Sequence record: MT446416.1 | Source: Escherichia virus TH47 | Length of the DNA: 64,000 bases | Reading direction: 5' to 3' (one strand) | Shown here: positions 1 to 64,000 of the stretch, piece by piece | How positions within the stretch are numbered: position 1 is the first letter of the stretch | Layout of the letters: each line of letters begins with the position of its first letter | Program-made: the position numbers and the translations under genes | Notes under the pieces: generated by a model | What the model was told of the DNA's origin: nothing | What the model saw: the letters and a program-made list of their open reading frames with translations, nothing else | Databases searched by the model: none

Positions 1-31
1 TGATGACTTACCTCTTGATAGAAATAACCCA

Positions 32-1501
32 ATGTACAGTGATTATCAGCACATCCTAGATAGCATCACCAATGCTAAGTACTACGATGATATGAATGCA
101 TTTGATAACCTAGCACTTGAATCACAAACTTCCGAGTTAAAATGGGAAGTTGAAGGTGACGAAGTAGATCCGTACATAATCGACATTTCTGATATTAACC
201 CATCAGGAAGAAAGATTGGTCAGATTCGCTTCACAGTTGATGGTTATGGATTCAATAGTGTTTCACGAGTTCAATTGAGAGACAATAGTAGATATAAAAC
301 TGAAGGTATGGTTATTATCAACCCTTATAAAACAACAGAAGCAATTGTTAGTATTCCTTCTTACGCTAAGATTGAAAATGATATTAGTAAATCATACAGT
401 AAGTATGATGAAAAATACTTCTATAAAATTAAATCAATTGTTAGTGATACAGAAGCTGAAGTAATTGACAATACCCTATCTGATGGTGATAAGGTTATGA
501 TATTCACAACTGATGGTGAAGATTATGTGAGATACCAAAACAATGCATGGGAAACCATCTTGAGTGTATCAAAAATCAAAACTGACACCACACCAACCTT
601 GTACACAGTAAGAAACACTGCGAACGGAACTGTAGAACTACTAGATAGTACTGGAGTTGTACTTCGTTATGATAACATCACTAAACAACAGAATGAACCA
701 GCAATACCTCTAGCATTGAACATCGTTCGTATTAGAACCTTTGCTGATCCAGAATTCTTGGTTGATGGTGTTAAGTTGTATGAAACAAATAGAAATTATG
801 CTATCGACGCAATGAACTATGAAGTATTCTACGACACAACACTATACGGTGGTTCTTATAATGATGGAATTACACCAGATGACGTTGATGTTTGGGTAGT
901 GTCTAACGAGATATTTGAAGTTGATGGTGTTACCATTGATAACGGATATAACTTACCAATTACTGGTGCAGGTGTTCTTAGTGAGTTAGTGAGAACAAAA
1001 ATGACTGATAGTGTGGAAATTAACGTGTTCGAGTATGATGTTGGTATTATTCAACCTGTACTGAATGCTGAAGGGGTATGGGAATATGCATATCCACTAG
1101 TTAGTGATACATATATTGGTGTAGTTGGTGGAACAGTAACTAACATTACTGCTATCAGTGAAGAAAATGCTACTTATGTTTCACAACCAGATTCAGTTAG
1201 TCCATATAGTGTTACTAATAATGTTCTATCTGGTGCTGGTGCAAGTATGAATGATATTATTTCTCTTGGTTTTGAAAAAGTTGAAGTACGATTTGCAAAT
1301 AACTTACTCCGTGGGGTAATGTATAGTGCAGAACACGACTTTAAAGAGAATGTGACATATTCATTTAATGGATTGAACTTAGGTAAAGTTAATTTACTAA
1401 AACGTTATAGTGTTAACAGTTATCCAATCGAACTATCGGTTTACTCCGATAGTTTGCAAATAAGTGGTAATGACATTAAAAATCTATTAGAAGTTAAATA
1501 A
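32..1501 (+). CDS. hypothetical protein, probable virion (tail/baseplate module) protein
   Basis: 489-aa ORF with ATG start, followed directly by a hairpin terminator; no catalytic motif recognised; lies in the structural/fibre cluster. Confidence 0.55.
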   Translation: MYSDYQHILDSITNAKYYDDMNAFDNLALESQTSELKWEVEGDEVDPYIIDISDINPSGRKIGQIRFTVDGYGFNSVSRVQLRDNSRYKTEGMVIINPYKTTEAIVSIPSYAKIENDISKSYSKYDEKYFYKIKSIVSDTEAEVIDNTLSDGDKVMIFTTDGEDYVRYQNNAWETILSVSKIKTDTTPTLYTVRNTANGTVELLDSTGVVLRYDNITKQQNEPAIPLALNIVRIRTFADPEFLVDGVKLYETNRNYAIDAMNYEVFYDTTLYGGSYNDGITPDDVDVWVVSNEIFEVDGVTIDNGYNLPITGAGVLSELVRTKMTDSVEINVFEYDVGIIQPVLNAEGVWEYAYPLVSDTYIGVVGGTVTNITAISEENATYVSQPDSVSPYSVTNNVLSGAGASMNDIISLGFEKVEVRFANNLLRGVMYSAEHDFKENVTYSFNGLNLGKVNLLKRYSVNSYPIELSVYSDSLQISGNDIKNLLEVK

Positions 1502-1507
1502 CAAAAA

Positions 1508-1536
1508 GGAGAGCAAATGCTCTCCTTTTCTTTTTT
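1508..1536. terminator. bidirectional rho-independent terminator
   Basis: perfect stem GGAGAGCA/GCTCTCC with A-run upstream and T-run downstream, between convergent genes. Confidence 0.65.
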
Positions 1537-3823
1537 ACGCAATAACTTTTTCTACTGCTTTAGTTCGTTTAGGTTTGATTGCCAATTTACCATCAATCAC
1601 ATCAAACGTTACGTTACCACCATTAACCAGAGAACCACACAACATCTCTTTAGCTAGTGGGACACGGATGTTTTGCTCAATAGTGCGTTTCATTGGACGT
1701 GCACCCATTCCAACTTTAACACCATTTGTTGCCAACCACTCACGAGCCGCTTTGGTCAGTGAAACTTTAACTTTGCGGTCTTTGATTTGTTCATTCAAAC
1801 TTCCCATGAACTTATCAATGATGCTGTCAATCGCTTCGCTGCTTAGGTCTTTGAATGTCACAATACTATCGATACGGTTGATGAATTCAGGTGGCAAGAA
1901 TGCTTTAATCGCTTTATCTTGTGCTGTATCACTACCGCTCATCCCAATACTACGCTTGGTTGAATCTGCTGCACCAAGGTTAGTCGTCATAATAACAGTT
2001 ACGTTATTGAAGTAAACAGTTTTACCTTGTGAACCAGTCAAACGTCCTTCGTCCAGAACCTGTAGGAAGGTTAGTAGTACTTTACGATCAGCTTTTTCGA
2101 TTTCATCGAGCAACAGTACTGCATTCGGGAACTGCTCAATCTTGTCGAGTAGCAGACCGTTACCAGAATCGTGACCAACATAGCCTGGAGGTGAACCAAT
2201 CAGTTTAGCAACAGTATGTTCCTGTGAAAACTCGGACATATCGAAACGAATCAGTTCAGAACCAGTTGCATCAGCCAGTGCTTTGGTAATTTCAGTTTTA
2301 CCAGTACCAGATGGCCCAACAAACATGAATGCACCTTGAACACTTGATTTATCACGCAGACCAGCACGAGCTACCATCACGTTATCAACCAGTTTCTGTA
2401 CTGCTTCTTCTTGACCGTATACACGAGAACGGAGTGCATCTGGTAGATTACGCATACGTTCACTTTCAGTGCAAGCAACCACGTTAATATCTAGGTTTGC
2501 GATACCTGCAACAACTTCTTGAATCAGTGCAACAGTGATGATGTTATCATCAGTTTCACGAGAACGTACTTTCGCTGCCGCCGCATCCATTAGGTCGATT
2601 GCTTTGTCAGGGAAGTGTTTGTTCTTCAGGAACTTATCACTTAGTGTAATAACTGCATCCATTGCTTCAGTACTGAACTCTACGTTATGGAAAGTTTCAT
2701 AAGTAGATTTCAAACCATTCACAATCGCACGGGTTTCATCAATTGATGGCTCAACTACATCAATTTTCATGAAACGACGAGTTAGTGCACTATCTTTTTC
2801 GATGTTTTTACGATATTCATCGTAAGTTGTTGCACCGATTACACGAATCTCACCACGAGATAGTGCAGGTTTGAGCATGTTGCTCATATCCATAGAACCG
2901 TTGCTTGCTGAACCAGCACCAACCATAATATGGATTTCATCGATGAACACAATAGTGTTTTCACGTTTCTTCAGTTCTTTTAGTAGGTTATCGATACGTT
3001 CTTCGAACTCACCACGGTACTTAGTACCAGCAGTCAGTGCACCTACGTTCAGAGACAGAATTTCAACATCTTTAAGATGCTCTGGTACTTCACCATCAGC
3101 GATTGCCTGTGCTAGACCATCAATGATTTGAGTTTTACCAACACCAGCTTCACCAGTCAGGATGGCATTCTTCTTAGTCTTACGGGCCAGAGTTTCAATC
3201 AGTGCAGAAAGCTCTTTCTGGCGACCAATCATTGGGTCAAGTTTACCTTCTTTTGCAAGTGCTGTTAGGTTAGTGGTGTAATCTTCTAAACCTTTTTGTT
3301 TGGACGATGGTTGCTGTTGTGCCACTTTTTTCTCCCCAGTTGGCTCATCACTAATGCTTTGAAGGTTGATTCCGTTGTCGATTGCTTCTACGTGCTTCTG
3401 TAGAGTTCGTGCTGCTTCAGTACAAGTGATACCCTCTTCACGCAATGCTGCTTCTAGTGCAGTATTTGGGAAGGACAAACACTCAAACAGTACAAAATAA
3501 GCATCAATTGAGAAATCATCACGTTTAAGTTGCTCAATTACTGATTTCTTAGAAAGTTCCTGAACTACACGGTTCACGAGAAGTGATGTGCGGTTCGCTT
3601 CATCACCATCAGCACTTTTAGGTGCATGTGGGAATGTTGTATTCTTCAGATATGCAATCAAACGACCGTGTAGGTTGTCTGCATCGATGTTCATATCTTC
3701 AAATACTGCTTTGATGCTATCGATTGTCAGTACTGTAGCACTTAGATGGTCAATAGTCAAGAAGGTATGACCCAGAGAAGTTGCCAGTTCGTCGCTTTTT
3801 TTGAATAATTGGGTAAGATTCAT
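1535..3823 (-). CDS. ClpA-like two-domain AAA+ unfoldase (Clp ATPase family)
   Basis: Clp N-domain-like N-terminus; two Walker A motifs (GEAGVGKT, GPSGTGKT) and Walker B motifs (VFIDEIH, LLLDEIEKA); start placed at ATG with AGGAGA RBS (ORF track starts at upstream GTG 3847). Confidence 0.9.
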   Translation of the reverse strand: MNLTQLFKKSDELATSLGHTFLTIDHLSATVLTIDSIKAVFEDMNIDADNLHGRLIAYLKNTTFPHAPKSADGDEANRTSLLVNRVVQELSKKSVIEQLKRDDFSIDAYFVLFECLSFPNTALEAALREEGITCTEAARTLQKHVEAIDNGINLQSISDEPTGEKKVAQQQPSSKQKGLEDYTTNLTALAKEGKLDPMIGRQKELSALIETLARKTKKNAILTGEAGVGKTQIIDGLAQAIADGEVPEHLKDVEILSLNVGALTAGTKYRGEFEERIDNLLKELKKRENTIVFIDEIHIMVGAGSASNGSMDMSNMLKPALSRGEIRVIGATTYDEYRKNIEKDSALTRRFMKIDVVEPSIDETRAIVNGLKSTYETFHNVEFSTEAMDAVITLSDKFLKNKHFPDKAIDLMDAAAAKVRSRETDDNIITVALIQEVVAGIANLDINVVACTESERMRNLPDALRSRVYGQEEAVQKLVDNVMVARAGLRDKSSVQGAFMFVGPSGTGKTEITKALADATGSELIRFDMSEFSQEHTVAKLIGSPPGYVGHDSGNGLLLDKIEQFPNAVLLLDEIEKADRKVLLTFLQVLDEGRLTGSQGKTVYFNNVTVIMTTNLGAADSTKRSIGMSGSDTAQDKAIKAFLPPEFINRIDSIVTFKDLSSEAIDSIIDKFMGSLNEQIKDRKVKVSLTKAAREWLATNGVKVGMGARPMKRTIEQNIRVPLAKEMLCGSLVNGGNVTFDVIDGKLAIKPKRTKAVEKVIA

Positions 3824-3861
3824 GTATTCTCCTAAATGAGTAGTCACTCTAATTAATAAAC

Positions 3862-3889
3862 ATTATATCACATTCTTTGCGTTTGTCAA
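3862..3889 (-). promoter_or_regulatory. sigma70 consensus promoter (TTGACA-N16-TGaTATAAT) driving the ClpA-like gene
   Basis: minus-strand reading gives TTGACA, 16-nt spacer, extended -10 TGATATAAT, about 35 nt upstream of the ATG; same 13-nt -10 block as the two copies at 27336-27457. Confidence 0.65.
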
Positions 3890-3931
3890 CAAGGTAAATA
3901 AAGATATACCCGATTTATTTTGGAGACAAAC

Positions 3932-5428
3932 ATGACATACAGAATGTGGAAAAAAGGTAGAACCAATGATTACAAGTTCATTGACTCTGCCATAGCAGAA
4001 CAATACAACATCGGTGGTGTTGACATGTGGCTTTATGCCTATGTCGGACCAAAACAAGTCGCTGATAACACTGATTTATCATATGGCGGTGATTATTATG
4101 GTTCAGATAGTACCGTTGTGTCAAGCATTGGTGATTTAATTTTTGGTGACACTCCAAGTCGTAACTATAATCTCGAAGCTATCACCTTAAGTTGCGTCTA
4201 CCAAGTCCAAGAAGCAACTCCTGACTTGAAAATCCCAGGATTGTTCTTCAACTTTAACACTATGGACATCACAATTCATTATAACACAATGATTCAGCGT
4301 TTGGGAAGAAAAATTATGCCAGGTGACGTAATCGAACTCCCTAACTTACGTGATTTTGATGTACTTGGTAAAGATTCTGGTTTAAATCGCTTCTATGTAG
4401 TACAAGATGGGTTTAGAACATCAGAAGGTTACTCAGTTACATGGCAACATCACATTTACAAACTCCGTGTTAAACCTCTTACTGATTCACCAGAGTATTC
4501 AGACCTTCTAGGTAACAATAACTACCCTGATGACCCAGATGAACCAAACAACGGCAATGGTAATACTGATGATGGCTCTTCAGAGAACAGCAGCTATGGT
4601 AATGAAATGGACATTATGAACCGTATCATTATGCAAGCTGATGATGAAGTACCATACATTCATTTTACTAACGAACACTTGTTCGATGACAGACCAGATA
4701 CCGTTGATTTGTCTAAGTATATGCTAAATGGATACGAATTACCAGAGGAACCAGCAAATAAAATGTATTTCCTCAAGAAAACTTACCCAGTACTGAAAGA
4801 ACTATCTAATGATACATGGATTTCTGTAGAAGTCAAGCGTGGAACAATCTTTCCTCGCAAACCGATGGATGGTGACTTCTTCTTTAAAGAAAACGAGGCT
4901 GATGTCACTGGCTTCTCATTGTATCAATACGATAAATCTGCCAAAAAGTGGCTAAATTGTGATGTTGAGTATACTACAGAAAGCACACCACCACAAGGGG
5001 TTGATGATTTTTATATTGAATACAAAGAACCACACATTTATCAGTACTTAAATGGTAAATGGGGAGAACCAGAAGTAACTTACGTTAATGACCCATTCAC
5101 TTCTAATAGTGTTTATGGAAATATCGATTCACAACAAGATTATCGTCCTAAGATTCCTCCAGCACGAGGTACAGTTCCTGAAGGTAATATGTTCCCAAGT
5201 GATGCAGTTGATGGTGATTACTACTATCGTACCGATTATACACCAGTAACCCTATGGGAATACAGTGCATCCAAGAATTCTTGGGTGATTTTCGATTACG
5301 GTGGTAGAAAACCGTGGGAAGGTGCAGATCTTGCTCTAACAGAATTTGTTAATAGCCCGAACCGTGTACCATTACATGATGCAGTTAAACCTAATACAGC
5401 GTATCGTATACATAAGGATTCAGAATGA
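3932..5428 (+). CDS. hypothetical protein, possible virion (neck/tail completion) protein
   Basis: ORF with GGAGA RBS 6 nt before ATG 3932 (track starts at TTG 3920); stop overlaps next start (ATGA); no motif recognised. Confidence 0.6.
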   Translation: MTYRMWKKGRTNDYKFIDSAIAEQYNIGGVDMWLYAYVGPKQVADNTDLSYGGDYYGSDSTVVSSIGDLIFGDTPSRNYNLEAITLSCVYQVQEATPDLKIPGLFFNFNTMDITIHYNTMIQRLGRKIMPGDVIELPNLRDFDVLGKDSGLNRFYVVQDGFRTSEGYSVTWQHHIYKLRVKPLTDSPEYSDLLGNNNYPDDPDEPNNGNGNTDDGSSENSSYGNEMDIMNRIIMQADDEVPYIHFTNEHLFDDRPDTVDLSKYMLNGYELPEEPANKMYFLKKTYPVLKELSNDTWISVEVKRGTIFPRKPMDGDFFFKENEADVTGFSLYQYDKSAKKWLNCDVEYTTESTPPQGVDDFYIEYKEPHIYQYLNGKWGEPEVTYVNDPFTSNSVYGNIDSQQDYRPKIPPARGTVPEGNMFPSDAVDGDYYYRTDYTPVTLWEYSASKNSWVIFDYGGRKPWEGADLALTEFVNSPNRVPLHDAVKPNTAYRIHKDSE

Positions 5429-6768
5429 AAATAGATTATTATTATGATGGTCAATTTCGTCGAGTACTGAAACATCTTATCAGAGTGTTTGGTGAATTTC
5501 AAGTACAAAATGGTGTTGATGCTGACGGAAAACCAAAATATAAGAAAGTTCCTTGCCGCTATGCAGATATTTCACGTATGGCAGCAGCAATTATTAATGG
5601 TAACAGTGAGAACGTGCTTCCAACAGCACCAATCATGACCATTAGTGTAAACCAACTTAAACTAGATCGCAAGTCAGTTCGTTCAAACGCAAATGAAACA
5701 TTAGTTATGGGGACTAACAAGTCCCCTGGAATTAACGAATATACTAAAGACTTAGATAAACAGTATAAAGTAACTCGTCATAACCCAGTACCTTGGACAT
5801 TTACGTTTGATGTTAATATTTGGGTTACACAAACACAAACTAAAATGGAACTATTTGAGCAAATTTCAACATTGTTTGCTCCTAGTATTCAATTACAACT
5901 CTCCGAGAACCCACTGGATTGGACATCATTGAGTGATGTGGAGTTGATTGACTGTCAATTTACTACTCGTGGTTTCCCACAAGGAACCGATAGTGATTTG
6001 GATATAATGGTATTGACATTTGAAACCACAATTTGGTTCTCTTTGCCAGCTATTGTTGAGAAACCAAAACTTATCCAACAAATCACCACCAATATTAAAG
6101 GTGCTCGTGATGAACTTGATTTTGAAATTGGTAATTACTCGGATATCATTACTGATGTATTCACACCAAAGAACTTATGTATTAAAGTTGATGAAATAAC
6201 AAACTCTGAACTTAATATCCCAGATACTTACCAACTCACTCTTGTTAGTCAATCACTATCAGAAACATCACCAAATGGTGGGATTTATTCATGGGAAAAA
6301 TACCTTAAGTACTTGGACCCAGAATATGAAGACAAGACTGTAGGTATTAAATTCCAACAAGCTATAGAAGAGGATAACCCACTAAAAGGACATATCTCTT
6401 CATTTGGGGAAGGGGCTGATTCTAACAAGATTGTAGTTCAGCTTGATAATAGTAATTATACTGTTGATTATACAATACATGGATTCATTAGTAAAGACTC
6501 TTTGTTATATAACGCACTACCTGAACAATATTATGTAAATAATAGCATACATAACATCATTTACAAAGAGACTGAAATCCCAGCGAACTATTTGTTTAAA
6601 ATTACCAATGATGGAGCAGAACTTATTGAGCCATCGCGAGTACACCACTATGTTTATAATATGGAAGATAGTGGATATTATAGATATAATGACAAATTCA
6701 AATGGCATAAGAGTATTATGTCAGTATATCGTCAGGGATATTGGAAAATAACTTTCACTGACAAATAA
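5425..6768 (+). CDS. hypothetical protein, possible virion (neck/tail completion) protein
   Basis: 447-aa ORF translationally coupled to the upstream gene; AAGGA RBS; no catalytic motif. Confidence 0.6.
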   Translation: MKIDYYYDGQFRRVLKHLIRVFGEFQVQNGVDADGKPKYKKVPCRYADISRMAAAIINGNSENVLPTAPIMTISVNQLKLDRKSVRSNANETLVMGTNKSPGINEYTKDLDKQYKVTRHNPVPWTFTFDVNIWVTQTQTKMELFEQISTLFAPSIQLQLSENPLDWTSLSDVELIDCQFTTRGFPQGTDSDLDIMVLTFETTIWFSLPAIVEKPKLIQQITTNIKGARDELDFEIGNYSDIITDVFTPKNLCIKVDEITNSELNIPDTYQLTLVSQSLSETSPNGGIYSWEKYLKYLDPEYEDKTVGIKFQQAIEEDNPLKGHISSFGEGADSNKIVVQLDNSNYTVDYTIHGFISKDSLLYNALPEQYYVNNSIHNIIYKETEIPANYLFKITNDGAELIEPSRVHHYVYNMEDSGYYRYNDKFKWHKSIMSVYRQGYWKITFTDK

Positions 6769-6780
6769 GGAGGTGTTGTT

Positions 6781-7245
6781 ATGAATGAAGCAGTAGGTGC
6801 TATATTTTTATCTAAAAGTACTGGACACATGATGTTAAACTTGAGATCAGAAAGAAGTACGTATTCTAACAACTGGGCATTTGTTGGTGGGAAGCTTGAG
6901 TATAATGAAACTCCGTTACAGGGTCTTATGCGTGAGATTAAAGAAGAGCTAGGTGATTCTATTCCAACGATAATAGATATTATACCATTTGATGTATTTT
7001 GTACGAAGAATGGTAAATTTAAATATTATTCATTTGTCATTGTAGTTGAAAATGAATTCGTACCTACTTTAAATCATGAGAGTTCTGGTTATGCATGGGT
7101 TAAGATTGGCTCATGGCCCAAACCATTACATCCTGGTGCAAAAAACACATTACTTAACACAAATTTAATGAAGGATTTCTATTCATTGTGGGAAAGTATA
7201 CGACAAGGTACACAGTTTGTCAACAGCTTACCATATCGATATTAA
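6781..7245 (+). CDS. Nudix hydrolase
   Basis: Nudix box GGKLEYNETPLQGLMREIKEELG (G-x5-E-x7-REUxEExGU); strong RBS AAGGAGG. Confidence 0.85.
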   Translation: MNEAVGAIFLSKSTGHMMLNLRSERSTYSNNWAFVGGKLEYNETPLQGLMREIKEELGDSIPTIIDIIPFDVFCTKNGKFKYYSFVIVVENEFVPTLNHESSGYAWVKIGSWPKPLHPGAKNTLLNTNLMKDFYSLWESIRQGTQFVNSLPYRY

Positions 7246-7251
7246 TAAAAA

Positions 7252-7280
7252 AAGGAGCCAATGGCTCCTTTTTTCTTTTT
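7252..7280. terminator. bidirectional rho-independent terminator
   Basis: stem GGAGCCA/TGGCTCC flanked by A-run and T-run, between convergent genes. Confidence 0.65.
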
Positions 7281-8379
7281 ATACCCCAATTAGTGGGATA
7301 CCTGTTATATTAAGTAGAACAGATACTTGAAGCTTAACTGACTCACCTGCCGAAAGGTTGTTTACTATACCATCTACGCGGAACCCTAAGTTTTTATTAG
7401 AGTTAAGAGAGTTAATCACCCAGTTTTCGTAATCCGCTTTTGTAATACCATTCGGATTTGGGAGAGTTGGGTCAACACCATTAATTACCATAGATACATC
7501 CCAATTAGGGCGACTACTTGTAATTACATCCTTGATTGATTCTAGTTGTGTAATGCGACGTGGGTCTGGAATCTGACTTGCACCAATTGAACCAGGAACA
7601 AATTTACCTTGGTTATCAACATAGAACTGACCTTTAATGAAAAATGTTTTTGAATTATACGGAAGAGAAACAATTTCACCTGATGAATCACTAACTTCAC
7701 GAATCATAATTTTCAATTCATAAAAATAGTTACTACCAAATTCAAACACACCAGTACCATTTGTGAATGTTGTCCAGTTATTTGAATCAACCTGTGAAGT
7801 ACCACCCATATTGAAGTAAGCTAATGGCTTAGTACTGTTACTTTGTGTAAATTCAATATATTTCTTACCTGTATCATAGTTGATATCAAGTAGTGTGGAG
7901 TACTCTTTATTTTCTGGACGAGATGTTTGAATTTCACGCCATTCTTTATTTTTCATTAGGACACGAAGGGAATCACCATTACTGGTAAGAACCATACGAC
8001 CCATAATACTATTTTCACCATCTGGTACGGTGTTGAAAATTGAAATCATTGGGATAGATGCCCAGTCAGCTTCAGATGCAGTATCTACTGGCTGACGAGC
8101 ATTATCAACTAATGCAAGAAGTAGTTCGCCAGTGTTGCCAGTATTTCTGTACCAAATCTGACCATTAACGTTACCACGAGGTGCAGTTGCTCCACTGAAG
8201 TTCTCAACCAAGTGGAGGAAGTTTTCGTTCCATGCTTGACCGTAACCAACTTTATTTCGACCTGCAAAGTTTAACGGTACTGGGTTACTACCAGGTTGGT
8301 TTGGTCCTAATATTACGTTATTTGGAATGGTAGCATAAACGCTACCATTACTTCTATAAATTGTATAACTTACACTCAT
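7279..8379 (-). CDS. putative tail fibre / baseplate-associated protein
   Basis: 366-aa ORF, RBS AAGGTGA; Gly/Asn/Thr-rich beta-type composition typical of fibre proteins; no enzymatic motif. Confidence 0.5.
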   Translation of the reverse strand: MSVSYTIYRSNGSVYATIPNNVILGPNQPGSNPVPLNFAGRNKVGYGQAWNENFLHLVENFSGATAPRGNVNGQIWYRNTGNTGELLLALVDNARQPVDTASEADWASIPMISIFNTVPDGENSIMGRMVLTSNGDSLRVLMKNKEWREIQTSRPENKEYSTLLDINYDTGKKYIEFTQSNSTKPLAYFNMGGTSQVDSNNWTTFTNGTGVFEFGSNYFYELKIMIREVSDSSGEIVSLPYNSKTFFIKGQFYVDNQGKFVPGSIGASQIPDPRRITQLESIKDVITSSRPNWDVSMVINGVDPTLPNPNGITKADYENWVINSLNSNKNLGFRVDGIVNNLSAGESVKLQVSVLLNITGIPLIGV

Positions 8380-8391
8380 ATCATCACCTTA

Positions 8392-9000
8392 TTATTGTAG
8401 TTGGACACGAACTGTGTATTTGATTTGCAAAACACGGTTAGCACTTTTCTCAACTGGGTGAAAAATAATATGGGTAAGTGGAATACCGCTATCACCATTT
8501 GTATATAAACCCAATTCGTCAAATACATATGTCCCATCCATGCTAGTACCAGAGCTAACACCTTGGTCAGATGGCTCACCTAAACCTAATGTACAAATAC
8601 AGACGATATCAGTGTAAGCTTGGCCTGGAATGTGAACAGTTGTAATGTTGTTATATTGTGAATCAATACCAGCAGAGATACGTGGGTTGATTTTTTTCAG
8701 ATAAGTCTGAGAATATAGACCACCGAAAGAAGTAACGCGTGGTTTCTTGTATGTGATACGACCAGTACTCAAAACTACTGTTCCACCATTACCAAAACGC
8801 ATCTCACTAATAGATCCAATAGGAATACCAGTACTATCTTGATTATAAGCCAACGCATTAGCAATAGCAGTACTCATATTTTCAGGGTGAATTGCGTTTG
8901 ATTTATCCAAAACGATTTTTTGGTTAGATGGATCAGTAACGTCAGTAATTAGTACATGACCCTTAACAAATAGTTTTGGTTGTTCTGTTTCTAATTTCAT
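8392..9000 (-). CDS. hypothetical virion protein (fibre-attachment-like)
   Basis: 202-aa ORF with AAGGA RBS; C-terminal ELGLYTNGDSG motif resembles phage tail-collar/fibre N-domains. Confidence 0.45.
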   Translation of the reverse strand: MKLETEQPKLFVKGHVLITDVTDPSNQKIVLDKSNAIHPENMSTAIANALAYNQDSTGIPIGSISEMRFGNGGTVVLSTGRITYKKPRVTSFGGLYSQTYLKKINPRISAGIDSQYNNITTVHIPGQAYTDIVCICTLGLGEPSDQGVSSGTSMDGTYVFDELGLYTNGDSGIPLTHIIFHPVEKSANRVLQIKYTVRVQLQ

Positions 9001-9009
9001 TTCTAATCC

Positions 9010-9507
9010 TTAGTAGTTAATTAAAATTTGTTCTAACTTACCAGCTAAACTTTTTTGTACATCAGATGGATACTTGCTAATGTAATCACGGTCAATACCA
9101 ACTTTCAGATAGGTAAAGTTTCCGGTTAAGGTTTCAGCGAATGTACCAGTTGTACCTTGTTCTCTAATAAGGTCACCACCATTTGGGTTAAGAATGACAT
9201 TATCAGTAAATTCAAGATAGAAGTTGCAGCTTTCGGTAAATTTAATTGGGAACCAATCATCGTCCGATGGATTACTTGCCAGTGTAGCGAGTACGTAAAT
9301 TCTACCAATGAAGTTACGTAGGGTAAAGGATATTGTATGTAATCCTGTAGTACTACCATAATAGCCGCCACTAGCTAATGATAATGTTTGTTCGTTCCAA
9401 TGATAATCTAAGTTAGCAGGATACCAGCTATCTGATTCAGGAAATTCTTGCCATGAACCATCTTTAGTTTTTCTTTTGAAGAGGAAGTCTTTTGATCTTA
9501 ATGCCAT
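9010..9507 (-). CDS. hypothetical virion protein
   Basis: 165-aa ORF, RBS AAGGG; first gene of a 3-gene minus-strand operon divergent from the fibre genes. Confidence 0.5.
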   Translation of the reverse strand: MALRSKDFLFKRKTKDGSWQEFPESDSWYPANLDYHWNEQTLSLASGGYYGSTTGLHTISFTLRNFIGRIYVLATLASNPSDDDWFPIKFTESCNFYLEFTDNVILNPNGGDLIREQGTTGTFAETLTGNFTYLKVGIDRDYISKYPSDVQKSLAGKLEQILINY

Positions 9508-9616
9508 TGTTAAGCCCTTTTAGTAGTGAACTTTCATTTATTTATTAATGGCAACGAAATGTATTTTGTACTGATAAATATTGGTATATGACATTAACTC
9601 ATACAAGGGAAATATT

Positions 9617-10744
9617 ATGACAATTTCATTCAACAATGGGTCAGGTGGTTCATGTAATAATTCTGGCATCAAAAGTTTAGTTATTAACGCTGCTGGACAT
9701 TTAATTGTAACCTATTCCGACAATACAATCCAAGACCTAGGTCTAGTGGTTGGACAAAATGGTGCTAACGGTAGAAACTTTTATCCAAATGAGATAGGTT
9801 TTGAAGTTCCTAATGAACTCTTCCGTGTTGGTGAAGAACTAGGGTGGTGTTATCTTAGTCTTGCAAATGGCACTAGTACTTTATATTTTAAATCAAACGA
9901 TGCACAAGAAGAAATTAGTACTTGGAACCGTGTAGAGTTTGGTAAAGGTGATACTGGCGAAACTGGTAAACCATTCCACATTGACAGTTCTGGTACGGTG
10001 TTTCCAACAACTGGTCTTTTCAATAATTACACATTCTATAATACTGAAGATGGTAAATTATATTTCTATCAAAGCGTAACTGCAACATGGAGTGATGGTA
10101 TTCCTTTCCGTGGTGAACAAGGTCTACGTGGTCGTTTCCATATTGATAGTACTGGTAGTCAATTCCCAAGTATTGATAATCTACCACAAGATTATTGCTT
10201 CTATAACACTACTGATGGTAATTTGTATTATGTTGATATCGTAACTACATCATCAACCCCAACTAAAGAGTGGAGTGCTGGAATCTTATTCCGTGGTAAA
10301 GACGGTGAAGAAGGTAAGCAAGGTGAGCAAGGTGTTCAGGGTGAACCTGGTAAAGACACAGTTGTTATCATCAACACTATTGATCATTCATGGACTAACG
10401 CATTGTTAGTTATTGGTACATGCCCTGCTGGATACCTAGTAACTAATATCGAAGTTGACATTAATCAAGCATATGATGAACCAGTAAATGAAATGTTTGT
10501 ACGTTTCGGTGGTGAAGCACAAGAAGATATTGGTGGTACTGTAATTGCACCTGTTGATTATTTCGATATCAACCGCAAAATGCGTTACATTGTTAACGAA
10601 ACCAACCACGAAGTATCAAGTAAAGATGAAATCATTTCTTGTGTATTCAATGATTCCGTAAACAACAGTTCATTTGGTGAAATGAAGATCGTTTGTACTT
10701 TATCATGGCAAGCACCTATTCAGCCTATTCAAGATAACATTTAA
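9617..10744 (+). CDS. tail fibre protein with collagen-like G-X-Y repeats
   Basis: start at ATG 9617 with AAGGGAAA RBS (track starts at TTG 9581); three Gly-X-Y runs (e.g. GKDGEEGKQGEQGVQGEPGKD), each followed by an FHIDSxG-type repeat. Confidence 0.65.
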   Translation: MTISFNNGSGGSCNNSGIKSLVINAAGHLIVTYSDNTIQDLGLVVGQNGANGRNFYPNEIGFEVPNELFRVGEELGWCYLSLANGTSTLYFKSNDAQEEISTWNRVEFGKGDTGETGKPFHIDSSGTVFPTTGLFNNYTFYNTEDGKLYFYQSVTATWSDGIPFRGEQGLRGRFHIDSTGSQFPSIDNLPQDYCFYNTTDGNLYYVDIVTTSSTPTKEWSAGILFRGKDGEEGKQGEQGVQGEPGKDTVVIINTIDHSWTNALLVIGTCPAGYLVTNIEVDINQAYDEPVNEMFVRFGGEAQEDIGGTVIAPVDYFDINRKMRYIVNETNHEVSSKDEIISCVFNDSVNNSSFGEMKIVCTLSWQAPIQPIQDNI

Positions 10745-10758
10745 AAGAGGGTTGATAC

Positions 10759-10825
10759 ATGGCAGTTTTTTCCAATTTAGAAGGGACCATGATGCCAACA
10801 TTCAAGTTGGGTAAACGTGGTGCTT
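10759..10825 (+). repeat. shared N-terminal module, copy 1 (MAVFSNLEGTM...)
   Basis: about 65 nt near-identical to 12915-12981 at the 5' ends of two adjacent fibre genes. Confidence 0.7.
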
Positions 10826-12900
10826 CTATTAATTTTGTAAACGATTCTGTCGCAATCAAAGACTTTTTAGGTGAAACGTTCCTACCTGTTAAGGTGGGAA
10901 CTCCTAATGACGATGATTCCGCAGTAAACGTTATGTATCTTGAAGATAACCCAAATGCTTTATTTGGCGTACTTCCACCAACAAATGACATTGGTAAAAA
11001 TAACAACACTTATTTTCAAGTTGATTCTGAGGGTATTGTTGATATCTTTGCAAAAACAAATGATGTTTGGGTAAAATCATTATACATTAATAAAAATGTC
11101 CTTTCCAGTGTTAACGGTGCTGATTATATCGGACTTATTACTGGAGGAACACTCCAACAGGCACAGTTTTACATAACTCCAGAAGAGTTTGGTGCAAAAG
11201 GTGATGGCATCACTGATGACACGGCAGCGGTTAACGCATGTGCAGTTTATGCAAAAGAACACCAAATCCAAATTCAAGCTGGTGGTAATTATCGTATCAG
11301 AACTGCTGTTTATTTGAATGATATTCAATGGTTTGGTGGAACAATCACTGGCAACGGTGGCACAATGGTATCAGTACTGAATAGTACAATCCAACAAGCA
11401 ACATTAACAGGATGTTATTTAAAATTCTTTGGTGGTGATGGTAAATTTTATTTTAATAAATTTATTAATATTACAAGTACTGCTACATTTCTAATGCAAG
11501 GTATGACTGAATCAGGTACTATCGACTTTTGCTTTAATGAAATGACACAATGTAAGTACGGTGTTCTTCAGCAAGGCACTGGTGAGAAAATGACAGTTGG
11601 GCGTTATTCATACAACCACATCCATGATATATATGGTGATGCAATTGAATTGAACGTAGTCAACTCACATTACCCAGACGGTTTTGTAATAGAAGGTAAC
11701 TTGATTGAAAACGTAGATGGTACAGATGCACCAATTCCTCTTTCAAACTGGGGTATTGGTATCGGCGTTGCTGGTTCTGGTCCTTATGATGTGAATGCTG
11801 ATGATTCACAATATGTAAAAAAATTCGTTATAAAAAATAACCGCTTGTACAATGTCCGTCAATGTATTCACGTTGAGTTGGGTAAAGACTTTAAAATTCT
11901 CAATAATGAAGTTTATCCATCAACGTTGGTATCAATTGGTACTGGTTTGACAACCGCTGGTGTAATTACTTATGGTTCTGTTGATTTTATTATTGATGGC
12001 CTATCTGGGCATCTATTAAATGATCCATCAGTAACTAACCGTATGGTTTCTATTAACTGGGGTGTAACATCTGGTAAATTTGCTGGTCCTCCACGTAACT
12101 TTAAATTATGTAATCTCCACATTCCTGAGTCGTCTATTATTGTGTATACTTCAGGCTCTGATAATTGGCTAAATACTACTGAACTTTCTAATATTACATG
12201 TAGTAGAATTCAATGGCGTGGATTGCCGTCATCTTCCAAGTTTAATAATATCAGTACTAAAGAACTTGATGTTATTGGACAACACCTTGCAACTGAAGGT
12301 GAAGGAGGGGGCTTATATACTCGCTCTAAATATACATATACCAACTGGACTAATTGTGTTGTTCAAGATGATTGTAACATATCAAAATATAGTTTCTCAA
12401 GAATGTATGTTGACCGTATTGACCAATCATCTAATAACTTTAAAGTAACCACTGCAATTGATGGAACTGGACATCGTGGACCTGTAGTAATACCTGTAGT
12501 TGAACAGTATTACGTGCCTTATGATGTTTTTCCTGGTGGGAGATATTTCCCAGAAGGAACAATTATCCATAAACAATCAGGTGGAAAATTTATTGTTACA
12601 GTAGGTGGTTCTTTCTTTGGTCGATATGACACAATTAGACAAACAGTTGCAGGACAAACTTATATCGAAGCATTGGGTGTATCATGGGGTGATAATCAAT
12701 ATGCTAAAGCTGCTGGAACCGAAATCCTAATCACAGGAGCAGGGGAAAACGGCGAAGATTTAAAAACATATATCACTAGAGCAGTTTATGTTGTTAATAA
12801 TGCGTATCGTATCGATATTGCCGATCCGATTGTTACTGCTACCGCAGCAGGGGCATTATTGAAAGCTGCTCAACCAATAACATATATCACCCTATCTTAA
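10759..12900 (+). CDS. tail spike/fibre with pectate-lyase-like beta-helix domain (candidate depolymerase)
   Basis: motif EEFGAKGDGITDDTAAVNA typical of pectate-lyase-superfamily tailspikes; N-terminal MAVFSNLEGTM module shared with the next gene. Confidence 0.65.
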   Translation: MAVFSNLEGTMMPTFKLGKRGASINFVNDSVAIKDFLGETFLPVKVGTPNDDDSAVNVMYLEDNPNALFGVLPPTNDIGKNNNTYFQVDSEGIVDIFAKTNDVWVKSLYINKNVLSSVNGADYIGLITGGTLQQAQFYITPEEFGAKGDGITDDTAAVNACAVYAKEHQIQIQAGGNYRIRTAVYLNDIQWFGGTITGNGGTMVSVLNSTIQQATLTGCYLKFFGGDGKFYFNKFINITSTATFLMQGMTESGTIDFCFNEMTQCKYGVLQQGTGEKMTVGRYSYNHIHDIYGDAIELNVVNSHYPDGFVIEGNLIENVDGTDAPIPLSNWGIGIGVAGSGPYDVNADDSQYVKKFVIKNNRLYNVRQCIHVELGKDFKILNNEVYPSTLVSIGTGLTTAGVITYGSVDFIIDGLSGHLLNDPSVTNRMVSINWGVTSGKFAGPPRNFKLCNLHIPESSIIVYTSGSDNWLNTTELSNITCSRIQWRGLPSSSKFNNISTKELDVIGQHLATEGEGGGLYTRSKYTYTNWTNCVVQDDCNISKYSFSRMYVDRIDQSSNNFKVTTAIDGTGHRGPVVIPVVEQYYVPYDVFPGGRYFPEGTIIHKQSGGKFIVTVGGSFFGRYDTIRQTVAGQTYIEALGVSWGDNQYAKAAGTEILITGAGENGEDLKTYITRAVYVVNNAYRIDIADPIVTATAAGALLKAAQPITYITLS

Positions 12901-12914
12901 AGGAGATTATAAAA

Positions 12915-12981
12915 ATGGCAGTTTTTTCTAATTTAGAAGGAACCATGAAGAAGACCTTCATACTTGGTAAAAATGGTGCAC
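12915..12981 (+). repeat. shared N-terminal module, copy 2
   Basis: near-identical to 10759-10825. Confidence 0.7.
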
Positions 12982-13814
12982 AAATTGCCACTAATGGTAA
13001 TGTTGTTCAAATCCAGAACTACACGGGTACACAACTTCTTCCTGTTTCAGCAGGTGACCCAACCGCAAATACACACTTGGTTACATTGGGTTATTTGAAT
13101 ACACATAGCGGTGGTGGTGGCGGTTCCGGTATTTTACGTGGAACTATTGCACCATCTGAATCAATTGGTGTAGATGGTGACGCTTACTTCTTAGTTGACA
13201 GTACTAATATTATTCAGATCTATATTAAAGACCTTGGTGTTTGGAAACCTCTCCAAAGCACAACTCCAGGTACTGATAGTTCTTACGTTACTACTGAAAT
13301 CGTTCCTGTATCGGCATTTACATTAGTTCCTGGAACAACAGATCAATATACTTATTCTTTACCTGAATCAGTACATGGTCGTGGTCCAGATATTATGGTT
13401 CAGCTACAGGGTGACCCTGGTAACATCCCACTTGACACTGTATTCCAAACTAACGTCACTGTGAGTGGTATTGGTGACATTACGATTGATGTTATTGGTC
13501 AAATCACTGATTATACAAGTGTCAAAGTCAACATCATAGGAGCAACAACAATGACAGTACCTTATAGTAAATTAATTAACCAAGCGGATTGGGTAGTATC
13601 TAGTGATGAATACACCATTACTATCCCAGCGTCTGAACATAACCAAACACCTGATAATTTGTATATTTCAATTTATTCAAATAAAACTCCAGGTAGCACA
13701 GCAGCATCACCATTTGAACTGGTAATAACCGAAACTCAAATTGATGCAAGTGGTAATGTTACATTCACTTCTGACGAAGCGTTTAGTGGTAAAATAGTAA
13801 TTTCTGGTAAATAA
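12915..13814 (+). CDS. tail fibre protein (paralogous N-terminus, distinct C-terminal domain)
   Basis: N-terminus MAVFSNLEGTMKKTF matches 10759 gene; AGGAGA RBS; poly-Gly linker GGGGGSG. Confidence 0.6.
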   Translation: MAVFSNLEGTMKKTFILGKNGAQIATNGNVVQIQNYTGTQLLPVSAGDPTANTHLVTLGYLNTHSGGGGGSGILRGTIAPSESIGVDGDAYFLVDSTNIIQIYIKDLGVWKPLQSTTPGTDSSYVTTEIVPVSAFTLVPGTTDQYTYSLPESVHGRGPDIMVQLQGDPGNIPLDTVFQTNVTVSGIGDITIDVIGQITDYTSVKVNIIGATTMTVPYSKLINQADWVVSSDEYTITIPASEHNQTPDNLYISIYSNKTPGSTAASPFELVITETQIDASGNVTFTSDEAFSGKIVISGK

Positions 13815-13822
13815 AAAAAATA

Positions 13823-13857
13823 GTCCAGACTACGATTCATCGAGTCTGGATTTTTTA
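13823..13857 (+). terminator. rho-independent terminator
   Basis: stem TCCAGACT/AGTCTGGA followed by TTTTTT. Confidence 0.6.
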
Positions 13858-13932
13858 TATCAATAACTAAATATATGTATATTAACAAGGTCAAATGTAT
13901 TTTATGCTTTTTGCCTATTTGGAGGGAACTAA

Positions 13933-16900
13933 ATGTACTCGATTAAAACAGATCTCGATATAACTGGTGGTGCAACGGTTGGTAAAGATCTTCTTGTGAA
14001 AGGCGATGCAGTATTCAATAAAAATCTAACAGTTAATGGAACCGTAACTTTTGCTGACGCTGTATTCACTGCGATTGAAGCAGGAACTGTAGACATTTCA
14101 TCTACACTAGATGTTGCTGGTAAAGCATCATTGAATGGTGGGATTGAAGTTCATGGTAATTCCGTAATTGGTAATTTACCAGTTGGCTCTGATACTGCAA
14201 CGATTAATTCTAATGCACAATTCCAAAGCCCAGTATCAATGGCAGGTAACCTAACACAAACGGCTGGCACTGCTGTACTAAAAGATACCCAAGTGGCATC
14301 AATGGATGTTCTTGGAACTTCTTCATTTAAAGGTAATATTACTGCTGAAACTGGCACTACCGCAGCATTTGACAAAATAACTGCAACTGATGCAACATTC
14401 ACAAACACTGCAACTACTGATATCACATCAACTGGAACTGCAAACTTTAAAGATGTGAATATTTCCGGTACACTAGGTGGAACATTTAGTCTATCTGATG
14501 TTAATGCAACAACTCTAACTGTTTCTGGTTTAACCAGTCTACAAGGTGGTGTTACATTAGGTTCCAACATTACTGGTGTGAATAGTAGTGCAAACTTCCG
14601 TGATATTAAAATTGGTTCCAATGCTGCAAACACTAACTACCGTTTGAGCTTTAACTATTCTGCTCCAAGTCTTCGTCCAACTGTAATTCTACAGAACGAA
14701 ATCCAATCAGAATTGATGTCTCCAGCTACCCTAAGTGTATTGAAAACTGCATCTTTTGGTGATTCGTCATTATCCACTTTTGGTATTACTGGTAATGGTC
14801 TAAACAAACTAGATTACCTAACAGTATCTGGTAACTCTGTTCAAGATCCAACAACTCCACTATTACAAGTAACTTCAGGTAAAACTAAAGTTCATGATTT
14901 CGAAGTAACAGGAACTGCAACTATTCCTAACATTGAAAGTACTGGAACTGCTAATTTTAATAACATCAACGTATCTGGTACACTCGGCGGTACTTTCAGT
15001 CTTGATGATATTGAAGCAAACACTCTAACTGTTTCTGGATTAACTAGCCTTGTTGGTGGTGTAACTTTGGGTGCTGATATTTCCGGTGCTAATAGTACTG
15101 CTAATTTTAAAGCAGTAAGTTTAGGACAAAACGCAGCCGATGCTAACGTTAAGTATGGTTTTGCTTATTCTGCCCCTGGTGCACGTCCAACTGTAATTCT
15201 ACAAAATGAAATTCAGTCTGAACTAGTATCTCCAGCAGTACTAAATGTACAAAAAACTGCTACCTTCGGTGATGCATCTCTTGCAACCTATGGTATCACA
15301 GGTAACGGTCTAAACAAACTAGATTATCTATCTATTACTGGTAATGGTACACAAAGTCCAGCAACGCCACAACTACAAGTAGCTGGTAAATCAGTACTAA
15401 ATGATGTTGAATTCACTGGTACTGTAACTGGCCTAACAGTTGATGTAAGTGGTCAAGACCTAACTCCTAAATCTGTTGTTGCTGCTGAAGCAATCAAAGG
15501 ACAAACCCTTGAATCTGTTGGTCAAACCACCGTAGGAACTAACCTACAAGTTGGTGGAACAGCTAATGTTGTTGGTGCACTAACTGGTACTGCTGCAACC
15601 TTTACTGGTGACGTAAGTGCTGCTAAAGGTACTTTCAGTGGTGATGTTAGCGTTACTGGGCAAACTGTAACTGTACGTGATTTAGTAGTAACTGGCACAA
15701 CTACTGGTGTAACTGCCCAAGCTGACGTTGATGGTCTTGATATCGCCCCAAATAAAGTTGATGTTACAACAACACTATCTGTTGCTGGGGACACTACTTT
15801 AGCTGGTCTAACTGCTAGTTCAGTAACAAGTACTGGTGATGTTACTGGTGCGTCTGTATCTGGTAATACAGTAACTGCGGCTGGTGCACTATCTGGTGGT
15901 TCTCTTGCAGTAACTGGTGCTGGTTCTATGGCTTCACTAACTGTTCCAAGTATTACTGGGGACACTACTTTTGCTAATAACGTAACTATTACTGGAACAC
16001 TAACTCCGAGTAGTATAGATTTAAGCACTACTGATGTAAGTGCTGCTTCTTTAACAACTACTGGTAACGTAACTGTTGGTGGTTCTCTTGCAGTAACTGG
16101 TGCTATTGATTTGTCTGCTGCTGATGTAGTAACAAAATCAGTTAGTGCAACTAACCCAAGTACATTTGGTGTAATTAATGCATCTTCTGTTGCCGCAACT
16201 GGTGACGTTTCAGGTGGCACTCTAACTACTACTGGTGCAGCGAAAGTAGGAACACTAACTAGTACTGGTGTAGTATCTGGTTCGCGTTTGTCTTCTGGTA
16301 CTGCAACAATCTCAACTTCTGTAACAGTTCCAACTTTACAAGCTGAAGCTGCTGGTGCTGGTACACTAAATCTAGCAAGTAATGTTGTCGCGGCAAAAGA
16401 TCTAACTGTCACTGGTGTATTCAAACCTGAAGGTGGTCTTGACCTAACAACTGTTGATATTACTGCAAACTCACTAACTACTACTGCTGATGTTAATGTT
16501 GGTGGAAACTTAGTAGTTGATGGTACTTTTGACCTAAGTGCTGCTGATGTATCAGTTAAATCTCTTGTAAGTGCAGAGGCAATTACTAGTGGTGGTGTGA
16601 TTACCGTTACCGATTCAACCAATACTAGTTCGTTCCCTAAAATTACTTCAACTGATGCAACACTCTTTACAGTAAATGCAGGTACTATTAATGCAACTGG
16701 CAACAGTGTACTACAAAGTGTATCAGCTACTCAAGTAACTGCTACTAGTGCTGAATTTTCTGGTAGTGGCCTTGGTCTTCAAGTTGATAATGATGCAAAC
16801 GTTGGTGGTGCATTATCTGTTGGTGGCATTGCAACTGTTGGTTCTTTAACAACAACTGCTGCTTCTCTTAATATTGCAAAAAATACTGCAATCAATGGTG

Positions 16901-18891
16901 ATTTAGCTGTATCTGGTACACTAACTGCTGGTTCAATCGACCTAAGCAATACTGATGTAACCGTTAAATCTCTTGATTCACTAGGTAACGCACACATTGC
17001 TGGTAACCTAACTGTTGATGGTGCATTCGACTTAAGTGCAACTAACCTTGTAGCTGCAAGTCTAGCAAGTACTGGTTCTACTACTGTTGGAACTGATCTA
17101 GTACTAACAACTGGTGTTGTGACTGGTAGCCCAGCTATCTCTGGTAATACAACAATCGGTGGAACTCTTGGTGTAACTGGTGCTGTTAACCTAACTGATA
17201 TTGTTAATATCGGTAAGAAAGTAACAGTGAGTACTGGTGGTATTCAGGTAGTTGATGGTGGTATCAATACTAACACAATTAACGTTTCTGGTGCTACTAC
17301 TCTAGCAGGAACTTCCATTACTGGAACTTTAGGTGTAACTGGTGCTTCTACTCTAGCAGGTGTATCTGCAACATCACTAACAGTTTCTGGTGACAGTACT
17401 GTTCAGAAACTAACTGTCCAAGGTGAATTGATCCCACAAGGTGGTCTTGACCTAAGCGGTGCAGACATTACTGCTAATAGTCTAACTACTGCAACAACTA
17501 TCAATGCAACTGGCCTAAGTACTCTAAGTGGTGGTGTTAGTACTTCTACTGTGACTGCATCTGGTCTAGCAACTGTTGGAAGTTTAACTTCTACTGCAAA
17601 CGCATCAGTTGGTGGTAATTTGGGTGTAACTGGAACTCTAGGTGTTACTGGTGCAACTACTGTATCTTCACTAACAGCTACTGGTGCAGTGAAAACTGGT
17701 ACAACCCTAACTGTTGGTACTCCAGTTGGTGAACAACCTGAAACTGTACAGATCATTCCAGATACTTATATTGCTGGTAAATTGCGTGTAATCGGCGGTA
17801 TTAACGCTGATATTGATGTTAGTGGTCAAACACTAGAACCATATGCAATTGAAGCTGCTGCAACACTATCTGCTGTTGGTAACATTACTTCTGGTGCAAC
17901 CATCGTTTCTAAAGCTGCAACAATTGGTGATGTTGGTTCACAAAACAACAACCTAACTGTTAATGGTAACGTAGTAACTAATGGTGACTTCACAGTTACT
18001 GGGGTACTAAATGCACAATTGAACCAAGCAGATTCCGATGTAGCTGTTAAATCTTTAACTGCAACTAATAACGTTGCGGCTGGTACTTCAATCACTGCTG
18101 GTACTTCCATCACTGCAACTGGATTACTTAAAGGTAATACTTTAGAAGTTACTACTACTGGTTCATTTGGTGGTGCAGTAACTATGTCAAGTGGTGCAAA
18201 CATCACTGGTACAGTGGGTATTACTGCTGGTGACCTAACAGTAGGTGGTAATATCTCTGCAACTGGCACTGCTGGATTCGGTGCAACAACCGTTTCTACA
18301 ATTACAACATCAGGTTTGGCTACACTTGCAAGTACATCCGTTACTGGTAACGCAACAGTAGGTGGAACACTAGCAGTAACAGGAGCACTAACTGCGAATG
18401 GTAACGTAACATTAGGTGACGCAGCGGCTGACGTTCTAACCGTTAATGCAACTTCATCATTTAAAGAAAATGCTGTGTTTGATAAGGCAGTAACAGTAAC
18501 TGGTGAACTAACCACTACTAATGCTAACTTAACTACTACAACAGTAACTACCAAAAAGTATGATGTAATCCCAACTCAAGTTACATCATCAGTAATTGCT
18601 CCAACCGGAACATGGACTCCAGATGGTACAAGTAACGTGTACTTCATCACTCTAGACCAAGATACCACGTTGGCTCCAATTACTGGCCTAATTGGTGGCG
18701 GTAAAGCTGCATCAGTATACATCTATGTTAAACAAGATACAACTGGTAACAGAAACTTTACAACTGATGGTACTTATGCTGTTGTTGATGGTGAACTAAA
18801 CAAAACTGCTGGTAGCGTGACCATTTACCAAGTAATTTATGATGGTGTAAGTCCAGTTACTGATTTGTTCATTGCACAACGTACTGCTTAA
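13933..18891 (+). CDS. giant fibrous protein (1652 aa), probable long tail fibre
   Basis: GGAGGG RBS; Thr/Gly/Ser/Val/Ala-rich repetitive sequence with recurring LTVSG, VTGT and GNxT motifs; internal tandem duplication. Confidence 0.7.
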   Translation: MYSIKTDLDITGGATVGKDLLVKGDAVFNKNLTVNGTVTFADAVFTAIEAGTVDISSTLDVAGKASLNGGIEVHGNSVIGNLPVGSDTATINSNAQFQSPVSMAGNLTQTAGTAVLKDTQVASMDVLGTSSFKGNITAETGTTAAFDKITATDATFTNTATTDITSTGTANFKDVNISGTLGGTFSLSDVNATTLTVSGLTSLQGGVTLGSNITGVNSSANFRDIKIGSNAANTNYRLSFNYSAPSLRPTVILQNEIQSELMSPATLSVLKTASFGDSSLSTFGITGNGLNKLDYLTVSGNSVQDPTTPLLQVTSGKTKVHDFEVTGTATIPNIESTGTANFNNINVSGTLGGTFSLDDIEANTLTVSGLTSLVGGVTLGADISGANSTANFKAVSLGQNAADANVKYGFAYSAPGARPTVILQNEIQSELVSPAVLNVQKTATFGDASLATYGITGNGLNKLDYLSITGNGTQSPATPQLQVAGKSVLNDVEFTGTVTGLTVDVSGQDLTPKSVVAAEAIKGQTLESVGQTTVGTNLQVGGTANVVGALTGTAATFTGDVSAAKGTFSGDVSVTGQTVTVRDLVVTGTTTGVTAQADVDGLDIAPNKVDVTTTLSVAGDTTLAGLTASSVTSTGDVTGASVSGNTVTAAGALSGGSLAVTGAGSMASLTVPSITGDTTFANNVTITGTLTPSSIDLSTTDVSAASLTTTGNVTVGGSLAVTGAIDLSAADVVTKSVSATNPSTFGVINASSVAATGDVSGGTLTTTGAAKVGTLTSTGVVSGSRLSSGTATISTSVTVPTLQAEAAGAGTLNLASNVVAAKDLTVTGVFKPEGGLDLTTVDITANSLTTTADVNVGGNLVVDGTFDLSAADVSVKSLVSAEAITSGGVITVTDSTNTSSFPKITSTDATLFTVNAGTINATGNSVLQSVSATQVTATSAEFSGSGLGLQVDNDANVGGALSVGGIATVGSLTTTAASLNIAKNTAINGDLAVSGTLTAGSIDLSNTDVTVKSLDSLGNAHIAGNLTVDGAFDLSATNLVAASLASTGSTTVGTDLVLTTGVVTGSPAISGNTTIGGTLGVTGAVNLTDIVNIGKKVTVSTGGIQVVDGGINTNTINVSGATTLAGTSITGTLGVTGASTLAGVSATSLTVSGDSTVQKLTVQGELIPQGGLDLSGADITANSLTTATTINATGLSTLSGGVSTSTVTASGLATVGSLTSTANASVGGNLGVTGTLGVTGATTVSSLTATGAVKTGTTLTVGTPVGEQPETVQIIPDTYIAGKLRVIGGINADIDVSGQTLEPYAIEAAATLSAVGNITSGATIVSKAATIGDVGSQNNNLTVNGNVVTNGDFTVTGVLNAQLNQADSDVAVKSLTATNNVAAGTSITAGTSITATGLLKGNTLEVTTTGSFGGAVTMSSGANITGTVGITAGDLTVGGNISATGTAGFGATTVSTITTSGLATLASTSVTGNATVGGTLAVTGALTANGNVTLGDAAADVLTVNATSSFKENAVFDKAVTVTGELTTTNANLTTTTVTTKKYDVIPTQVTSSVIAPTGTWTPDGTSNVYFITLDQDTTLAPITGLIGGGKAASVYIYVKQDTTGNRNFTTDGTYAVVDGELNKTAGSVTIYQVIYDGVSPVTDLFIAQRTA
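14422..15453 (+). repeat. tandem duplication of a ~516-nt (~172-aa) unit inside the giant fibre gene
   Basis: two consecutive diverged copies (STGTANF..NxSGTLGGTFSL..TLTVSGLTSL..RPTVILQNEIQSEL..GITGNGLNKLDYL..). Confidence 0.6.
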
Positions 18892-18910
18892 TAATTATAA
18901 TAAAAAAAAC

Positions 18911-18934
18911 GGTGTCATCAATTATGGTGACACC
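18911..18934. terminator. hairpin between fibre genes (A-run upstream, no T-run downstream on + strand)
   Basis: stem GGTGTCA/TGACACC; orientation best suits a minus-strand terminator or an RNA-processing structure. Confidence 0.3.
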
Positions 18935-18957
18935 ATCTTAACAAGTGAGGTAGTTAT

Positions 18958-19737
18958 ATGTTTACATATGTAAAAGGTAGTTCTAAAGAAAATTATGAAT
19001 TGGGTAACATCATCTCCAACCCAGTTGGTGTTAAGGGTTTAAAAGAACGCCCTGGGGCAACTCCAGATGATGAACAAACATATCGTTATTTGTACAGTGA
19101 TATTCGTGCACTTTATGGTATTTCAAGTAAAGATGGTTCTGAAATTGAACCTAATAACGCTGTTCGCAAAGAAGAGGGTTTCTGGTGGTTGGAATATAAG
19201 AATGTTGGTAATGTGAACGCAATTAATGAGAATTTGGAATATATTAAACTACAAGATAGTAATCAACCAGTCATCACATTCTTAGAAGAAGCAGAAGGTG
19301 AATATAAAGAGTTAACAGTACTGAAAACTTATAATTATGTTGATATGGACATTGCAGCAGTTAAATCTGATCTGAAAGCACGCACAGTATCATCTCGTAG
19401 TGATCGTATTAATGCTGGTTATATGTTTAACGGTCATCGTTATAGTACTGATCTAGCTGGTCGTCAAATGCTTCTTAATTATTATACACAAGTAACTTCC
19501 GGTTCTGATAGCGTTTCGATTTTCCTTGATGACGCAATTGTAAAACTATCTGCTGCTGAAATGACTCAACTATACACTGAAGCATTTGCTATGGTTGAAT
19601 CCCTATTTGCAGAGTGTAATAAGCAATGTGCTGACATTGATGCAGTTCCTGATGCTGATGAAGATGCAATTTATAAAGCACAACAGGCGGCTGTATGGGT
19701 ATATGAAGGTATTGATATTCCTGAGCGTACTCGTTAA
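18958..19737 (+). CDS. hypothetical protein, possible tail-fibre assembly/chaperone
   Basis: 259-aa ORF with GTGAGG RBS immediately after the giant fibre gene; assignment by position only. Confidence 0.45.
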   Translation: MFTYVKGSSKENYELGNIISNPVGVKGLKERPGATPDDEQTYRYLYSDIRALYGISSKDGSEIEPNNAVRKEEGFWWLEYKNVGNVNAINENLEYIKLQDSNQPVITFLEEAEGEYKELTVLKTYNYVDMDIAAVKSDLKARTVSSRSDRINAGYMFNGHRYSTDLAGRQMLLNYYTQVTSGSDSVSIFLDDAIVKLSAAEMTQLYTEAFAMVESLFAECNKQCADIDAVPDADEDAIYKAQQAAVWVYEGIDIPERTR

Positions 19738-19751
19738 TTTATATTTTTTTT

Positions 19752-19784
19752 AAAGGTCAACTATGGTTGGCCTTTTCTTTTATC
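19752..19784 (+). terminator. rho-independent terminator
   Basis: stem AAGGTCAAC/GTTGGCCTT (one mismatch) followed by T-rich run. Confidence 0.5.
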
Positions 19785-19829
19785 TAAAATAAATACTTAA
19801 TATATAATCTATTCTGAGGAAATATTTAA

Positions 19830-21794
19830 ATGAGTATAAATCGAATTAGAGGTGATGGTGGTGTAATTATAGATAGTCAGGCATTTCTAGAATTACCTAA
19901 AGCACCGACTAAAGAAACCGCTGATGTGGTTAGATCAGGGATGATTAGATACAATAAAGGATGGAAAGCATTTGAAGGTGTACTAGACTTTGAAGATGGT
20001 TCAATGGCATATCGACGTTTTGCAAACCTAGATGCGAACGGTAAACTTCTTACTTCCCAATTACCAGATTCAGTAACTAGTGGTTTACAATTTGTTGGTA
20101 CATATAATCCCATCCCAGATGATATCGATCCACCTTTAGCACAAACTCCACTACCAGCACCATCACCATCGCTTAATGGTGATTATTATGTCGTTCGTGG
20201 TATAATGGATGCCGCACAAGCACATTATGAAGCAAATAATCCACAAACAAGTCCTGTTACATTTACACCTACAAATCCAACTGGACAAGGTAATTGGATT
20301 GAAATTTTATATTATGTTGACTCTAATCCAAATATATCTGGTGCTAAACTAGTAACATACGCTTTTGCTAGAATTATTACTGCATCTATTCCCAGTACTG
20401 GACATGATGGCCTTGAAAATTTAGCAACAGATACTGACTTGACCAAACCATTTGCATCTGGTGTTCCAATGAACCAAACTGCACTTTCAGATGGCGATTG
20501 GATTATTATAACTGAAGATAAGAATATACGTCTTCGTCAGTCAAGAACAAGCATTTCCGCTGCTTCAGTATTATATGACAATACTGTAATGATTGCAAAT
20601 CATCGTCAATTTAGAACAAACGCAGGGACCGTTCAAACATCCATAGATAACGTTGTGATTGAGTGTTTACGTAGAACTGGCGATTCCATGTATAATGATG
20701 GAACAGACGGCTCTGGGCGTTTTGGGGTGGTGTATGGCAGTGCAGCAGCACCAGCATTGACATTTAATAATAATCCGTTTGACCCAACGAATAACCCAGG
20801 TAATGACCCAACTAAGTGGTCCGATGCTAATACTGGTATATTTCATCCATCCGATGACGCAATTGGGTTCAGCACTGCTGGCACAGAACGTGTTCGAATT
20901 AATAATGGAACACTAACATTATTCCAAACTACCGCTACACCAGCAGCTACGCCAGTAATACGTTTTGATAATGCATCAAACACAAACGTAGGGATAAGTG
21001 CAAGTAGTAATATTATTTCTTTAAGTTCAATGAATAAAGTTCAAGTTGAATTTAAAAATGGTGAATCACATTTTCATGGAAATATTATTGTAGATGGTTC
21101 AACATCACTAACTGGTGATTTAGACGCAGGTAACATCAATGCCAGCGGGAATTTAGTTGTTAAAGGTAATACAACACTAGGTGACACTACTGGTGACACT
21201 ATTACAGTTAATGGTGTTAGTACTTATAATGCAAATACTAATTTCAATGGAACTAATAACAAATTCAAAAACATAAACTTACTAGAGAATGGTGTATTCA
21301 CATTAGAAAGTACTACAAACCAAAGTGATATAAAACTACTTGGTGCAGACTTACGTTTCACTATGGGAAGTTATGCTGATGTAAGTATATATGATAACGG
21401 TGTTATTCGTACTCGTTTCAACCGATATGGTATTCAATTACCAGTACTGGCTACAATTGATAACTCGGTTGGTGTTGATGGTATGATTGCATACTCAAAT
21501 ACCGAACGTACATCGATGCAGAAGGTTCAAGGACAATGGGTTCCAATTGGTTCTGGTTCTGTTCGTACTGACCCGTTTGTTGCGTCAGCGTGGGTTTTAA
21601 ACGGCTCATATTACACATTAACAGTAACTGCTAGTAACATAGTAACTGCTGAAATTCAAGAACTCGTAAGTACTGGTGTTTACACTCGTGTTGAAGTTGA
21701 TAGTGTTACATTCAATGGAACAAGCGTAGTGTTCAGTATCCCTGCAACTCCTGATGTGAGATTTGCCGGACGTACACTGGTTACATTAAGATAA
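19830..21794 (+). CDS. tail fibre protein
   Basis: 654-aa ORF, GAGGAAA RBS; Asn/Thr/Gly-rich with fibre-type repeats; ends at bidirectional terminator. Confidence 0.55.
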   Translation: MSINRIRGDGGVIIDSQAFLELPKAPTKETADVVRSGMIRYNKGWKAFEGVLDFEDGSMAYRRFANLDANGKLLTSQLPDSVTSGLQFVGTYNPIPDDIDPPLAQTPLPAPSPSLNGDYYVVRGIMDAAQAHYEANNPQTSPVTFTPTNPTGQGNWIEILYYVDSNPNISGAKLVTYAFARIITASIPSTGHDGLENLATDTDLTKPFASGVPMNQTALSDGDWIIITEDKNIRLRQSRTSISAASVLYDNTVMIANHRQFRTNAGTVQTSIDNVVIECLRRTGDSMYNDGTDGSGRFGVVYGSAAAPALTFNNNPFDPTNNPGNDPTKWSDANTGIFHPSDDAIGFSTAGTERVRINNGTLTLFQTTATPAATPVIRFDNASNTNVGISASSNIISLSSMNKVQVEFKNGESHFHGNIIVDGSTSLTGDLDAGNINASGNLVVKGNTTLGDTTGDTITVNGVSTYNANTNFNGTNNKFKNINLLENGVFTLESTTNQSDIKLLGADLRFTMGSYADVSIYDNGVIRTRFNRYGIQLPVLATIDNSVGVDGMIAYSNTERTSMQKVQGQWVPIGSGSVRTDPFVASAWVLNGSYYTLTVTASNIVTAEIQELVSTGVYTRVEVDSVTFNGTSVVFSIPATPDVRFAGRTLVTLR

Positions 21795-21801
21795 TAAAAA
21801 A

Positions 21802-21828
21802 GGGAGACATAAGTCTCCCTTTTCTTTT
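21802..21828. terminator. bidirectional rho-independent terminator
   Basis: stem GGGAGAC/GTCTCCC flanked by A-run and T-run between convergent fibre and thymidylate synthase genes. Confidence 0.65.
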
Positions 21829-22756
21829 ATACAGCCATTGGTGCTTTGATTGTTGGCATTGGATCGTAATTAACTAATTTGAAAGAATCCATAGTGAAAT
21901 CTTCAATATCAGTAATAGTAGGATCTAACCATAATTCTGGTAATGTACGTGGTTCACGTTGGAGTTGCTCTTTTACTTGTTCAATATGGTTTTGATAGAT
22001 ATGGCAGTCGCCACCATTCCAAATAAATTCACCAACATCTAACCCAGTAATTTGTGCAATCATATGAGTTAGTAGTGAGTAACTACTAATGTTAAATGGT
22101 ACACCAAGGAATAAATCAGCACTGCGTTGATGAAGAATACAACTTAGTTTACCCTGTACAACACAAAACTGCACAAAGCTATGACAGGGTGGCAAAGTCA
22201 TAGCATCAAGCTCACCAACGTTCCATGCACTTAGAATGTGACGACGACCGTATGGATCAGTATTGATACCTTCAATAACTTGTTTTAGCTGGTCAGTTAC
22301 ACGACGCATAATAACACCATGTGAACCAGTATAATCAATAACTTTATACCCTTTATCTTTTAGTTCTTGAATTTCTTCAGTACTGGAACTGAATTTATAA
22401 TCTTCCCATTCACGCCATTGTTTACCATAAACTGGGCCAAGCTCACCATCAGAATACCCAAGGCTTACACCTTGATTAAGGTAGTTGTCTGTCCAAATTG
22501 TTTTCTTTTCTACATCACGTGTCCCGTGTAAAATTTCACACAGACGACGCTCATCGTGAGAACCTTCAATAAACCATAACAATTCTGAAGTCATTGCTTT
22601 CCAAGCCAAACGTTTAGTAGTTACTGCTGGGAAACCTTCTTTTAGGTCAAAACGCATTTGTTGTCCGATTAGCTTGATAGTGCCAACACCAGTACGATCA
22701 ACGCTTTCGACACCTTGATCCAGAATTCTTTGATATAGTTCTTGTAGTTGTTTCAT
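21827..22756 (-). CDS. thyA: thymidylate synthase (ThyA/T4 td type)
   Basis: motifs RTGVGT, FPAVTTKRLAWK, ELGPVYGKQWR, ILSAWN, LPPCH, SADLFLGVPFNISSY and C-terminal PMAV; no intron interruption. Confidence 0.9.
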   Translation of the reverse strand: MKQLQELYQRILDQGVESVDRTGVGTIKLIGQQMRFDLKEGFPAVTTKRLAWKAMTSELLWFIEGSHDERRLCEILHGTRDVEKKTIWTDNYLNQGVSLGYSDGELGPVYGKQWREWEDYKFSSSTEEIQELKDKGYKVIDYTGSHGVIMRRVTDQLKQVIEGINTDPYGRRHILSAWNVGELDAMTLPPCHSFVQFCVVQGKLSCILHQRSADLFLGVPFNISSYSLLTHMIAQITGLDVGEFIWNGGDCHIYQNHIEQVKEQLQREPRTLPELWLDPTITDIEDFTMDSFKLVNYDPMPTIKAPMAV

Positions 22757-23349
22757 TTTACGTCCTTGAAAAATGTAATAAAGTGTTCCATGTGTTTTTG
22801 TGTAGCATTACGTGAACCAATCCCAGTCCAGTTACCGTGTGGTGCTGGTATTGAGAATGTTTCAGTAAACTCTTTCAGTACTGTATCATAATAAAATACA
22901 GAGCGAGTGTTCATATCATAACAATATATTTCTGGATTATCAACTGAATCCATATACATCTGTACTGCCCATGCAGTTCCACCTGAAACTTGCGTAGGTG
23001 ATGTAATATTTGCAATACAATATACTCTTTTAGTATTAAGTATCTGATAACTATTTCTTGCAAGTAATTTATATACATACGAACCGGGCTTCGGAACTGT
23101 TCGGCGTAAAGAGTAACATGCAATGTTTAATTGTTTTAATATTGAACTATCACAAAGGATATTGGATGGAATTTCTAATATAGTATTTTCATCTACGCTG
23201 CTTTGGTGACCCTTGAATGAAAAATTTATTACTTCAAATCCATTGTCTTTTGCATAGATAGAAAAAAGGCGGTCAGCACCTGCTGCCCCGCCACTGAAAC
23301 ATACATTAGATAAACCATTGATTGCTTCATCTAATTCTATTTTATTCAT
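22753..23349 (-). CDS. Rossmann-like SLOG/DprA- or nucleoside deoxyribosyltransferase-like protein
   Basis: N-terminal glycine-rich loop CFSGGAAGADRL; translationally coupled to thymidylate synthase (ATGA overlap); family assignment tentative. Confidence 0.4.
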   Translation of the reverse strand: MNKIELDEAINGLSNVCFSGGAAGADRLFSIYAKDNGFEVINFSFKGHQSSVDENTILEIPSNILCDSSILKQLNIACYSLRRTVPKPGSYVYKLLARNSYQILNTKRVYCIANITSPTQVSGGTAWAVQMYMDSVDNPEIYCYDMNTRSVFYYDTVLKEFTETFSIPAPHGNWTGIGSRNATQKHMEHFITFFKDVK

Positions 23350-23354
23350 TTATA

Positions 23355-24008
23355 TTATTTTGCTTTACGTTCTGCAAATGCCTGTTTAACTTTCTCAATT
23401 GCTTTGGTTTGTGAAATTCCTTCTGGGATTTCAATATAGAAAGTTTTGCTATCAGGTGCTACAGGTGTTGCTTGAACTTGTGGACGTAGAGATGGTTCTA
23501 AGTTGTAAGCACGTTCAAAGTGCTCTTTAGCCAACTGCTCATAACGTTGTGCATCTTTAAGTAGTTGCTCAACAATGGTAGCTTCTTCAACAGAAGTATC
23601 AACTTCTTGTGGCTTGAATGGGTTGTATTCTTTAACTTTACCATCTTCATGTTTTTTAGTATCATTATCATTGATTGCGTTGTTTAGAACATCAAGAGAA
23701 ATCTTACTGTTTCCGCCAACATGCATATCAATATCACAAGTACGTGCACGACGCAAATGTTGTAGATTATGAAGAACATCTAGCATTTTGCGACCGTCTA
23801 GATGACCAATCTTATGCATAACTTCCCACAAATCTACATTCGATTGACCTTGATTCATTACTAAATCTGCAACAGATTGAGCATATGCTTCAGGAAGTGA
23901 GTCGCGATAAACAATGAGACAATGTTCTGGATCATCAGGGAGTGAACGCCATACCACAAATACTCGTGAACCCGTATTACGTACTACACCAACGTGACGA
24001 ATAGCCAT
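23355..24008 (-). CDS. hypothetical protein
   Basis: 217-aa ORF with strong RBS AAAGGAGAA; no motif recognised. Confidence 0.55.
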   Translation of the reverse strand: MAIRHVGVVRNTGSRVFVVWRSLPDDPEHCLIVYRDSLPEAYAQSVADLVMNQGQSNVDLWEVMHKIGHLDGRKMLDVLHNLQHLRRARTCDIDMHVGGNSKISLDVLNNAINDNDTKKHEDGKVKEYNPFKPQEVDTSVEEATIVEQLLKDAQRYEQLAKEHFERAYNLEPSLRPQVQATPVAPDSKTFYIEIPEGISQTKAIEKVKQAFAERKAK

Positions 24009-24010
24009 TA

Positions 24011-24241
24011 TTATTCTCCTTTATTTTGTTCAGCAGCAGCTTGTGCAGCATCAGCTTCTTCTTGTGCTTTGATATCTTCGAGTGCAGAGTTAGCAAACTC
24101 AACAAACTTAGATACGACTGGAGCAACATCAACAAGTTCTTCGACTTTAAATGAATTACGAGCAACAGCAGCTTCCATGATTTTAGCAGCGTTGATTAGG
24201 TCGATTAGGGTTAGTTGAATTTTTTCTGGTTCTTGTTCCAT
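24011..24241 (-). CDS. small acidic hypothetical protein
   Basis: start chosen at ATG with GGAGAG RBS (track ORF extends to 24340 across an extended -10 element at about 24272). Confidence 0.45.
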   Translation of the reverse strand: MEQEPEKIQLTLIDLINAAKIMEAAVARNSFKVEELVDVAPVVSKFVEFANSALEDIKAQEEADAAQAAAEQNKGE

Positions 24242-24350
24242 TTTAATACTCTCCATGTATGTTGTTACAAATATAATTATATCACCTTTTTCCAAGCTGT
24301 CCCGCTGAAAAAAGTAGAGAACGGAATTTTCCGTTCTCATTATTTAGTAC

Positions 24351-25760
24351 TTAGCTACGTTGACGCTTTTTGTCAGCTTCATATTCGTAGTGTACAGTTT
24401 CGCCAAATGGTGCTTGTTTGTTAGGATTACTGTGGATAACAAACAGTGTCTTACAGTAATCAGGATCACCCCATGACTGCCACGGCTCACCATCGGTAAA
24501 CATAATAAGCTGTTTAGGCTTATAGTTGTCATGCTTCATATGAACCCATACTGCTTCAAAGTCAGTACCACCACCACCTTTCACTGGATATTCGAGAATC
24601 TTACTCTCTTCACCAGTTTTGTAATCTTTAACAGTATAAACTTCAGTATCGAACGTCATGATACGGATTTTAAATTGTTTAAACTGCTTAGTGATACCCA
24701 GTACTTCACTGATGAAATCACGGAGCATATCTTCAGAGATAGAACCGGATGCATCTAGTGCAATTGCAATATCAATATCATCATCTGGTTTCATGCCTGG
24801 GAAGATTGGATTCCCGTAGAATGAACCAGTACTACCAAAACCAGCACCCCATGAACGACGATTAGGACTTTGATAAGTTGCGTCAGACTTCAACCAGCTA
24901 CGCAGTGTGCGGTGAAGTTTGGAACGCCAGTCAATCTTAGGTTCTTTGAAGTTGTTAATCATACGTGCGATTTCAGCAGGAGTACCACCTGCACGAGCAG
25001 CATTCATCATTGCTGTTTTGAAATCATCCATATAATCACGTTTTTGTTTATCACTTGAACCACCTTCTTGACCTTCTTGTGGAACGTCATGCTGGTCGAT
25101 TGTTGTACCTTTGCCTTTACCATCTTTGATATCACCAAAAGTACCGCGTGATTTACCTTCACCCTCACCACTACCAGCCTGTGGATTTCCTTCACCTTCC
25201 CCGTCTTGATCCTGTTTATCTTCTTCTTCGAGAATGTTATAAATCTCTTCAGCAGTCATACCATCGTACTTTTTATCGTACAGCCATTGGCTTTGGATTT
25301 TACCAATTTTATCACGAACAAGAATCTGGTTAATTGCATAGTCAGCAGCACGGTTATAACGCTGCGGGTCACGCATACCACGACGCAAGAAGTGGTCATA
25401 TGCACAGTGAAGAATCTCATGACAGATAACTGCAATCAGGTTTTCATCAGTCAAACCTTCTGTCATTTCTTTAAGTTGTTCTTCAGTTACTTCAGGATGT
25501 TTCTCACGAATTGCTTCTTCGTATGCGGACTTTTTGGATTGGTCCTGAATACCCATGATGAATTCTACGTTGTAGAATAAATGCTTACCATCTACTGCCA
25601 AAGTACGACACCATGTATTGTTTGCAACTGGACGCAGACGAGAAGCCAGTACACCAAAGAATGGGAATGTTAGCATTAAAGATGTGCGAGCTAAGATCAG
25701 ACGATCTTGACATTCTTTCTGGAGAGCCGGAGTAACATCACTGAAACGTTTATCTGACAT
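24351..25760 (-). CDS. vWA-domain protein with N-terminal HExxH metallopeptidase-like domain (CobT-like)
   Basis: HEILHCAYDH (HExxH) plus MIDAS DASGS in DIDIAIALDASGSISEDM; GAGGAAA RBS; directly downstream of the AAA5 ATPase. Confidence 0.75.
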   Translation of the reverse strand: MSDKRFSDVTPALQKECQDRLILARTSLMLTFPFFGVLASRLRPVANNTWCRTLAVDGKHLFYNVEFIMGIQDQSKKSAYEEAIREKHPEVTEEQLKEMTEGLTDENLIAVICHEILHCAYDHFLRRGMRDPQRYNRAADYAINQILVRDKIGKIQSQWLYDKKYDGMTAEEIYNILEEEDKQDQDGEGEGNPQAGSGEGEGKSRGTFGDIKDGKGKGTTIDQHDVPQEGQEGGSSDKQKRDYMDDFKTAMMNAARAGGTPAEIARMINNFKEPKIDWRSKLHRTLRSWLKSDATYQSPNRRSWGAGFGSTGSFYGNPIFPGMKPDDDIDIAIALDASGSISEDMLRDFISEVLGITKQFKQFKIRIMTFDTEVYTVKDYKTGEESKILEYPVKGGGGTDFEAVWVHMKHDNYKPKQLIMFTDGEPWQSWGDPDYCKTLFVIHSNPNKQAPFGETVHYEYEADKKRQRS

Positions 25761-25835
25761 TTGTATTTCCTCGTTTAGTTAAGATAAAAGAAGGATACCA
25801 TGTGGTATCCTCCTTGTCAACACTCTTTTTAATTA

Positions 25836-27164
25836 TTAACCAAGAGAGCGTGCTTTACGTACTAGGTCAGAGTACTTCATAACGAAGTCTTTAAACGCTG
25901 GTACATCTTTAATCGTAATCGCTACTTTATGAAGCGTGATGGTACGAATCGCCAGTACTGCCAGTTCTGCTTGAGTTGCAGAGAAGTTATGGTCTAGGAA
26001 GGTGATGAAGTTGTTGCACAGCTTACCCCAATCTTCCACTGGTAGACGTTGTTCTTGCTTCTCATTGTAGAGGTCGATAATTTTGTAAACCAGATTCAGA
26101 GTGATGAAGTAGTTCGCGGAAATATCAAGCGAAGCATCAATCTCTTTAATCTCACCCTGTAGGATGGACATGGTATCTGGTAGTTTAGCTACGTTATCAA
26201 CATACTCGATGTATTCAGTTGCTACGCCTTCACCAACACGACCTGCAATCATCGCACGGAACACTTCTTTATCAATGTTCTTAACTTTCTTCAGATCTTC
26301 GTAGCGTGCTACTGCTTCCCATGAACGTGGAGAAGTACCACCACAGTGAGAAGGATCTTGTGGGCTAAGGGTGTTGAAGTGTTTAGCACCAGTGTTGTTG
26401 ATGAACGCAACAGTTGCTGGGTTCAAACGCTTGCCAATCGCATAATCGTTAATCCAATCTTGATGATAAGGAATCATTTCGATGTGGGTCATACGGTCAC
26501 GCAGTGGTGTAGCTAGAGAGAACGTTACACCGCCATCAGTTTCACGGTTACCTGCTGCGAGAATCAGTGCAGTCTTAGGTAGCTTCATCTCACCAACACA
26601 ACGGTCGAGGATTAGCTGGTAAGACGCTGCCTGTACAATCGGCATTGCAGAGTTGATTTCGTCAAACAGGATAACACCTTTCCAATCATCGGGCAATTTC
26701 AGTACTTTTGGTGCTGCCCACACAACTGCTGTTTCAGCGATGTAATCTTGTGCACTAGCCAGTTCAGATTCAATCAGTTGCTTACCATCCATATCAAGGA
26801 ACACTTTCTCTGGAACTGGAATACCACGAAGGTCACTTGGTTCAATCTGAGACAAACGGAAATCGATAAAGTTAGTGTCTTGGTCGATTAGTTTGGCTTC
26901 AAACGCTGCCAGTTCACGGCGAAGTTGATCGGCATTTTCAGTATCAGCTTCGATTTGTTGTTTCATGAACTCAATTTTTGCCACGTTATCTTTACGCAGT
27001 GGGTAGTTCTCATCAGCGTATTGACGTGCGATAGCAGATTTACCGATACCAGGGCTACCCCAAATCATCAGGCTATCTTGAATCATGTCAGCCAGTGCCA
27101 TTGCTTCTTTAGCTTTCTTAGGAGTCAGTTTTACGTTCAGGATATCGTTGTTTTGAGTAGACAT
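25836..27164 (-). CDS. MoxR/CobS-type AAA+ ATPase (AAA_5 family)
   Basis: Walker A GSPGIGKS, Walker B ILFDEINSA; AAGGAAA RBS. Confidence 0.8.
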   Translation of the reverse strand: MSTQNNDILNVKLTPKKAKEAMALADMIQDSLMIWGSPGIGKSAIARQYADENYPLRKDNVAKIEFMKQQIEADTENADQLRRELAAFEAKLIDQDTNFIDFRLSQIEPSDLRGIPVPEKVFLDMDGKQLIESELASAQDYIAETAVVWAAPKVLKLPDDWKGVILFDEINSAMPIVQAASYQLILDRCVGEMKLPKTALILAAGNRETDGGVTFSLATPLRDRMTHIEMIPYHQDWINDYAIGKRLNPATVAFINNTGAKHFNTLSPQDPSHCGGTSPRSWEAVARYEDLKKVKNIDKEVFRAMIAGRVGEGVATEYIEYVDNVAKLPDTMSILQGEIKEIDASLDISANYFITLNLVYKIIDLYNEKQEQRLPVEDWGKLCNNFITFLDHNFSATQAELAVLAIRTITLHKVAITIKDVPAFKDFVMKYSDLVRKARSLG

Positions 27165-27230
27165 GTATATTTTCCTTTTGTTGGATAAAATCGTTTAGGT
27201 TTCTATTATAGCCAATCCGTGGGCAAAAGT

Positions 27231-27273
27231 AAAGGAACTGTGTTAAAAGAATTTTTAACTTATCAGTTCCTTT
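27231..27273 (-). promoter_or_regulatory. extended palindromic hairpin in the 5' leader of the AAA5 ATPase operon
   Basis: perfect 10-bp stem AAAGGAACTG/CAGTTCCTTT enclosing an inner 7-bp palindrome GTTAAAA/TTTTAAC; lies between the promoters and the start codon. Confidence 0.5.
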
Positions 27274-27335
27274 GTTACTTCATGAATCATCCGTGTATTT
27301 AAAAAGGCATTTCTCTTTGCCGTCTTGATGTGGTC

Positions 27336-27363
27336 ATTATATCACATCGTTCAGGCTTGTCAA
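27336..27363 (-). promoter_or_regulatory. sigma70 consensus promoter, proximal copy (TTGACA-N16-TGaTATAAT)
   Basis: exact -35 and extended -10 with 16-nt spacer and A-rich UP-like tract upstream on the minus strand. Confidence 0.65.
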
Positions 27364-27429
27364 CAACTTTTTTTTATTTCTTTTTCAATCTCACATCTTG
27401 TGATTTTGAAAACTTGCTTCGTGGTGGTC

Positions 27430-27457
27430 ATTATATCACATCATTCGGCGTTGTCAA
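27430..27457 (-). promoter_or_regulatory. sigma70 consensus promoter, distal tandem copy
   Basis: second copy of the same CATTATATCACAT-N8-TTGTCAACA module 94 nt upstream of the first. Confidence 0.65.
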
Positions 27458-27484
27458 CATCTTTTTTTTTCTTTATTTTCGAAG

Positions 27485-27862
27485 CTACATGTGCATCGAA
27501 ATTAACATTCTAAAATCATCACCACACAATGTTAACTCTGTAACTATCATTGCGTCAGAGAGGTATATGTACTGCCCTTCAACATAGTAGGGTGAAGTAC
27601 ATATCCTATCAAGCGATGTAAAGATTATAGAACTTTTGAACTCTCTTTGCAAGGGGATTTTTGTAAATTCGTAAAGAATGTTTTCTTTACAAATTGTATA
27701 TCCAAACTTGCTAAGTCTTAAACCACCGCCAGTTCTGAAATTTTCAAAAATTGACATCAGAAGCATACGGTCTGTTAATTCAGCGTCTGATCCATGTACT
27801 TCTCTAACTTTTAAAAGTACATCGTTTTGAAATTCAGTACTGTTGTGTGGTTCAGGGATCAT
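27485..27862 (-). CDS. hypothetical protein
   Basis: 125-aa ORF, ATG start overlapping upstream stop. Confidence 0.5.
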   Translation of the reverse strand: MIPEPHNSTEFQNDVLLKVREVHGSDAELTDRMLLMSIFENFRTGGGLRLSKFGYTICKENILYEFTKIPLQREFKSSIIFTSLDRICTSPYYVEGQYIYLSDAMIVTELTLCGDDFRMLISMHM

Positions 27863-27865
27863 ATA

Positions 27866-28258
27866 TTACATCCCCACAAAACCCTGTCTTGCTGCATATG
27901 AAGGAGCATCTTTAACTTTATAGTCTTGGACACCATCTTTACCAATTTTCGGACCCATATCTTTGGTTCCGAAGCAGCAATCAGTGGATTCATCAACTTC
28001 TTCAGTACTTTCATCATTATATCGAACATCCGATAAAATGTCACACGCTTTTTGAAGCTTTTCTACGATTTCTTTTTGATCTTCACCTGATTTAACCTTA
28101 TCCACAATGTGGATAAGGCATTCGGTGATATCTTTAAGTAAATCGGTGGCTACAGCATCAGAAGGAGTCTCAACTGCAAAACTTTCTTCTTCAGTAGATT
28201 CTTCACTAGAAGTGATTTCATCTAATGCTTCAACCAATTCACGATAATTATATCCCAT
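27866..28258 (-). CDS. hypothetical acidic protein
   Basis: 130-aa ORF in tight operon packing. Confidence 0.5.
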   Translation of the reverse strand: MGYNYRELVEALDEITSSEESTEEESFAVETPSDAVATDLLKDITECLIHIVDKVKSGEDQKEIVEKLQKACDILSDVRYNDESTEEVDESTDCCFGTKDMGPKIGKDGVQDYKVKDAPSYAARQGFVGM

Positions 28259-28259
28259 C

Positions 28260-29249
28260 TTATTTGTCCCCTAGAAATTGTTGATATTTCTTCTGGAGAC
28301 TTTCGAAAATGTCTTCGACTTCTTCATCGCTTTCATCTTCTAGTTCTTCGTTACCTTCCACGGACTCATCACTCTCATTAACATTGAGTGGGTTGTCACC
28401 TAGAGCAGTACCTGGAAACTTAGGTTCAAATTTGTGAACACGGTTCTCGTTACCGTCATTGTCATAGTACTCTGGTTCAGGACGATTGTCAACATCTTCA
28501 TCAACGACACGTCTCCAGTAGAACTTGTTACCCTTGGTAATAACAACAAAGTGGTCACCTTCTACACCATTAGTTTTAGCTTGACCGTCACGAACGGCAT
28601 CAGCTTCAGTGTTGTAAGGTCCAAAATCAGTACTGTCACCTTGTTCTTCATCTTCAGAGATGGTTAGGTCTGGTAGGAAAGTGTTTTCTTCAACTTTAAC
28701 TTCAGTATCTGGGTTACCTTCTACTGAATATTCATCTTCTGGTTCGTCTTGAAGACCAGCTAGAGATAGCATACGACTGAAATCGAATTCTTCTTCGATG
28801 ATTTCTTCTTCTTCCTCTTCTTCAACTGATTCTAGTTGAGGTTGACCGGAAAGATCTAAAGAAAACTCTTCTTCATCTGCAACCCCAGGCTCTTCGAACT
28901 CTGCATCCATACTTACTTCTTCAGAATCACCACCAAAATCACCAGCTTCAGCAGATAGTGAGTCAGCAGCTACTTCCAATGGGTCTTCAACTGGTGCATC
29001 AATCGCACCATCCATTGCACCACCAACTTCTTCTTCAGCACCAGCACCAATGGAATCCATGTCGAGTGGAGCGATTGGTGGTAGAGAAGGGGTCATAGAC
29101 CCCATAGAAGGAACTGGAGCAGCAACAGGAGAAGCTTGACGCTCTGCTTGACCAGCTAATGCAAGCATACGAGATAGTGTTTCTAGATCTTCAGATTCTA
29201 GACCTGCGATATCGATTTTAACTTGTGCTTCATTAATTTTTTTAGCCAT
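28260..29249 (-). CDS. highly acidic low-complexity protein (scaffold/internal-protein-like)
   Basis: 329 aa with long Glu/Asp-rich tracts; AAGGA RBS; function inferred only from composition and position. Confidence 0.5.
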   Translation of the reverse strand: MAKKINEAQVKIDIAGLESEDLETLSRMLALAGQAERQASPVAAPVPSMGSMTPSLPPIAPLDMDSIGAGAEEEVGGAMDGAIDAPVEDPLEVAADSLSAEAGDFGGDSEEVSMDAEFEEPGVADEEEFSLDLSGQPQLESVEEEEEEEIIEEEFDFSRMLSLAGLQDEPEDEYSVEGNPDTEVKVEENTFLPDLTISEDEEQGDSTDFGPYNTEADAVRDGQAKTNGVEGDHFVVITKGNKFYWRRVVDEDVDNRPEPEYYDNDGNENRVHKFEPKFPGTALGDNPLNVNESDESVEGNEELEDESDEEVEDIFESLQKKYQQFLGDK

Positions 29250-29271
29250 TTTAAATAAATCCTTTTAGTTA

Positions 29272-39706: not shown

Positions 39707-41701
39707 TTAATATTTTTTTGTGTATTTTATATTACCAGAGTTGTAAATCTTATAATATCCCAATACATCACAGCAAATTTGTCTCTCAGTTAAGTTAATA
39801 TCATGACCTTTCTTGACCAATTTATGTTTTTGACATTTCTGACGTGAAATCCTCTCATGTGTTTGTGGGTCATAATAAAAATATCCGGGTTCTGTATAGC
39901 TATCAAACTCAAAGCCAAGAACTGTATAAAGATCACCACTACTCCAATCCATATCCGCATATGTCAATAATGATTGTGGATTATATACTGTTTCAAAATA
40001 TTTTAGTAATTTTGATGCACCACCAACAACTGTACCGGATGAACAGTATCTGATTAATTCATATTCATAGTTTTTATCAAACCTTGATTTACCAAAGGTC
40101 ATAACTGCAACTAAATCACTTCCATAGTAAAGTCCAATGTGAATACTTGCTTGTGCAACACCTTGAATATGGTGTGATTTAGTAAACATATTACTTACTT
40201 GTTTGTCTATATTTCTAACAGTACATTTTCTAGCATAAATTCTATTTGACACTAGAAGTTTATTCTTTAAACGTTCCTTGATAATTTTATTTGTTAATGG
40301 GTTATCCCATTCATCTTCATAAATGTGAATAAGATTCACCCCATGTTTTAAACAATCCAATACCTTATCTTGATGTTTAGTGGAATTTACATTTTCATCA
40401 TTATGCCAATACACACCATTAAATTCAATAGCTAGATTACGGTCTGGGATATACACATCCAACTCTTTAGGTTTCAGCACTGAACGGTCGTTTTCTATAA
40501 TTTGCATATTTTGTATTAATGATTTTATATAATCAACTAAATCTTTCTCTTTCAATGAATGACCATTATTTTTCTGACACTTACATTTCACTTTATGATT
40601 TTTATACTTACTATAAAACAATTCATCACAATACTCACACCAAAATGGGTATTCGTCTGTATTAACTTTCATCATTAGGTCGGTGTTTTCAAATAATGGA
40701 ATATAGTTTTTATCAATATTTGCAACAATGATATTATATCTTTCGTCTAGACGAGCAAGTGACATTTTCTCTTTATACTCATCAGTCTGTGAGTAGTGTT
40801 CTGAACCATATCTATTTTTTGTGGTTTCTTTCATTTTTTCAATGATAGAATTATTTTGGGCTGGGTGTTTTACACCATATCGCTCCACATTGGTATTATG
40901 AACTTTTTCCTGAACACTCATATTGCTCATTGGGTAAAATGAATTATACTTCAACGTGTTGGTGTTTTTTATTTTATCTTGGACAATTTTATTTGATAGT
41001 GGATTGCCACCATATCGTTCAAGATTTGTTTTATTGATTTTTTCACGAATCGTCGGTGATGATAAAGAATACTCAGCACCGTATCTTAATATATTTGTGT
41101 TTTTGGCTTTCTCTTTTACTTCATTTCTTTTGCTTTGGAATTCAACACCATACTTTTTTAAATTTGTTGCTTTTACTTTATTGAATATTTCAGAGTTTTG
41201 GTTTGGATATTCACAACCATATCGCTCTATATTAGTTTGTTTGATTTTATCTTTAGTTTCTGATGTTTGTAAATTAGATGAGACACCATAACGCTCAATG
41301 TTAGTTTTTTCTTTCTTTTGTTTTACTTCTTGTATTTGGGACACATTAGATACACCATACATATCCATTAATGTTGATTTTGTTTTATTAGTTCGATTTT
41401 TATAATACATTTCATGGCATACATTACATGTATTTTTCTTATTAATCACATAGTCATCACAAAATTTATAAAATCCTTTTTGGAAATTTTTGTATCTTGC
41501 TTTTTTTCCGCAATATGCAGTTGGAACGGTTGTTATATCATTCATGAACATATATAGAATTTTATATATTTCGAAATCAGTTTTTGGTTCTATTCCAAAA
41601 GTAGAAAGGAGAACCCTCACACGAGAGTCCCCTTTGTATAAATGTACCCATGAATTAATATGTTTTGACAACAAAAGTTTTTTTAATTCTTCATTGTTCA
41701 T
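39707..41701 (-). CDS. repeat-rich endonuclease-like protein with Vsr/DUF559-type PD-(D/E)xK domain (homing-endonuclease candidate)
   Basis: nine tandem ~29-aa repeats with core TN(I/L)ERYG; Cys cluster CEYCDELF...CKC; motif LDVYIPDRNLAIEFNGVYWH. Confidence 0.55.
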   Translation of the reverse strand: MNNEELKKLLLSKHINSWVHLYKGDSRVRVLLSTFGIEPKTDFEIYKILYMFMNDITTVPTAYCGKKARYKNFQKGFYKFCDDYVINKKNTCNVCHEMYYKNRTNKTKSTLMDMYGVSNVSQIQEVKQKKEKTNIERYGVSSNLQTSETKDKIKQTNIERYGCEYPNQNSEIFNKVKATNLKKYGVEFQSKRNEVKEKAKNTNILRYGAEYSLSSPTIREKINKTNLERYGGNPLSNKIVQDKIKNTNTLKYNSFYPMSNMSVQEKVHNTNVERYGVKHPAQNNSIIEKMKETTKNRYGSEHYSQTDEYKEKMSLARLDERYNIIVANIDKNYIPLFENTDLMMKVNTDEYPFWCEYCDELFYSKYKNHKVKCKCQKNNGHSLKEKDLVDYIKSLIQNMQIIENDRSVLKPKELDVYIPDRNLAIEFNGVYWHNDENVNSTKHQDKVLDCLKHGVNLIHIYEDEWDNPLTNKIIKERLKNKLLVSNRIYARKCTVRNIDKQVSNMFTKSHHIQGVAQASIHIGLYYGSDLVAVMTFGKSRFDKNYEYELIRYCSSGTVVGGASKLLKYFETVYNPQSLLTYADMDWSSGDLYTVLGFEFDSYTEPGYFYYDPQTHERISRQKCQKHKLVKKGHDINLTERQICCDVLGYYKIYNSGNIKYTKKY
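40624..41389 (-). repeat. nine tandem ~87-nt coding repeats (ERYG repeats)
   Basis: periodic K.K.TN.ERYG....Q motif in the translated product. Confidence 0.6.
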
Positions 41702-41727
41702 ATAGTTCTCTTTTTAAATGTTTAAAT

Positions 41728-42519
41728 TTATCCGATAATCATTCCAAGTGGTTCCCCACCATCTTTATATCGCTTCAACTGTTCTTTTAGTTGTTCTTGT
41801 AATTGGATACCTTCATTTCTTAATGTATCACCATCCATTGAAAATGTCCCTTGCGGTCCAGGCAATGAAGCAAACTTAGCACGGTTACGACCAAGCATAA
41901 TCATTGCTTCAGACAATGCCCAATCACGAAGCCACGGGTAACTTTGCTGACGTTGGAATAACAATGGTTCTGGGATGTTATGATATACATGTAATAATAC
42001 TTCTTCTGTACCACGAATATCACGATCAATAATAAGTTTCTTAGTCATTTGGTTGAATTGGAATATAATTTCACGTCCAAACATACGACCAACCAATTCT
42101 TGAAATTGAAAGCTGAAATCATATGTTGTTAGGTCATATCCACCTGCATTCCTAGCAGACGTCAATAGATATGTATTTGTGAATGCCAATGAGAATGGGT
42201 CTACGCTGTTACCTGACCCAGAACTTAAATAACCATTACCATAACGATAAATCTTTTTAACAATTTCTACTTCTGTTGGTAGCATATATACCGATTGTGA
42301 ATCATAAAATTTCATATTTAAAAATGCTTCTTCTTTAGAAGCAGAACTCCACGCTCTGTAATTTGATACAGCATTATCAATTGCAATTTCTAATTGACCA
42401 TCAGTAATTTCTACCTCAACTGCACCTGCTCCCAACATTTGAGTGATAACATCTTTCAGTTTTTCACGATGATCAAAATTAGGAGCATCTGGGTTTCCAC
42501 CCATATAATTGTAAGACAT
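41728..42519 (-). CDS. hypothetical protein, possible virion protein
   Basis: 263-aa ORF, GAGGTG RBS. Confidence 0.5.
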   Translation of the reverse strand: MSYNYMGGNPDAPNFDHREKLKDVITQMLGAGAVEVEITDGQLEIAIDNAVSNYRAWSSASKEEAFLNMKFYDSQSVYMLPTEVEIVKKIYRYGNGYLSSGSGNSVDPFSLAFTNTYLLTSARNAGGYDLTTYDFSFQFQELVGRMFGREIIFQFNQMTKKLIIDRDIRGTEEVLLHVYHNIPEPLLFQRQQSYPWLRDWALSEAMIMLGRNRAKFASLPGPQGTFSMDGDTLRNEGIQLQEQLKEQLKRYKDGGEPLGMIIG

Positions 42520-42572
42520 AAAAAAAGCACCTCATTAATGTTTATATATACATTATTTAGAGGTGCTAATAC

Positions 42573-42746
42573 TTATTTTGAATTATACAAGCAGTACAGG
42601 TATACCAACGGAGTAAAATGTTCTGAATCTATAGCATATATTAACTGTGTAACATATATTCCGTATAAATCTCGACTTTTATCTCGGTACATTAACAATG
42701 AATTATTAAAGTATGGGTCAACCCAGTACTTTATATTATTTAACAT
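42573..42746 (-). CDS. small hypothetical protein
   Basis: short ORF filling a 265-nt gap; start uncertain. Confidence 0.25.
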   Translation of the reverse strand: MLNNIKYWVDPYFNNSLLMYRDKSRDLYGIYVTQLIYAIDSEHFTPLVYLYCLYNSK

Positions 42747-42783
42747 CAATGTATTGTTTCTGTATCCTGATAATTTTAAGCAT

Positions 42784-43161
42784 TTAGCCAACTTTTTCAC
42801 AATTACTTAGTAAGTGTGTGATTACATCGGCAGTGAATGGTCCTAGAACTAAAACTTCTTCTCCATTACCGAAGATACTCAATGGTACAGATTGTTGTCC
42901 TGCTAGATATTCGATTTGTTCTAATTCGAAAATGTCATCAGCAGCATAAACAACCTGTTCCATTTCATTATCTTTAATCCATGACTGCCAATGTTCTTTA
43001 AACTGCTTCGCTTCGTATTCCAGCACATAGTTAGGTGATTCTGGATTGTACTGATGTAGCATTGTCATACCAGCCATGACCAGTTCTTTTGGTGATGGAG
43101 TAGAATCTTTCAGTACTACGATAGCTTGGATAGTTTTAACTTTAACGTTTTGAGCAGCCAT
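42784..43161 (-). CDS. hypothetical protein
   Basis: 125-aa ORF, AGAGGT RBS. Confidence 0.5.
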   Translation of the reverse strand: MAAQNVKVKTIQAIVVLKDSTPSPKELVMAGMTMLHQYNPESPNYVLEYEAKQFKEHWQSWIKDNEMEQVVYAADDIFELEQIEYLAGQQSVPLSIFGNGEEVLVLGPFTADVITHLLSNCEKVG

Positions 43162-43173
43162 TAGATACCTCTA

Positions 43174-43482
43174 TTATAGAATGATTTTGTTATCAGGAAC
43201 AATCAGTGCTGGTTTTTCTTCGATAGCCTTGATTGCTTCAACATAAGCTTCAACTAGTGCAGGGTTTGCATCACTGATGCTGATGATGTTGGATTTATAA
43301 AAAATAACGCCTTTTTCAGAACTAATGAATTCTAGGTAATCACGTAGAATGATTTCACCTTGTTCGTCAGTACCTAGCTGTGCTGGGTAGTTAACTACTA
43401 CTGCTTCAGGTGCATCATTTTGTAGAATTGCTAGTACTGGGCCAACGCTGTTGATGTTTAGTAGTTTAACGGTCATAGTCAT
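43174..43482 (-). CDS. hypothetical protein
   Basis: ORF with AAGGA RBS; start at first ATG (track begins at TTG 43491). Confidence 0.45.
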   Translation of the reverse strand: MTMTVKLLNINSVGPVLAILQNDAPEAVVVNYPAQLGTDEQGEIILRDYLEFISSEKGVIFYKSNIISISDANPALVEAYVEAIKAIEEKPALIVPDNKIIL

Positions 43483-43501
43483 TTTTGTCAAGTCCTTTTG
43501 T

Positions 43502-43978
43502 TTATTTTATAATGTATAAGTGTTTTTCTGCATTAACCAGTCTGTGGTCAATGATTTCTTTGATAACGTTCCAGTTACCACCGCCTAAATCGGCTCCAAT
43601 TTTCGGGAAGTGTACATGAACAGTGCGTTCAACGTTACATAAGTAATTGAGTTGTTTGAAAACATCATCGATTGCATCATAACTCACATACTTAGAACCG
43701 TCATTACCATAGTACTTTTGGGTAATGCAGTTTGCGATAAGCAAATCATCACTTATAGAAGAATATGAAATTTGTCCTGTTCTTAGAAATCCCATTTCCT
43801 TTTCATATGCTTTATAATCATCATATGCCATCGGGTAACGATTTCTTAGTTCTTTTGCAAAACCCGAACCCATCTTACCCTGTGCATTACAACCATGAGC
43901 GATTATATGCAACGCGGTTTGATCATCAGTAACAGTGTTGAACAATTCAAACAAATTACCTAGGTGTTCATGTATCAT
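43502..43978 (-). CDS. macrodomain protein, TARG1/OARD1-like (ADP-ribose processing)
   Basis: motifs GNLF, LHIIAHGCNAQGKMGSGFA and FPKIGADLGGGNW align with TARG1 LAHCISEDCRMGAGIA and MPRIGCGLDRLQW; GGAGAA RBS. Confidence 0.75.
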   Translation of the reverse strand: MIHEHLGNLFELFNTVTDDQTALHIIAHGCNAQGKMGSGFAKELRNRYPMAYDDYKAYEKEMGFLRTGQISYSSISDDLLIANCITQKYYGNDGSKYVSYDAIDDVFKQLNYLCNVERTVHVHFPKIGADLGGGNWNVIKEIIDHRLVNAEKHLYIIK

Positions 43979-44029
43979 TATATTCTCCGAAAAGAAAGGA
44001 CTCTGTAATCAGAGTCCTTAATTTATATT

Positions 44030-44272
44030 TTATTCTTCTTCACCGAATCGAATTTTTTTCAATTCTTTTCGTTGTTTGCGAGCAATGGTACTTTTGTGAA
44101 GTCTATTACCACGTTTTGTGTCTTTCGTGATGTACCATGAATCTTCTGGTGCATTATAATCACAATAACCATCTTCTGTAATCGTCCCTAAGAAAGCAGA
44201 CTTTTTAGGAATGGATGTTTGAGCTTTAGCAGCGAATTGGCCTTTTGCTAATTGTTCACGAAAACTGAGCAT
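44030..44272 (-). CDS. hypothetical basic protein
   Basis: start at ATG with GGGAGA RBS (track begins at TTG 44287). Confidence 0.45.
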   Translation of the reverse strand: MLSFREQLAKGQFAAKAQTSIPKKSAFLGTITEDGYCDYNAPEDSWYITKDTKRGNRLHKSTIARKQRKELKKIRFGEEE

Positions 44273-44317
44273 AATAGTATCTCCCAAATTGTTACGAAGA
44301 ACTTGTGTTCTTCATTA

Positions 44318-44560
44318 TTATTTAGGGTTGCTCGAAACCTCTACTGAAGCGATGAATGCCAAAATATCATCTTTACTGAAAGCTTCAATAATATAAGCAA
44401 CCGCTTTATCGTACTGTTCTTTCTTAGTAGTGTATTCTTTCATTTTGTGAATTTTACGTTGTGCTTTAACTTTTGCAGCTTCCATATCAGGCATTTTAAA
44501 TTCAACACCCAATGTGTCAGCTAAATGTTTTGCACGAGATGATACTTTATCAATATTCAT
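44318..44560 (-). CDS. hypothetical protein
   Basis: 80-aa ORF coupled to glutaredoxin gene. Confidence 0.45.
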   Translation of the reverse strand: MNIDKVSSRAKHLADTLGVEFKMPDMEAAKVKAQRKIHKMKEYTTKKEQYDKAVAYIIEAFSKDDILAFIASVEVSSNPK

Positions 44561-44808
44561 TAATTCCAGCGACCTTCTTTAAGACCTTCAACGAAACCAG
44601 TACAGCCACCTGGAACGTAAACATCGTTTACGAAAATTTGTGGAACCTGTCGTACTGGCTCGCCACATAGTTCAGATAGTTTAGCACCATCAATACCAGC
44701 GGTAACAATATCGATAAACTCCATATCAAATTTGTTATTTTCACATACTGCTTTTGCAGTGTCGCAGAATTTACAACCAGTAGTGCGACCATAAATTTTA
44801 ACTTTCAT
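44560..44808 (-). CDS. glutaredoxin/thioredoxin-like protein
   Basis: 82 aa with N-terminal CKFC redox motif and Grx-like length; AAGGGAAA RBS. Confidence 0.65.
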   Translation of the reverse strand: MKVKIYGRTTGCKFCDTAKAVCENNKFDMEFIDIVTAGIDGAKLSELCGEPVRQVPQIFVNDVYVPGGCTGFVEGLKEGRWN

Positions 44809-45208
44809 TTCTTTTCCCTTTATTTCGTTGAAACATCGTAACAGCCTTTATTATACTGTTACACATTCGTTCAGTCAAATACTTTTGACAATCTAGTACA
44901 TCAATGTACATGAACTTATCCAATTCTGGGTGACTTCTACCATATCGGTTTGTGTAAGTACTCTTACACTCTAACTCTTCTGGTATAGGCTTATCTTTGG
45001 CTGTATAGAAAAATAAAACTAAACGTTTCCCCTTTCTATACGATACATCACCAAGAAACAGAAGATCATCTTCATCGATTTCATATCCTGTCTCTTCGTA
45101 GCATTCGCGAACAGCAGCCTCTTTAAATGTTTCTGTACCTTCAGTTTTACCTTTAGGTAAGTCCCAGTGATTCTGTCCGTGTTGTATGCCCGATAAGTAT
45201 CTGACCAT
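44798..45208 (-). CDS. Nudix hydrolase (second copy)
   Basis: Nudix box GKTEGTETFKEAAVRECYEETG; short N-terminus, start uncertain (GTG/ATG at 45211/45208); extended -10 TGGTATAAT just upstream. Confidence 0.65.
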   Translation of the reverse strand: MVRYLSGIQHGQNHWDLPKGKTEGTETFKEAAVRECYEETGYEIDEDDLLFLGDVSYRKGKRLVLFFYTAKDKPIPEELECKSTYTNRYGRSHPELDKFMYIDVLDCQKYLTERMCNSIIKAVTMFQRNKGKRNES

Positions 45209-45317
45209 CACGATAAAATATTATACCACAACTATAACGCATAATCTTATCTCTTTATCATCAAGTGATGTTCAGATACTAGTAATTATATCAGAAGATG
45301 TTAACTTGTCCCAGCTT

Positions 45318-46433
45318 TTAGAACATTTGCTTGATTGCTTCAATACGCAATTCAGCAACAAAATCACGAATCTCTGATGTTTGGAGTTCACCATCTTTCA
45401 CTAACTGCTGAATATCAGGTAATTCAACATCAGTATAACGATCATAAACTTTAATAATCAAATCTTCAAGATCAGAATCAATTTCTTTGTTCAAAATGAA
45501 GTTTTCCAGTACTTTGTAAAGGAAATCTTCGCCACCATTGTTTTTGATATTCATCTCCAGTAAGATTTGTCCCATTTCAACGGGGGTCTTCTTACGGAAG
45601 GTTTTAATATCTTCACGGAAACGCTTGATGTAATTACTAAACTTCACGTACTTAACTGGAACCTTAATAGAACCATTAAGTACTGAATCATTATTTACTT
45701 CTTCATTTTCAAGAAGTACTGTCCATAAGAAATATGGTTTATATTCTTCTGTACAATTTGCAGCGATAGCATCAATTAATTCCAGACGTTTCTTGGTAAC
45801 TGGAACTGTAGTAAATGCCTTTTCGTAATAACCAAATTGTACCAGAGTTTTGATAAACTTGGAAGGGTTTTCTTCAGAAAGTGCTTTTTCGAATTCAACA
45901 AAAACACGATCTGGAACTAGATGGTCTAGTTCACCAGTACTAACCATATCTTTACACATTGTCATAGTATCATCATGGATTGTAAAGTCTGAGTAACGTG
46001 TAGCGAAACGTGCCAAACGTAGTACACGCAATGGATCTTCTTTAAAGTGTTCTGATACATGACGAAGTACTTTGTTCTTGATATCAGCTTTCCCGCCATA
46101 AGGGTCGATGTGAATCTGGAGTACTGGATCATACGCTATGCTATTTACCGTAATATCCCTTCTGTATAGATCTTGCTCTAGTGTCACGCCTTTAGTATTC
46201 ACTTCGAAGCCACCGTAGCCAGTACCAGTTTTACGTTCGGTACGTGCCAATGCGTGCTCATTACCCTCTGGACTTAGATACACTGGAAAATCCTTACCTA
46301 CTTGCTTATAGCCAATACTTTGTAAGTACTTAATATCGGATTCGGTAGCACCGACAATGACATAATCTTTGTCTTTTGCACGAATACCCATTAAACGGTC
46401 CCTCACATAGCCGCCCACCAAATACTTTTTCAT
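45318..46433 (-). CDS. tRNA nucleotidyltransferase (CCA-adding enzyme) / poly(A) polymerase head-domain protein
   Basis: N-terminal GGYVRDRLMG, DKDY and RRDITVNSIAYD motifs; GAGGAAGG RBS. Confidence 0.8.
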   Translation of the reverse strand: MKKYLVGGYVRDRLMGIRAKDKDYVIVGATESDIKYLQSIGYKQVGKDFPVYLSPEGNEHALARTERKTGTGYGGFEVNTKGVTLEQDLYRRDITVNSIAYDPVLQIHIDPYGGKADIKNKVLRHVSEHFKEDPLRVLRLARFATRYSDFTIHDDTMTMCKDMVSTGELDHLVPDRVFVEFEKALSEENPSKFIKTLVQFGYYEKAFTTVPVTKKRLELIDAIAANCTEEYKPYFLWTVLLENEEVNNDSVLNGSIKVPVKYVKFSNYIKRFREDIKTFRKKTPVEMGQILLEMNIKNNGGEDFLYKVLENFILNKEIDSDLEDLIIKVYDRYTDVELPDIQQLVKDGELQTSEIRDFVAELRIEAIKQMF

Positions 46434-47497
46434 AATATACCTTCCTCTGAAAGATGTTTTTTTAATACAGTTAAGTGGTCTTCATAATATGTTACACGTA
46501 TTAATTTAATAAAATTCTTTTCACAATATTGTGTCTTTATAGTATCGTTATCCTTGATGTTTTTCAATTTATCTTCTCCACCCCAATGAGGTGATTTCTC
46601 AAAATGTTGTTTACCATCATACTCAATACAAATATCATAATCAACCAAATAAAAATCAAATCTTAATAACATTTTATTTTTACAGTCACTAAATGTTTGT
46701 TCTTTATTAAATTTTATACCATTTTCAATTAAAAAACGTGTTATTTCTCTACTAGCTCTGGATTCAGTATGTTCAGATGAGCATATTGGGCAACCTTGTT
46801 TTTTATTTTTTGCTATATGAAAATTTGGAATGATATAAAAAGAATTATTATGTTTTTTACAAATTATTTCAACATGAGTGCTACTATTAATGTAGATGAC
46901 TTTTGAATAGTCATATACATTACCATGAATTTCTTTTGCTCGTTCAACAAATTCAGCGGTGGTGAATGCGTGTGCTAATCTGGTTTTTTCAAATCGACAA
47001 ATAGAGCAACCCTGACCACTTTGTATATTACTAATTTCCATTTCATCAACGTGACCACATTTTAAGCATTTATAAGTTAATTTGGTTCTTTTATCTTTAA
47101 TTATTGGTTGTTCTAAAAGTAATTCACATTCACCAGTCATTAGACTTTTTGAAGTCTTATAAAGATAATATCTATAATTTGCATTGTCATATTTCCCAAT
47201 GATATATTTCATACCTTTCGTTTTTATATCATTTATATTTCTTTTTGTATATATAATACCATCTTTTTCAACAACAGTTCTTGTAAAACTAGATTTCCAT
47301 TCATCACTTGATGTTATAGCAAATCCTAAAATATTATATCCTTTTTCTATTATTTCTTCAAAATGTTCTTTAGGTGTTTTTGATGTTTTAATTAATTTTG
47401 GTGATAAATCTTCGGGACGCATCCATTCGAAACGCATACCTAATTCTTCATGGAAATATACCTTCTCGTTATTTTCATTAAAATAAAATTTATACAT
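46430..47497 (-). CDS. Vsr/DUF559-type endonuclease-like protein with zinc ribbon (homing-endonuclease candidate)
   Basis: CLKCGH...CSIC and CPIC Cys pairs; C-terminal LLRFDFYLVDYDICIEYDGKQHFE resembles DUF559 endonuclease motif. Confidence 0.5.
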   Translation of the reverse strand: MYKFYFNENNEKVYFHEELGMRFEWMRPEDLSPKLIKTSKTPKEHFEEIIEKGYNILGFAITSSDEWKSSFTRTVVEKDGIIYTKRNINDIKTKGMKYIIGKYDNANYRYYLYKTSKSLMTGECELLLEQPIIKDKRTKLTYKCLKCGHVDEMEISNIQSGQGCSICRFEKTRLAHAFTTAEFVERAKEIHGNVYDYSKVIYINSSTHVEIICKKHNNSFYIIPNFHIAKNKKQGCPICSSEHTESRASREITRFLIENGIKFNKEQTFSDCKNKMLLRFDFYLVDYDICIEYDGKQHFEKSPHWGGEDKLKNIKDNDTIKTQYCEKNFIKLIRVTYYEDHLTVLKKHLSEEGIL

Positions 47498-47508
47498 TTT
47501 CTAATCTT

Positions 47509-47640
47509 ATTCCCCCATCAACCAATCAAGCAAATGTTCCCAGAATCCTTTAGGCTTATATTCTGGGTATTCATATTCATCAGTTCCTTGTTCGGAAACA
47601 CCCCAATCTTCTTCTAATACTGTAACCACAATGCCTCCAA
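47509..47640 (-). CDS. possible small protein (GTG start)
   Basis: 43-codon ORF with GGAGG RBS filling the gap between genes; not in ORF track. Confidence 0.2.
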
Positions 47641-48063
47641 TTAAATCAATCTGTCACGTAGACGGTCGTAATATTTTGCATGTATATCTAGTATACACTG
47701 AAATGATGGATAGTCAATACTAAATGTATCATCAATGAACATGTACTGATCAAGTGTTTCAGGACCATTATCAACAACTGGCAATGAACCTTCTTTTTTT
47801 GACAGTGTGTTCCACATCAACTCACATGTAGTATCGAAAATTGCGTATGTTAATTCTATCTTACTTTTTCTAAGTGTAATTAATAATTCATCATTCTCTT
47901 CTAACGAGTTTCGTATTTTTATACGTACAGTACCCTGAAATTTATTAGTGGTTAGTACTCTATATTGATTATACGAAATTATACCTCGTATTTCAGTACT
48001 GATTTCTTGTTCAGAAAAGAACCTTACTGTACTGTGGAAATTTGGTATTTTACGAATGTCCAT
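47641..48063 (-). CDS. hypothetical protein, paralogue A
   Basis: shares C-terminal motif YMFIDDTFSIDY with adjacent gene. Confidence 0.5.
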   Translation of the reverse strand: MDIRKIPNFHSTVRFFSEQEISTEIRGIISYNQYRVLTTNKFQGTVRIKIRNSLEENDELLITLRKSKIELTYAIFDTTCELMWNTLSKKEGSLPVVDNGPETLDQYMFIDDTFSIDYPSFQCILDIHAKYYDRLRDRLI

Positions 48064-48457
48064 TCAAATTCCTTTCGTATATATGGTATACGTTCATTAT
48101 ACTATTATATAGATCAAAGTCAAATCCAAATGTGTCATCAATGAACTGATATTGTAGATATTCTTCATATGAAGCATCAATTGGTAATGAGCCATTACGC
48201 ACATCATCTGATTTAAAATCGTCAATGTATCTTAATGTTATGTCTTCATCAACCGTGATATCTATCATCAACGTATCGTCACTGTACCATAGGTTGTGTA
48301 TACGGATGTAAAGTCTCTTAGCACGATTAAACCAAGATACATTGGTATAGCGATGAAGTTTGTCTAAATTGAAGAAAAAACCTGACTCGTTCTTACTTAT
48401 GTTTTTAATATGTTCTGCAATCGGTTCAATTATATGAACAATGTTGAATGTTTTCAT
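48050..48457 (-). CDS. hypothetical protein, paralogue B
   Basis: C-terminal motif YQFIDDTFGFDF; start at ATG coupled to upstream stop (TTATGA). Confidence 0.5.
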   Translation of the reverse strand: MKTFNIVHIIEPIAEHIKNISKNESGFFFNLDKLHRYTNVSWFNRAKRLYIRIHNLWYSDDTLMIDITVDEDITLRYIDDFKSDDVRNGSLPIDASYEEYLQYQFIDDTFGFDFDLYNSIMNVYHIYERNLNGHS

Positions 48458-48639
48458 AAACAAATCTCATAACGGTTTGTGTTTGGATTGTAGCAATAGG
48501 TATCATTAATTTTAACACCAGGTTTAAGTGTGATGGTTGTACCTACTTCAGTACTGGGTTCCGCATCACAGTAAATCATCACACCAACTCCTGCGAGTAA
48601 GGCTATGATACATACAATTACACATATGGTATATTCCAT
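48454..48639 (-). CDS. small single-pass membrane protein
   Basis: 61 aa with hydrophobic helix CVIVCIIALLAGVGVMIY; GAGGAA RBS. Confidence 0.5.
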   Translation of the reverse strand: MEYTICVIVCIIALLAGVGVMIYCDAEPSTEVGTTITLKPGVKINDTYCYNPNTNRYEICL

Positions 48640-48652
48640 TTCAATTCCTCGG

Positions 48653-49045
48653 TTATAAAAAGTAATTGTACATTTTATTGTACAATATAAAAAGGTCTTT
48701 CACATTATCATAAGTAATATTAGATACATCATGAATTAATGATAACTGAAAAAATGATGCTTCGTCTATATCTACTGGGATTATAACATCATCGTCTTCG
48801 TCCATTTTATTGGTGTAGTATTTTATGTGATCAGCATTCATCTCAATAGAGAACGCAAGGTTGGATTTTGTATAATCTTCAATTAATCCGATAAATTTAG
48901 ATTTTTCATTAATAAAAAATCCAATCCCAAAACAACGGTTATCTGAATATGGATAGTACCATCTATTAAAAACTAGGCTTTCAGGTAAATCATCATCATG
49001 TGTTGATACGAGAGATTTTACTACATCTACCCAAACATAATTCAT
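48653..49045 (-). CDS. hypothetical protein
   Basis: 130-aa ORF with GGAG RBS. Confidence 0.5.
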   Translation of the reverse strand: MNYVWVDVVKSLVSTHDDDLPESLVFNRWYYPYSDNRCFGIGFFINEKSKFIGLIEDYTKSNLAFSIEMNADHIKYYTNKMDEDDDVIIPVDIDEASFFQLSLIHDVSNITYDNVKDLFILYNKMYNYFL

Positions 49046-49098
49046 AATTAAAACTCCATAAGAAAAGGGACAGAATTAATCTGTCCCTTTATTATATC

Positions 49099-49431
49099 TT
49101 ACTCTTCGTCTTCAGTCAAGTCTTCTTGAACTGGATGTTCTGGGTGGTTACGGCGATGCAATTTGATGCTTTTGTCTTTACCTAAGACAGTTTCCATTTT
49201 TTCAAATGAATCACCAATTGCTTTGTATAAATCTGCATCATCGGCTGTAACACTCTTACCGCCTGATGTTAAAGTTACGGAATATTGGTTCTTATGCTCT
49301 TTCTTCACATGAACACCAATATGCAGTACTGAAGAATCACTAAACTTCGTTAGTGCATTTGCTTCAGCATGAATTGCGTCATTGATTGCTGGAGTAATAT
49401 CAACATTACCTTGGATAACTAAATCTAGCAT
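49099..49431 (-). CDS. hpf: ribosome hibernation promoting factor / RaiA-like protein
   Basis: aligns along its length with HPF/YfiA (IQGNVDIT.A, VHVKKE, TLTSGG, DLYKAIGD, KLHRRNH); AAGGTAGG RBS. Confidence 0.8.
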   Translation of the reverse strand: MLDLVIQGNVDITPAINDAIHAEANALTKFSDSSVLHIGVHVKKEHKNQYSVTLTSGGKSVTADDADLYKAIGDSFEKMETVLGKDKSIKLHRRNHPEHPVQEDLTEDEE

Positions 49432-49455
49432 AATTTACCTACCTTTTTTTTAGTT

Positions 49456-50382
49456 TTAAAGATTACTAACTAACAATTCTGCACGGTTTCCTACTTGACG
49501 ATACCATAGAGAATTCTTAATTTCTTTTTTGAACTTGTTATCATTTTGATTATCAACGCTTTTCCATAATTTATTGAAAGTATTTAACTTATCAACTCCT
49601 AATGTAAATGCCATCTCAAATAAAATTCGTTGTTGTTCAGCCGTAAGGTTTGTTGCATTTCTTTTCTTCAATAATAAAACTAAATCATTATTAGTTCGTT
49701 CCATGTCAGACAATAAAAGTTTATGTGCTTGTGACTTCGTAATACCATTACGATACTTACTTGCATCTGATTCTTTCTTTCCAAGATAATGTCCGTACCC
49801 AATAGTGAAGTTACCTTTTATATCACGATACGGATAAAATTTAGAATTTCGATATGGAACTCCAACTTTCCCACCAAGTAAACGTCGTTTGTTCTTGGAC
49901 TGAAATTCAATAGAACCTTCAGCTTCTTTGATGTGATTGACAATTTCTGGATCTTTATAATCAAACAGTACAGTCACATCTGGTAACAATACGTGCTTCA
50001 AATCCTCTTTTGTTGGGATAAAGATACCCTGAGAAGTATGAAGAGTTGCATTTAAGTTGATGTTCTTCAACAAAATGACATAATCTTCAATCTGTACATT
50101 TTTAGGTTTAAATTTCTGTGCAATAGAATAATAACTATCACCAGGTTGAACCGTATAATGTTTCTCGCTGCTTGGAACTGCTTTTGGTACTGATACCTTT
50201 GGTAGTTCCTGCTTTTGAATTTGAGTAAACTGTGGTTTTAAATTATGCACCTGACTTTCGTCTAATGATGGTACATGATCACTTTGAGAAAAACCATAAA
50301 ATCCAATAGCAGCGAATAGGGCTGATGAAACTAATACGCCTACGGCAATTTTAGTTTTCAGTGCTTTTTTCGCTTTTTTCAA
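49456..50382 (-). CDS. signal-anchored LysM + T4-lysozyme-like (GH24-type) protein, endolysin candidate
   Basis: TTG start after AAAGGAGG RBS; N-terminal basic stretch then helix IAVGVLVSSALFAAIGFYGF; LysM-like YTVQPGDSYYSIAQKF; C-terminal FTIGYGH...LWYRQVGNRAELL resembles T4 lysozyme. Confidence 0.65.
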   Translation of the reverse strand: MKKAKKALKTKIAVGVLVSSALFAAIGFYGFSQSDHVPSLDESQVHNLKPQFTQIQKQELPKVSVPKAVPSSEKHYTVQPGDSYYSIAQKFKPKNVQIEDYVILLKNINLNATLHTSQGIFIPTKEDLKHVLLPDVTVLFDYKDPEIVNHIKEAEGSIEFQSKNKRRLLGGKVGVPYRNSKFYPYRDIKGNFTIGYGHYLGKKESDASKYRNGITKSQAHKLLLSDMERTNNDLVLLLKKRNATNLTAEQQRILFEMAFTLGVDKLNTFNKLWKSVDNQNDNKFKKEIKNSLWYRQVGNRAELLVSNL

Positions 50383-50498
50383 AACGCCTCCTTTGTTGGT
50401 TGTTAACAATGAGCAATCACAAAGAGGGCAAAGAGGCCATTTGCAAAAGCCTCATTGGACTTTCTACAGTACTCAGTTGTTCTTTGGAACATTTAAGT

Positions 50499-50526
50499 AG
50501 TATAGCATACTTTTTAGTTATATCAA
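50499..50526 (-). promoter_or_regulatory. sigma70-like promoter upstream of the lysozyme gene
   Basis: minus strand TTGATA-N16-TATACT; about 110-nt leader containing hairpin GAGGC..GCCTC. Confidence 0.4.
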
Positions 50527-50549
50527 GACCTATTTACCAAATAACCACA

Positions 50550-50960
50550 TTAATCGTAATATGTTCTACCAATGGTGATGTGATATTTGAAATATTTAGA
50601 TGCTAAACCAAGTTCATCACGAATTTGTGCAATGAAATCATCTTCAAACTCTATGATAAAGAATGACCCAGGTTTCTTATTGTCTTTTACTTCTTCGATG
50701 AAAGGTTCGAACTTAATCTTAACTTTCATACCATCGTACTTTTTCCAGTACTCTGGATTTGGTGGCACTTCACCACGAACGATACTGACATGTGCTCCCC
50801 ATTGGGGGTCTTTAATATCAATATGTAAGTCAGTTCTGATGAAGTACTGGTAGTATCGAACCAACTGTAATGGAAGTTGCAGTACTAACCAGAAGTCCTT
50901 CTTCTTTTTCATAGTGCCACGATCTGGATCATACACCAGAGTTCCTTCCATTTCAATCAT
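50550..50960 (-). CDS. 2H phosphoesterase family protein (LigT/Acb1-like)
   Basis: two H-x-(S/T)-x motifs, GAHVSIV and YHITIG, about 70 aa apart in a 136-aa protein. Confidence 0.6.
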   Translation of the reverse strand: MIEMEGTLVYDPDRGTMKKKKDFWLVLQLPLQLVRYYQYFIRTDLHIDIKDPQWGAHVSIVRGEVPPNPEYWKKYDGMKVKIKFEPFIEEVKDNKKPGSFFIIEFEDDFIAQIRDELGLASKYFKYHITIGRTYYD

Positions 50961-50967
50961 ATTTTAC

Positions 50968-51171
50968 CTATAAATTTACATATATGTTTTTATTTTCAAT
51001 ACGAACATAAGTTTCTAAAACATCTTTCGGAATTTTATTACTTGTTTTGTACCATGTAGTATTATCTACTAAAACAAAAGTTTCACCTTCAGTTTCACCA
51101 AATGTACTTAGTGCATAAATGAAGTAGTTTGGTGATGCACTACAATAAACATCAGCATTAATTTCAATCAT
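50968..51171 (-). CDS. hypothetical protein
   Basis: 67-aa ORF. Confidence 0.4.
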   Translation of the reverse strand: MIEINADVYCSASPNYFIYALSTFGETEGETFVLVDNTTWYKTSNKIPKDVLETYVRIENKNIYVNL

Positions 51172-51317
51172 ATTTTACACCACAATAAAGCTTAATACAA
51201 CGAGTGTAATAAACACACCCACAATGGCGGTCATTTCAGGGTTAGCATCGTATGTATAACGGATGCACTTTAGAAAATCTTTACCAAACTTTTTTAGTCC
51301 ATTCATATATTTTCCTT

Positions 51318-51662
51318 TCATTTCTTGTGTAAAGGGTCGGCACTTTCATAATAGATTGTATCATTGTTTCGCTCAATAGTAAAACTCTTTTGACACAACT
51401 CTTCAGCTAAACCCTTAGCATAGTTTAATACATCTCGGTTGAGATATACTTCTTCTTTTGGAAAGCGTGGGTACTGAATAATACGAGCACACATTCCACT
51501 TTCAAGACCACCCGTGTAGATGTATTCACACGGAATCAATTGTACACAAAAACCAAGATTGAATGTGAACTTTCTTGTGTACTCTCTTGCTGTTTGGATA
51601 TCACCAGCAATATGAATATTCCAGTACTGCGTTTCAACTGTACCTTTGTCGATGTATTTCAT
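51318..51662 (-). CDS. hypothetical protein
   Basis: start at ATG with GGAGA RBS (track begins at TTG 51674). Confidence 0.45.
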   Translation of the reverse strand: MKYIDKGTVETQYWNIHIAGDIQTAREYTRKFTFNLGFCVQLIPCEYIYTGGLESGMCARIIQYPRFPKEEVYLNRDVLNYAKGLAEELCQKSFTIERNNDTIYYESADPLHKK

Positions 51663-51691
51663 ACTCATCTCCAATTATAGCATAAAAAATC

Positions 51692-52081
51692 CTACTTGCC
51701 CAAATCTTCTATAATTCTTTTTATGGTATCATTGTTTTCCAGACATAAAGTACTGAAATTTCTACCTGTTTTTTCATTTAGTTCGCTGATTTCAAGCATA
51801 AGATAACCATACGTGATATCTTGAATCCTACTTCGTTTTACCCTTGAGTACAGTTTTATGGGTACAGATACACGAGTATTCAAAAAGAATTCTGGTAAAT
51901 CATAACGATATACCAGGTATTCATTCTTGGAACGTCTACGACTGTACGATTCTAAACACTGTGGGAAACGTCTGTCAAAAATACTACTCCTTAACTTAAG
52001 GAACATTGGATCTATCTTATGTGAGTAATATGATTTGATTATTTCATCAAATCTTTTTGTATGTCGTTTACGCCATCTCAT
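51692..52081 (-). CDS. hypothetical basic protein
   Basis: start at ATG with AAGGT RBS. Confidence 0.45.
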   Translation of the reverse strand: MRWRKRHTKRFDEIIKSYYSHKIDPMFLKLRSSIFDRRFPQCLESYSRRRSKNEYLVYRYDLPEFFLNTRVSVPIKLYSRVKRSRIQDITYGYLMLEISELNEKTGRNFSTLCLENNDTIKRIIEDLGK

Positions 52082-52083
52082 AA

Positions 52084-52527
52084 TCAAACCTTAAAAAATA
52101 TAATAGGAAAGTATTTTGTTTCCGAATCTGAAATACTGTTACAGTAATCTTTCAATTCATCATGGATAACATTCAAATGAATAGTAGGATAGTTCATAGG
52201 TTTCTGTACTGGGCCAGTGGCATATACGCAATCTGTTCTATCCCAACTTACATATTGGGTTGGATAATTATCTTTAGTACGTTCTTCAATAATAATATTA
52301 TATTCTGGTGTATTCAATACATATATATCACATTGAGAAATGTACTGAACATTAAAATCACCGTCAGTGAGATGGATCATGTTCCCATCGCAATATAAGC
52401 ATGATGGTTCAGTGTATCCTAAAATTGAAGATAAAGTTCTGAAGTTTGCTCCTGGACCCAAATATACCAAATTCGTGTGTAAACAAATATCAATGAAACG
52501 TTTGAAGACTTCAGTTTCGTTATGCAT
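52084..52527 (-). CDS. hypothetical protein
   Basis: 147-aa ORF with AAGGT RBS. Confidence 0.5.
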   Translation of the reverse strand: MHNETEVFKRFIDICLHTNLVYLGPGANFRTLSSILGYTEPSCLYCDGNMIHLTDGDFNVQYISQCDIYVLNTPEYNIIIEERTKDNYPTQYVSWDRTDCVYATGPVQKPMNYPTIHLNVIHDELKDYCNSISDSETKYFPIIFFKV

Positions 52528-52570
52528 ATAGATACCTTAAAAAGACCCCACATAGTGAGGTCAAACACTT

Positions 52571-52795
52571 TTAAACGTTATCATCATCCAATATTTCACG
52601 GTAAACATAATAAACATGTGTACCTAGAAGAACAATGAGTACAATGAAGACTAACCAGAATGGTACAAAATGCAGTACAAGTGCAAATGCCATTACGGTA
52701 ATAATCATTACTACTGAACTGAAAATAAGACTGGTCGCTTTTTTAAATCCAGATAGTACATCATTCAAAACGCGTTTCATAAATGAATCAACCAT
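52571..52795 (-). CDS. small two-helix membrane protein (holin-like candidate)
   Basis: 74 aa with two hydrophobic segments and charged C-terminus; GAGGAAG RBS. Confidence 0.45.
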   Translation of the reverse strand: MVDSFMKRVLNDVLSGFKKATSLIFSSVVMIITVMAFALVLHFVPFWLVFIVLIVLLGTHVYYVYREILDDDNV

Positions 52796-53372
52796 TTTTC
52801 TTCCTCATATAATCCATATAGCAAGTTCTGCATAGACTCTTGTATGATTCATCACCACCAATAAAGACTTTATCAGTACTTTCAACTATACGGGCATTCA
52901 TAGTGGCTTCTTTGCCACACTTCTGATTCTCACACACGTTCTTAAGTTCATGTATGTCATCAGCTATTTCGAACAGTCTTTGTGAACCTTCAAAAAGATT
53001 GGATTCAAAATCTGTTCGGATTCCATAACAGGAAACATCAACACCATAATTATCTGCTATATCAGCTAAATGGTCAATTTGTTCTCTGTTTAAAAATTGA
53101 CATTCATCAACATAGATACTGTTAATGTCAACGTCATTTTTGAGTGTTTCTTTAACTTTAAGAAGAACACTAATGTCATTTTTTGGAATTACTTCAGCCT
53201 CAGCTTCGATGCCAATTCTCGAAGTAATCTTTCCTGTTCCATAACGATCATCAAGTGCACTGGTTAAGTAAATTACCTTCATTCCATTTTTCTTATGGTT
53301 ATATGCTTTTTGTAAAAGATGAGTACTTTTACCACTAGACATACTACCATAGTAATATACTAATTTACTCAT
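52788..53372 (-). CDS. tdk: thymidine kinase
   Basis: P-loop GSMSSGKST, Walker-B-like VDECQF, C-terminal Cys pairs CENQKC / CRTC; AAGGA RBS. Confidence 0.85.
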   Translation of the reverse strand: MSKLVYYYGSMSSGKSTHLLQKAYNHKKNGMKVIYLTSALDDRYGTGKITSRIGIEAEAEVIPKNDISVLLKVKETLKNDVDINSIYVDECQFLNREQIDHLADIADNYGVDVSCYGIRTDFESNLFEGSQRLFEIADDIHELKNVCENQKCGKEATMNARIVESTDKVFIGGDESYKSLCRTCYMDYMRKKNG

Positions 53373-53703
53373 TTTTAATCCTTAAGTACGTGTGCTTGCA
53401 TTTTAATCTATTACCATAGGATGAAATTGGGATATTGAACATTTCTATTTTACCCTCTTTTAAAAGACGTAAAATATCTGGATCGTTTTTGGTTTGTACA
53501 CAATGAAGACCATTGACTTGAATTTCTACACCATTATTCAGAAATTCATAAATCTTCTGTCTACGCTTCCCACCGAAACTTTCATTTCGGATAACATCTC
53601 TTAGGTCTTTATATTCTTGTTTTAATTTCCTGTCAAAAAGTGTTCCATCTTTCTTTCTGATTTCTTCAATACACTTATATTGAGTTTGTCCTCTAAGAGC
53701 CAT
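53365..53703 (-). CDS. hypothetical protein
   Basis: 112-aa ORF with GAGGT RBS. Confidence 0.5.
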   Translation of the reverse strand: MALRGQTQYKCIEEIRKKDGTLFDRKLKQEYKDLRDVIRNESFGGKRRQKIYEFLNNGVEIQVNGLHCVQTKNDPDILRLLKEGKIEMFNIPISSYGNRLKCKHTYLRIKNE

Positions 53704-54172
53704 ATTTGACCTCGTTGGGATATTTCTTCATTAACTCATGTAAACGTTGAATTTCCTGATTTTTCTTATGTTCTTCATCATACTTCTTAGAAAGATTCTT
53801 TCTTGTATTTGATTCTAATAATCTAAAATTAGTACAGAATCTATCATTTTTAGCAACGTTCTTACGTAACGCATCAAAAACAGTACTGAAATAGTTATCC
53901 AATGGAAAAGAAGTGTCAGTGTAATTATAAAAATCCATTACATTTGTCAGGTTCACATGTTCAATTACCGCACCATTGTGCGTTACAATAAACATTATAT
54001 CACCATAATTACAATTTGCATCAGTACGGTGCAGATATAAATGATCACGTAAATAATCTTTTAATTTATGTTCAATACCACTTTGTTCAGTACTTTGAAA
54101 TACCAAAACTTCACCATAGGTTGTATTACCGTCATATTCATTTGGTTCGCGGATAATTGTAAGGTTATACAT
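53693..54172 (-). CDS. hypothetical protein
   Basis: 159-aa ORF with AAGGAG RBS. Confidence 0.5.
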   Translation of the reverse strand: MYNLTIIREPNEYDGNTTYGEVLVFQSTEQSGIEHKLKDYLRDHLYLHRTDANCNYGDIMFIVTHNGAVIEHVNLTNVMDFYNYTDTSFPLDNYFSTVFDALRKNVAKNDRFCTNFRLLESNTRKNLSKKYDEEHKKNQEIQRLHELMKKYPNEVKYGS

Positions 54173-54180
54173 ATAACTCC

Positions 54181-54462
54181 TTATACCGGAGATACGGTAC
54201 TCAGCATTAGTAGAGCAGTGTTTTCATCAATTTCATGTTGATTGTCGCAAACTAGAGTTTCCAGCAGATCTGGATTGTAATAATAATGTTCATAATCTGT
54301 ATCATTTGGAATATGGTGATAGGTGAATACAATGTCAAATACATCATCATCATTTTCACTTTTGAAACGCTTTAATTCTTCTACACTTTCAACAAAGCCA
54401 TACTCTTCAAAAGCAGTAGTACCATCTTGTAGTTTCATCCATGCACTTGCGACAATTTTCAT
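54181..54462 (-). CDS. hypothetical protein
   Basis: start at ATG (track begins at TTG 54471). Confidence 0.45.
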   Translation of the reverse strand: MKIVASAWMKLQDGTTAFEEYGFVESVEELKRFKSENDDDVFDIVFTYHHIPNDTDYEHYYYNPDLLETLVCDNQHEIDENTALLMLSTVSPV

Positions 54463-54475
54463 AAATTTCAAATCC

Positions 54476-55063
54476 TTATTCTTTTGTAATGTTTAGTTTA
54501 GAAACGAAATGGTTTTTTGCTTCTTCAAATGTCATTGAAGTATATACTGGGTTCCAATTATCGTCAAGATCTGTAAGTACTTTAACTTCCATTACATCTT
54601 CAGGTGTGTAGAATTGCCATGTATTATGGTCTGGCTCATAATTAGGATCTAGTACAAAAACTGTTCCATTCTGACCATAAACTTCCCCATCATTTAATAG
54701 TTCACTGAAGAAATCTTCACCTGTTGTTGGGTCTTCGTATGCATTATAAAAACGAAAAACAACATTCTCAACATCAGTTCGGGTAGTACCATCGTCTTCA
54801 TCATATTCCACCAAACGGTCCTGATGAAATACTAGGTCAATAGCACCAATGCGAGGTTTATTATGTGGAGTTTTGATTTCTTGCTGGGAATTGTAATCCA
54901 TACGTTCAGTACTGATGAATACACCACTTGGTGTGATTTCAATACCAGACACATTTTCTGGTGAATAGTACGCTTCACACATATCATCAATATACATGTG
55001 CTCATGATACACTTCCATTTCAGGGTTCTGCATCAACAGTGCTGCTAGGTCTTTTGCTTTCAA
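54476..55063 (-). CDS. hypothetical protein
   Basis: TTG start 7 nt after GGAGA, overlapping upstream stop (TTGA coupling). Confidence 0.5.
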   Translation of the reverse strand: MKAKDLAALLMQNPEMEVYHEHMYIDDMCEAYYSPENVSGIEITPSGVFISTERMDYNSQQEIKTPHNKPRIGAIDLVFHQDRLVEYDEDDGTTRTDVENVVFRFYNAYEDPTTGEDFFSELLNDGEVYGQNGTVFVLDPNYEPDHNTWQFYTPEDVMEVKVLTDLDDNWNPVYTSMTFEEAKNHFVSKLNITKE

Positions 55064-55452
55064 TCTTCAATCTCCATAGAGTCATCACTTTCGTAATCAT
55101 CACTAGTGTACTTAGTTTTTACCTCAATACCATTCTCATGTAGGTATGTGATAAAACCATTACCATGAACGAATTGATTATAATATGTATTTTCTTCTAC
55201 ATGTGAGTCATAATCATCTTCGTAATATGTGGGCATTGTAACATCATGACCAGCACTTTGCAAGTACTGGAACAATTCTTTCAGTACTACTTCGATATCA
55301 CCTTCTTCTGTACCATAACAATATGCAGGTTCACCGTGAGTGAATTTGAATCCTTTACAGGAAACTGTATAAATGTCACTCATGTTCATACCACAATCAT
55401 CACATTCATGTATAGAACAATGCTGGTGGAATTTAATCTTTTTGATTTGCAT
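55060..55452 (-). CDS. hypothetical Cys/His-rich protein
   Basis: N-terminal HQHCSIHECDDCG cluster suggests metal binding. Confidence 0.45.
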   Translation of the reverse strand: MQIKKIKFHQHCSIHECDDCGMNMSDIYTVSCKGFKFTHGEPAYCYGTEEGDIEVVLKELFQYLQSAGHDVTMPTYYEDDYDSHVEENTYYNQFVHGNGFITYLHENGIEVKTKYTSDDYESDDSMEIED

Positions 55453-55801
55453 TTAGAAAATCCTGTAAAGATGTAGTAGACATTGGACTATCAGCACCAT
55501 CATACCACAGTGATGTATATGGCTGAACTGAACTAATATCAATACACAACCCTTCACGCTCACATTTTTGAGCGAATTCTTCAGTAGTTTGTTTGTTACC
55601 AAAAGAAATCTCAAATTCATAACTCTCAAATTCATAACTAGACATATCAATATCAGTACTGTAAATTAATGCACCATCATATGTAATATGGAGTTTAGAA
55701 TCTGCGTCAAAAAGACGATCTGAAATAGCTTCATAATCATCTTCAGGAACTGCTTCAATAAGACGGGCCATTAGTCCAGATGTTACGCGGTAATCACTCA
55801 T
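55433..55801 (-). CDS. hypothetical protein
   Basis: start at ATG with GGAGAA RBS directly after terminator hairpin (track begins at GTG 55831). Confidence 0.45.
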   Translation of the reverse strand: MSDYRVTSGLMARLIEAVPEDDYEAISDRLFDADSKLHITYDGALIYSTDIDMSSYEFESYEFEISFGNKQTTEEFAQKCEREGLCIDISSVQPYTSLWYDGADSPMSTTSLQDFLNANQKD

Positions 55802-55812
55802 ATATATTCTCC

Positions 55813-55842
55813 AAAAGAAAAGGAGAGTCACAATGACTCTCC
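55813..55842 (-). terminator. rho-independent terminator after Dps-like gene
   Basis: perfect stem GGAGAGTCA/TGACTCTCC with 3-nt loop, followed by T-run on the minus strand. Confidence 0.6.
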
Positions 55843-55849
55843 ATATATT

Positions 55850-56293
55850 TTATTGTAAAACTTTAAGTTTGTAAAGCATTCCTTCACAAAAACTCATAAT
55901 GTCTTCTAGTGTGTTAGTACTGCCATAGTCTTCAGCCTCTTCAAGCATAGCATGAATGGCTTTACATTGACTAACATATTCTTCAAGAATTGGTACACAA
56001 TCCTCGATAGGGGTAAAACGATAACTGTTACCAGTACCTACCTGTAATGCCCCGCGAGTGTTCATAATACCCTCTACAAATGCATCAACGTACTCAGGTA
56101 ACTCTTTGTATAGTTCATCCAATTGTAGATGCTTAGTGTAGAAATGGCTCTGTAAATGCCAGTTGTGAGCAGCAGCACTTAAAAATAAACTATTCTCAAT
56201 AAATGTAAGTAGTACTTCATCATAAGAACTATCTTCTTCAGTATCTCCAATAAAGTCCATAACGTGGCGAAGTGTTGATATATCTTCATTCAT
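55850..56293 (-). CDS. Dps/ferritin-like protein
   Basis: segment AAHNWHLQSHFYTKHLQLDELYKELPEYVDAFVEG aligns with Dps ferroxidase region (H, H, D, E conserved); start at ATG with AGAGGA RBS. Confidence 0.45.
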   Translation of the reverse strand: MNEDISTLRHVMDFIGDTEEDSSYDEVLLTFIENSLFLSAAAHNWHLQSHFYTKHLQLDELYKELPEYVDAFVEGIMNTRGALQVGTGNSYRFTPIEDCVPILEEYVSQCKAIHAMLEEAEDYGSTNTLEDIMSFCEGMLYKLKVLQ

Positions 56294-56322
56294 ATAATTA
56301 CATCCTCTATGTGTATTCATAT

Positions 56323-56964
56323 TCATATTTTATTTATAGTAATGGTGATATTAAAACTTTCTATATCATTCTTTAATATATCAACTCGTTTTCGTAAACC
56401 ATCTATAACTTCTGGTATTACATCATTTTTATACATCTCTATTAACTCTTCTATATATTTTTTCTTTTCTATCTGCCACGCACGATGTGCATCTTCTGGA
56501 GTTTCATAAACACCAATGTATGTTGTTTTATTATATATTGTTATTTTAGCACAATAAGGTTTGGTATATTCACTCACCATGTCTTTTGGACGTTTTCTGT
56601 ATATCACTCCCATTCCATATGGTGATGCATTTGCAGCACTGTCTAGTATACAGTAATTCAATTCTTTGGGAACAAATGCACATGTTTCAGGAGAATAGAT
56701 TTTCTTACTCCCACCAATAATATCTTTATCTAATTGATATCCTTCTTTATAATGTGATTTGTACCAAATTTTAAATTTTGAATAATACTTCCACTCATCA
56801 CATACAACAGTTCCAATATAAGAACCCTTAGCCTTATCGGAATAGCATCGGTCTAACATACGTTGCCATGCACAATATATTGCTCGATCTGGATTTGTTA
56901 TACTAGCATCACCTTTTATATCACAGATGCCATGACCATAAAACTTCTTCATTAATTTATCCAT
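56323..56964 (-). CDS. AP2-like DNA-binding domain protein (homing-endonuclease-associated family)
   Basis: C-terminal YIGVYETPEDAHRAWQ resembles AP2 domain; N-terminal W..M..RC...Y....C..W pattern. Confidence 0.4.
   Translation of the reverse strand: MDKLMKKFYGHGICDIKGDASITNPDRAIYCAWQRMLDRCYSDKAKGSYIGTVVCDEWKYYSKFKIWYKSHYKEGYQLDKDIIGGSKKIYSPETCAFVPKELNYCILDSAANASPYGMGVIYRKRPKDMVSEYTKPYCAKITIYNKTTYIGVYETPEDAHRAWQIEKKKYIEELIEMYKNDVIPEVIDGLRKRVDILKNDIESFNITITINKI
56331..56338 (-). promoter_or_regulatory. T4-late-promoter-like TATAAATA box
   Basis: exact TATAAATA on the minus strand about 38 nt upstream of the Dps-like start. Confidence 0.3.
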
Positions 56965-56974
56965 ATTTTTGTAA

Positions 56975-57403
56975 TTAGTTAATAATAAAGGTAACTTCAG
57001 GATTCATTTCTGAAACTGCATTTCTTTTACTTCTATTCCATAGTACTCTATTGTTATATAATGAAGAATCACAAATTATAAGTAAGCAATTCCTTAATCT
57101 ACTTACAGTACTTTGATTACTTAAATCAGTTTCTGTAACAAAAAATACATTATCAGGAACTTCTACAGGAATTGATTTATCAAAGAAGAAAACTACAATA
57201 GGTCTGTTTGTATGAACTAAATTAATAAAGTCTAAAATACTGTTATAAAATTCAGTTCCTTTGTTTAAACTTAATGGATCTTTGATCCTCTTCAAATATG
57301 TCTGAACCAATTTATGATCGTTTTTGATTTGATACTCAAAATATTCTTTGAATAACATTTGTGTTAATTCAGATGTATTGGATATTTTCGTTGTGTTACT
57401 CAT
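56975..57403 (-). CDS. hypothetical protein
   Basis: 142-aa ORF. Confidence 0.45.
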   Translation of the reverse strand: MSNTTKISNTSELTQMLFKEYFEYQIKNDHKLVQTYLKRIKDPLSLNKGTEFYNSILDFINLVHTNRPIVVFFFDKSIPVEVPDNVFFVTETDLSNQSTVSRLRNCLLIICDSSLYNNRVLWNRSKRNAVSEMNPEVTFIIN

Positions 57404-58093
57404 TCACTTCGTTCTCTCGTAACTCAAGAAGTCACTACGTTTACTTCGTAAACTAGTTCCTTCTGAAAATGATAATGTACTTTAAAAGCTTGACGGGATT
57501 TGTTGAGGACTATTTCATCCCCCCGCAGGGGAATGAAGGTAATAAAAAAGAGACAATTAAGTCTCTCTTGACGATGATGGCATCGGATATTATCGAATTG
57601 CGAATTTCTCAAATTTTGGACGGATCTTTCTTGTACCAAAATTTAGAGAGCGAAAGCGGGTTGCTCGGTTTCTCTCTATCGCAGTCATATGCAACGGTCG
57701 CTGGTCTTTTCATCAACAGCACTCAGTACTAAACTCTATTCGATCAAAGTAGTACCTGTTCTCAAATTTTGGACGCAACTTTCTTGTAAAATCGCGTCCA
57801 CAATCCTTGAACTCCCTTAGCAAATTCGTAAGGTGCGAACCTTATACATCTATCTAGGAACTCTCTGTGTGCTTATTGGAGTTCTTTATACAGCCGTGTC
57901 GCCGTGATTCGTGGTCTTATCTCGTGTTTGTTTGATTGCCAGTACTCTAACAGGTTTCTTTTGCTGTTCGCTACAACGGTAAAGCTCATCTATCCTTTAC
58001 ATTTTCAAGAGAAGTAGGTTCTCATTATCCATTTTTCAATGTCCGTTGTCATTTTACAATATACATTATATCACTAGGATGTATTATGTCCCG
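57404..58093. other. ~0.7-kb low-coding region with direct repeats, hairpins, a minus-strand terminator and an extended -10 element
   Basis: no ORF over 90 codons; TTCTCAAATTTTGGACG repeated at about 57608 and 57751; hairpin AGAGAC/GTCTCT plus T-run (minus) near 57540-57570; TGATATAATG near 58058-58070. Confidence 0.4.
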
Positions 58094-58492
58094 TTACATG
58101 TATACCTTTTTCAAATCCTTGGAACAACGGTCAAAAATTGTTTTGATGAATTCGACATCCTCTTTGATATTGGAGTCTATAGCATCATTCTCGTTTCTTG
58201 TCGTGTTCCTGTATTTGTGTTCAGGGTGATTGTATACCACCTTGACTACATTATTTAGGTCTACAAAAAATGACGATTTTTGCGTATAGGAAGCCTGAAG
58301 CTTAATGAGTTTACCATCGTTTTGTAGATTAGTCTTGTGAATTAGTTCTTCAATACCATCTAAATGGCTATAGCTATCCTGTTCTTTGACGAATGTAACA
58401 GTTACCAGTACTGACTTCTCATCTCCAAAGTCAGAGATATTTTTAACAGCACTGATGATTTCTAAGTTTGAAAAATCTAATTCTTTTAGCAT
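58094..58492 (-). CDS. hypothetical protein
   Basis: start at ATG overlapping upstream stop (TAATG). Confidence 0.45.
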   Translation of the reverse strand: MLKELDFSNLEIISAVKNISDFGDEKSVLVTVTFVKEQDSYSHLDGIEELIHKTNLQNDGKLIKLQASYTQKSSFFVDLNNVVKVVYNHPEHKYRNTTRNENDAIDSNIKEDVEFIKTIFDRCSKDLKKVYM

Positions 58493-58848
58493 TACAAGTA
58501 TTTCCATAAAGTTCGATAAGTGATAATTTCTTCTCTGGTAACAGAAACTTCATAGCACTTAACACCATCAGTTTCATTTCTGAATGGTTCTGCTGGTCTA
58601 TCTTCTGTTAAACCTCGTTCATACGTACAATGATAATATTTGTTCGTGTTCATGTCAAGAAAAACTAGATCAAATTCTTCTGTCCATCGTCTATGCCCTT
58701 TACTTTCATTACTAATGATTTTGTACTTAACATCTGGATTGAATGATTCAGTACTGTCATCCCATGTACCATAGTCAGTATATTCATCATCTTCATCTAA
58801 CTCTGCCAGATGCCACATTAACTGCGGTAAAAAGATTTTAGATTTCAT
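58492..58848 (-). CDS. hypothetical protein
   Basis: 118-aa ORF with GGAGAAA RBS. Confidence 0.5.
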   Translation of the reverse strand: MKSKIFLPQLMWHLAELDEDDEYTDYGTWDDSTESFNPDVKYKIISNESKGHRRWTEEFDLVFLDMNTNKYYHCTYERGLTEDRPAEPFRNETDGVKCYEVSVTREEIITYRTLWKYL

Positions 58849-58902
58849 TTATTTTCTCCAAAAAAATAGGGACTCGATTTCTCAAGTCCCTATCATAACA
58901 CA

Positions 58903-59514
58903 TTAATTGTGATTATTCAATTTCTTTTGTTCTTTTTTTAGAGCTTTCATATGTCGTCCAAAATCACGGACATGCCATATATGGTCGGTTTCCCATAGTT
59001 CTGTACGTAAACGGCGTTCTTCCAATTCTTCTGGAGTAGGAATTTTAGATTTCTTCTTATCTTTATTGAAAAAATCATTCATATGTTCTTCCAGTAGATT
59101 TCTACCCTTAACTTTTTCCAGGAATTCATCTACTGATTCAGTTTTATTAGAACGAAGACTGTTACAACGTGAACACATTGTGTTGTAATTTGACTCTAAA
59201 TCAGGTCCACCCTTAGATGCTAGTTGGTTATTATCTACTGTCATCAGTACTTCATATAGACCACAAACTGCATAGACATTTAAGTGAGGTTTACCATATA
59301 CCGGATCTGTGCTATGTGAACGCTCAATGCGAACTTCAGTAGCTTCAATGCCACACGCAACGCATTTGCAATTCTTAACGAATGTCAGTACTTTTTGTGG
59401 GAAGTATCGGAAAGTAACACCGTTATATGTATAGCGTTTCATCTGTGTACTTCTTTGATTTAACTCATTAAGAAGTGATAGTTTGGCAACATAGTAGACC
59501 TGATATTTTGACAT
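58903..59514 (-). CDS. HNH-type endonuclease-like protein
   Basis: CxxC...H...N...CxxC arrangement (CVACG, HLNVY, NN, CSRCN); GAGGA RBS. Confidence 0.45.
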   Translation of the reverse strand: MSKYQVYYVAKLSLLNELNQRSTQMKRYTYNGVTFRYFPQKVLTFVKNCKCVACGIEATEVRIERSHSTDPVYGKPHLNVYAVCGLYEVLMTVDNNQLASKGGPDLESNYNTMCSRCNSLRSNKTESVDEFLEKVKGRNLLEEHMNDFFNKDKKKSKIPTPEELEERRLRTELWETDHIWHVRDFGRHMKALKKEQKKLNNHN

Positions 59515-59516
59515 TT

Positions 59517-59831
59517 TTAATCCTCGGATTTAATTTTAACCTTAACATCTTGATTTTGTAAATCACGAATAGTTTTAATTAATGCATCATGTTTTAGTGC
59601 ACAGTCATTGTACATTGCATCCCATTTTGCAAGTACTGCAAGAATTTCAGCACCATCATATCCTCTGAACCCGTTTTTATCGACCATGATCTTACTTGGT
59701 AGTGGTGTGTTTTCATCACAACGTTCAAGTAAGATTTCTTGTTCTACAATTGGCTTAGGTTGATACTTAATTTCTTCAGCACAACCACTAATTAATAGAA
59801 AAGAAATTGCAAATACTAAAGCGTATTTCAT
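59517..59831 (-). CDS. o-spanin (outer-membrane lipoprotein lysis component)
   Basis: signal peptide with lipobox LISGC, short mature protein; start overlaps i-spanin stop. Confidence 0.65.
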   Translation of the reverse strand: MKYALVFAISFLLISGCAEEIKYQPKPIVEQEILLERCDENTPLPSKIMVDKNGFRGYDGAEILAVLAKWDAMYNDCALKHDALIKTIRDLQNQDVKVKIKSED

Positions 59832-60202
59832 TTGAATTTATTCCTCGCTGCAAGGGAATTCTGTTTAAGTTCATTCAGAAGTTTAACGCCATCTTCATCT
59901 AGACATACGTTTTTGTAAACTTCTCTTTCTACTATAATAGGCACTTGTGTCTCGATAACTTTAGCATTATCTTGCATTATCTTTTTGGTTTCGATATAGT
60001 TTTTTGCATTTTCTTGCTGCATCTTAGCGAGTGCAGAATCAACTTTCTTTTCTATTTTTTGGTCAATACTTTCTTTATAACCAGTATAATAAGTATTTGC
60101 TGACCATCCACCATAAACACAACCTGCCATTACTCCTACTACCAAAATTGGTTTCCAATATGGTATTAAAACTTTTGAAACAATAATTTCTAGTACACTC
60201 AT
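59828..60202 (-). CDS. i-spanin (inner-membrane lysis component)
   Basis: N-terminal TM helix ILVVGVMAGCVYGGW followed by coiled-coil-like charged region; AGGAGA RBS. Confidence 0.65.
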   Translation of the reverse strand: MSVLEIIVSKVLIPYWKPILVVGVMAGCVYGGWSANTYYTGYKESIDQKIEKKVDSALAKMQQENAKNYIETKKIMQDNAKVIETQVPIIVEREVYKNVCLDEDGVKLLNELKQNSLAARNKFK

Positions 60203-60255
60203 AATAACATCTCCTATAGTTGGTAATATTATTTAGAGTGTACTATATTATATGT

Positions 60256-60672
60256 TTACAACATTTTTTGAATATGATCTACGAGTTTACATAGCATTGT
60301 ATCATTATCTTCGTACTTTTGATCAACTTCAACTTTGAATTCTTCTTCAAGTTCCATGATCATTTCAATCCAGTCAAGCCAATCGAATTTAAATTTATCT
60401 TCAATTTCCCATTTCTTAAGATGGAAGTTCATTGATACATCTTTCTCTGATGCATTTTTGTCGCGACTTGTAATGAATTTGACAATTGCTTTTTCAACGT
60501 CAGTTAGTTCACGTGTGCGATATTCTGGATCAAGATACCATTCGCCATTATTGATAGCTTCCAACGAAAGTCTAAGTTCATGCATTAGTTTATAACGATC
60601 AGTACTTTTCTGGATGCGGTTAACTTCGCGATTCAGTACACGTAGTGCGTCTTTGATTTGTTCGTTTAGCAT
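60256..60672 (-). CDS. acyl-carrier-protein-like domain protein lacking the carrier serine
   Basis: C-terminus FDWLDWIEMIMELEEEFKVEV...LVDHI aligns with ACP [20 protein letters not shown]...AIDYI but has W in place of S; start at ATG with GAGGA RBS. Confidence 0.4.
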   Translation of the reverse strand: MLNEQIKDALRVLNREVNRIQKSTDRYKLMHELRLSLEAINNGEWYLDPEYRTRELTDVEKAIVKFITSRDKNASEKDVSMNFHLKKWEIEDKFKFDWLDWIEMIMELEEEFKVEVDQKYEDNDTMLCKLVDHIQKML

Positions 60673-60682
60673 AACAATCCTC

Positions 60683-62959
60683 TTATTTTTTACTGTACCA
60701 TTGCATTTCACGGATATCTAATAGTACCTTCGTAGCCAACTTTATGTTTGGTCGCTTCGGTAGATGGGTTTTATGATACGCCACATTTCGGATGTAGTCA
60801 ACCTTTTCGTTGAAATAATCCATAACTTCTTGATACAACCACTTCCCGTTACGAATGTCCATCAACATAGCAGCATCTGGTCGGTGAACTTGGATGATGC
60901 CAGTTTCAAGTGCTTCCTCGGCTGTATTCAGCAGCCTGATTGTATGCATAGCATGTTTGCAATTTCCATGTAATGCGGTTTTTCCATTTCTACGAGTAAT
61001 GAGTGTTCCGTTGGGAACAGAAAAACACACAGTTCTGTAATTAGTAACTGGAATTTTTTCAAGATTTTGTTTCATGTTCATTTTTTCGGTTTTGGGTTTC
61101 ATATTGATATGAATTTGATATATATCAACACTACCAAAATTGGTTTCGTTTGTGTATGGTCCCCATTTTGATGTTTCATAACCACATAGCAATGCTAGTT
61201 TTTGAACATCATCAGCTAATAATGAATTGGTAGTATAATATACAAATGTATCATTGTCATTAACTAAATTTCGTTTTGTTCCATCACCTTGTAACAAACC
61301 TTTCAGAAGGAAATCCATTTTACGTTTTGTTAAATCAAATACCCAATTTGGAATTCGTTTATTATATGAACCATGTCCACAATCATTATATAATGCTTCA
61401 GCTACTTCACTTGGGAATGTATATCTTGATTCGTCATTAGCTTGATAATCTTTCTTTTCTATAATGTATTCATTAAACATTAATTGACCAGATTTTTTGT
61501 ATTTTGATAAAGCACAACGCATACCTTGACTAGTTTTTGACTGGGAAATATATAAAGATTTTACTTTACCATCCCTGAAATTTATGCACCCATCTGAAAT
61601 AAACCATCCCATGAGTTGAAGATAAACTTTGATATCCATGTAGTCAATTGGACTTTTTTTATCTTTGTGTTCTTTAGTTATTGGGGATATTGTATTCAAA
61701 ATTTTATATGTTTCTTTTAATTGTGCTGCTTCTACAAATTTCCAATCAGACATATCTTTTTGTTGATTTCGTGCATAATCCTTAACATACATTCGGTGGT
61801 TAGCAGTCACTAAAGTATCTTGGTGATGACCAGTGAAATGGTATAGATTGCCATTATATAAATTATCAAAACGTTCAGTGTATTTCTGATATTCAACTTT
61901 GTGATTTTTGTCAAAAGTAGCTAATAGATCGTTTTCAGTAATATCATCAAATAACTTCCAACCATCTTTAGTTAAGAATTCAGTATCAAAACTATAACAG
62001 TCATAACCGTGGTGTGATTCAAGAATAGCACGTTTGGCATTACGGTTCTGCTTCCATTTGTGATAACTCTTACGGTTCTCACTATTTTCTTTGTATTCCT
62101 TTTCATTGAATTTTACAATGAGTTCAGGACGAACTTTTAATTCTTCCGAAGTACGTTCTTTATTGAAGTAACGTAGTGAACCATCAGCATTCACTGTACT
62201 TTCATTCGGGTTGATAATTACCCCAAAGATGTTTTCACCGTAATGGATTAGTTCATATCCAGAATTGTAATTCAATAAATTGAAATCACGATCTAATACT
62301 TTGTCAGTACTATAATTATGTACTAAACGTACAAAATGATATTGTTTCAATGCTTGTGTTGAAACTAATTGTAATGAAGTATCACGCATGTATTTTTCGA
62401 AATCAATTTTTGTAGCATTGAATGGGTGAAGATTGGATTTATTCAAACGGTCAACCAAATACTGCGGGAATGTATCATACATCCATGAAAGTACTTCGTC
62501 AACTGGATGTTCTTCTAAAATTTCATTTAGTTTACGTTCAGCAATTCGTTCCTTATCGAGCCATCCGTGGTGATTCGACATACGCTTAACCTGATTGTAT
62601 GCATAACCACTGTATGAATGAGCAATCTTTGAACTCAATAATTGCTGATTGAATGAGCGTAGATAGTCATAGATTTCAGTACTTTCTACGATGTGTTCCG
62701 GTTTAACCCATAGTGATTCAAGAATGTTTGGGTTAGCTTCTGTATAAAGACTTAAGTACTGATTGACTTCATAAAATTTAGTATCTTCTTCAGAAGGATC
62801 TGAAACTTCCTTAACATTAAAAAAAGGAGTTAGGATAAATTCTTTGTTTGCAAGGAAGATACCACGATAATCGGTATCACTTTCTGGTGTGCTTGTGCCA
62901 TACGCCTGTGAACCCGCTAAGTGTTTAACAATTGTTTGTTCTAGAAAATTGTTTTTCAT
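60683..62959 (-). CDS. Pol-beta-superfamily nucleotidyltransferase-fold protein interrupted by a probable intein
   Basis: N-terminal HLAGSQAYGTSTPESDTDYRGIF (GS...DxD NTase motif); in-frame 346-aa insert with Hint and LAGLIDADG blocks. Confidence 0.55.
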   Translation of the reverse strand: MKNNFLEQTIVKHLAGSQAYGTSTPESDTDYRGIFLANKEFILTPFFNVKEVSDPSEEDTKFYEVNQYLSLYTEANPNILESLWVKPEHIVESTEIYDYLRSFNQQLLSSKIAHSYSGYAYNQVKRMSNHHGWLDKERIAERKLNEILEEHPVDEVLSWMYDTFPQYLVDRLNKSNLHPFNATKIDFEKYMRDTSLQLVSTQALKQYHFVRLVHNYSTDKVLDRDFNLLNYNSGYELIHYGENIFGVIINPNESTVNADGSLRYFNKERTSEELKVRPELIVKFNEKEYKENSENRKSYHKWKQNRNAKRAILESHHGYDCYSFDTEFLTKDGWKLFDDITENDLLATFDKNHKVEYQKYTERFDNLYNGNLYHFTGHHQDTLVTANHRMYVKDYARNQQKDMSDWKFVEAAQLKETYKILNTISPITKEHKDKKSPIDYMDIKVYLQLMGWFISDGCINFRDGKVKSLYISQSKTSQGMRCALSKYKKSGQLMFNEYIIEKKDYQANDESRYTFPSEVAEALYNDCGHGSYNKRIPNWVFDLTKRKMDFLLKGLLQGDGTKRNLVNDNDTFVYYTTNSLLADDVQKLALLCGYETSKWGPYTNETNFGSVDIYQIHINMKPKTEKMNMKQNLEKIPVTNYRTVCFSVPNGTLITRRNGKTALHGNCKHAMHTIRLLNTAEEALETGIIQVHRPDAAMLMDIRNGKWLYQEVMDYFNEKVDYIRNVAYHKTHLPKRPNIKLATKVLLDIREMQWYSKK
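60962..61999 (-). mobile_element. probable intein with LAGLIDADG homing-endonuclease domain
   Basis: block A CYSFDTEFLTKDGWKLFDDI, block B LVTANHRMYV, two LAGLIDADG-like motifs LMGWFISDG and LLKGLLQGDG, C-terminal NGKTALHGN followed by Cys. Confidence 0.5.
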
Positions 62960-63357
62960 AAGTAAATCGTTAACTCCTTTAGAAAACCATTATAGTATCG
63001 TTTAAAATCATGATCCAGTACTTGGTAGTCATTGTAACTAAAACCTAGATTTATAATAGTATCTTCTTGGAAGAATTTCTCTTCATTCATTACTTCGATA
63101 GGTTCATATACTTTTCCACCTTTATATACTTTAGTAAAGAACATACCATCATTGTTAATTTCAACGTACATGAAATTATTTTCTGGATCTCGTGGACACA
63201 CAATGTTTAATGAACTGGTTCCGTTGTTATTATATTCGTATGAGATAATATCAAAAGAATCGATACCATAACACTTGGACTTTTCTTTGTCACCAAAGAC
63301 TTTTCTATCTGTACTCATATTGCGTATAGTACTATAGATATCATCAACTGTAGTCAT
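62956..63357 (-). CDS. hypothetical protein
   Basis: 133-aa ORF coupled to downstream gene. Confidence 0.5.
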   Translation of the reverse strand: MTTVDDIYSTIRNMSTDRKVFGDKEKSKCYGIDSFDIISYEYNNNGTSSLNIVCPRDPENNFMYVEINNDGMFFTKVYKGGKVYEPIEVMNEEKFFQEDTIINLGFSYNDYQVLDHDFKRYYNGFLKELTIYL

Positions 63358-63359
63358 AA

Positions 63360-63869
63360 TTAACCACCGTACTTTGACTTGTATGTTTCTAATGATAAAG
63401 AAATACGATTTTGCTTTTTAATTCTTTCATCAATATCCTTTGAATTCTTCACACTTCTGTATACATCAGCTAATAAATTATAATCTTCTTTATTTGAACT
63501 ATGCGGTGACCAACCTATATCTGTTTTGATTCGAACATATGCTTTATTTGATGTGAAATAAAAACTGAATCCGTTGGACCCATCAAAAATATCATAAGTA
63601 TCTACCCAATCGCCATAAGGGAAACTCATTGGTACTGACTCGTGATCAATAGTGATATCCGATAAATTTTTAGAACAGTACTTTGCAAAGTGATATACAA
63701 TCGGATCGCATTTTGATAATTCATATTTGTATTCAATGATAGATTTTCTATTAGTATCATTGATGGCATATTCTTTCATCAAAGGACTTTTTTTGATGAT
63801 AAGAGTCCACAGAAACGATTCTAATCCAGTTTCATCAACTTTTTCTTTCTTTTTGAAAAATGAAATCAT
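63360..63869 (-). CDS. hypothetical protein
   Basis: 169-aa ORF; start overlaps stop of an upstream partial gene. Confidence 0.5.
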   Translation of the reverse strand: MISFFKKKEKVDETGLESFLWTLIIKKSPLMKEYAINDTNRKSIIEYKYELSKCDPIVYHFAKYCSKNLSDITIDHESVPMSFPYGDWVDTYDIFDGSNGFSFYFTSNKAYVRIKTDIGWSPHSSNKEDYNLLADVYRSVKNSKDIDERIKKQNRISLSLETYKSKYGG

Positions 63870-64000
63870 TTATATAAACCCTTAATTTTCTGTCTATTAT
63901 GTATATCATTTTGCTGAATTTTCAAATTAGTAAGATTGTGTCTTACACCTTCAACACCACGCATTATTTGTAACATAATTAGTGATTCATCATAGGTTAG
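63866..64000 (-). CDS. partial CDS (3' end only), truncated by window edge
   Basis: open minus-strand frame from window end to TGA overlapping the next start (ATGA). Confidence 0.35.
   Translation of the reverse strand, partial: LTYDESLIMLQIMRGVEGVRHNLTNLKIQQNDIHNRQKIKGLYK

Follow-up and report, generated by a model that had tools for sequence, protein, structure and literature searches.

The stretch of DNA analysed here (the window, 64,000 nucleotides of Escherichia virus TH47) belongs to an Asteriusvirus-like jumbo coliphage and carries, on the opposite strand of a baseplate/tail module, a clpA-like gene adjoining the gene for a structural protein of ~3,300 aa. The clpA region is 99.3% identical to phage WPEC5, and a wider region (window positions 1300-4100) is 84% identical to phAPEC6. 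According to the ORF list and the sequence itself, the coding sequence occupies 1535..3823 on the minus strand, runs uninterrupted from an ATG at 3823 to a stop codon at 1535-1537 and specifies 762 aa; the length of 763 aa given in the initial annotation does not stand. A Shine-Dalgarno AGGAG (3829..3833, minus strand) lies 5 nt 5' of the ATG and does not vary in phAPEC6 or WPEC5. An alternative start, GTG at 3847, would extend the product to 770 aa but falls within the leader and lacks a ribosome-binding site. At the other end of the gene, a hairpin at 1503..1530 with a 12-bp stem, five G-C pairs and T-runs on both strands is a predicted bidirectional intrinsic terminator, placed between clpA (end 1535) and the convergent giant structural gene (end 1501), and an equivalent hairpin is found 3' of clpA in GAP32.

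Upstream of the gene sits a sigma-70-type promoter (3862..3889, minus strand), composed of a -35 TTGACA at 3884-3889, a 16-nt spacer and TATAAT at 3862-3867 within the extended -10 element TGATATAAT at 3862-3870. A promoter scan gives it 12/12 consensus matches plus the TG extension, in agreement with the consensus promoter first described at this position. Perfect TTGACA-N15-18-TATAAT sites number three in the window, where 0.19 would be expected; 0/100 shuffles reach that count. Perfect sigma-70 sites are concentrated in the small-ORF terminal regions that are presumed to be early (PMC5259590). WPEC5 and phAPEC6 both retain the clpA promoter, a single -35 base differing (TTGACA here, TAGACA in phAPEC6), and the mean column identity of the clpA intergenic region across the window, WPEC5 and phAPEC6 is 93%, above the 84% that the wider clpA region shares with phAPEC6.

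The NCBIfam ClpA model TIGR02639 covers the full length of the product (residues 3-742, 752 bits, E 6e-226), the top match among solved structures is E. coli ClpA (PDB, E 2e-178), and PHROG 4871, 'ATP-dependent protease', matches at 1020 bits. The search against Clp family profiles that had been suggested as a check returns a ClpA-type protein, whereas models or structures of ClpB, ClpV, ClpC and Hsp104 align solely as two pieces. ClpB/Hsp104 and ClpC are likewise two-ring Hsp100 proteins with Clp_N and give strong partial matches; they carry a coiled-coil middle domain that the phage protein does not, and it is this domain that splits their alignments. The ClpA model and the ClpA structures run through from D1 to D2 of the phage product without a break, and we have rejected ClpB, ClpC and ClpV as identities since the product is without a middle domain. 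It is established that ClpB also has no ClpP-docking loop. The scores of the product fall below both curated equivalog cutoffs (752 vs 993 bits for TIGR02639 and 650 vs 1350 bits for PRK11034), so that by NCBI threshold it is no equivalog of cellular ClpA and is best described as a divergent viral branch for which ClpA is the best-matching family. The gene call as such is already known, as the gene is annotated in public genomes and a protein 100% identical to the product (P0001) is deposited as a Clp ATP-binding subunit.

That the phage carries a full two-ring Clp ATPase, with an N-domain and two Walker A/B sets, was claimed at the outset, and on this Pfam, TIGR02639 and motif alignment agree. 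The N-terminal Clp_N-type domain (~aa 1-150; 3374..3823, minus strand) is divergent, with a marginal Pfam Clp_N match that spans the first repeat only (21.4 bits vs a cutoff of 20.7), the second repeat being drawn solely from the full-length TIGR02639 alignment. A profile built from 16 phage N-domains has its best match in the N-domain structures of E. coli ClpA (E 6e-9), with ClpC and Hsp104 behind. The D1 AAA+ module (~aa 176-448; 2480..3298, minus strand; Pfam AAA and AAA_lid_9) contains the Walker A GEAGVGKT (3131-3154, minus strand), the pore loop KYRG (GTKYRGEF), the Walker B FIDEIH and the arginine pair RRF. The D2 AAA+ module with D2-small (~aa 449-745; 1589..2479, minus strand; Pfam AAA_2 at E 3e-49 and ClpB_D2-small at E 1e-21) contains the Walker A GPSGTGKT (2294-2317, minus strand), the pore loop GYVG (PPGYVGHD), the Walker B LLLDEIEK and the sensor-2 GARPM. 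The four Pfam matches to D1 and D2 span E 1e-21 to 3e-49; Walker A/B, the pore loops, the arginine fingers, NRID and sensor-2 each line up with their E. coli counterparts, and these elements are kept in 118 homologues. E. coli ClpA (PDB 1KSF, 6W1Z, 7UIV) is closely similar in length (758 vs 762 aa), arranges N-domain, D1, D2 and D2-small in the same way, again without a middle domain, and shares these motifs, including both the KYRG and GYVG pore loops. Overall identity to it is 43.7%, with 51% in D1, 45% in D2 and just 28% in the N-domain, where the phage protein differs further by the clade-specific motif FVLFECLSFPNTALE.

Where E. coli ClpA has the IGL loop that docks ClpP, pairwise and multiple alignments place the tripeptide IGM in the phage protein (aa 626-628; 1940..1948, minus strand). 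The initial annotation had asked for an IGF/IGL docking loop; a tripeptide of hydrophobic-Gly-hydrophobic form is present at the aligned position, and the canonical IG[F/L] is not. With this tripeptide, docking to ClpP is plausible, although not canonical. Within the phage clade the tripeptide appears as IGM, LGL, IGV, IGA, IGG, LGM, MGM, MNM, MSM or VGF, and its degeneration in some members (IGA, IGG, MNM, MSM) means that ClpP docking may not be the function that is conserved.

Orthologues of the gene are found in the Rak2-like phages (121Q gp581, phAPEC6 gp246c, RaK2_00069, GAP32_229; PHROG 4871), where identity to the TH47 product is ~86-93% in the 121Q type, 75% in RaK2 and 61% in GAP32, and where genomic position and strand arrangement are as here with no substantial difference; the docking tripeptide is LGL in the 121Q type, IGV in RaK2 and LGM in GAP32. 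ClpA conservation among these phages is already in print (PMC6102473, PMC7824862). Members of the phage clade are at least 54% identical to the query, and after a sharp gap the remaining matches, including the sole one named as bacterial, are at most 45% identical. Against phAPEC6 the gene has a dN/dS of 0.04, indicative of strong purifying selection, and its conservation ranges from Asteriusvirus to PA5oct. At the level of sequence, the gene of this 121Q/RaK2-like jumbo coliphage is confirmed as real, intact and coding for a protein-unfolding ATPase of the ClpA type.

A tblastn search of the 64-kb window finds neither ClpP nor ClpS, and the earlier observation that this stretch is without a ClpP-like protease gene is correct. 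Beyond the window the picture changes, since WPEC5 and other close relatives encode a ClpP elsewhere in the genome, and the reading of a phage lacking its own protease fails. For TH47 itself, a ClpP and a ClpS-like protein are predicted from these near-identical relatives, both genes lying outside the window. In WPEC5, clpP (L012:15195-15890; 231 aa) is ~86 kb from clpA and matches Pfam CLP_protease over its full length (E 1.3e-41). Its product scores 153 bits with the TIGR00493 clpP model, below the cutoff of 309, vs 51 bits with a ClpP-related head-maturation model, and is 36% identical to E. coli ClpP. S113, H139 and D188 of the phage protein align to S111, H136 and D185 of E. coli, and the Ser-His-Asp triad is invariant across six phage ClpPs. 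Nine relatives match the clpA region at 98% identity or more; in eight of them ClpP is 99.6-100% identical, and in the ninth, BF17, 95.7%. ClpP accompanies ClpA in Asteriusvirus, RaK2, GAP32, CBB, XbC2 and Erwinia and Serratia phages, the two being co-conserved in every Rak2-like genus examined and ClpP being the more conserved. When E. coli ClpP was used as a tblastn query against the phage collection no Asteriusvirus was among the best 60 matches listed; the Asteriusvirus ClpP is nonetheless present, and examination of the whole WPEC5 annotation identified two ClpP-family genes labelled 'head maturation protease'. WPEC5 has a separate T4 gp21-type prohead protease (Peptidase_S77) adjoining the major head gene, so the phage ClpP would not be needed for head maturation; with ClpP also missing from the virion list of phAPEC6, a prohead-protease role for it is unlikely, though the one ClpP peptide from CBB virions keeps it in view. 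Several positions that we take to be hydrophobic-pocket residues of E. coli ClpP differ in the phage ClpP, and across six phages no co-variation of these positions with the ClpA docking tripeptide is evident.

A candidate adaptor is provided by WPEC5 CDS0300 (L008:34273-34818, outside the window), a ClpS-domain protein gene that adjoins the phage IF3 gene. Its direct match to Pfam ClpS is weak (E 0.014); it is 38% identical (E 4e-41) to GAP32_314, which itself matches Pfam ClpS at E 9e-11, and a two-sequence profile of both proteins matches E. coli ClpS structures at E 3e-8 over residues 15-90. With E. coli ClpS as the tblastn query, the phage collection yielded no Escherichia phage at E<0.01, and the Asteriusvirus gene was located solely through GAP32 synteny, with IF3 as its neighbour, and profile search. 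Thus clpA is not an orphan, as other parts of the genome in near-identical relatives encode both a ClpP and a ClpS-like adaptor. E. coli clpA adjoins clpS, whereas the virus-encoded clpA stands as a single-gene unit.

The clpA and clpP genes form separate single-gene units, each with an extended -10 sigma-70 promoter and its own terminator, and the motif CTTGT(T/A)GACAAA...TGTGATATAAT is common to the clpA promoter and the clpP upstream region in WPEC5. The 381-kb WPEC5 genome has just six GACA-N10-13-TGTGATATAAT sites, three of which are upstream of clpA, clpP and the second ClpP-like gene. The ClpS-like gene has another consensus promoter, upstream of IF3. The near-identity of their promoters indicates that clpA and clpP should depend on host sigma-70 RNA polymerase for transcription, probably under common regulation; in close relatives sigma factors are annotated, and no RNA polymerase of their own is. 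From the type of promoter, we infer that clpA would be expressed very early. On expression class, the main text on PA5oct makes no mention of its Clp genes, and in the PhageExpressionAtlas preprint mention of clpP is restricted to that of the host.

The reading that best accommodates these observations, to which we give a probability of about 0.6, is that phage ClpA works as the ATPase subunit in a ClpAP(S) protease that the phage encodes and whose genes the host sigma-70 polymerase transcribes. ClpA is predicted to act as the hexameric AAA+ unfoldase of this protease, with the IGM loop of D2 most likely docking onto the phage's own ClpP and the ClpS-domain protein probably handing some of the substrates to ClpA. 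Once assembled, such a complex would unfold and degrade proteins in the infected cell, which may be those of the host or of the phage. For phage ClpA proteins of any kind, a literature search returned no data from biochemistry, genetics or transcript analysis.

An alternative that we consider unlikely, while giving it real weight, is a ClpP-independent chaperone or remodelling ATPase that would unfold, disaggregate or hand over very large virion proteins, or remodel host or phage complexes, in the absence of degradation. E. coli ClpA is able to remodel P1 RepA without degrading it. The setting of clpA in the baseplate/tail module beside the ~3,300-aa protein, kept in GAP32 (opposite strand, own terminator) at 61% identity, would fit such a role, as would the degenerate docking tripeptides (MNM, MSM, IGG) in parts of the clade and the company of DnaJ: in PA5oct clpA lies 3' of the DnaJ gene and near a large tail protein, and in Atu_ph07 ClpA gp292 and DnaJ gp293 have adjacent gene numbers (PMC6102473). 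A translocase or assembly role has also been proposed by Iyer et al. (PMC7824862). However, synteny within phage structural modules is possibly just historical, the IGM of TH47 retains the hydrophobic-Gly-hydrophobic form, and the phages hold on to a ClpS-like adaptor and to a ClpP that is better conserved than ClpA and shares its promoter type.

The initial annotation had implied an orphan unfoldase, acting alone or feeding host ClpP, a view that is not supported now that all close relatives prove to encode their own ClpP plus a ClpS-domain protein. A related possibility, which we regard as improbable, is that phage ClpA docks host ClpP and/or binds host ClpS, redirecting the protease, or competes with host ClpA/ClpX. 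Such an arrangement draws on the lack of clpP in the window, on IGM at the docking position, on an N-domain of the ClpA type, which is the ClpS-binding kind, and on a consensus host-type promoter that fits action before phage proteins build up; yet a triad-intact ClpP with a similar promoter in all close relatives makes host ClpP unnecessary, the N-domain is just 28% identical to that of E. coli, and the phage has a ClpS-like protein of its own. Large phage genomes are rich in accessory genes and clpA is an opposite-strand island in a structural module, as would suit a host gene captured recently, or a passenger in decay, that plays no part in infection. This last reading is effectively refuted by the modest identity to E. 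coli ClpA and the gap that sets the clade apart, together with the low dN/dS, the intactness of every catalytic motif and the conservation out to PA5oct.

The favoured ClpAP(S) reading can be extended into a more speculative proposal, which we put forward as doubtful, in which Rak2-like phages would possess a self-contained, host-insulated degradation machine that destroys selected host proteins early through a phage-defined degron code. Its ClpA would have a divergent N-domain and a docking loop that is not canonical; its ClpP, a changed docking surface plus a C-terminal extension that is conserved; and its ClpS-like adaptor, an N-terminal extension specific to the phages. In this scheme clpA, clpP and the ClpP-like gene would be under a dedicated subclass of host-type promoters, and the targets may include host defence or housekeeping factors. 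The co-conservation of the three genes in the Rak2-like genera examined, the promoter motif common to clpA and clpP and the non-host docking elements make this a testable case of an orthogonal viral protease. Our literature search found no report on viral use of a complete set of ClpA, ClpP and ClpS-like proteins. Should host defence or takeover factors prove to be targeted, phages would have a counter-measure of a new type, and synthetic biology a supply of orthogonal degradation parts.

Comparable sets are combined in other very large phage genomes. PA5oct has ClpA, ClpP and ClpS together, as here, with a DnaJ-linked ClpA that is 41% identical to that of TH47. Agrobacterium phage Atu_ph07 likewise combines ClpA, ClpP and ClpS-like genes; it has seven Clp-family genes and differs in possessing ClpX and ClpB as well (PMC6102473). 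With respect to the virion, the 62 proteins of phAPEC6 particles include the products of both genes flanking clpA and neither ClpA nor ClpP, whereas one ClpP peptide was detected in virions of CBB.

We propose that clpA, the ClpA-type ATPase gene of the window, would be expressed from a host-type promoter and that its product would act as the ATPase subunit of a ClpAP(S) protease encoded by the phage; this we consider the most probable reading (about 0.6). A long reading frame occupies 1535-3847 on the minus strand, and because the ATG at 3823 is preceded by AGGAG (3833-3829), whereas the alternative GTG at 3847 lies within the leader and lacks a ribosome-binding site, we assign a product of 762 amino acids, the same 2289-nt CDS as annotated in WPEC5, a close Escherichia phage relative. 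The gene described in the initial annotation is retained with two corrections, its minus-strand orientation and its length of 762 codons. A 12-bp terminator hairpin with T-runs on each strand (1503-1530, both strands) lies between the clpA stop and the convergent upstream gene.

Profile searches bear out the Clp ATPase with an N-domain and two Walker A/B sets that had been described and place it as ClpA. The NCBIfam ClpA model TIGR02639 covers residues 3-742 in a single stretch (752 bits, E 6e-226), and the ClpB, ClpV, ClpK and ClpG models cover the protein in two stretches only, so it lacks a middle domain. Pfam matches are to AAA, AAA_lid_9, AAA_2 and ClpB_D2-small, with a marginal match to Clp_N, and the nearest solved structures are those of E. 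coli ClpA (E 2e-178), to which the phage protein is 43.7% identical overall (MAFFT; N-domain 28%, D1 51%, D2 45%). A profile from 16 phage ClpA N-domains has E. coli ClpA N-domain structures as its top match (E 6e-9), before the N-domains of ClpC and Hsp104. The phage protein has two complete Walker A/B pairs, KYRG and GYVG as pore loops, RRF and NRID as arginine motifs and GARPM as sensor-2, all kept across 118 homologues, and the dN/dS of 0.04 against the orthologue in the Asteriusvirus phAPEC6 (dS 1.06) indicates strong purifying selection. Within the N-domain (3374-3823, minus strand), at residues ~100-130, a near-invariant, clade-specific motif, DDF.ID.YFVLFECLSFPNTALE, fills the second Clp repeat; E. 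coli ClpA has no equivalent of it, and it is a candidate surface for partner or substrate binding.

Neither ClpP nor ClpS is encoded within the 64-kb window, as had been noted for ClpP. The implied orphan unfoldase nevertheless has to be abandoned, since the search for clpP elsewhere in the genome was positive in the near-identical WPEC5, which also carries a ClpS-like gene. The full annotated WPEC5 genome holds two 'head maturation protease' genes, neither of them in the window. One, CDS0522 (231 aa, record 299594-300289), is a ClpP homologue, matching Pfam CLP_protease end to end (E 1.3e-41), scoring 153 bits with TIGR00493 clpP against 51 bits with the ClpP-related head-maturation model, and sharing 36% identity with E. 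coli ClpP (E 2e-39). All six phage ClpPs aligned have the residues of E. coli S111, H136 and D185, and a gp21-type prohead protease (Peptidase_S77) is encoded separately, beside the major head gene of WPEC5. By tblastn with CDS0522, ClpP is 99.6-100% identical in eight of nine close relatives and 95.7% in BF17, 95.7% in the 121Q group, and 67-74% in RaK2, GAP32, CBB, XbC2, EJP2 and Erwinia and Serratia phages. These are the same lineages that carry ClpA, and ClpP is at least as conserved. A second ClpP-like protein of WPEC5, CDS0513 (202 aa, genome piece L012:11654-12262, minus strand), is very divergent (Pfam CLP_protease E 4e-4, COG3904) and carries a hydrophobic leader at its N-terminus; it may be a ClpP-fold protein that is exported or anchored in the membrane.

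Where E. coli ClpA has its canonical ClpP-docking tripeptide, IGL, phage ClpA has the non-canonical IGM. Across the phage clade this tripeptide varies (IGM, LGL, LGM, IGV, IGA, IGG, MGM, VGM, VGF, IGF) and is replaced by MNM or MSM in 7t3/Hallingskeid-type phages; IGF or MGF occurs in six matches listed from outside the phage block. The phage ClpPs have a conserved extension of ~20 aa at the C-terminus (RNE.G.YLVKRR.G.EEWV; alignment A2, loci L020 and L015-L019) that E. coli ClpP lacks, and they are substituted at several positions which we take to line the E. coli docking pocket. No clear co-variation of the ClpA tripeptide with these presumed pocket residues was seen in the phage ClpP alignment. 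Either a phage-specific interface or a relaxation of docking in some lineages would fit such differences. The annotated start of RaK2 clpP sits within a TTGACA-17-TACAAT promoter-like site, which places the true start probably 51 nt downstream.

An E. coli ClpS query found homologues in PA5oct, Atu_ph07, GAP32 and Yersinia and Erwinia jumbo phages and no Escherichia phage match. The ClpS-domain gene of GAP32, GAP32_314, follows the phage IF3 gene; the gene after IF3 in WPEC5, CDS0300 (181 aa), has a weak direct Pfam ClpS match (E 0.014) and is 38% identical to GAP32_314 (E 4e-41). A profile of the two matches E. coli ClpS structures over the whole ClpS core (E 3e-8), and CDS0300 belongs to PHROG 15940, 'ATP-dependent protease'. 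On this sequence evidence CDS0300 is a ClpS-like candidate adaptor. The placement directly downstream of IF3 is common to Asteriusvirus and Mimasvirus (L008:34273-35408 in WPEC5; L014:748-1854 in GAP32), IF3 of WPEC5 is preceded by a perfect TTGACA-17-TATAAT, and the ClpS core is flanked by a ~65-aa N-terminal extension and a C-terminal tail, both conserved between WPEC5 and GAP32.

Genomic position provides the rationale for a different role, in which phage ClpA would work without ClpP as a chaperone or assembly factor. clpA stands as a single gene on the opposite strand, flanked by the gene for a ~3,300-aa virion protein and by a gp15-like tail-sheath stabiliser module, exactly as in GAP32, and in PA5oct it follows a DnaJ gene and adjoins a large tail protein. 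Iyer et al. (PMC7824862) count ClpA as one of the AAA+ chaperones in jumbo-phage subgroup 2.2, suggesting a translocase or assembly role, and report that various jumbo phages have ClpP and ClpS genes. The position may, however, reflect frozen synteny only, and we regard this role as unlikely. Mass spectrometry of phAPEC6 virions detected 62 proteins, among them the flanking gp245 and gp248 but not the ClpA orthologue gp246c, and 'Clp' appears nowhere in the phAPEC6 virion paper, its virion table included. Use of host ClpP by phage ClpA, the other course open to an unfoldase, seems to us improbable, and that clpA is a functionless passenger can hardly be entertained. The gene belongs to an already known, annotated and published family, and our literature searches gave no functional study of any phage ClpA.

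Expression of the proposed ClpAP(S) ATPase would start from the consensus sigma-70 promoter that had been reported directly upstream of clpA, and which stands: TTGACA (3889-3884), a 16-nt spacer and TATAAT (3867-3862) on the minus strand, with 12/12 matches and a TG extension, reading cttgTTGACAAACGCAAAGAATGTGATATAAT. Perfect TTGACA-N15-18-TATAAT sites number three in the window against 0.19 expected (at least three in 0/100 shuffles). The window, WPEC5 and phAPEC6 hardly differ in the clpA leader and promoter (mean column identity 93%), one change making the phAPEC6 -35 TAGACA; GAP32 keeps an extended -10 (TGTGCTATAAT) and a similar terminator hairpin with a different, TGGAACG-like -35. In WPEC5, clpP has cttgTAGACAAATACGAACACTGTGATATAAT 35 nt before its start codon and a terminator after its stop. 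Only six GACA-N10-13-TGTGATATAAT sites occur in the 381-kb WPEC5 genome, and three lie ahead of clpA, clpP and CDS0513, the last at 136 nt. Other perfect sigma-70 promoters fall mainly in the terminal regions, where small ORFs are dense (at least 12 sites in one and at least 13 in the other), and RpoD-like promoters of the related phage CBB have been read as early promoters (PMC5259590). Transcription of clpA by the host polymerase is well founded, given the sigma-70 promoters, a WPEC5 annotation that lists sigma factors and no RNA polymerase, and the rifampicin sensitivity of the distant relative PA5oct (PMC7318152); that it is very early we infer.

With at most one mismatch, TGTGATATAAT occurs 16 times in the window against 4.6 expected, 15 of them on the minus strand (for example 4278, 20570, 24276, 28247, 29744, 33075, 39660, 45220, 45285, 53994, 56915 and 58065), which suggests an extended -10 promoter family for non-structural minus-strand genes between plus-strand structural genes. 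Two tandem perfect sigma-70 promoters (27336-27363 and 27430-27457, minus strand) sharing this extended -10 precede a gene for a 442-aa AAA-type ATPase (25836-27164, minus strand; PHROG 1297, E 6e-105), with which a 49.5-kDa 'ATPase', gp265c, that mass spectrometry revealed in virions of phAPEC6 is consistent in size and gene order (PMC7247149).

The clpA region is 99.0-99.3% identical in WPEC5 (99.3%), EC.P1, fEgEco12, Ecwhy_1, vB_Ec-M-J, WPEC3 and Turkey3, 98.9% in BF17, 98.4% in CMSTMSU and ~84% in the Asteriusvirus group 121Q/PBECO4/phAPEC6. At the protein level identity is 92.7% to 121Q gp581 ('ClpA-like protein'), ~75% to RaK2-type Klebsiella phages, 61% to GAP32, 54% to Xanthomonas XaC1 and 41% to PA5oct. 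Down to 54% identity the homologues make up one block, many on ~350 kb contigs; identity then drops sharply to 45% or below, where the sole named match is a bacterial ClpA. By these comparisons clpA is an old viral branch of ClpA rather than a recent acquisition from the host. The gp15-like tail gene is immediately followed by a NUDIX hydrolase gene at 6781-7245 (plus strand), a placement kept in GAP32, and WPEC5 has a second NUDIX gene nearby on the other strand. The tandem promoters at 27336-27457 correspond to ~243224-243343 of the WPEC5 record, ~5.8 kb beyond the clpA-collinear expectation, so that an indel or replacement must separate the window phage from WPEC5 somewhere in the tail-fibre/depolymerase region (~7000-27000 in the window, 217000-243000 in WPEC5).

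Follow-up and report, generated by a model that had tools for sequence, protein, structure and literature searches.

The question raised by this locus is whether three promoter-like sites of closely similar sequence, one in front of a ClpA/ClpB-like gene and two in front of a MoxR-like ATPase gene, are copies of one regulatory cassette or promoters that have come to look alike. A reading made from the sequence alone had favored duplication over convergence. The window, by which we mean the whole stretch of 64,000 nucleotides of Escherichia virus TH47 (MT446416.1) that was analyzed, comes from an Asteriusvirus jumbo myovirus of E. coli. It is ~99% identical to Ecwhy_1, vB_Ec-M-J and fEgEco12 and 83–86% identical to 121Q, PBECO4 and G17, and its G+C content is 36%. 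The whole genome of Ecwhy_1 (354,537 bp) was used for genome-wide counts.

The pattern CATTATATCACAT-N9-TTGTCAACA has exactly three perfect matches in the window (3861-3891, 27335-27365 and 27429-27459), all in one orientation, and a scan of the window revealed no further site with up to three mismatches (expectation 0.00, 100 shuffles). The sequence-only reading had rightly recognized the block pair three times and its coordinates, 3862-3889 and 27336-27457, are the outer edges of the hexamers; however, the gap between the blocks is 9 nt rather than the 8 nt it gave, and its N8 pattern as written has no match in the window even if three mismatches are allowed. Its minus-strand interpretation was confirmed: each copy reads TGTTGACAA-N9-ATGTGATATAATG, i.e., TTGACA, a 16-nt spacer (1+9+6) and TATAAT, with the -35 and -10 hexamers matching the consensus at six of six positions in all three copies. 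TGTGA is found immediately 5' of TATAAT in each of them, with TG at -15/-14 and TGTG at -17 to -14. All three are located in short intergenic gaps and are oriented toward the downstream gene, which is preceded by a Shine-Dalgarno sequence and begins with ATG. The genome-wide search that had been proposed was run in Ecwhy_1 and returned only these three sites at no more than one mismatch of the 22 specified bases; the next-best sites were two with three mismatches and seven with five. Perfect TTGACA and TATAAT pairs spaced by 16 to 18 nt occur three times in the window versus 0.14 times (maximum 1) in 100 dinucleotide-matched simulations of it, whereas weak promoter-like matches are barely above expectation (45 versus 36.5 in shuffles). 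Judged by the -35, the -10 and its spacing, the extended -10 and their placement, all three sites are predicted sigma-70 promoters.

The first copy and its neighbors are as follows:
3862 to 3889, minus strand: predicted promoter of the ClpA/ClpB-like gene, with -35 TTGACA at 3889-3884, TG at 3870-3869 and -10 TATAAT at 3867-3862
1535 to 3823, minus strand: ClpA/ClpB-like double AAA+ gene, 762 aa (Pfam AAA_2 3e-49, AAA, ClpB_D2-small 1e-21, AAA_lid_9)
3894 to 3900, plus strand: late-type promoter-like GTAAATA of the divergent virion structural gene (ATG at 3932)

The ClpA/ClpB-like homologue is annotated as ClpA-like in the records of relatives. Copy 1 sits in a 108-nt divergent intergenic region. 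Its predicted start is near 3857-3854, and a 5' UTR of ~32 nt with a Shine-Dalgarno sequence leads to the ATG at 3823. The GTAAATA element is arranged back-to-back with the ClpA -35, 4 nt apart, and lies 31 nt before the ATG at 3932. Upstream of copy 1 the sequence is T-rich and has no A-tract (by eye, against the published UP consensus), and no hairpin adjoins this promoter.

The other two copies form a tandem pair, designated P1 and P2, in a 320-nt gap upstream of the ATPase gene:
27336 to 27363, minus strand: P1, proximal predicted promoter of the MoxR-like ATPase gene, with -35 at 27363-27358 and -10 at 27341-27336 (12 of 12 hexamer matches plus TG)
27430 to 27457, minus strand: P2, distal predicted promoter, 94 nt upstream of P1, with -35 at 27457-27452 and -10 at 27435-27430
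27366 to 27388, minus strand: A-tract upstream of the P1 -35 (A8, approximately -47 to -40), resembling a proximal UP subsite as read from the sequence
27460 to 27481, minus strand: A-tract upstream of the P2 -35 (A9), UP-element-like as read from the sequence
25836 to 27164, minus strand: AAA ATPase gene (MoxR / N4 gp24-like), with a weak Pfam AAA match
24351 to 25760, minus strand: DUF2201_N metallopeptidase and VWA-like gene, second of the unit (Pfam DUF2201_N 4e-36, DUF2201 1e-21)

Related records name the first gene of this unit ATPase, MoxR or gp24-like, and a VWA-like/metallopeptidase protein is the usual partner of MoxR-type ATPases. The likeness of the two A-tracts to UP elements was judged by eye against the published consensus, which is reportedly that of Estrem in 1998. 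A small conserved hairpin, TCACATCTTGTGA followed by TTTTG, is present on the plus strand between P2 and P1 (27395-27420); it could be a stop for antisense transcription or could lie within the 5' end of the transcript from P2.

Strong extended -10 promoters (TGn or TRTGn) with UP elements include E. coli rrnB P1 and the early promoters of T5 and T7, and comparisons of this kind are said to draw on Mitchell in 2003, Voskuil and Chambliss in 1998 and Estrem in 1998. The three sites resemble these sigma-70 promoters in TTGACA, TATAAT and TG at -15/-14, in their placement upstream of genes, in the tandem arrangement and, for P1 and P2, in an A-tract at -40 to -48. They differ in having a spacer of 16 nt instead of the optimal 17 nt, and in that the ClpA copy has no UP-like tract.

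The shared features are common in this genome. In Ecwhy_1, nnGACA-s-TATAAT was found on the coding strand 40 times at s = 16, 13 times at s = 17 and 0–4 times at other spacings, versus 1–3 times per spacing on the other strand, and perfect TTGACA-16-TATAAT occurred 19 times on the coding strand and not once on the other. Throughout the phage genome, promoters typically have this 16-nt spacing and an extended -10. An early class in the small-ORF region (289-350 kb) has the form TTGACAA-N10-GTACTG-TATAAT-AGTTTACATCAAGG, followed by a GGGGAGAA…TTCTCCC hairpin. It is present in at least 10 copies at 289-307 kb and 333-350 kb of Ecwhy_1, several of which are near-identical over more than 60 nt and are therefore true repeated cassettes; at least five copies of a hairpin-embedded promoter, aaagggtTGACTTAGGTCAGcccttttTGCTATAATtatttcatca, are found in the same regions. 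In a middle-like class, TG(G/A)GACA takes the place of the -35 and is combined with TG(A/C)TATAAT; its members occupy short gaps upstream of genes for exonuclease, primase, the thymidylate synthase cluster, nudix, PhoH and ClpP, among others. Sister promoters of this class in the window are:
24276 to 24303, minus strand: middle-like CGGGACAG-…-GGTGATATAAT with a 16-nt spacer, preceding genes that lead to thymidylate synthase
45285 to 45312, minus strand: middle-like TGGGACAA…TCTGATATAAT, upstream of nudix and glutaredoxin genes
58065 to 58092, minus strand: middle-like CGGGACAT…TAGTGATATAAT, upstream of a 520-nt stretch free of ORFs

The three copies pair the early-type -35 with the middle-like extended -10. 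Their closest relative genome-wide is TGTAGACAA-N9-CTGTGATATAATA (Ecwhy_1 229409-229436, minus strand), upstream of a ClpP homologue (PF00574, 1e-41). Its block CTTGTAGACAAA is also that of the G17 ClpA promoter, and the core TTGTAGACAAA is found in the A4 ClpA promoter as well. As the best genome-wide matches precede ClpA-like, MoxR-like and ClpP genes, we considered a "proteostasis regulon". The matches hint at a promoter type shared by protein-remodeling genes, post hoc and in a small sample, and the -35 elements of ClpA and ClpP do not vary in parallel across lineages; we demoted this idea to a low probability.

Three promoter classes were predicted in the Rak2-like phages CBB and GAP32 by Buttimer et al. 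2017 (PMC5259590): an RpoD-like class with an UP element, a "divergent RpoD-like" class with -35 TGAAACG and a late class with ATAAATA. Asteriusvirus belongs to the same phage group and follows the same three-class logic, and its middle-like class corresponds to the divergent class, to which the promoters of the orthologous ATPase and ClpA genes of CBB and GAP32 belong. On the other hand, the divergent -35 of Asteriusvirus is TGrGACA and not TGAAACG, and our three sites carry the canonical TTGACA; they share the 16-nt spacing and the TG-extended -10 of that class but lack a non-TTGACA -35.

With regard to late transcription, the 8-mers TATAAATA, ATAAATAT and AATAAATA are enriched 15–18 fold upstream of genes genome-wide, and the late-type motif [AT]TAAATA is located 30–45 nt upstream of the ATG of many structural genes. 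This motif matches the late ATAAATA predicted for CBB (PMC5259590). Exact TATAAATA is strongly depleted in the window (1 versus 8.1 expected), and as it occurs there only once it was dropped as the late promoter in favor of the looser [AT]TAAATA. The picture is suggestive of late promoters of the T4 type whose motif is avoided at other places.

Transcription of T4 proceeds in an early, middle and late cascade. The phage studied here is similar in its sigma-70 -10 that depends on the host polymerase, in a class with an altered -35-region element, in a late TATAAATA-like motif and in a gp55-like sigma factor annotated beside SbcCD homologues. It differs from T4 in having no MotA box, its middle-like element being nnGACA at -35, and in also encoding a sigma-70-like protein. 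In the latter (Ecwhy_1 1662-2627), Pfam regions 2 and 3 were detected and region 4 was not; it may be the factor that reads the TGrGACA class. For the gp55-like "sigma factor" adjoining the SbcCD homologues Pfam gave no match, and a TGGGACAA promoter lies inside the annotated 5' end of its gene. The "putative sigma 54" at Ecwhy_1 190362-190694 (~52.3-52.7 kb of the window) is a ribosome hibernation protein of the S30AE family (PF02482, 7e-11) and is irrelevant here.

To see how the sites vary among relatives, we compared their footprint in G17, A4, ph0011, UE-S1, EJP2 and RaK2. The ClpA promoters of the window, G17, A4 and EJP2 retain xxGACAA, the 16-nt spacing and ATGTGATATAAT, whereas the 9-nt spacer and the leader vary; at the -35, G17 and A4 have TAGACA and EJP2 has GAGACA. 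P1 and P2 are both retained in five Asteriusvirus lineages, with variable spacers, no Asteriusvirus genome examined lacks the pair, and TTGACA is kept at both in nearly all Asteriusvirus genomes examined and in RaK2 (P1 of ph0011 has TTGACG). RaK2 (Alcyoneusvirus) has a single promoter at the ATPase gene, TGTTTGACAA-N9-ATGTGATATAATG with an A-tract, to which P2 aligns. At the ATPase position CBB and GAP32 (Mimasvirus) have TGAAACG-16-(TGTGG)TATAAT, and Erwinia phage Hallingskeid has TTGAGA-18-(ATGTGA)TATAAT; over the orthologous ATPase and ClpA promoters of CBB and GAP32, the -35 is TGAAACG or TGGAACG, the hexamers are 16 nt apart and the -10 is of the TGTGn type. At both loci the genes belong to the core set and stand in synteny in Asteriusvirus, Alcyoneusvirus, Mimasvirus and an Erwinia phage. 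Drift affects the 9-nt spacer and the flanks and spares the hexamers and ATGTGATATAAT, a pattern that points to promoters under purifying selection. As for the ClpP promoter, Ecwhy_1 and A4 have TAGACA at the -35 and G17 has TGGACA. The EJP2 promoter is TTGACAA-N9-ATGTGgTATAAT, also written TTGACAA-N9-ATGTGGTATAAT, so that the "module" occurs there at a different gene.

Taken as a whole, these data are probably best explained if the three sites are functional sigma-70-type promoters, members of the phage's promoter family, with the likeness of the ClpA copy owed to constraint and not to copying. The sequence, its statistics, the placement and the comparative footprint carry this explanation, and from them we infer that the promoters depend on sigma-70, when they are active and how strong they are. 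From the first minutes of infection the host polymerase, still unmodified and carrying sigma-70, would bind all three sites strongly, with contacts to both hexamers, to the extended -10 and, in the tandem pair, to the UP-like tracts. Two AAA+ "protein-handling" units embedded among late structural genes, namely the ClpA-like gene and the MoxR/VWA unit, would then be transcribed independently of the surrounding late operons. The sites belong to the nnGACA-16-TATAAT coding-strand family of ~40 members and would form no separate mobile module. The ClpA copy would resemble the ATPase copies because of shared functional constraint and point substitutions in the -35. Near-consensus promoters can escape slowly and predicted strength is not measured strength; in addition, the absence of an A-tract at the ClpA copy and a conserved terminator-like hairpin that follows P1 and P2, where their output may stop short, fit this explanation less well. 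PA5oct, a related phage, was reported to depend on host RNA polymerase and to have TTGAC and TATAATA promoters.

If the TGrGACA class is read by a phage sigma factor or a modified polymerase, host sigma-70 may be neither the sole nor the principal factor to recognize the three sites. They would then be middle-class promoters used mainly by a phage-reprogrammed polymerase, with a phage sigma-70-like factor or a MotA/AsiA-like system recognizing nnGACA at 16 nt, and the perfect TTGACA would be incidental. Several observations agree with this possibility. The TGrGACA class has the same spacing, TGTGa extended -10 and GACAA core, the -35 of the orthologues is GAGACA, TAGACA or TGAAACG, and the phage encodes the sigma factor with regions 2 and 3 described above. 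However, an extended -10 can suffice for sigma-70, the retention of TTGACA at P1 and P2 in Asteriusvirus and RaK2 is difficult to reconcile with an incidental -35, and the A/T-rich upstream tracts together with the full consensus favor binding by host sigma-70. We consider this alternative somewhat unlikely, even though the divergent class was assigned to DNA-synthesis genes in CBB (PMC5259590).

A different possibility concerns the product of P1 and P2. Two features lie between P1 and the ATPase gene:
27224 to 27273, minus strand: terminator-like hairpin AAAGGAACUG…CAGUUCCUUU followed by ACUUUUG (from folding; G17 annotates a terminator here)
27205 to 27233, minus strand: third, weaker promoter-like TTTACT-17-TATAAT, overlapping the tail of the terminator; no other promoter-like site follows the hairpin

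The hairpin lies ~55 nt past the predicted P1 start, and 60 nt separate it from the start codon of the ATPase gene. Folding of the leader is more stable than that of shuffled sequences (z = -3.15), and the third site is invariant among the Asteriusvirus genomes examined. RaK2, Hallingskeid, GAP32 and CBB have hairpins with other stem sequences and a T-run at the same position. Within Asteriusvirus the leader (27164-27330, minus strand) is almost invariant, the flanking genes being ~85% identical. A[CU]GGAU motifs are present on both sides of the hairpin and recur in RaK2, Hallingskeid, GAP32 and CBB; we take them to resemble CsrA-type GGA sites. A leader peptide, MIHEVTKELIS, was rejected because it is truncated in A4 and RaK2. 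In RaK2, the alignment with Asteriusvirus points to an ATG after AAAAGGAAAATACA (locus ~912 versus the annotated 972), which suggests that the ATPase of RaK2 starts 60 nt upstream of its annotated start.

The conserved hairpin before the ATPase gene means that much of the output of P1 and P2 may stop short, and together with the later weak promoter it raises the possibility that transcripts of the pair end up as an attenuated leader or a short RNA, in which case the third promoter or read-through would supply the ATPase. In its full form this proposal holds that P1 and P2 mainly yield a short non-coding leader or small RNA of ~105 nt from P1 and ~200 nt from P2, which ends at the hairpin and T-run. 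It is compatible with the three sites being sigma-70-type promoters. That the order of promoter, hairpin with T-run and gene is kept in five genera while the stems differ speaks for it, as do the near-invariance of the leader relative to neighboring coding DNA, its folding, the lack of conservation of the small ORF and the motifs that border the hairpin in all genera. Nevertheless, the T-run is interrupted in this phage (ACUUUUG), covariation of the stem was judged by eye from individual folds without a formal count, and the hairpin may merely end the upstream late operon. In addition, searches of Rfam with the whole window at the gathering threshold and with the ATPase leader at E ≤ 1 gave nothing credible. 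On balance, a short RNA as the main product of P1 and P2 seems unlikely.

A hybrid promoter type was also considered. The host-type sigma-70 -35, joined to a middle-class extended -10 at the phage's 16-nt spacing, might confer dual specificity, and P1 and P2 with the terminator might also release a conserved, GGA-flanked leader RNA of ~105 nt with a function of its own. If so, the ClpA-like gene and the MoxR/VWA unit would be transcribed both before and after the polymerase is reprogrammed, and ClpP, which lies behind the closest sister promoter TGTAGACAA-N9-CTGTGATATAATA, would be counted among these protein-remodeling machines. We regard this combination as quite doubtful.

The proposal that all three copies derive from one duplicated and moved cassette would make them similar to the PeSL (promoter-early stem-loop) cassettes of T4-type phages (Arbiol 2010, PMC2839356; Comeau 2014, PMC4122927). 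The likeness is in repeated early-promoter sequences in a large myovirus, whose early region does hold promoter-plus-hairpin repeats and hairpin-embedded promoters that are both PeSL-like, and the 22 identical specified bases exceed the 14 required by the sigma-70 consensus. For P1 and P2, duplication was borne out: their 94-nt units share 71 of 94 positions (shuffles 53.6 +/- 3.0, maximum 62), and the 40 nt upstream are 55% identical, the 95th percentile of all promoter pairs being 42.5%. A local tandem duplication of 94 nt within Asteriusvirus is thus supported as the likely origin of the pair, RaK2 having a single copy. The ClpA copy, however, shares only the core and is not supported as a third member. 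Outside the 22 core bases its identity to P1 and P2 is 0.30 and 0.33 over the upstream 40 nt and 0.20 and 0.37 over the downstream 30 nt, the background for random pairs of phage promoters being 0.30 on average, and in a global alignment with the ATPase copies 50 of 94 positions match, which is below the shuffle mean.

The known PeSL properties are largely absent as well. Sequence shared beyond the core was found only between P1 and P2 and not between the ClpA and ATPase copies; no stem-loop is joined to a promoter, as there is none at ClpA and the hairpin of P1/P2 is at least 55 nt downstream; and, unlike PeSLs, the three sites are at conserved core genes, syntenic across four genera, without associated insertions or deletions and not at variable-gene boundaries.

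Furthermore, the ClpA copy occupies an orthologous, long-standing site. As the TAGACA and GAGACA orthologues keep ATGTGATATAAT and the spacing, the window's ClpA -35 differs from them by point substitutions, and its TTGACA is a single A/T difference from TAGACA. Because the window shares more identity with G17 and A4 than with EJP2, TAGACA probably came first; an ancestral TAGACA at this promoter, without flank homology to the ATPase copies, appears to be the most parsimonious reading of the orthologues. Many members of the promoter family also have the extra shared bases, an A following the -35, ATG-TGA ahead of the -10 and a G behind it, and a TRTGn -16 motif is established for sigma contact. 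In a scan of IMG/VR, the identical 22 core bases were present only in two near-identical contigs, which have no blastn similarity to this phage. The background identity of the flanks, the -35 elements of the orthologues, the EJP2 ClpP promoter and this core in an unrelated phage together indicate that the extra bases reflect family consensus and sigma-contact positions and not copying. A single moved cassette as the source of all three sites is therefore decidedly improbable. Finally, although low G+C and the slight excess of weak matches would allow for some accidental sites in AT-rich DNA, chance is refuted by the expectations for the module and for perfect hexamer pairs, by the strand and spacing bias and by conservation across genera, and has practically no probability left.

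By itself, the presence of sigma-70-type promoters carries little weight, as strong ones are expected in a phage dependent on the host polymerase, and similar promoter classes have already been predicted for CBB and GAP32. What could gain interest is confined to the hybrid reading of dual recognition and to the conserved leader. We found no published promoter analysis for Asteriusvirus in the literature, and the fEgEco12 paper does not contain one. Asteriusvirus genomes lack promoter annotation, for which nnGACA-16-TATAAT on the coding strand is a usable rule, with an early flavor (TTGACA…GTACTG), a middle-like flavor (TGrGACA…TGnTATAAT) and, in addition, late TAAATA. The AAA+/Clp genes inside the late structural block have early-type promoters of their own, which makes the timing of their expression testable. 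The consensus-perfect P1/P2 pair with its UP-like tracts could also serve as a compact strong promoter for engineering in E. coli.

A separate observation was made in the window at 57540-58092 (minus strand). The middle-like promoter at 58092-58065 is followed there by ~520 nt in which ORFs of the same strand do not exceed 38 aa, and the stretch ends in a clean intrinsic terminator, AGAGAGACUUAAUUGUCUCUUUUUUAUU, at ~57567-57540. No Rfam or tRNA match was found for it. The repeat CGUCCAAAAUUUGAGAA is present in it twice, its predicted fold has -129 kcal/mol (z = -2.9), and the corresponding gap of 690 nt in Ecwhy_1 is unannotated. This stretch is a candidate phage non-coding RNA.

Follow-up and report, generated by a model that had tools for sequence, protein, structure and literature searches.

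The DNA analysed here, a 64,000-nucleotide stretch from Escherichia virus TH47 (MT446416.1; the window), carries six genes on the + strand between positions 9617 and 21794:

9617-10744, + strand: ORF1, 375 aa, conserved tail protein (phrog_13565 'tail protein', E 2.5e-213)
10759-12900, + strand: ORF2, 713 aa, putative colanidase tailspike (homology to PDB 6E0V/6E0W; phrog_6117)
12915-13814, + strand: ORF3, 299 aa, conserved virion protein
13933-18891, + strand: ORF4, 1652 aa, putative long tail fibre (phrog_4549 tail fibre, E 1.9e-200)
18958-19737, + strand: ORF5, 259 aa, putative DUF4376 tail-fibre chaperone (PF14301)
19830-21794, + strand: ORF6, 654 aa, conserved fibre-like virion protein (phrog_14293)

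The initial annotation described this run as five fibre or spike genes. The coordinates and + strand reading frames of those five were right, but the sixth gene, at 18958-19737, was overlooked, and as its product is a putative DUF4376 chaperone and not a fibre, one of the six genes falls outside the description. The five long ORFs are not chance ORFs, since dozens of jumbo phages encode full-length homologues of each of ORF1, ORF2, ORF3, ORF4 and ORF6; the gene order is identical in more than 50 jumbo phages. The module has baseplate and tail genes on one side and a thymidylate synthase gene on the other, and the flanking genes encode virion proteins and a T4 gp15-like sheath stabiliser.

The source of the window is an Asteriusvirus-type (RaK2-like) jumbo myophage, and positions 9500-21900 are 97.7 % identical to phage fEgEco12. 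The Asteriusvirus loci (fEgEco12, BF17, Turkey3 and Ecwhy_1, and further off 121Q, PBECO4, phAPEC6 and SHEFM2K) show the same gene order as here, with the genes again placed between three minus-strand virion genes and thyA. ORF1, ORF2, ORF3, ORF5 and ORF6 are 99-100 % identical to their counterparts in fEgEco12 and 81-90 % identical to those in phAPEC6 and SHEFM2K. Syntenic homologues of ORF1, ORF3 (or of its anchor) and ORF6 lie beside thyA in RaK2, CBB, fENko-Kae01, phAPEC6, SHEFM2K and fEgEco12. We consider it likely that 9617-21794 serves host recognition, being the tail fibre module of an Asteriusvirus-group phage, a RaK2-like jumbo myophage. The cluster is largely known, as nearly everything in it is already present in published relatives. 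There are two new points, the hybrid giant fibre and a 64-aa N-terminal anchor common to the spike and the 299-aa protein.

The six late genes would be expressed from three or four transcription units, ORF1-ORF2-ORF3, ORF4 (with ORF5) and ORF6, as suggested by the following elements:

9574-9580, + strand: ATAAATA late-promoter-like element, 43 nt 5′ of ORF1, putative promoter
13824-13856, + strand: terminator-like hairpin and T6 run, which would end the ORF1-ORF2-ORF3 unit (-17.3 kcal/mol, z -5.7)
18911-18934, + strand: 10-bp hairpin without U tract, 3′ of ORF4 (-15.5 kcal/mol, z -6.1)
19752-19783, + strand: intrinsic-terminator-like hairpin and T run, 3′ of ORF5 (-11.8 kcal/mol, z -4.0)
19789-19795, + strand: ATAAATA late-promoter-like element, 41 nt 5′ of ORF6
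21798-21823, no strand assigned: putative bidirectional terminator common to ORF6 and the convergent thymidylate synthase gene (-16.6 kcal/mol, z -5.9)

The ATAAATA element was found upstream of 7 of the 69 long ORFs (0.35 expected), among them the tail sheath gene besides ORF1 and ORF6, which suggests late co-regulation of these three genes. It is also kept 5′ of the ORF1 homologues in RaK2, CBB and fENko-Kae01. The claim that the genes are separated by terminators held for part of the run: strong hairpins (-11.8 to -17.3 kcal/mol, z -4 to -6) follow ORF3, ORF4, ORF5 and ORF6, but none follows ORF1 or ORF2, and both the ORF1/ORF2 and the ORF2/ORF3 gaps, of 14 nt each, were inspected and lack a hairpin. 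The hairpin behind ORF4 ends only 23 nt before the start of ORF5. It probably attenuates the transcript or stabilises the mRNA, so ORF5 may share the transcript of ORF4. As proposed earlier, the genes have their own ribosome-binding sites, with a Shine-Dalgarno sequence at all six.

ORF1 is correctly read from the ATG at 9617, because every homologue begins with MTISF. The protein is built of three beta-modules, each ending in a short G-X-Y run, and a Cys-containing C-terminal domain, and is 71 % identical to RaK2 ORF062w and 60 % identical to the homologues in CBB and fENko-Kae01. Its characterisation as collagen-like is right as far as the four short G-X-Y runs are concerned, which contain 3, 3, 3 and 7 glycines, were matched in none of 5000 shuffles and have glycines conserved across the family alignment. 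However, the Pfam Collagen model (PF01391) scored 16.9 bits, below its gathering cut-off of 27.2, and the longest run has 7 glycines. Local triple-helical segments are plausible, since the short runs are conserved. A PDB search with ORF1 returned no relative, and its lectin matches were only weak (E 0.05-0.1).

ORF3 opens with the anchor (aa 1-64), which is followed by a beta repeat of 45 aa (aa 65-112) and a pair of Ig-like beta-sandwich domains, and its AF2 model had no significant match to any solved fibre or baseplate protein. At the RaK2 locus, ORF3 is reduced to its anchor/N-module. ORF6 has an alpha/beta N-terminal region, a middle part with a beta-hairpin and beta-helix-like structure and an Ig-like C-terminal domain. 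Almost all of its 117 homologues measure 590-770 aa. Identity is 51-53 % in CBB, fENko-Kae01 and GAP32, while RaK2 ORF060w shows 49 %/34 % identity and lacks aa 366-526. A Foldseek search with the AF2 model of ORF6 (pLDDT 79) gave no significant match, with T4 gp34 and the Mu fibre coming closest (E 0.012). We also noticed that residues 424-473 of ORF6 resemble the pre-tip segment of ORF4.

That five of the six products are virion proteins is borne out by mass spectrometry of related phages, so the initial annotation is not contradicted on this point; in the proteomes consulted, the colanidase is the one product that lacks such support. Homologues of ORF1 (CBB_228), ORF3, ORF4, ORF5 (68.5 % coverage) and ORF6 (CBB_224, 22 peptides) were all found in CBB virions, those of ORF1, ORF3, ORF4 and ORF5 in fENko-Kae01 virions, and those of ORF1 (gp253, 65.6 % coverage) and ORF4 in phAPEC6 virions. 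The ORF6 homologue is not listed for phAPEC6 and fENko-Kae01, i.e. two of the three proteomes, the colanidase homologue gp254 is not among the proteins listed for phAPEC6 virions, and the ORF1 homologue was not detected in the RaK2 virion proteome.

Between phages that infect E. coli, Klebsiella, Erwinia, Cronobacter and Pectobacterium, ORF1, ORF3 and ORF6 remain 45-70 % identical, so to speak of five different receptor-binding architectures was an overstatement. By homology, the three are core virion proteins of every RaK2-like phage. Their conservation is more in keeping with a core structural role in the tail than with variable adhesins and, as it extends to all RaK2-like phages across hosts, makes a role in determining the host range unlikely. 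We suppose that they would form short baseplate-proximal fibres and adaptors. It is rather unlikely that they are instead true adhesins with one receptor each, working together with the other proteins as a five-way multivalent device like that of Phi92, in which several fibres sit on a single baseplate. This reading is consistent with the fibre-like or Ig-like domains of these virion proteins, with the fact that Ig-like and lectin-like domains are often glycan-binding, with the weak lectin matches of ORF1 and with the precedent of Phi92. However, the identity across host genera extends to the C-terminal domains of all three, whereas known host-range determinants diverge or get swapped, as the ORF4 tip and ORF2 do here; moreover, RaK2 retains nothing of ORF3 but the anchor.

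The suggestion of a multi-adhesin or branched fibre apparatus stands in the sense of a multi-component set of fibres and a spike, but domains for branching were not found: neither T4 gp10-like (XD) nor TSP D1/D2 domains gave a significant match in Pfam, PDB profile or fold searches. We accordingly give little credence to a hyper-ramified, branched fibre like those of RaK2, phiKp24 or CBA120, in which the five proteins would be joined via conserved N-terminal domains into one tree bearing several adhesins. The adsorption complex of the related jumbo phages RaK2 and phiK64-1 (gp098, gp526-gp534) is similar to the module in that conserved N-terminal domains mount enzymatic spikes. However, the branched fibres of RaK2 are gp526-gp534, which are encoded in another cluster and include seven depolymerases, whereas the RaK2 locus corresponding to ours holds only the homologues of ORF1, the ORF3 N-module and ORF6, and the module in the window has one enzymatic spike only. 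In micrographs, the baseplates of phAPEC6, CBB and fEgEco12 bear six short fibres that are not ramified.

The enzymatic spike is ORF2, in which an N-terminal anchor module (aa 1-104, DNA 10759-11070) is followed by a beta-helix body (aa 96-712). Residues 96-712 align with chain residues 11-623 of Phi92 gp150 (PDB 6E0V; E 3.8e-233) at 56 % identity over 617 aligned aa. The earlier prediction of a beta-helix spike agrees with this homology to a solved structure, from which we took the fold, and the idea that the spike is a candidate depolymerase gains from the homology of its body to a colanic-acid hydrolase. The Pfam pectate-lyase-like model PF12708 stayed below threshold (20.1 bits vs 27). Taken together, the homology supports the prediction that ORF2 encodes a polysaccharide depolymerase with colanic acid as the putative substrate. 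Phi92 gp150 is reported to hydrolyse colanic acid at its beta-1,4 Glc-Fuc bond (PMC13450770), so ORF2 would be a hydrolase on a pectate-lyase-like fold and no lyase. The product would be a trimeric-type beta-helix tailspike, homologous to gp150 from the neck to the C-terminus and with the same expected substrate. It differs from gp150 in the first ~95 aa, where ORF2 has the anchor that is common to ORF3 of RaK2-like phages, and in the size of the phage, a 148-kb myophage in the case of Phi92 and a 350-kb jumbo phage here. The colanidase gene is missing from the loci of RaK2, CBB and fENko-Kae01 and internally deleted in JP4, which suggests that it is an accessory component.

Residues 1-104 of ORF2 and 1-110 of ORF3 are 41 % identical, and both proteins would dock at one kind of site via the common 64-aa anchor. 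In a scan of 1.84 billion representatives, which covered metagenomes, this anchor was found to head proteins of 99-1218 aa, in which it is followed by Beta_helix, Peptidase_S74 or BNR cargo or by none. The colanidase would stem from an anchor fused to a body common with Phi92-like coliphages.

The giant protein ORF4 starts with an N-terminal region of ~147 aa and a tandem duplicated module (aa 148-316 and 317-507, 66 % identical), and continues with a repetitive T/G/A/V/S-rich shaft (~aa 520-1500) and a C-terminal tip (~aa 1520-1652). It is 39 % identical to the long tail fibre of fENko-Kae01 over the full length, and its last 220 aa are 88 % identical in SHEFM2K and phAPEC6, 52 % in CBB and 42 % in fENko-Kae01. 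Residues 1418-1649 match the tail-fibre chain of phiTE (PDB 9CUY_g/9MJN) in four stretches with E 1.8e-32. We take the 793-aa chain g of 9CUY to be the fibre named LTF in the phiTE paper. The homology in the C-terminal ~230 aa is shared by the fibres of phiTE, Certrevirus, rV5-like phages and Phapecoctavirus. Like ORF4, phiTE-type fibres have T/G/V-rich repeats and a shaft of the beta-helical type, but ORF4 is twice as long and carries the duplicated ~170-aa module as an extra. The phiTE fibre also has an N-terminal helical "rip-cord" bundle that binds the baseplate wedge and the sheath initiator. Comparison with the 9CUY chain detected no counterpart of it in the N-terminus of ORF4, which begins at once with T/G/V-rich repeats like those of the shaft.

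The long fibre of phiTE, a flagellotropic phage, is described as a trimer on the baseplate wedge, modelled by AlphaFold as an extended beta-helix. In the view of the phiTE authors, however, it is more likely the short fibre that binds the flagellum first. Adsorption of fENko-Kae01 requires flagella, and SHEFM2K is reported to be flagellotropic. By homology, ORF4 is a predicted long tail fibre, and its tip belongs to one family with the tail-fibre chain of phiTE and with the fibres of SHEFM2K and fENko-Kae01, two relatives that depend on flagella. Another, considerably less probable assignment is to the ~120-nm "hairy" whiskers that cover both sheath and capsid in phAPEC6 and CBB and would entangle cells or flagella, leaving ORF4 no role as a baseplate fibre. 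The length would be suitable, as the hairs of CBB measure 119 nm and rough scaling from the phiTE fibre (793 aa = 512 Å) gives ~107 nm for ORF4, and baseplate fibres in micrographs are short, ~29 nm. ORF4 homologues are present in virions, and the cryo-EM study of phAPEC6 assigned a gene neither to the hairs nor to the baseplate fibres. On the other hand, tail fibres with tips of this family (phiTE, rV5-like, Phapecoctavirus) are attached to the baseplate, the gene lies inside the baseplate/fibre module and is followed by a chaperone gene of the receptor-binding-protein type, and GAP32 has an ORF4 homologue, yet no hairs were reported for it. Attachment of whiskers to the capsid would moreover need a different anchor.

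ORF5 starts 66 nt after ORF4, a placement also seen in CBB, fENko-Kae01, phAPEC6 and SHEFM2K. Its residues 136-237 match PF14301 with 37.8 bits (gathering cut-off 25). DUF4376 proteins encoded just 3′ of fibre genes have been described as fibre chaperones in Alteromonas and Campylobacter phages. With V22 gp27 and A5 gp9 of the former and F341_034 of the latter, ORF5 shares the C-terminal PF14301 domain and the gene position directly 3′ of the fibre, but it has a larger N-terminal part (aa 1-135), which is Asteriusvirus-specific. The divergence of ORF5 covaries with that of the fibre tip, and in RaK2 the fibre and the chaperone are missing together. The protein seems to be a fibre chaperone and is a candidate for the one acting on the ORF4 tip. 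It is possibly also a fibre cap, and this cap may be permanent and not transient, because mature virions of related phages contain its homologues in abundance.

The situation of the ORF4 gene itself is unusual among its closest relatives. The fEgEco12-type phages have two giant fibre genes (1644 and 1906 aa), whereas the window has a single hybrid of 1652 aa; the 121Q-type phages have one giant gene of 1841 aa, whose product is 52 % identical to that of the window in the shaft and 88 % in the tip. At sites that distinguish the two fEgEco12 paralogues, the gene is g317-like almost everywhere up to 18093, mixed from 18102 to 18250, and from then on in agreement with g316 at 258 consecutive sites; the crossover zone is as follows:

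18094-18266, + strand: crossover zone of the hybrid fibre gene, 5′ side of the fEgEco12 g317 type, 3′ side of the g316 type

The protein shares 94.5 % identity with g317 in its body, and its last ~180 aa are the same as in g316 (100 % identity). The hybrid implies either a 5.8-kb deletion between tandem paralogues or a collapse in assembly. We suggest the former, in which the long-fibre gene would be a recombinant of the two tandem paralogues seen in the closest relatives, with the g317 shaft and the g316 tip, and recombination would have left the g316-type tip beside its chaperone gene. An assembly artefact, with a true genome that has two tandem giant genes collapsed across their similar C-terminal regions, seems unlikely. 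All nine closest relatives, checked or listed, have two giant genes, the junction lies where similarity between the paralogues is highest (identical runs of up to ~80 bases), and neither a junction-spanning 65-mer nor the exact protein had a match in any public collection scanned. However, the reading frame is intact, with a single clean switch from g317 to g316 as homologous recombination would give, and paralogues that are ~94 % identical around the junction are resolved by most assemblers. Moreover, the state with one giant gene is viable, being found in the 121Q, phAPEC6 and SHEFM2K lineage. If recombination is the right explanation, tandem fibre paralogues would be reshuffled within one genome, which would swap shaft and tip.

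The two new points can be joined in one tentative proposal, to which we give somewhat less than even chances: the anchor (MAVFSNLEGTM..F.LGK.G..) is a portable cargo plug, the colanidase is a recent capture, and the hybrid fibre shows reshuffling of paralogues. RaK2-like and some other phages may mount interchangeable cargo, such as the colanidase, other beta-helix enzymes, BNR propellers and S74-capped spikes, in one baseplate socket that the resident ORF3 protein may normally occupy. In that case the colanidase of Asteriusvirus would be a recent acquisition, brought about by duplication of the anchor. If true, the plug and fibre reshuffling would amount to a simple, engineerable rule for retargeting flagellotropic jumbo phages.

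Regarding the course of infection, the long fibre ORF4 would make the first, reversible contact, probably with the flagellum; flagellum dependence is known only from relatives. The ORF2 spike would next cut through colanic acid, after which the conserved short proteins would bind the cell surface: ORF1, ORF3 and ORF6 would make the final contact with conserved surface structures and trigger contraction.

The fibre and spike cluster of the window consists of six long plus-strand ORFs spanning 9617-21794. All five fibre or spike genes named in the initial annotation are present, but the count had to be raised to six, since ORF5 was overlooked there.

9617-10744, plus strand, ORF1, 375 aa
10759-12900, plus strand, ORF2, 713 aa
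12915-13814, plus strand, ORF3, 299 aa
13933-18891, plus strand, ORF4, 1652 aa
18958-19737, plus strand, ORF5, 259 aa
19830-21794, plus strand, ORF6, 654 aa

A Shine-Dalgarno sequence precedes each of the six genes, as had been proposed. The terminators said to separate them were confirmed only in part: strong hairpins (-11.8 to -17.3 kcal/mol, z -4 to -6) lie 3′ of ORF3, ORF4, ORF5 and ORF6, the one after ORF4 without a U tract, but none is found in the 14-nt gaps at ORF1/ORF2 and ORF2/ORF3. From these positions and the hairpin-free gaps, the likely transcription units are ORF1-2-3, ORF4 (with ORF5) and ORF6.

Megablast of 9500-21900 matched 55 phage records, with Escherichia phage fEgEco12 (97.7 % identity) as the best match, followed by BF17 and Turkey3, and with the group of 121Q, PBECO4, phAPEC6 and SHEFM2K at ~80 %. 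Judging from these matches, the source is an Asteriusvirus-type, RaK2-like jumbo myophage. The flanking genes are consistent with this: the 5′ side carries the end of a gene for a virion protein of 3324 aa, a sheath stabiliser resembling T4 gp15, a NUDIX gene and, on the minus strand, three genes for virion proteins, and the 3′ side a thymidylate synthase. The cluster is a near-identical member of a known module, for which sequences and loose annotations exist from dozens of jumbo phages. The ORF2 enzyme has a solved and characterised homologue; new are the portable anchor, the hybrid fibre gene, ORF5 as a chaperone, and the division of the module's genes into core and accessory ones.

The closest relatives carry two giant fibre genes in tandem, in fEgEco12 g317 (1644 aa) and g316 (1906 aa). 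Both paralogues are found in fEgEco12, BF17, Turkey3, Ecwhy_1 and vB_Ec-M-J, and the window has a single giant gene, ORF4. Its body is 94.5 % identical to g317, and the final ~180 aa match the g316 tip at 100 % identity. At the DNA sites where g317 and g316 differ, ORF4 is g317-like up to 18093 and mixed over 18102-18250, after which 258 consecutive sites are g316-like.

18094-18266, plus strand (gene 13933-18891), junction of the hybrid fibre gene, from g317-type to g316-type sites

Such a pattern is the expected outcome of a homologous-recombination deletion of about 5.8 kb. The ORF4 gene is a recombinant of the tandem paralogues, with the body of g317 and the tip of g316, in which about 5.8 kb is missing either by real deletion or by collapse of the two giant genes during assembly; we consider the collapse rather unlikely. 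Look-up of the exact ORF4 protein in public collections gave no match, and a 65-mer across the junction was absent from the viral, genome and metagenome contigs scanned, so the event is unique so far among the public collections searched. Preferring the recombination deletion, we note that the g316 (121Q-type) tip remains adjacent to its chaperone gene in the hybrid.

The ORF4 protein consists to 63 % of Thr, Gly, Ala, Val and Ser. A duplicated module of ~170 aa (aa 148-316 and 317-507, 66 % identical) is followed by a long shaft of repeats and, at the C-terminus, a distinct tip. The last ~230 residues match a 793-aa tail-fibre chain (E 1.8e-32) in PDB 9CUY/9MJN, the cryo-EM model of phiTE, a flagellotropic myophage. 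From the chain length we assume that this chain (g of 9CUY) is the phiTE long fibre, a trimer on the baseplate wedge for which AlphaFold predicts an extended beta-helix. The "long tail fiber" of the jumbo phage fENko-Kae01, which is unable to adsorb to non-flagellated mutants, is 39 % identical to ORF4 over the full length. Over its last 220 aa, ORF4 shares 88 % identity with the fibre of the Asteriusvirus SHEFM2K, for which flagellotropism has been reported. In records of relatives, among them the CMSTMSU hit (H7), the giant fibres bear misleading labels such as "flagellar hook-length control protein" or "long tail fiber proximal subunit". Three ORFs antisense to ORF4 were rejected as genes, as their low-complexity translations seem to follow from the Thr/Gly/Ala/Val codon composition.

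15522-16703, minus strand, antisense ORF in ORF4, 393 aa
17826-18554, minus strand, antisense ORF in ORF4, 242 aa
14151-14633, minus strand, antisense ORF in ORF4, 160 aa

Directly downstream, ORF5 contains a DUF4376 domain scoring above threshold. In Alteromonas and Campylobacter phages, DUF4376 proteins encoded directly 3′ of fibre genes have been described as fibre chaperones or "chaperone caps". ORF5 is tied to the fibre because it diverges in step with the tip (tip identities of 88, 52 and 42 % against chaperone identities of 81, 27 and 29 %), because RaK2 lacks both fibre and chaperone, and because its homologues are abundant in virions of CBB and fENko-Kae01. We regard ORF5 as a putative fibre chaperone, recognised anew here.

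ORF2 had been proposed to be a beta-helix depolymerase. This proved correct, because aa 96-712 align end to end with gp150 of Phi92 (PDB 6E0V/6E0W; E 3.8e-233, 56 % identity), which is reported to hydrolyse colanic acid at its beta-1,4 Glc-Fuc linkage in a 2026 Phi92 paper citing biochemical work (PMC13450770). The proposal needs the qualification that the enzyme is a hydrolase whose substrate is already known from gp150. The Pfam pectate-lyase-like match (20.1 bits, cut-off 27) would be insufficient alone. Bodies of the ORF2 type, 56-57 % identical, occur in Phi92-like coliphages. The NCBIfam model WcaM was rejected for ORF2, at 93 bits far under its cut-off of 795, and this sub-threshold match accounts for the misleading label "colanic acid biosynthesis protein" given to the colanidase in some GenBank records of relatives (L001 7260-9401).

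Within the module the colanidase gene is accessory: the equivalent loci of RaK2, CBB and fENko-Kae01 lack it, and in JP4 (L008 4001-4606) an in-frame deletion of residues ~151-659 leaves the N-terminal anchor and the C-terminal 53 aa. Accessory genes of the fibre module appear prone to ready decay. The annotation of vB_Ec-M-J splits both the colanidase gene and the first giant fibre gene into two CDS each (L002 9260-11402 and 12435-17355), through either a frameshift or an error in sequencing.

The anchor is shared by ORF2 (aa 1-104) and ORF3 (aa 1-110) at 41 % identity. When 1.84 billion representative proteins were scanned in full with HMMER, using aa 1-115 of ORF3, the query resolved into two sub-parts, aa 1-64 and aa 65-112. 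The first (10759-10950 in ORF2, 12915-13106 in ORF3; 6001-6192 in the loci L010 and L011) lies at the very N-terminus of proteins 99-1218 aa long, and its cargo varies widely: the colanidase family, a Beta_helix protein on an unrelated contig of 120 kb, a spike carrying a Peptidase_S74 chaperone, a protein with a BNR propeller, or none in forms of 113-205 aa. Some anchor-headed metagenomic proteins sit on contigs that are not RaK2-like. The second sub-part is a ~45-aa repeat, present in up to 14 copies in long proteins, some of which have collagen repeats or an LPXTG anchor. ORF3 itself consists of the anchor and two Ig-like sandwiches (AF2 pLDDT 80), and its RaK2 orthologue of the 115-aa module only. 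PDB sequence and profile searches with the 66-aa anchor returned no relative. We infer that the first 64 aa are a docking anchor and that the colanidase joined the virion by acquiring it.

We do not regard ORF1, ORF3 and ORF6 as variable adhesins: these families are confined to RaK2-like phages, and length and sequence are kept across hosts. A branched apparatus was among the suggestions of the initial annotation, but no defining domain of a branched RaK2/CBA120-type fibre was found in the cluster. PDB sequence and profile searches gave nothing significant for these three proteins or ORF5. ORF1 has three beta-modules of ~55 aa, each ending in a short G-X-Y run, and a Cys-containing C-terminal domain; the runs (aa 46-52, 111-117, 166-172 and 227-245) are non-random and their glycines conserved. 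Its homologues are 71 % (RaK2 ORF062w) and 60 % identical (CBB and fENko-Kae01). The AF2 model of ORF6 (pLDDT 79) displays beta-hairpin segments and an Ig-like C-terminus; Foldseek returned no significant match for it, the best being T4 gp34, the Mu fibre and a Bdellovibrio fibre. ORF6 aa 424-473 resemble the pre-tip segment of ORF4 (aa ~1467-1517). The beta-helix-like block at aa 366-526 (20925-21407) is missing from ORF060w of RaK2, the one lineage also without giant fibre and chaperone, and this joint absence may point to an interaction between ORF6 and the long fibre. Virion proteomics detected homologues of all five non-enzymatic proteins in CBB (CBB_224 to CBB_228), of ORF1, 3, 4 and 5 in fENko-Kae01, and of ORF1 and ORF4 in phAPEC6; in RaK2 the ORF1 homologue was not found. 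In our reading, ORF1, ORF3 and ORF6 are structural proteins of the tail core set and probably make up the short fibres and adaptors seen at the baseplate in micrographs.

Homology and the published phenotypes of relatives make it most likely that first contact would be made by the long fibre, with ORF5 as its folding helper and perhaps its cap, a step that is flagella-dependent in relatives, and that the colanidase, mounted via the shared anchor, would then cut colanic acid. This capsule is made by E. coli under Rcs envelope stress. The conserved short proteins may finally touch the cell surface and pass on the contraction trigger.

Asteriusvirus jumbo phages have been proposed for therapy against APEC, O157 and UPEC, and we found no published dissection of their adsorption apparatus, for which the present analysis provides a working parts list. 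The long fibre and chaperone are the likely host-range determinants, the accessory enzyme ORF2 has a predictable substrate, putatively colanic acid, and the three conserved proteins are probably best left unengineered. The shared anchor and the natural shaft/tip hybrid are candidate graft sites for new spikes or tips. The value is practical and incremental, and leaves the current understanding of phage tail fibres unchanged.

Regarding promoters, ATAAATA occurs 35-57 nt upstream of 7 of the 69 long ORFs in the window (0.35 expected from the genome-wide frequency), including ORF1, ORF6 and the tail sheath gene.

9574-9580, ATAAATA upstream of ORF1
19789-19795, ATAAATA upstream of ORF6
ATAAATA upstream of 9010-9507 (-)
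ATAAATA upstream of 30788-31333 and 31337-31870 (-)
ATAAATA upstream of 34887-35573 and 35961-38624 (-)

It is also conserved upstream of ORF1, ORF4 and ORF6 homologues in the distant relatives RaK2, CBB and fENko-Kae01. Because of this enrichment and conservation, ATAAATA is a candidate T4-late-like promoter core, which suggests that the cluster is expressed together with other structural genes. The exact T4 late promoter TATAAATA is depleted (1 in 64 kb, about 8 expected), and a sigma-70 promoter scan found fewer sites (34) than in shuffled sequence (46.5). The 11-mer AAATGTATTTT, located upstream of ORF1 and ORF4, was rejected, being at chance level at one mismatch and not conserved in other lineages.

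The thymidylate synthase gene (21827-22756, minus strand) is convergent with ORF6, and a bidirectional terminator is common to both. Virion proteomics of phAPEC6 and of fENko-Kae01 detected homologues of this synthase, which calls to mind old reports of Td in the T4 baseplate.

Follow-up and report, generated by a model that had tools for sequence, protein, structure and literature searches.

What does it mean that two adjacent genes of a jumbo phage open with nearly the same codons and then encode proteins that are unrelated further on? The window analysed here, a 64-kb stretch (64,000 nucleotides) of Escherichia virus TH47 (MT446416.1), belongs to a RaK2-like jumbo coliphage of the Asteriusvirus group. 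Gene 1 (713 aa; 10759..12900, plus strand) and gene 2 (299 aa; 12915..13814, plus strand) both start with MAVFSNLEGTM, followed by FKLGKRGA in gene 1 and FILGKNGA in gene 2. The 34-nt pattern ATGGCAGTTTTTTCYAATTTAGAAGGRACCATGA occurred exactly twice in the window, at the two start codons, with no occurrence expected from 100 dinucleotide-preserving shuffles. The 33-nt boxes encoding the shared peptide (10759..10791 and 12915..12947, both plus strand) were identical at 31 of 33 positions (94%); identity was 52/65 (80%) over nt 1–65, 64% over nt 34–66, and about 35–50% thereafter, and the longest exact run between the copies was 14 nt. The first-pass annotation had thus correctly pointed to a near-identical N-terminus on two neighbouring genes, and its estimate of about 65 nt at about 85% was roughly right. 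Its statement that the genes then diverge completely did not hold at the protein level: BLASTP aligned gene 1 residues 1–104 with gene 2 residues 1–110 at 41% identity (E = 2e-19). The shared module therefore spans about 105 to 112 residues, with near-identity confined to the first 11. Copy 1 (gene 1 aa 1–105; 10759..11073, plus strand) was delimited by BLASTP against gene 2 and by a profile HMM match (E = 2.9e-34), and copy 2 (gene 2 aa 1–112; 12915..13250, plus strand) by an AF2 model and profile search; beyond them the two proteins were unrelated. No third copy was found in the window by tblastn or profile HMM, nor by profile HMM in the 295 kb of fEgEco12, a phage 98.8% identical to the window, and tblastn of whole phage genomes gave two module sites per Asteriusvirus-type genome.

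The remainder of gene 1 has a different relationship. The phrog_6117 family, annotated as colanic acid degradation, matched only gene 1 aa 94–711 (E = 1.6e-251), and the structure of phi92 gp150 (PDB 6E0V), a protein annotated as tailspike in the phi92 genome record, matched aa 96–712 (E = 3.8e-233). Gene 1 residues 96–712 and gp150 residues 189–801 aligned at 56% identity over 617 residues without large gaps; gp150 residues 1–188 had no counterpart in gene 1, whose residues 1–95 aligned with gene 2 instead. Gene 1 is thus a chimeric tailspike, the shared module being followed by a gp150-type body composed of a neck, a right-handed beta-helix and a C-terminal domain (11074..12900, plus strand; delimited by 6E0V and the gp150 alignment). 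Because it shares the beta-helix body with gp150, the gene 1 product is presumably, judged from its sequence, a colanic acid depolymerase. By tblastn this colanidase body was present in 291 phage records, and outside the RaK2-like clade it followed other, unrelated N-termini, in phi92-like, rV5-like, PVP-SE1-like and podoviral phages. The base composition of gene 1 carried no signature of horizontal transfer, and its GC content was not anomalous. All cultured phages having gene 1 carried the same colanidase body, and module copy 1 was 77–78% identical to its 121Q ortholog and 56% identical to that of A4.

Gene 2 is a clade-wide protein. It matched phrog_10468 over its full length (E = 1.9e-92), and consists of the module and two Ig-like beta-sandwich domains (mean pLDDT of the AF2 model, 77). 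Family members of 281–294 aa were found in all RaK2-like phages, with syntenic orthologs including 121Q gp572, GAP32_221, CBB_227 and EJP2_223, and residues 1–11 were the best conserved part, with 68% mean pairwise identity relative to 29–46% elsewhere. Gene 2 probably encodes a virion structural protein: MS of CBB virions identified the ortholog CBB_227 from 5 peptides (32% coverage; PMC5259590). The phAPEC6 protein gp255, which is the gene 2 ortholog as inferred from gene order, was absent from the phAPEC6 MS list.

The position of gene 2 is also conserved, between a 375-aa tail protein and a giant fibre. The 375-aa tail protein (9617..10744, plus strand; phrog_13565, E = 2.8e-213) lies directly upstream of gene 1 in the window, was syntenic in every RaK2-like phage (orthologs RaK2 gp062, GAP32_222, 121Q gp574 and CBB_228), and has been detected in virions as CBB_228 (PMC5259590) and as its phAPEC6 counterpart gp253; we consider it a candidate partner of the shared module. 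The program-made ORF extends this reading frame to a TTG at 9581. The giant repetitive tail fibre (1652 aa; 13933..18891, plus strand; phrog_4549; orthologs GAP32_220, CBB_226 and 121Q gp571) lies downstream of gene 2. It was found in each phage whose gene 2 carries the complete body, and is missing from the RaK2 locus, where a bare module is left. The order 375-aa tail protein, gene-2 type, giant fibre was observed in GAP32, CBB and EJP2, and the colanidase gene was inserted into it only in Asteriusvirus-type coliphages. The locus adjoins a T4 gp15-like tail-completion gene, with baseplate genes also nearby. Its conserved neighbours further include proteins of 165, 202 and 366 aa, encoded within 7279–9507. 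Between the genes of the locus no promoter or terminator signal rose above the shuffle expectation; gaps of 14 nt separate them, which makes co-transcription probable.

To define the module further, we modelled it from a 29-sequence alignment with AF2 (mean pLDDT, 83.7; about 51 for residues 1–10 and below 50 for residues 67–69). In gene 2 it comprises subdomain A (aa 1–64), a Gly-rich hinge (aa 65–70) and a beta-hairpin subdomain B (aa 72–112), and the profile search likewise split its matches between profile positions 1 to about 70 and 65–112. The model had no significant structural similarity to D1 of the CBA120 TSP, the T4 gp10 domains or the P22 and T7 N-terminal domains. A word-indexed protein search returned only eight short or truncated proteins, which were uninformative about architectures, and an exhaustive HMM search covering 1.84 billion proteins was used in its place. 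This search found the full module on proteins of about 190–300 aa, on a 723-aa colanidase and as stand-alone proteins of 113–115 aa, the last in RaK2 (gp061) and an uncultured relative; the stand-alone form is an intact ORF in two lineages from different 50%-identity clusters. Subdomain A alone, always at residue 1, was found on a Peptidase_S74 spike, a Beta_helix spike and BNR fibres, so that the first 65 or so residues of the module head other beta-helix spikes (684–780 aa) and BNR-propeller fibres (1,204–1,366 aa). In the uncultured RaK2-like phage L008, subdomain A also headed two extra spikes, of 780 and 705 aa, which are encoded at a second locus. The gene contexts of the most distant carriers of subdomain A (P0082, P0117 and P0097) were uninformative. 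A literature search found no paper describing the module; the RaK2 adsorption-complex and genome papers do not mention gp061, and the passages searched in the fEgEco12 and Sharanji papers are silent on it.

The occurrence of the module, or of its subdomain A, ahead of many bodies, and also alone, supports the view that it is a common adaptor for particle attachment, to which different payloads are joined. Most likely, the module is the handle by which two proteins, a slime-degrading spike and a small structural protein, are held on the particle. The first-pass annotation had suggested a common baseplate-docking adaptor with swappable distal domains, to be looked for in related phages attached to other C-terminal domains; such phages do carry the module, or its subdomain A, before colanidase, Ig-like, BNR and other domains. 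The common N-terminal adaptor thus stood, with colanidase, Ig-like, beta-helix, BNR or no distal domains, while the baseplate as its docking site was not established. The tails of phAPEC6 bear appendages not just at the baseplate but also at the collar and along the sheath (PMC7247149); the resolution reached for this phage was only about 25 Å.

As to how the handle arose and what it does, we think it probable that it is a particle-attachment module of about 105 residues that was duplicated from gene 2 and fused to a colanidase. Gene 2, whose structural family occupies this position throughout the RaK2-like jumbo phages, would be the ancestral carrier. In the Asteriusvirus lineage, the first 315 or so nucleotides of gene 2 would have been duplicated, and a colanidase body of the phi92 gp150 type, acquired horizontally, would have been joined to the duplicate at about residue 105; the fusion would have replaced the particle-binding domain of the spike itself and yielded gene 1, directly upstream of gene 2. 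We propose that the conserved N-terminal peptide and the small beta/alpha subdomain (aa 1–64) form the docking surface, and that the beta-hairpin unit (aa 72–112), whose type recurs in many viral fibres, is probably a trimerising neck. The low confidence of residues 1–11 in monomer AF2 models would be expected if they take on order when bound to a partner. With one handle common to both proteins, the phage could mount a capsule- or slime-degrading enzyme at the kind of site that the gene 2 protein occupies. The duplication is old: the gene-1 modules of the window and 121Q were 78% identical to each other but only 38–42% identical to gene-2-type modules, indicating that the two copies have not evolved in concert.

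The same N-terminus might instead serve as a signal in assembly, such as one for oligomerisation or chaperone recognition, with gene 1 perhaps encoding a soluble or loosely associated enzyme. We regard this as unlikely. The presence of the CBB ortholog of gene 2 in virions argues against it, as does the placement of subdomain A, always at residue 1 and ahead of typical spike and fibre bodies. The stand-alone form of 113–115 aa has nothing to trimerise or chaperone, yet is syntenic with structural genes, and the annotation of the colanidase homolog phi92 gp150 as a tailspike speaks against a soluble enzyme. Processing by a prohead protease or a signal-type peptidase at NLE|G was considered and rejected, as E8 is variable (S, N, D, K and R occur) and P3 of this site is not known to agree with the protease motifs of T4 or phiKZ.

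Two other explanations place the conservation in the nucleic acid, and both draw on the gene-2-type box, in which all synonymous sites, and every nucleotide, were identical across several genera (the window, 121Q, GAP32, CBB, Serratia BF, Yersinia fHe-Yen9-04 and three IMG/VR contigs), although two of its codons, GGA and ACC, are rare (codon-frequency product, 7e-5); codons 12–25 varied synonymously in these same phages. We consider it quite unlikely that the box is a dedicated nucleic-acid element of either kind, a cassette-exchange linker or a translational hairpin, with the stand-alone module serving as a "blank plug" for unused sites. The first-pass annotation had taken the repeat for a plausible recombination site. 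As a linker, the box would be kept identical through gene conversion or crossover selection, for cassette exchange or colanidase excision, and jumbo phages would use it to join new spike bodies to a single universal handle. The boxes form a direct repeat on either side of gene 1, so that crossing over from one to the other would remove that gene precisely, and at a deep evolutionary level different bodies do stand behind the same subdomain A. We nevertheless judge a linker improbable. The exact run of 14 nt is short and identity has already fallen to 64% by nt 34–66; the gene-1 modules clustered by orthology, not by genome; and the gene-1 copies of JNE01, 121Q and A4 differed from their own gene-2 copies within the box. 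There was no jump in identity across the box in five pairwise comparisons (121Q, A4, EJP2, GAP32 and CBB), and no mosaic breakpoint or concerted evolution at the repeat among the genomes compared. The uniform colanidase body of the cultured phages with gene 1 also fits poorly with cassette exchange. EJP2 lacks gene 1 but, with the upstream protein only 56% identical, represents a distant lineage rather than a recent deletion derivative, and the N-terminal peptide was equally conserved in phages with a single copy. With no recent exchange found and so short an exact run, the recombination-site idea was not supported. Gene conversion between the copies was considered separately: gene 1 of the window has L7 and the codon ACC, like gene 2, whereas gene 1 of 121Q and A4 has F7 and ACT or ACA. 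This was rejected as unsupported because JNE01 gene 1 also has L7, which may therefore be ancestral.

As a hairpin, the 33-nt identity would reflect an mRNA structure in which the start codon is paired; it would adjust how the two genes are translated and set the stoichiometry of proteins that compete for one docking site, and the protein similarity would be partly a by-product. The predicted structure pairs AUGG with CCAU and UUUUUUCUA with UAGAAGGAA. The same fold was predicted in gene 1, gene 2, GAP32 and RaK2, the stem accommodates the rare codons GGA and ACC, 86% of cells were paired in 26 sequences relative to 45–62% for slid controls, and there were two compensatory ATA/GGT cases at pair 9–27. 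The structure had, however, been derived from the same sequences in which the pairing was counted. Fold z-scores were only −0.07 to −0.83, which is not significant; covariation was weak (score 0.085 against 0.060 for shuffled alignments, with 11 of 500 shuffles reaching it); and pair 15–21 was broken in 10 and pair 3–30 in 7 of 20 distinct sequences. A hairpin would also leave the protein homology up to residue 105 or so unaccounted for. The start-codon hairpin was therefore rejected, and we regard it as highly improbable. If the module is an attachment handle, RaK2-like jumbo phages equip a fixed virion platform with a polysaccharide-degrading spike by copying the handle of a resident structural protein. 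Other depolymerases could then be grafted onto Asteriusvirus particles through a portable module of about 65–105 residues, which could also help find the docking site in cryo-EM maps of their "hairy" tails.

Among known systems, the closest to gene 1 in its body is phi92 gp150 (PDB 6E0V/6E0W; Justusliebigvirus), which has the same beta-helix. The N-termini differ, with 188 particle-binding residues in gp150 and about 105 residues homologous to the neighbouring gene 2 here, and so does the virion platform, gene 1 belonging to a RaK2-like jumbo myovirus. The general arrangement resembles the docking peptides of phages with multiple receptor-binding proteins, such as the hepta- and undecapeptides on the adaptor of K1-5, K1E and SP6 and the "conserved peptide" of KP32, KP34 and JD001 (Latka et al. 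2019, PMC6872550). As in those systems, a single genome encodes two proteins, receptor-binding or structural, that begin with the same short and highly conserved stretch (11 residues within a subdomain of about 65 in this case) ahead of unrelated distal domains, and forms without a distal domain exist. Unlike the K1-5 and KP32 types, to which no sequence relationship was found, the module adds a second, beta-hairpin subdomain, and docking here is putative; a Pfam search of seven neighbouring proteins found no T4 gp10-like branching domain or adaptor. The branched complexes of CBA120 TSP1–4 and of RaK2 gp526–gp534, the latter from the same phage clade as the window, share the principle that N-terminal domains organise several spikes (PMC10253068). 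At the DNA level, the 33-nt box resembles the T-even "His boxes" in being short conserved DNA at a domain border of host-range genes, a possible crossover point, and differs from them in that no mosaic breakpoints were detected at it among the genomes compared. Tetart and co-workers are said to have described, in 1998, conserved-motif recombination at such boxes in the distal tail-fibre genes of T-even phages. The shared module is thus a fresh example of a well-known modular design rather than a new kind of system, one further case of an established principle of receptor-binding proteins, which it leaves unchanged.

Gene 1 (10759-12900, plus strand, 713 aa) and gene 2 (12915-13814, plus strand, 299 aa) lie in tandem with a gap of 14 nt, and both products begin MAVFSNLEGTM followed by F(K/I)LGK(R/N)GA. 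A search with a 34-nt pattern representing this start gave two sites in 64 kb, both of them gene starts, with none expected by chance. The DNA was identical at 31/33 positions over nt 1-33, the box encoding MAVFSNLEGTM, with 14 nt as the longest exact run, and at 52/65 over nt 1-65; identity was 64% over nt 34-66 and approximately background thereafter. These results agreed with the first-pass annotation as to the common start and lysine/glycine stretch, but not as to complete divergence beyond it, since BLASTP aligned residues 1-104 of gene 1 with residues 1-110 of gene 2 (41% identity, E = 2e-19), and the proteins become unrelated only past residue ~105-112. No third copy of this shared module was found in the window by tblastn and profile HMMs, or in 295 kb of fEgEco12, a 98.8%-identical phage, by profile HMMs.

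The bodies that follow the module are of different kinds. Gene 1 residues 96-712 are 56% identical to residues 189-801 of phi92 gp150, a colanidase tailspike (PDB 6E0V); the alignment contained no gene 1 counterpart of gp150 residues 1-188, and the phrog_6117 match begins only at residue 94. The colanidase body occurred in 291 records, from phi92-like, rV5-like and PVP-SE1-like myoviruses and from podoviruses; the module was confined to RaK2-like phages, and colanidase carriers outside that clade lacked it. Gene 2 matched phrog_10468 ("virion structural protein") over its full length, and its AlphaFold model has the module followed by two confident Ig-like beta-sandwiches. When a module profile was searched against 1.84 billion representative proteins, the results fell into three groups. 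The full module was found at residue 1 of gene-2-type proteins of ~190-300 aa, a 723-aa colanidase and stand-alone proteins of 113-115 aa. Profile positions 1 to ~70 alone (subdomain A), at residue 1 in every case, were found on two spikes, one of 780 aa that combines a pectate-lyase-like helix with a Peptidase_S74 chaperone and one of 705 aa with a Beta_helix, as well as on six BNR-propeller fibres (1,204-1,366 aa) and a few short proteins. The third group consisted of many large fibre proteins that matched only at positions 65-112 (subdomain B, a "G..P....G..GD.Y" hairpin), which recurred in them up to 14 times; this marks subdomain B as a generic fibre unit. The presence of colanidase, Ig-like, Peptidase_S74, Beta_helix and BNR bodies behind a common N-terminus supports the earlier suggestion of a common adaptor with different distal domains. 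Within the RaK2-like clade a single N-terminal handle has thus been put to use with a variety of payloads, which are joined to it either behind subdomain A or behind subdomain B.

The 780- and 705-aa spikes are encoded on the same 120-kb contig of an uncultured RaK2-like phage (L008), whose 902-aa protein has homologs at 65-67% identity in Erwinia and Serratia phages and in CBB and GAP32. At 10001-20688 they stand on either side of two phrog_3573 paralogs of ~900 aa and a fragment-like gene of 199 aa, beside nrdD/nrdG, as a second receptor-binding locus of that phage; there were no spikes at the phrog_3573 genes of fEgEco12 (g242-g244). A scan of IMG/VR gave 19 loci, most on contigs of ~345-378 kb and the others on shorter ones or on fragments.

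The window region is 98-99% identical to coliphages WPEC5, fEgEco12, BF17, vB_Ec-M-J and Ecwhy_1 and ~80% identical to 121Q, PBECO4 and phAPEC6; these relatives, with genomes of 350-385 kb, belong to the RaK2-like jumbo myoviruses, and the records of several place them in Asteriusvirus. All RaK2-like phages shared the order ClpA-like gene, structural protein, T4 gp15-like tail-completion protein, MutT, three reverse-strand structural genes and a 371-375-aa "tail protein", which is followed directly by the gene-2-type protein except in colanidase-bearing Asteriusvirus-type coliphages, the only ones with a colanidase gene in between. In GAP32, CBB and EJP2 the gene-2-type protein (286-293 aa) precedes the giant fibre. 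With tblastn the module was found in two places per Asteriusvirus-type genome and in one place in Klebsiella, Cronobacter, Erwinia, Yersinia, Pectobacterium, Serratia, Xanthomonas and Salmonella relatives. RaK2 and K64-1 (115 aa) and the uncultured lineage of protein P0014 (113 aa) have a bare-module gene, represented by RaK2 gp061 (L002 8001-8348), which is unmentioned in the RaK2 genome and adsorption-complex papers, and by L039 6001-6342 (113-115-aa type). These two stand-alone lineages belong to different 50%-identity clusters; in both, the Ig-like body, giant fibre and 259-aa gene are all absent, and the next genes 3' of the module encode an ortholog of the 654-aa protein of the window and, after it, thymidylate synthase.

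Neighboring genes had features of their own. The tail protein was predicted from a TTG as 387 aa (9581-10744), whereas all orthologs begin MTISFNNGS, corresponding to the ATG at 9617 (375 aa); within it a ~50-aa unit occurs twice (GKPFHIDSSGTVFP...YFY and GRFHIDSTGSQFP...YYV), and there is also a short G-X-Y stretch resembling collagen. The giant fibre (13933-18891, 1652 aa) has long internal repeats, for example TGTANFKDVNISGTLGGTFSLSDVNATTLTVSGLTSLQGGVTLG, which recurs ~165 residues on, and numerous "T/S-G-x-V/L" beta-strand-like repeats, and its PHROG 4549 match consists of six stretches. In fEgEco12 the first giant fibre gene and the 259-aa gene are separated by another giant fibre gene, g316 (1906 aa; L036 147162-152882). 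The corresponding interval of the window is 18892-18957, and the 1652-aa protein is the window's sole giant fibre, so an entire fibre gene distinguishes these close relatives.

The gene-1 module of the window was 78% identical to that of 121Q, whereas both were only 38-42% identical to gene-2-type modules, values that exclude a recent or homogenised repeat, and gene-2 modules clustered with those of RaK2 and GAP32. Relative to 121Q and A4, identities were 77% and 56% for the gene-1 module and 86% and 77% for the gene-2 module; the gene-1 copy thus evolves faster. The two copies therefore stem from one old duplication of part of the gene, which took place in the ancestor of Asteriusvirus. As direct repeats, the two boxes might in theory allow gene 1 to be lost precisely, and the repeat had been put forward as a site of host-range exchange; however, the modules showed no concerted evolution, identity continued without discontinuity across the box in comparisons with 121Q, A4, EJP2, GAP32 and CBB, and the exact identity available is just 14 nt. 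Moreover, all cultured gene 1 carriers have the same body, and the one lineage without gene 1 in these comparisons of coliphage-like loci, EJP2, is only distantly related. These results gave no sign of gene 1 loss through the boxes or of crossover at them.

Gene-2-type genes (alignment A7; 12915-12947 in the window) were identical over their first 33 nt at all synonymous sites, including GGA and ACC, rare codons here, in at least nine lineages of several genera; codons 12-25 varied synonymously in the same phages. This invariance could come from a constraint on translation initiation, or the box could act as an RNA element or as a DNA linker. A hairpin pairing with the start codon was predictable, but lacked statistical support, with fold z-scores of -0.07 to -0.83 and weak covariation.

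Some gene 1 copies were interrupted. In vB_Ec-M-J (L001 7260-9402) the annotation splits the colanidase gene into two CDS owing to a single-base insertion, A8 replacing the window's A7 run at 11816-11822; CMSTMSU (three pieces) and JNE01 (141-aa product, P0006) are also interrupted. Either these are sequencing errors in homopolymers, or the spike is dispensable and often inactivated. P0002 (201 aa, E. coli TPA assembly) is an in-frame deletion variant of 121Q-type gene 1 in which module and neck (about residues 1-150) are fused to the last ~50 residues, with the whole beta-helix absent.

AlphaFold modeling of the module from a 29-sequence alignment (mean pLDDT 83.7) predicted three short strands and a helix at residues 12-64, a low-confidence Gly hinge at 65-70 and a beta-hairpin sheet at 72-112, with residues 1-10 poorly defined; no solved structure had significant fold similarity. 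In the gene-2 family residues 1-11 were the best conserved (68% mean pairwise identity versus 29-46% elsewhere). The best-supported reading is that the module is a shared virion-attachment adaptor, because CBB_227, the gene 2 ortholog, is present in CBB virions (PMC5259590), the module, where joined to genuine spike and fibre bodies, is always N-terminal, and a stand-alone form persists in a structural gene cluster. We propose that the N-terminal peptide and subdomain A would dock to a conserved virion component and subdomain B would form a neck, while the payload varies; the docking, its partner and its site are what we infer. The adaptor part of the original baseplate-docking proposal is thus supported, but the baseplate is not established as the site. 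The locus adjoins the gp15-like tail-completion gene, with the baseplate wedge cluster ~20 kb off, and the phAPEC6 tail bears repeated appendages at the collar, three sheath levels and the baseplate (PMC7247149); gp254 and gp255, presumed orthologs of genes 1 and 2, are not in the phAPEC6 MS list. The full gene 2 body was present exactly where the giant fibre was present and absent where it was absent (RaK2), a correlation, suggestive only, by which gene 2 might link the giant fibre to the particle.

No description of the module was found in the searchable part of the literature. It should be useful for annotating and engineering jumbo coliphages, although specialists are unlikely to be surprised. 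Its arrangement would work like the conserved N-terminal peptides or anchors of K1-5/SP6, KP32-type phages, CBA120 and RaK2 gp526-534, but it has no sequence similarity to any of them, and no adaptor was identified. The principle of a shared N-terminal handle is already known, and the module is a further instance of it.

Follow-up and report, generated by a model that had tools for sequence, protein, structure and literature searches.

Phage fibres are well known to undergo internal duplication, and the long tail fibres of the T-even phages carry internal repeats and duplications, including the repeat motifs of T4 gp34 and gp37 and a small gp37 domain duplication that leads to host-range expansion. 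The fibre gene described here lies in a window of 64,000 nucleotides from Escherichia virus TH47 (MT446416.1), which is the whole stretch of DNA that was analysed. It resembles the T-even system in the in-frame duplication of a fibre segment and in the recombination between fibre genes, but the duplicated unit is much larger (170 amino acids), and is proximal rather than located in the receptor-binding tip.

The only solved fibre found to be similar to this protein is the putative tail fiber protein of phage phiTE (Certrevirus, Vequintavirinae; PDB 9CUY/9MJN chain g, 793 amino acids), 9cuy_g being the sole match in a phmmer search of all PDB chains at E ≤ 1. It shares its C-terminal domain and its T/G/V-rich shaft motifs with the window protein, but is half as long, and contains one copy of the module described below rather than two. 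Its N-terminal α-helical bundle and globular anchor (∼residues 1–165) have no counterpart in the window protein. The “rip-cord” bundle of phiTE-type fibres is N-terminal and α-helical, and docks on wedge and sheath-initiator proteins; residues 1–157 of the phiTE-like fibre P0020 do not align to the window protein, which lacks a recognisable bundle of this kind. Judging from the sequence, 9cuy chain g is probably the long tail fibre (LTF) reported for phiTE, a trimer predicted to form a highly extended β-helix with a total length of 512 Å, for which the experimental model covers only the N-terminal part, upstream of the module (PMC11972413).

A second related protein is the 581-amino-acid “lateral tail fiber protein with glycosidase domain” of rV5-like phages (Vequintavirus; bas57_0039, or P0017), a short fibre with a single module at residues 149–312 and a C-terminal part unlike that of the window protein. 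Its module is matched with an E-value of 5e-53, by a profile that includes this very sequence, and is ∼31% identical to unit A of the window protein. A Pfam search of this protein did not detect a glycosidase domain. The orthologues 121Q gp571 and phAPEC6 gp256 (1841 amino acids) lie in the same gene neighbourhood as the window fibre gene, and are annotated as “long tail fiber proximal subunit” or “tail fiber protein”. They are 35–83% identical to the window protein along its length, with the two modules at identical positions (residues 163–332 and 333–502), but their shaft has ∼190 more residues, in several insertions of 5–57 amino acids. The gp256 protein was identified by MS in the phAPEC6 virion proteome (180.38 kDa, 15 unique peptides; PMC7247149), and its computed mass, 180.38 kDa, matches that of the listed virion protein.

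The window belongs to an Asteriusvirus-like E. coli jumbo phage of the 121Q/phAPEC6 group, and nine such phages show 96–98% nucleotide identity to the fibre gene, over ∼86–90% of its length. The encoded protein is rich in T, G, A, V and S, and is matched by PHROG 4549, “tail fiber protein”, with an E-value of 1.9e-200. A Pfam search of the whole fibre and of the two modules gave nothing reaching threshold, and the subthreshold matches to MmoB, ATS3 and LRR were dismissed as noise. The β-rich N-terminal region, starting MYSIKTDL, is common to the jumbo-phage homologues. The genes located 3′ of the fibre gene encode a DUF4376 protein (259 amino acids) and a PHROG 14293 protein (654 amino acids). 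The fibre gene is itself a hybrid, derived from two paralogous fibre genes in tandem: upstream of the crossover zone it matches WPEC5 CDS0403, and downstream the 3′ end of CDS0404, with positions 18300–21800 of the window 99.1% identical to WPEC5 234188–237688. The hybrid would correspond to a 5.85-kb deletion, unless the two paralogues were collapsed in assembly. The coordinates of all features are given in Table 1.

Table 1. Features of the fibre gene and of its antisense strand (positions in the window).
Feature	Position	Strand	Residues or product	Remarks
Tail-fibre gene	13933..18891	+	1652 aa, 161.7 kDa	ORF and translation
Unit A	14419..14928	+	aa 163-332 (170 aa)	C-terminal end TGTATIPNIE, the novel duplication joint
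Unit B	14929..15438	+	aa 333-502 (170 aa)	Ancestral downstream junction TGTVTGLTVDVSGQDLTPKS kept, as in single-unit fibres
Shaft motif, copy 1	15949..16170	+	aa 673-746	74-aa repeat; HMM match, E 4e-37
Shaft motif, copy 2	16369..16593	+	aa 813-887	HMM match, E 8e-38
Shaft motif, copy 3	16870..17091	+	aa 980-1053	HMM match, E 2e-37
Crossover zone of the hybrid gene	18100..18260	+		Informative-site analysis, three-way alignment
Distal shaft and C-terminal domain	18184..18879	+	aa 1418-1649	Conserved; common to the phiTE fibre protein
Antisense ORF	14151..14633	-	160 aa	Same antisense frame as the others; apparent artefact
Antisense ORF	15522..16703	-	393 aa	TTG start; apparent compositional artefact
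Antisense ORF	17403..17756	-	117 aa	Same antisense frame as the others; apparent artefact
Antisense ORF	17826..18554	-	242 aa	TTG start; apparent compositional artefact

A preliminary description of this DNA had placed two consecutive homologous units of ∼172 amino acids at 14422–15453. Their homology and location are borne out, since A and B are identical at 112 of 168 positions by BLASTP (67%, one single-residue gap, E 3e-82), but their length is 170 amino acids, and their boundaries are revised to 14419–15438. Likewise, the off-diagonal signal that a self dot-plot was expected to show at an offset of 516 nucleotides is found at 510 instead: 205 of 300 positions match at this offset, where in-frame offsets average 121.6 ± 7.3, and 516 gives background (119/300). 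The A-B pair is the sole strong off-diagonal signal in the self-comparison of both protein and DNA. In the protein self-diagonal scan it scores 549 at an offset of 170 amino acids, the next best offset having a score of 185, and a DNA repeat search recovered stretches of 219 and 167 nucleotides, at 74% and 73% identity respectively, with a spacing of 510. The duplication escaped Tandem Repeats Finder on account of the divergence between the copies and of a period limit of 500. The alignment of the window protein to P0020 is collinear through B and beyond (query residues 383–642 to 208–511, E 5e-20). A DGR TR/VR pair, for which mismatches should be restricted to the adenines of one repeat, was ruled out, as the 145 mismatches over 450 nucleotides involve all four bases (A 45, C 30, G 19, T 51).

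Beyond the two units, the shaft has repeats of its own. In addition to the three copies listed in Table 1, weaker partial copies of the shaft motif are found at residues 1158–1205 and 1343–1389 (E 2.5e-8 and 1.9e-7), and the protein self-scan shows the motif at offsets of 141, 166 and 307 amino acids. Weak HMM matches along the shaft indicate that the first ∼55 residues of the unit are like ordinary shaft repeats; derivation of the units from the shaft repeat was ruled out, with an hhalign probability of 1.6% against the unit profile. The C-terminal region matches residues 563–792 of 9cuy_g (phmmer against the PDB, E 1.8e-32) and P0020 (BLASTP, E 4e-12), and the domain ending DVF(I/L)xxR is present in the window protein.

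The A-B duplication is ancient. Between the two units dN is 0.26 and dS 1.36 (dN/dS 0.19), with a third-position identity of 47% where 39% is expected by chance. Both copies are under purifying selection, with dN/dS values of 0.27 and 0.17 for orthologous unit copies. A tree of the units separates the A copies from the B copies for all Asteriusvirus fibres examined, each of the two clades including 121Q gp571, the window protein, both JNE01 fibres and fEgEco12 g316, and like-for-like identities (A-A 71–75%, B-B 77–78%) exceed those between A and B (58–68%). 121Q gp571 has the pair at this position too, and so has the second, paralogous fibre gene of WPEC5 and fEgEco12. Within GAP32, and likewise within P0011, both units are more closely related to each other than to any other unit, a pattern for which the tree fits independent duplications and gene conversion alike.

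The number of units varies among homologous fibres. A single one is present in P0020, in the rV5-like P0017/bas57_0039, in Serratia phage BF BF_0225 and in P0018, as well as in phiTE, where a search of the PDB with the unit profile located it at residues 169–331 of 9cuy_g (domain E 2.4e-14). Two units are found in the Asteriusvirus fibres, GAP32 and P0011–P0015, and three, arranged A-A′-B, in the JNE01 fibre WOL22751 (P0010), whose first two units are both A-types, sister to each other at 83% identity. Since the unit count thus ranges from one to three among homologues, with the A-B pair conserved in position, the fibre elongation by segment duplication that had been proposed for this locus is supported. 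The module family is rare: an exhaustive representative search of 1.84 billion proteins identified 15 representatives at 50% identity. Protein homologue searches returned 6 matches for an A+B query and 3 for a 10-sequence unit alignment, mostly fragmentary and too few for a description of the family, and the sole match of the unit in an IMG/VR scan was the 121Q genome itself.

I therefore read this region, with a probability of roughly 85%, as the proximal part of a giant structural tail fibre in which a 170-residue module was duplicated long ago and both copies were kept. In the simplest route, unequal recombination or replication slippage would have duplicated the module head-to-tail and in frame, with both copies then retained under purifying selection. 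The family architecture would consist of a variable N-terminal anchor, one to three modules, a T/G/A/V-rich β-structured shaft of variable length made of its own repeats, and a C-terminal domain of ∼110 residues, with extra modules and extra shaft repeats yielding a longer fibre. The fibre would be trimeric, gaining perhaps ∼10 nm per module, and the selective value may be one of reach or spacing, or of offering other fibre components an additional place to dock. The A-B duplication is ordinary fibre evolution, and opens no new question.

An AF2 monomer model of residues 148–522 from the single sequence has a pLDDT of 50.6, and one of unit A with a 22-row alignment reaches a pLDDT of 70, with a pTM of 0.34 and essentially no secondary structure. 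Because these models are of low confidence or extended, I only infer the fold of the module and the length that each copy adds. One could propose a ligand-binding or docking role for the module, for example as a glycan-binding domain or a side-fibre branch point, with its duplication selected for avidity or for more attachment sites and not for length. Within the module the motif G-x4-DY-x4-GN is the most conserved, and its profile marginally matches the carbohydrate-binding module 2w3j_A (E 0.17), relatives combine complex multi-fibre baseplates with “hairy” appendages (PMC7247149), and the phiTE LTF has been proposed to touch two other fibres (PMC11972413). However, the match to the carbohydrate-binding module is not significant, and a domain of this kind was not adopted; the AF2 model with an alignment predicts no compact domain, and the likeness of the first ∼55 residues to shaft repeats also speaks against it. 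I consider this explanation unlikely.

A more specific version, in which the module is a discrete node on the proximal part of the fibre, where adaptors or other fibre proteins dock or surface glycans are bound, with the copy number (one to three) setting the number of side components per fibre, is a speculation that I regard as distinctly unlikely. If true, the module copies would help to form the branched or “hairy” appendages seen in Rak2/121Q-like jumbo phages, and the module would represent an uncatalogued fibre domain family, without a Pfam model.

A different origin for the pair is conceivable, in which the second unit came from a paralogous fibre gene through recombination, so that A and B form a mosaic and not a tandem duplication. 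Such recombination does happen here, as the hybrid nature of the window gene attests, and close relatives carry two or more module-bearing fibre genes. Nevertheless, in all Asteriusvirus fibres examined, both paralogues included, B follows A directly, with no spacer between them; the split between their clades is older than the gene duplication; and the extra unit of JNE01 is sister to the adjacent unit, a hallmark of duplication in place. Import of the second unit is accordingly very unlikely, and duplication in place, followed by retention of both copies, is the preferred origin of the pair.

The domain architecture is now defined for a fibre family that has been labelled inconsistently, with the GenBank labels “colanic acid-degrading protein”, “FliK”, “long tail fiber proximal subunit” and “hypothetical protein” conflicting with each other. 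The proximal-subunit label, which several GenBank relatives carry, refers to a long tail fibre of the T4 gp34 type. The series of one to three copies, together with the hybrid gene, indicates that these jumbo-phage fibres recombine among repeats and paralogues of their own, and change in length and composition as a result, which is relevant to host-range engineering.

The antisense strand of the fibre gene contains long open reading frames, and the two that had been pointed out previously as artefacts of composition, at 15522–16703 and 17826–18554, exist as described. All four antisense ORFs of Table 1 are in a single frame, which shares its wobble positions with the sense frame. A stop in that frame requires a sense Tyr following a codon ending in T or C, or a Gln or His following a codon ending in T, and the fibre protein has very few Y, Q and H residues. 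Stops are found at 23 of the 1652 codons in this frame (24 with the stop codon of the gene), against 132 and 157 in the other two antisense frames; this corresponds to 1.4 per 100 codons, while the other 43 genes of the window have 1.9–6.3.

That at least one of these ORFs is a real overlapping gene has next to no probability. They are long, equivalent open runs exist in relatives, and the 23 stops are modestly fewer than the 30.8 ± 3.2 of protein-preserving synonymous shuffles (one-sided P 0.009). However, this length is expected from the sense protein, as the longest run in the shuffles is 370 ± 94 codons, and at least 402 in 28.5% of these. The stop deficit (observed/expected 0.75) is also within the range of the other 43 genes (0.61–1.25, with a value of 0.90 overall). 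The 393-residue ORF is broken through synonymous sense changes both in WPEC5, despite 98% identity of the fibre genes, with stops at the positions of codons 577 and 596, and in 121Q, with stops at those of codons 647, 758 and 905; in 121Q, stops at codons 1304 and 1525 also fall in the 242-residue ORF. Because the wobble positions of the two frames coincide, codon-position substitution counts do not discriminate between them, and a conditional synonymous test was used instead. Among the sense-synonymous changes relative to 121Q, it showed no enrichment of antisense-synonymous ones, whose rate is at chance level or lower both for transitions (46/57, with 0.92 expected) and for transversions (82/115, with 0.75 expected). 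No Shine-Dalgarno-like sequence is present upstream of the TTG starts of the 393- and 242-residue ORFs, seven related GenBank records include no antisense CDS annotation, and the products, which are of low complexity and rich in V, T, P and A, matched no family in Pfam and PHROG searches. On this sequence evidence, the long antisense ORFs are best regarded not as genes, but as by-products of the amino-acid composition, in agreement with the preliminary description. The same stop-codon rule explains the very long spurious antisense ORFs found in this family, which gene callers and curators should skip, and which reach 782 codons in the equivalent open run of GAP32.

The window belongs to the genome of an Asteriusvirus-like E. 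coli jumbo phage. Its fibre gene shows 96–98% DNA identity over ∼86–90% of its length to the genes of WPEC5, CMSTMSU, EC.P1, Ecwhy_1, fEgEco12 and four other phages, and ∼75% to 121Q gp571 and phAPEC6 gp256. The encoded protein falls into the PHROGs family 4549 'tail fiber protein' (E 1.9e-200), with no model for it in Pfam, and the gene order around it is kept in 121Q, GAP32 and Serratia phage BF. The computed mass of phAPEC6 gp256, 180.38 kDa, is that of a protein listed in the phAPEC6 virion proteome with 15 unique peptides (PMC7247149); since this orthologue is present in virions, the plus-strand product is a real structural protein.

Features of the fibre gene and its neighbourhood, in window coordinates
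Feature	Position	Strand	Details
Colanidase-like tailspike	10759–12900	+	PHROG 6117, E 1.6e-251; subthreshold pectate-lyase-like Pfam match
Virion structural protein	12915–13814		Between tailspike and fibre
Fibre gene	13933–18891	+	1652-aa ORF
Unit A	14419–14928	+	aa 163–332; self-comparison, BLASTP
Unit B	14929–15438	+	aa 333–502; self-comparison, BLASTP
Shaft motif, three clear copies	within 15949–17091		aa 673–746, 813–887, 980–1053
18-nt tandem repeat	18079–18116		GCTGGTACTTCAATCACT x2.1, encodes AGTSIT AGTSIT; edge of crossover zone
Crossover zone	about 18100–18260		Within fibre gene
DUF4376 protein	18958–19737		Directly after fibre in gene order
654-aa protein	19830–21794		After DUF4376 protein
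Thymidylate synthase		−	After 654-aa protein

Orthologue labels are inconsistent across GenBank, ranging from 'colanic acid-degrading protein' in WPEC5 and 'flagellar hook-length control protein FliK' in CMSTMSU to 'long tail fiber proximal subunit' and 'hypothetical protein'. The colanidase-type tailspike gene upstream is probably the source of the WPEC5 mislabel. In CMSTMSU and vB_Ec-M-J the fibre gene is divided among several CDS, probably as a result of frameshift errors.

Near its 5′ end the fibre gene carries two units, A and B, arranged head to tail with no spacer. Aligned by BLASTP, they share 112 of 168 residues (67% identity, 83% positives, one 1-aa gap, E 3e-82), and a self-diagonal scan of the protein gives its highest score, 549, at an offset of 170 aa (residues 163–313, 69% identity), with 185 as runner-up. 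At the DNA level, an offset of 510 yields 205 matches in the best 300-nt window, against a mean of 121.6 ± 7.3 for in-frame offsets, and a repeat search recovers ungapped segments of 219 nt (74%) and 167 nt (73%) at the same spacing. The preliminary description of two consecutive, homologous but diverged units is thus upheld, as is the off-diagonal signal expected of a protein and DNA dot-plot, but its boundaries (14422–15453) and period (∼172 aa, 516 nt) were slightly off: the real spacing is 510 nt, and an offset of 516 is background (119 matches per 300 nt). With a period above 500 and diverged copies, the duplication escaped Tandem Repeats Finder.

The A–B pair arose when a fibre module was duplicated in frame. 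Between the units dN is 0.26, dS 1.36 and dN/dS 0.19, and identity at third codon positions is 47%, where composition alone would give 39%; the duplication is therefore old, and both copies are constrained. 121Q gp571 carries the pair at identical coordinates, and it recurs at aa 110–449 of a second, paralogous fibre gene located directly downstream in WPEC5, fEgEco12 and vB_Ec-M-J. Among these genes, identities are 71–75% for A–A, 77–78% for B–B and 58–68% for A–B, and in a neighbour-joining tree of all units the A and B clades separate across genes, so that the A–B duplication is older than the duplication of the fibre gene and older than the split between the 121Q and WPEC5 lineages. Single-unit fibres close their unit with a B-type junction (…VTGTVTG-L/I-T, then DVxGxDIxPxS), and the alignment with a phiTE-like protein runs collinearly across unit B and on into the shaft, indicating that B retains the ancestral downstream junction; the end of A (TGTATIPNIE|STGTANF) is hence the duplication joint.

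I searched for the module in other phages with unit A (tblastn), and it was found in 171 phage records: at 2–5 places per genome in Asteriusvirus, at two in the other Rak2-like jumbo phages GAP32 and CBB, and at one each in Serratia BF, in Erwinia, Yersinia, Klebsiella and Salmonella jumbo phages, and in rV5-like phages. The family is small: among 1.84 billion representative proteins searched exhaustively with HMMER, only 15 match at E ≤ 0.001. The 170-aa module itself is uncatalogued. Mapping units with a profile gave one unit in the phiTE-like representative P0020 (790 aa), in the rV5-like bas57_0039 (581 aa), in the representative P0018 and in BF_0225; two in the Asteriusvirus fibres, in GAP32_220 and in the representatives P0011–P0015; and three, the longest array seen, in JNE01 WOL22751 (2120 aa), the product of a second fibre gene (13540–18510 of the JNE01 locus). 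In this array, ordered A–A′–B, A and A′ are sister sequences with 83% identity, the result of a second and more recent duplication in place. In GAP32 (73%) and P0011 (66%), each unit is most closely related to the other one in the same protein, reflecting either independent duplications or gene conversion. The copy-number series from one to three and the A–A′–B array bear out the earlier proposal that the fibre lengthened through segment duplication; the phenomenon itself is ordinary, and this family's fibres evolve by repeat expansion and recombination.

The sole relative of solved structure is a 793-aa protein of phiTE, labelled 'putative tail fiber protein' (9CUY/9MJN chain g). Its C-terminal domain matches that of the window protein (E 1.8e-32), and it has a single module copy at residues 169–331 (domain E 2.4e-14), but its N-terminal anchor is missing from the window protein, which begins with a MYSIKTDL… region common to jumbo-phage homologues. 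The phiTE long tail fibre, which from its sequence character is very probably chain g, is described as a trimer; the model of residues 14–171 contains a helical bundle, a globular domain, a short beta-helix and a second, short helical bundle, and the rest is predicted to form a highly extended beta-helix, for a total length of 512 Å (PMC11972413). By proportion to 512 Å for 793 aa, one module would span very roughly 11 nm and the complete fibre ∼100 nm. The AF2 prediction of aa 148–522 reached a pLDDT of 50.6 with no alignment; that of unit A with a 22-row unit alignment reached 70 (pTM 0.34), as an extended chain devoid of secondary structure; this outcome would fit an obligate intertwined oligomer, and is not a usable model. 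A marginal profile match of the unit to a carbohydrate-binding module (E 0.17) is not significant.

Downstream of B, the shaft has its own diverged 74-aa motif (…LTVxGxLxxxxIDLSxxDVxxxSL…GGxLxVxGxxDLSA…), with two weaker partial copies, reaching aa 1389, besides the three clear ones; copies lie 141–166 aa apart. This motif is unrelated to the A/B module (hhalign probability 1.6%). Compared to the window protein, 121Q gp571 has nine shaft insertions of 5–57 aa each, and repeat-driven length change is general in the fibre protein.

The 5′ portion of the fibre gene (∼4.2 kb, to ∼18100) is of the type of WPEC5 CDS0403, with 97–100% amino-acid identity, while from ∼18130 the ∼0.76 kb 3′ portion and the next two genes (18958–21794) are 99.1% identical to the 3′ end of its tandem paralogue CDS0404 and the region downstream. 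On these comparisons, the window gene is a hybrid of the two paralogues. Nine close relatives each cover at least 86% of the 403-type gene, and all nine match the 404-type 3′ end and downstream region over the full length at ∼98% or better. Both genes are annotated in tandem in WPEC5, fEgEco12 and vB_Ec-M-J, and match coordinates give the same ∼5.85 kb spacing in EC.P1 and Ecwhy_1, five of the nine relatives having been inspected for this layout. The crossover sits where the paralogues are nearly identical, adjoining an 18-nt tandem repeat at which CDS0404 has an extra 18-nt insertion. The ∼5.85 kb of WPEC5 missing from the window correspond either to a natural recombinational deletion or to an assembly collapse.

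The long antisense ORFs of the fibre gene all lie in one frame, in which the first base is opposite sense codon position 2. A stop in this frame needs sense T|TA, C|TA or T|CA spanning two codons, and thus a Tyr codon preceded by a codon ending in T or C, or a Gln or His codon preceded by one ending in T. Y, Q and H together make up only 61 residues of the protein, stretches as long as 206 residues lack them, and the frame contains 23 stops in 1652 codons (24 if the stop codon of the gene is included). In the other two antisense frames there are 132 and 157. The density of 1.4 stops per 100 codons is below that of every other large gene of the window (44 in all; 1.9–6.3 in the others). Synonymous-codon shuffles that keep the protein give a longest open run of 370 ± 94 codons, reaching at least 402 in 28.5% of cases, against 195 ± 52 when codon order is shuffled. 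The amino-acid sequence alone explains the antisense ORFs. Stops are modestly below the shuffles (23 versus 30.8 ± 3.2, P 0.009), a tendency shared by the other genes (observed/shuffled ratio 0.90 overall), and the fibre gene's ratio of 0.75 is inside their range (0.61–1.25).

Two stops break the 393-aa ORF in WPEC5 (fibre gene 98% identical) and three break it in 121Q, where the 242-aa ORF also contains two. GAP32_220 (5624–10297 of its locus) stays free of stops for 782 codons in this antisense frame, so that giant spurious antisense ORFs are characteristic of the family. Because antisense and sense wobble positions coincide, substitution counts by codon position cannot discriminate the strands; I therefore asked if sense-synonymous substitutions relative to 121Q avoid altering the antisense product. 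No avoidance was seen: in the two ORFs, 81% and 77% of transitions were antisense-synonymous (∼91% expected), and 71% and 67% of transversions (75% and 69% expected). Both ORFs begin with TTG, with no Shine-Dalgarno-like sequence at these starts, and their low-complexity products, rich in V/T/P/A, have no Pfam or PHROG family match; no antisense CDS is annotated in the relatives' records inspected. As already proposed in the preliminary description, these ORFs appear to be compositional and not genes, given the shuffles, their disruption in relatives and the lack of antisense constraint. The only other window ORF of at least 150 aa overlapping opposite-strand genes, a 152-aa TTG-start ORF at 38383–38841 (+) facing minus-strand genes 35961–38624 and 38719–39399, is probably spurious as well.
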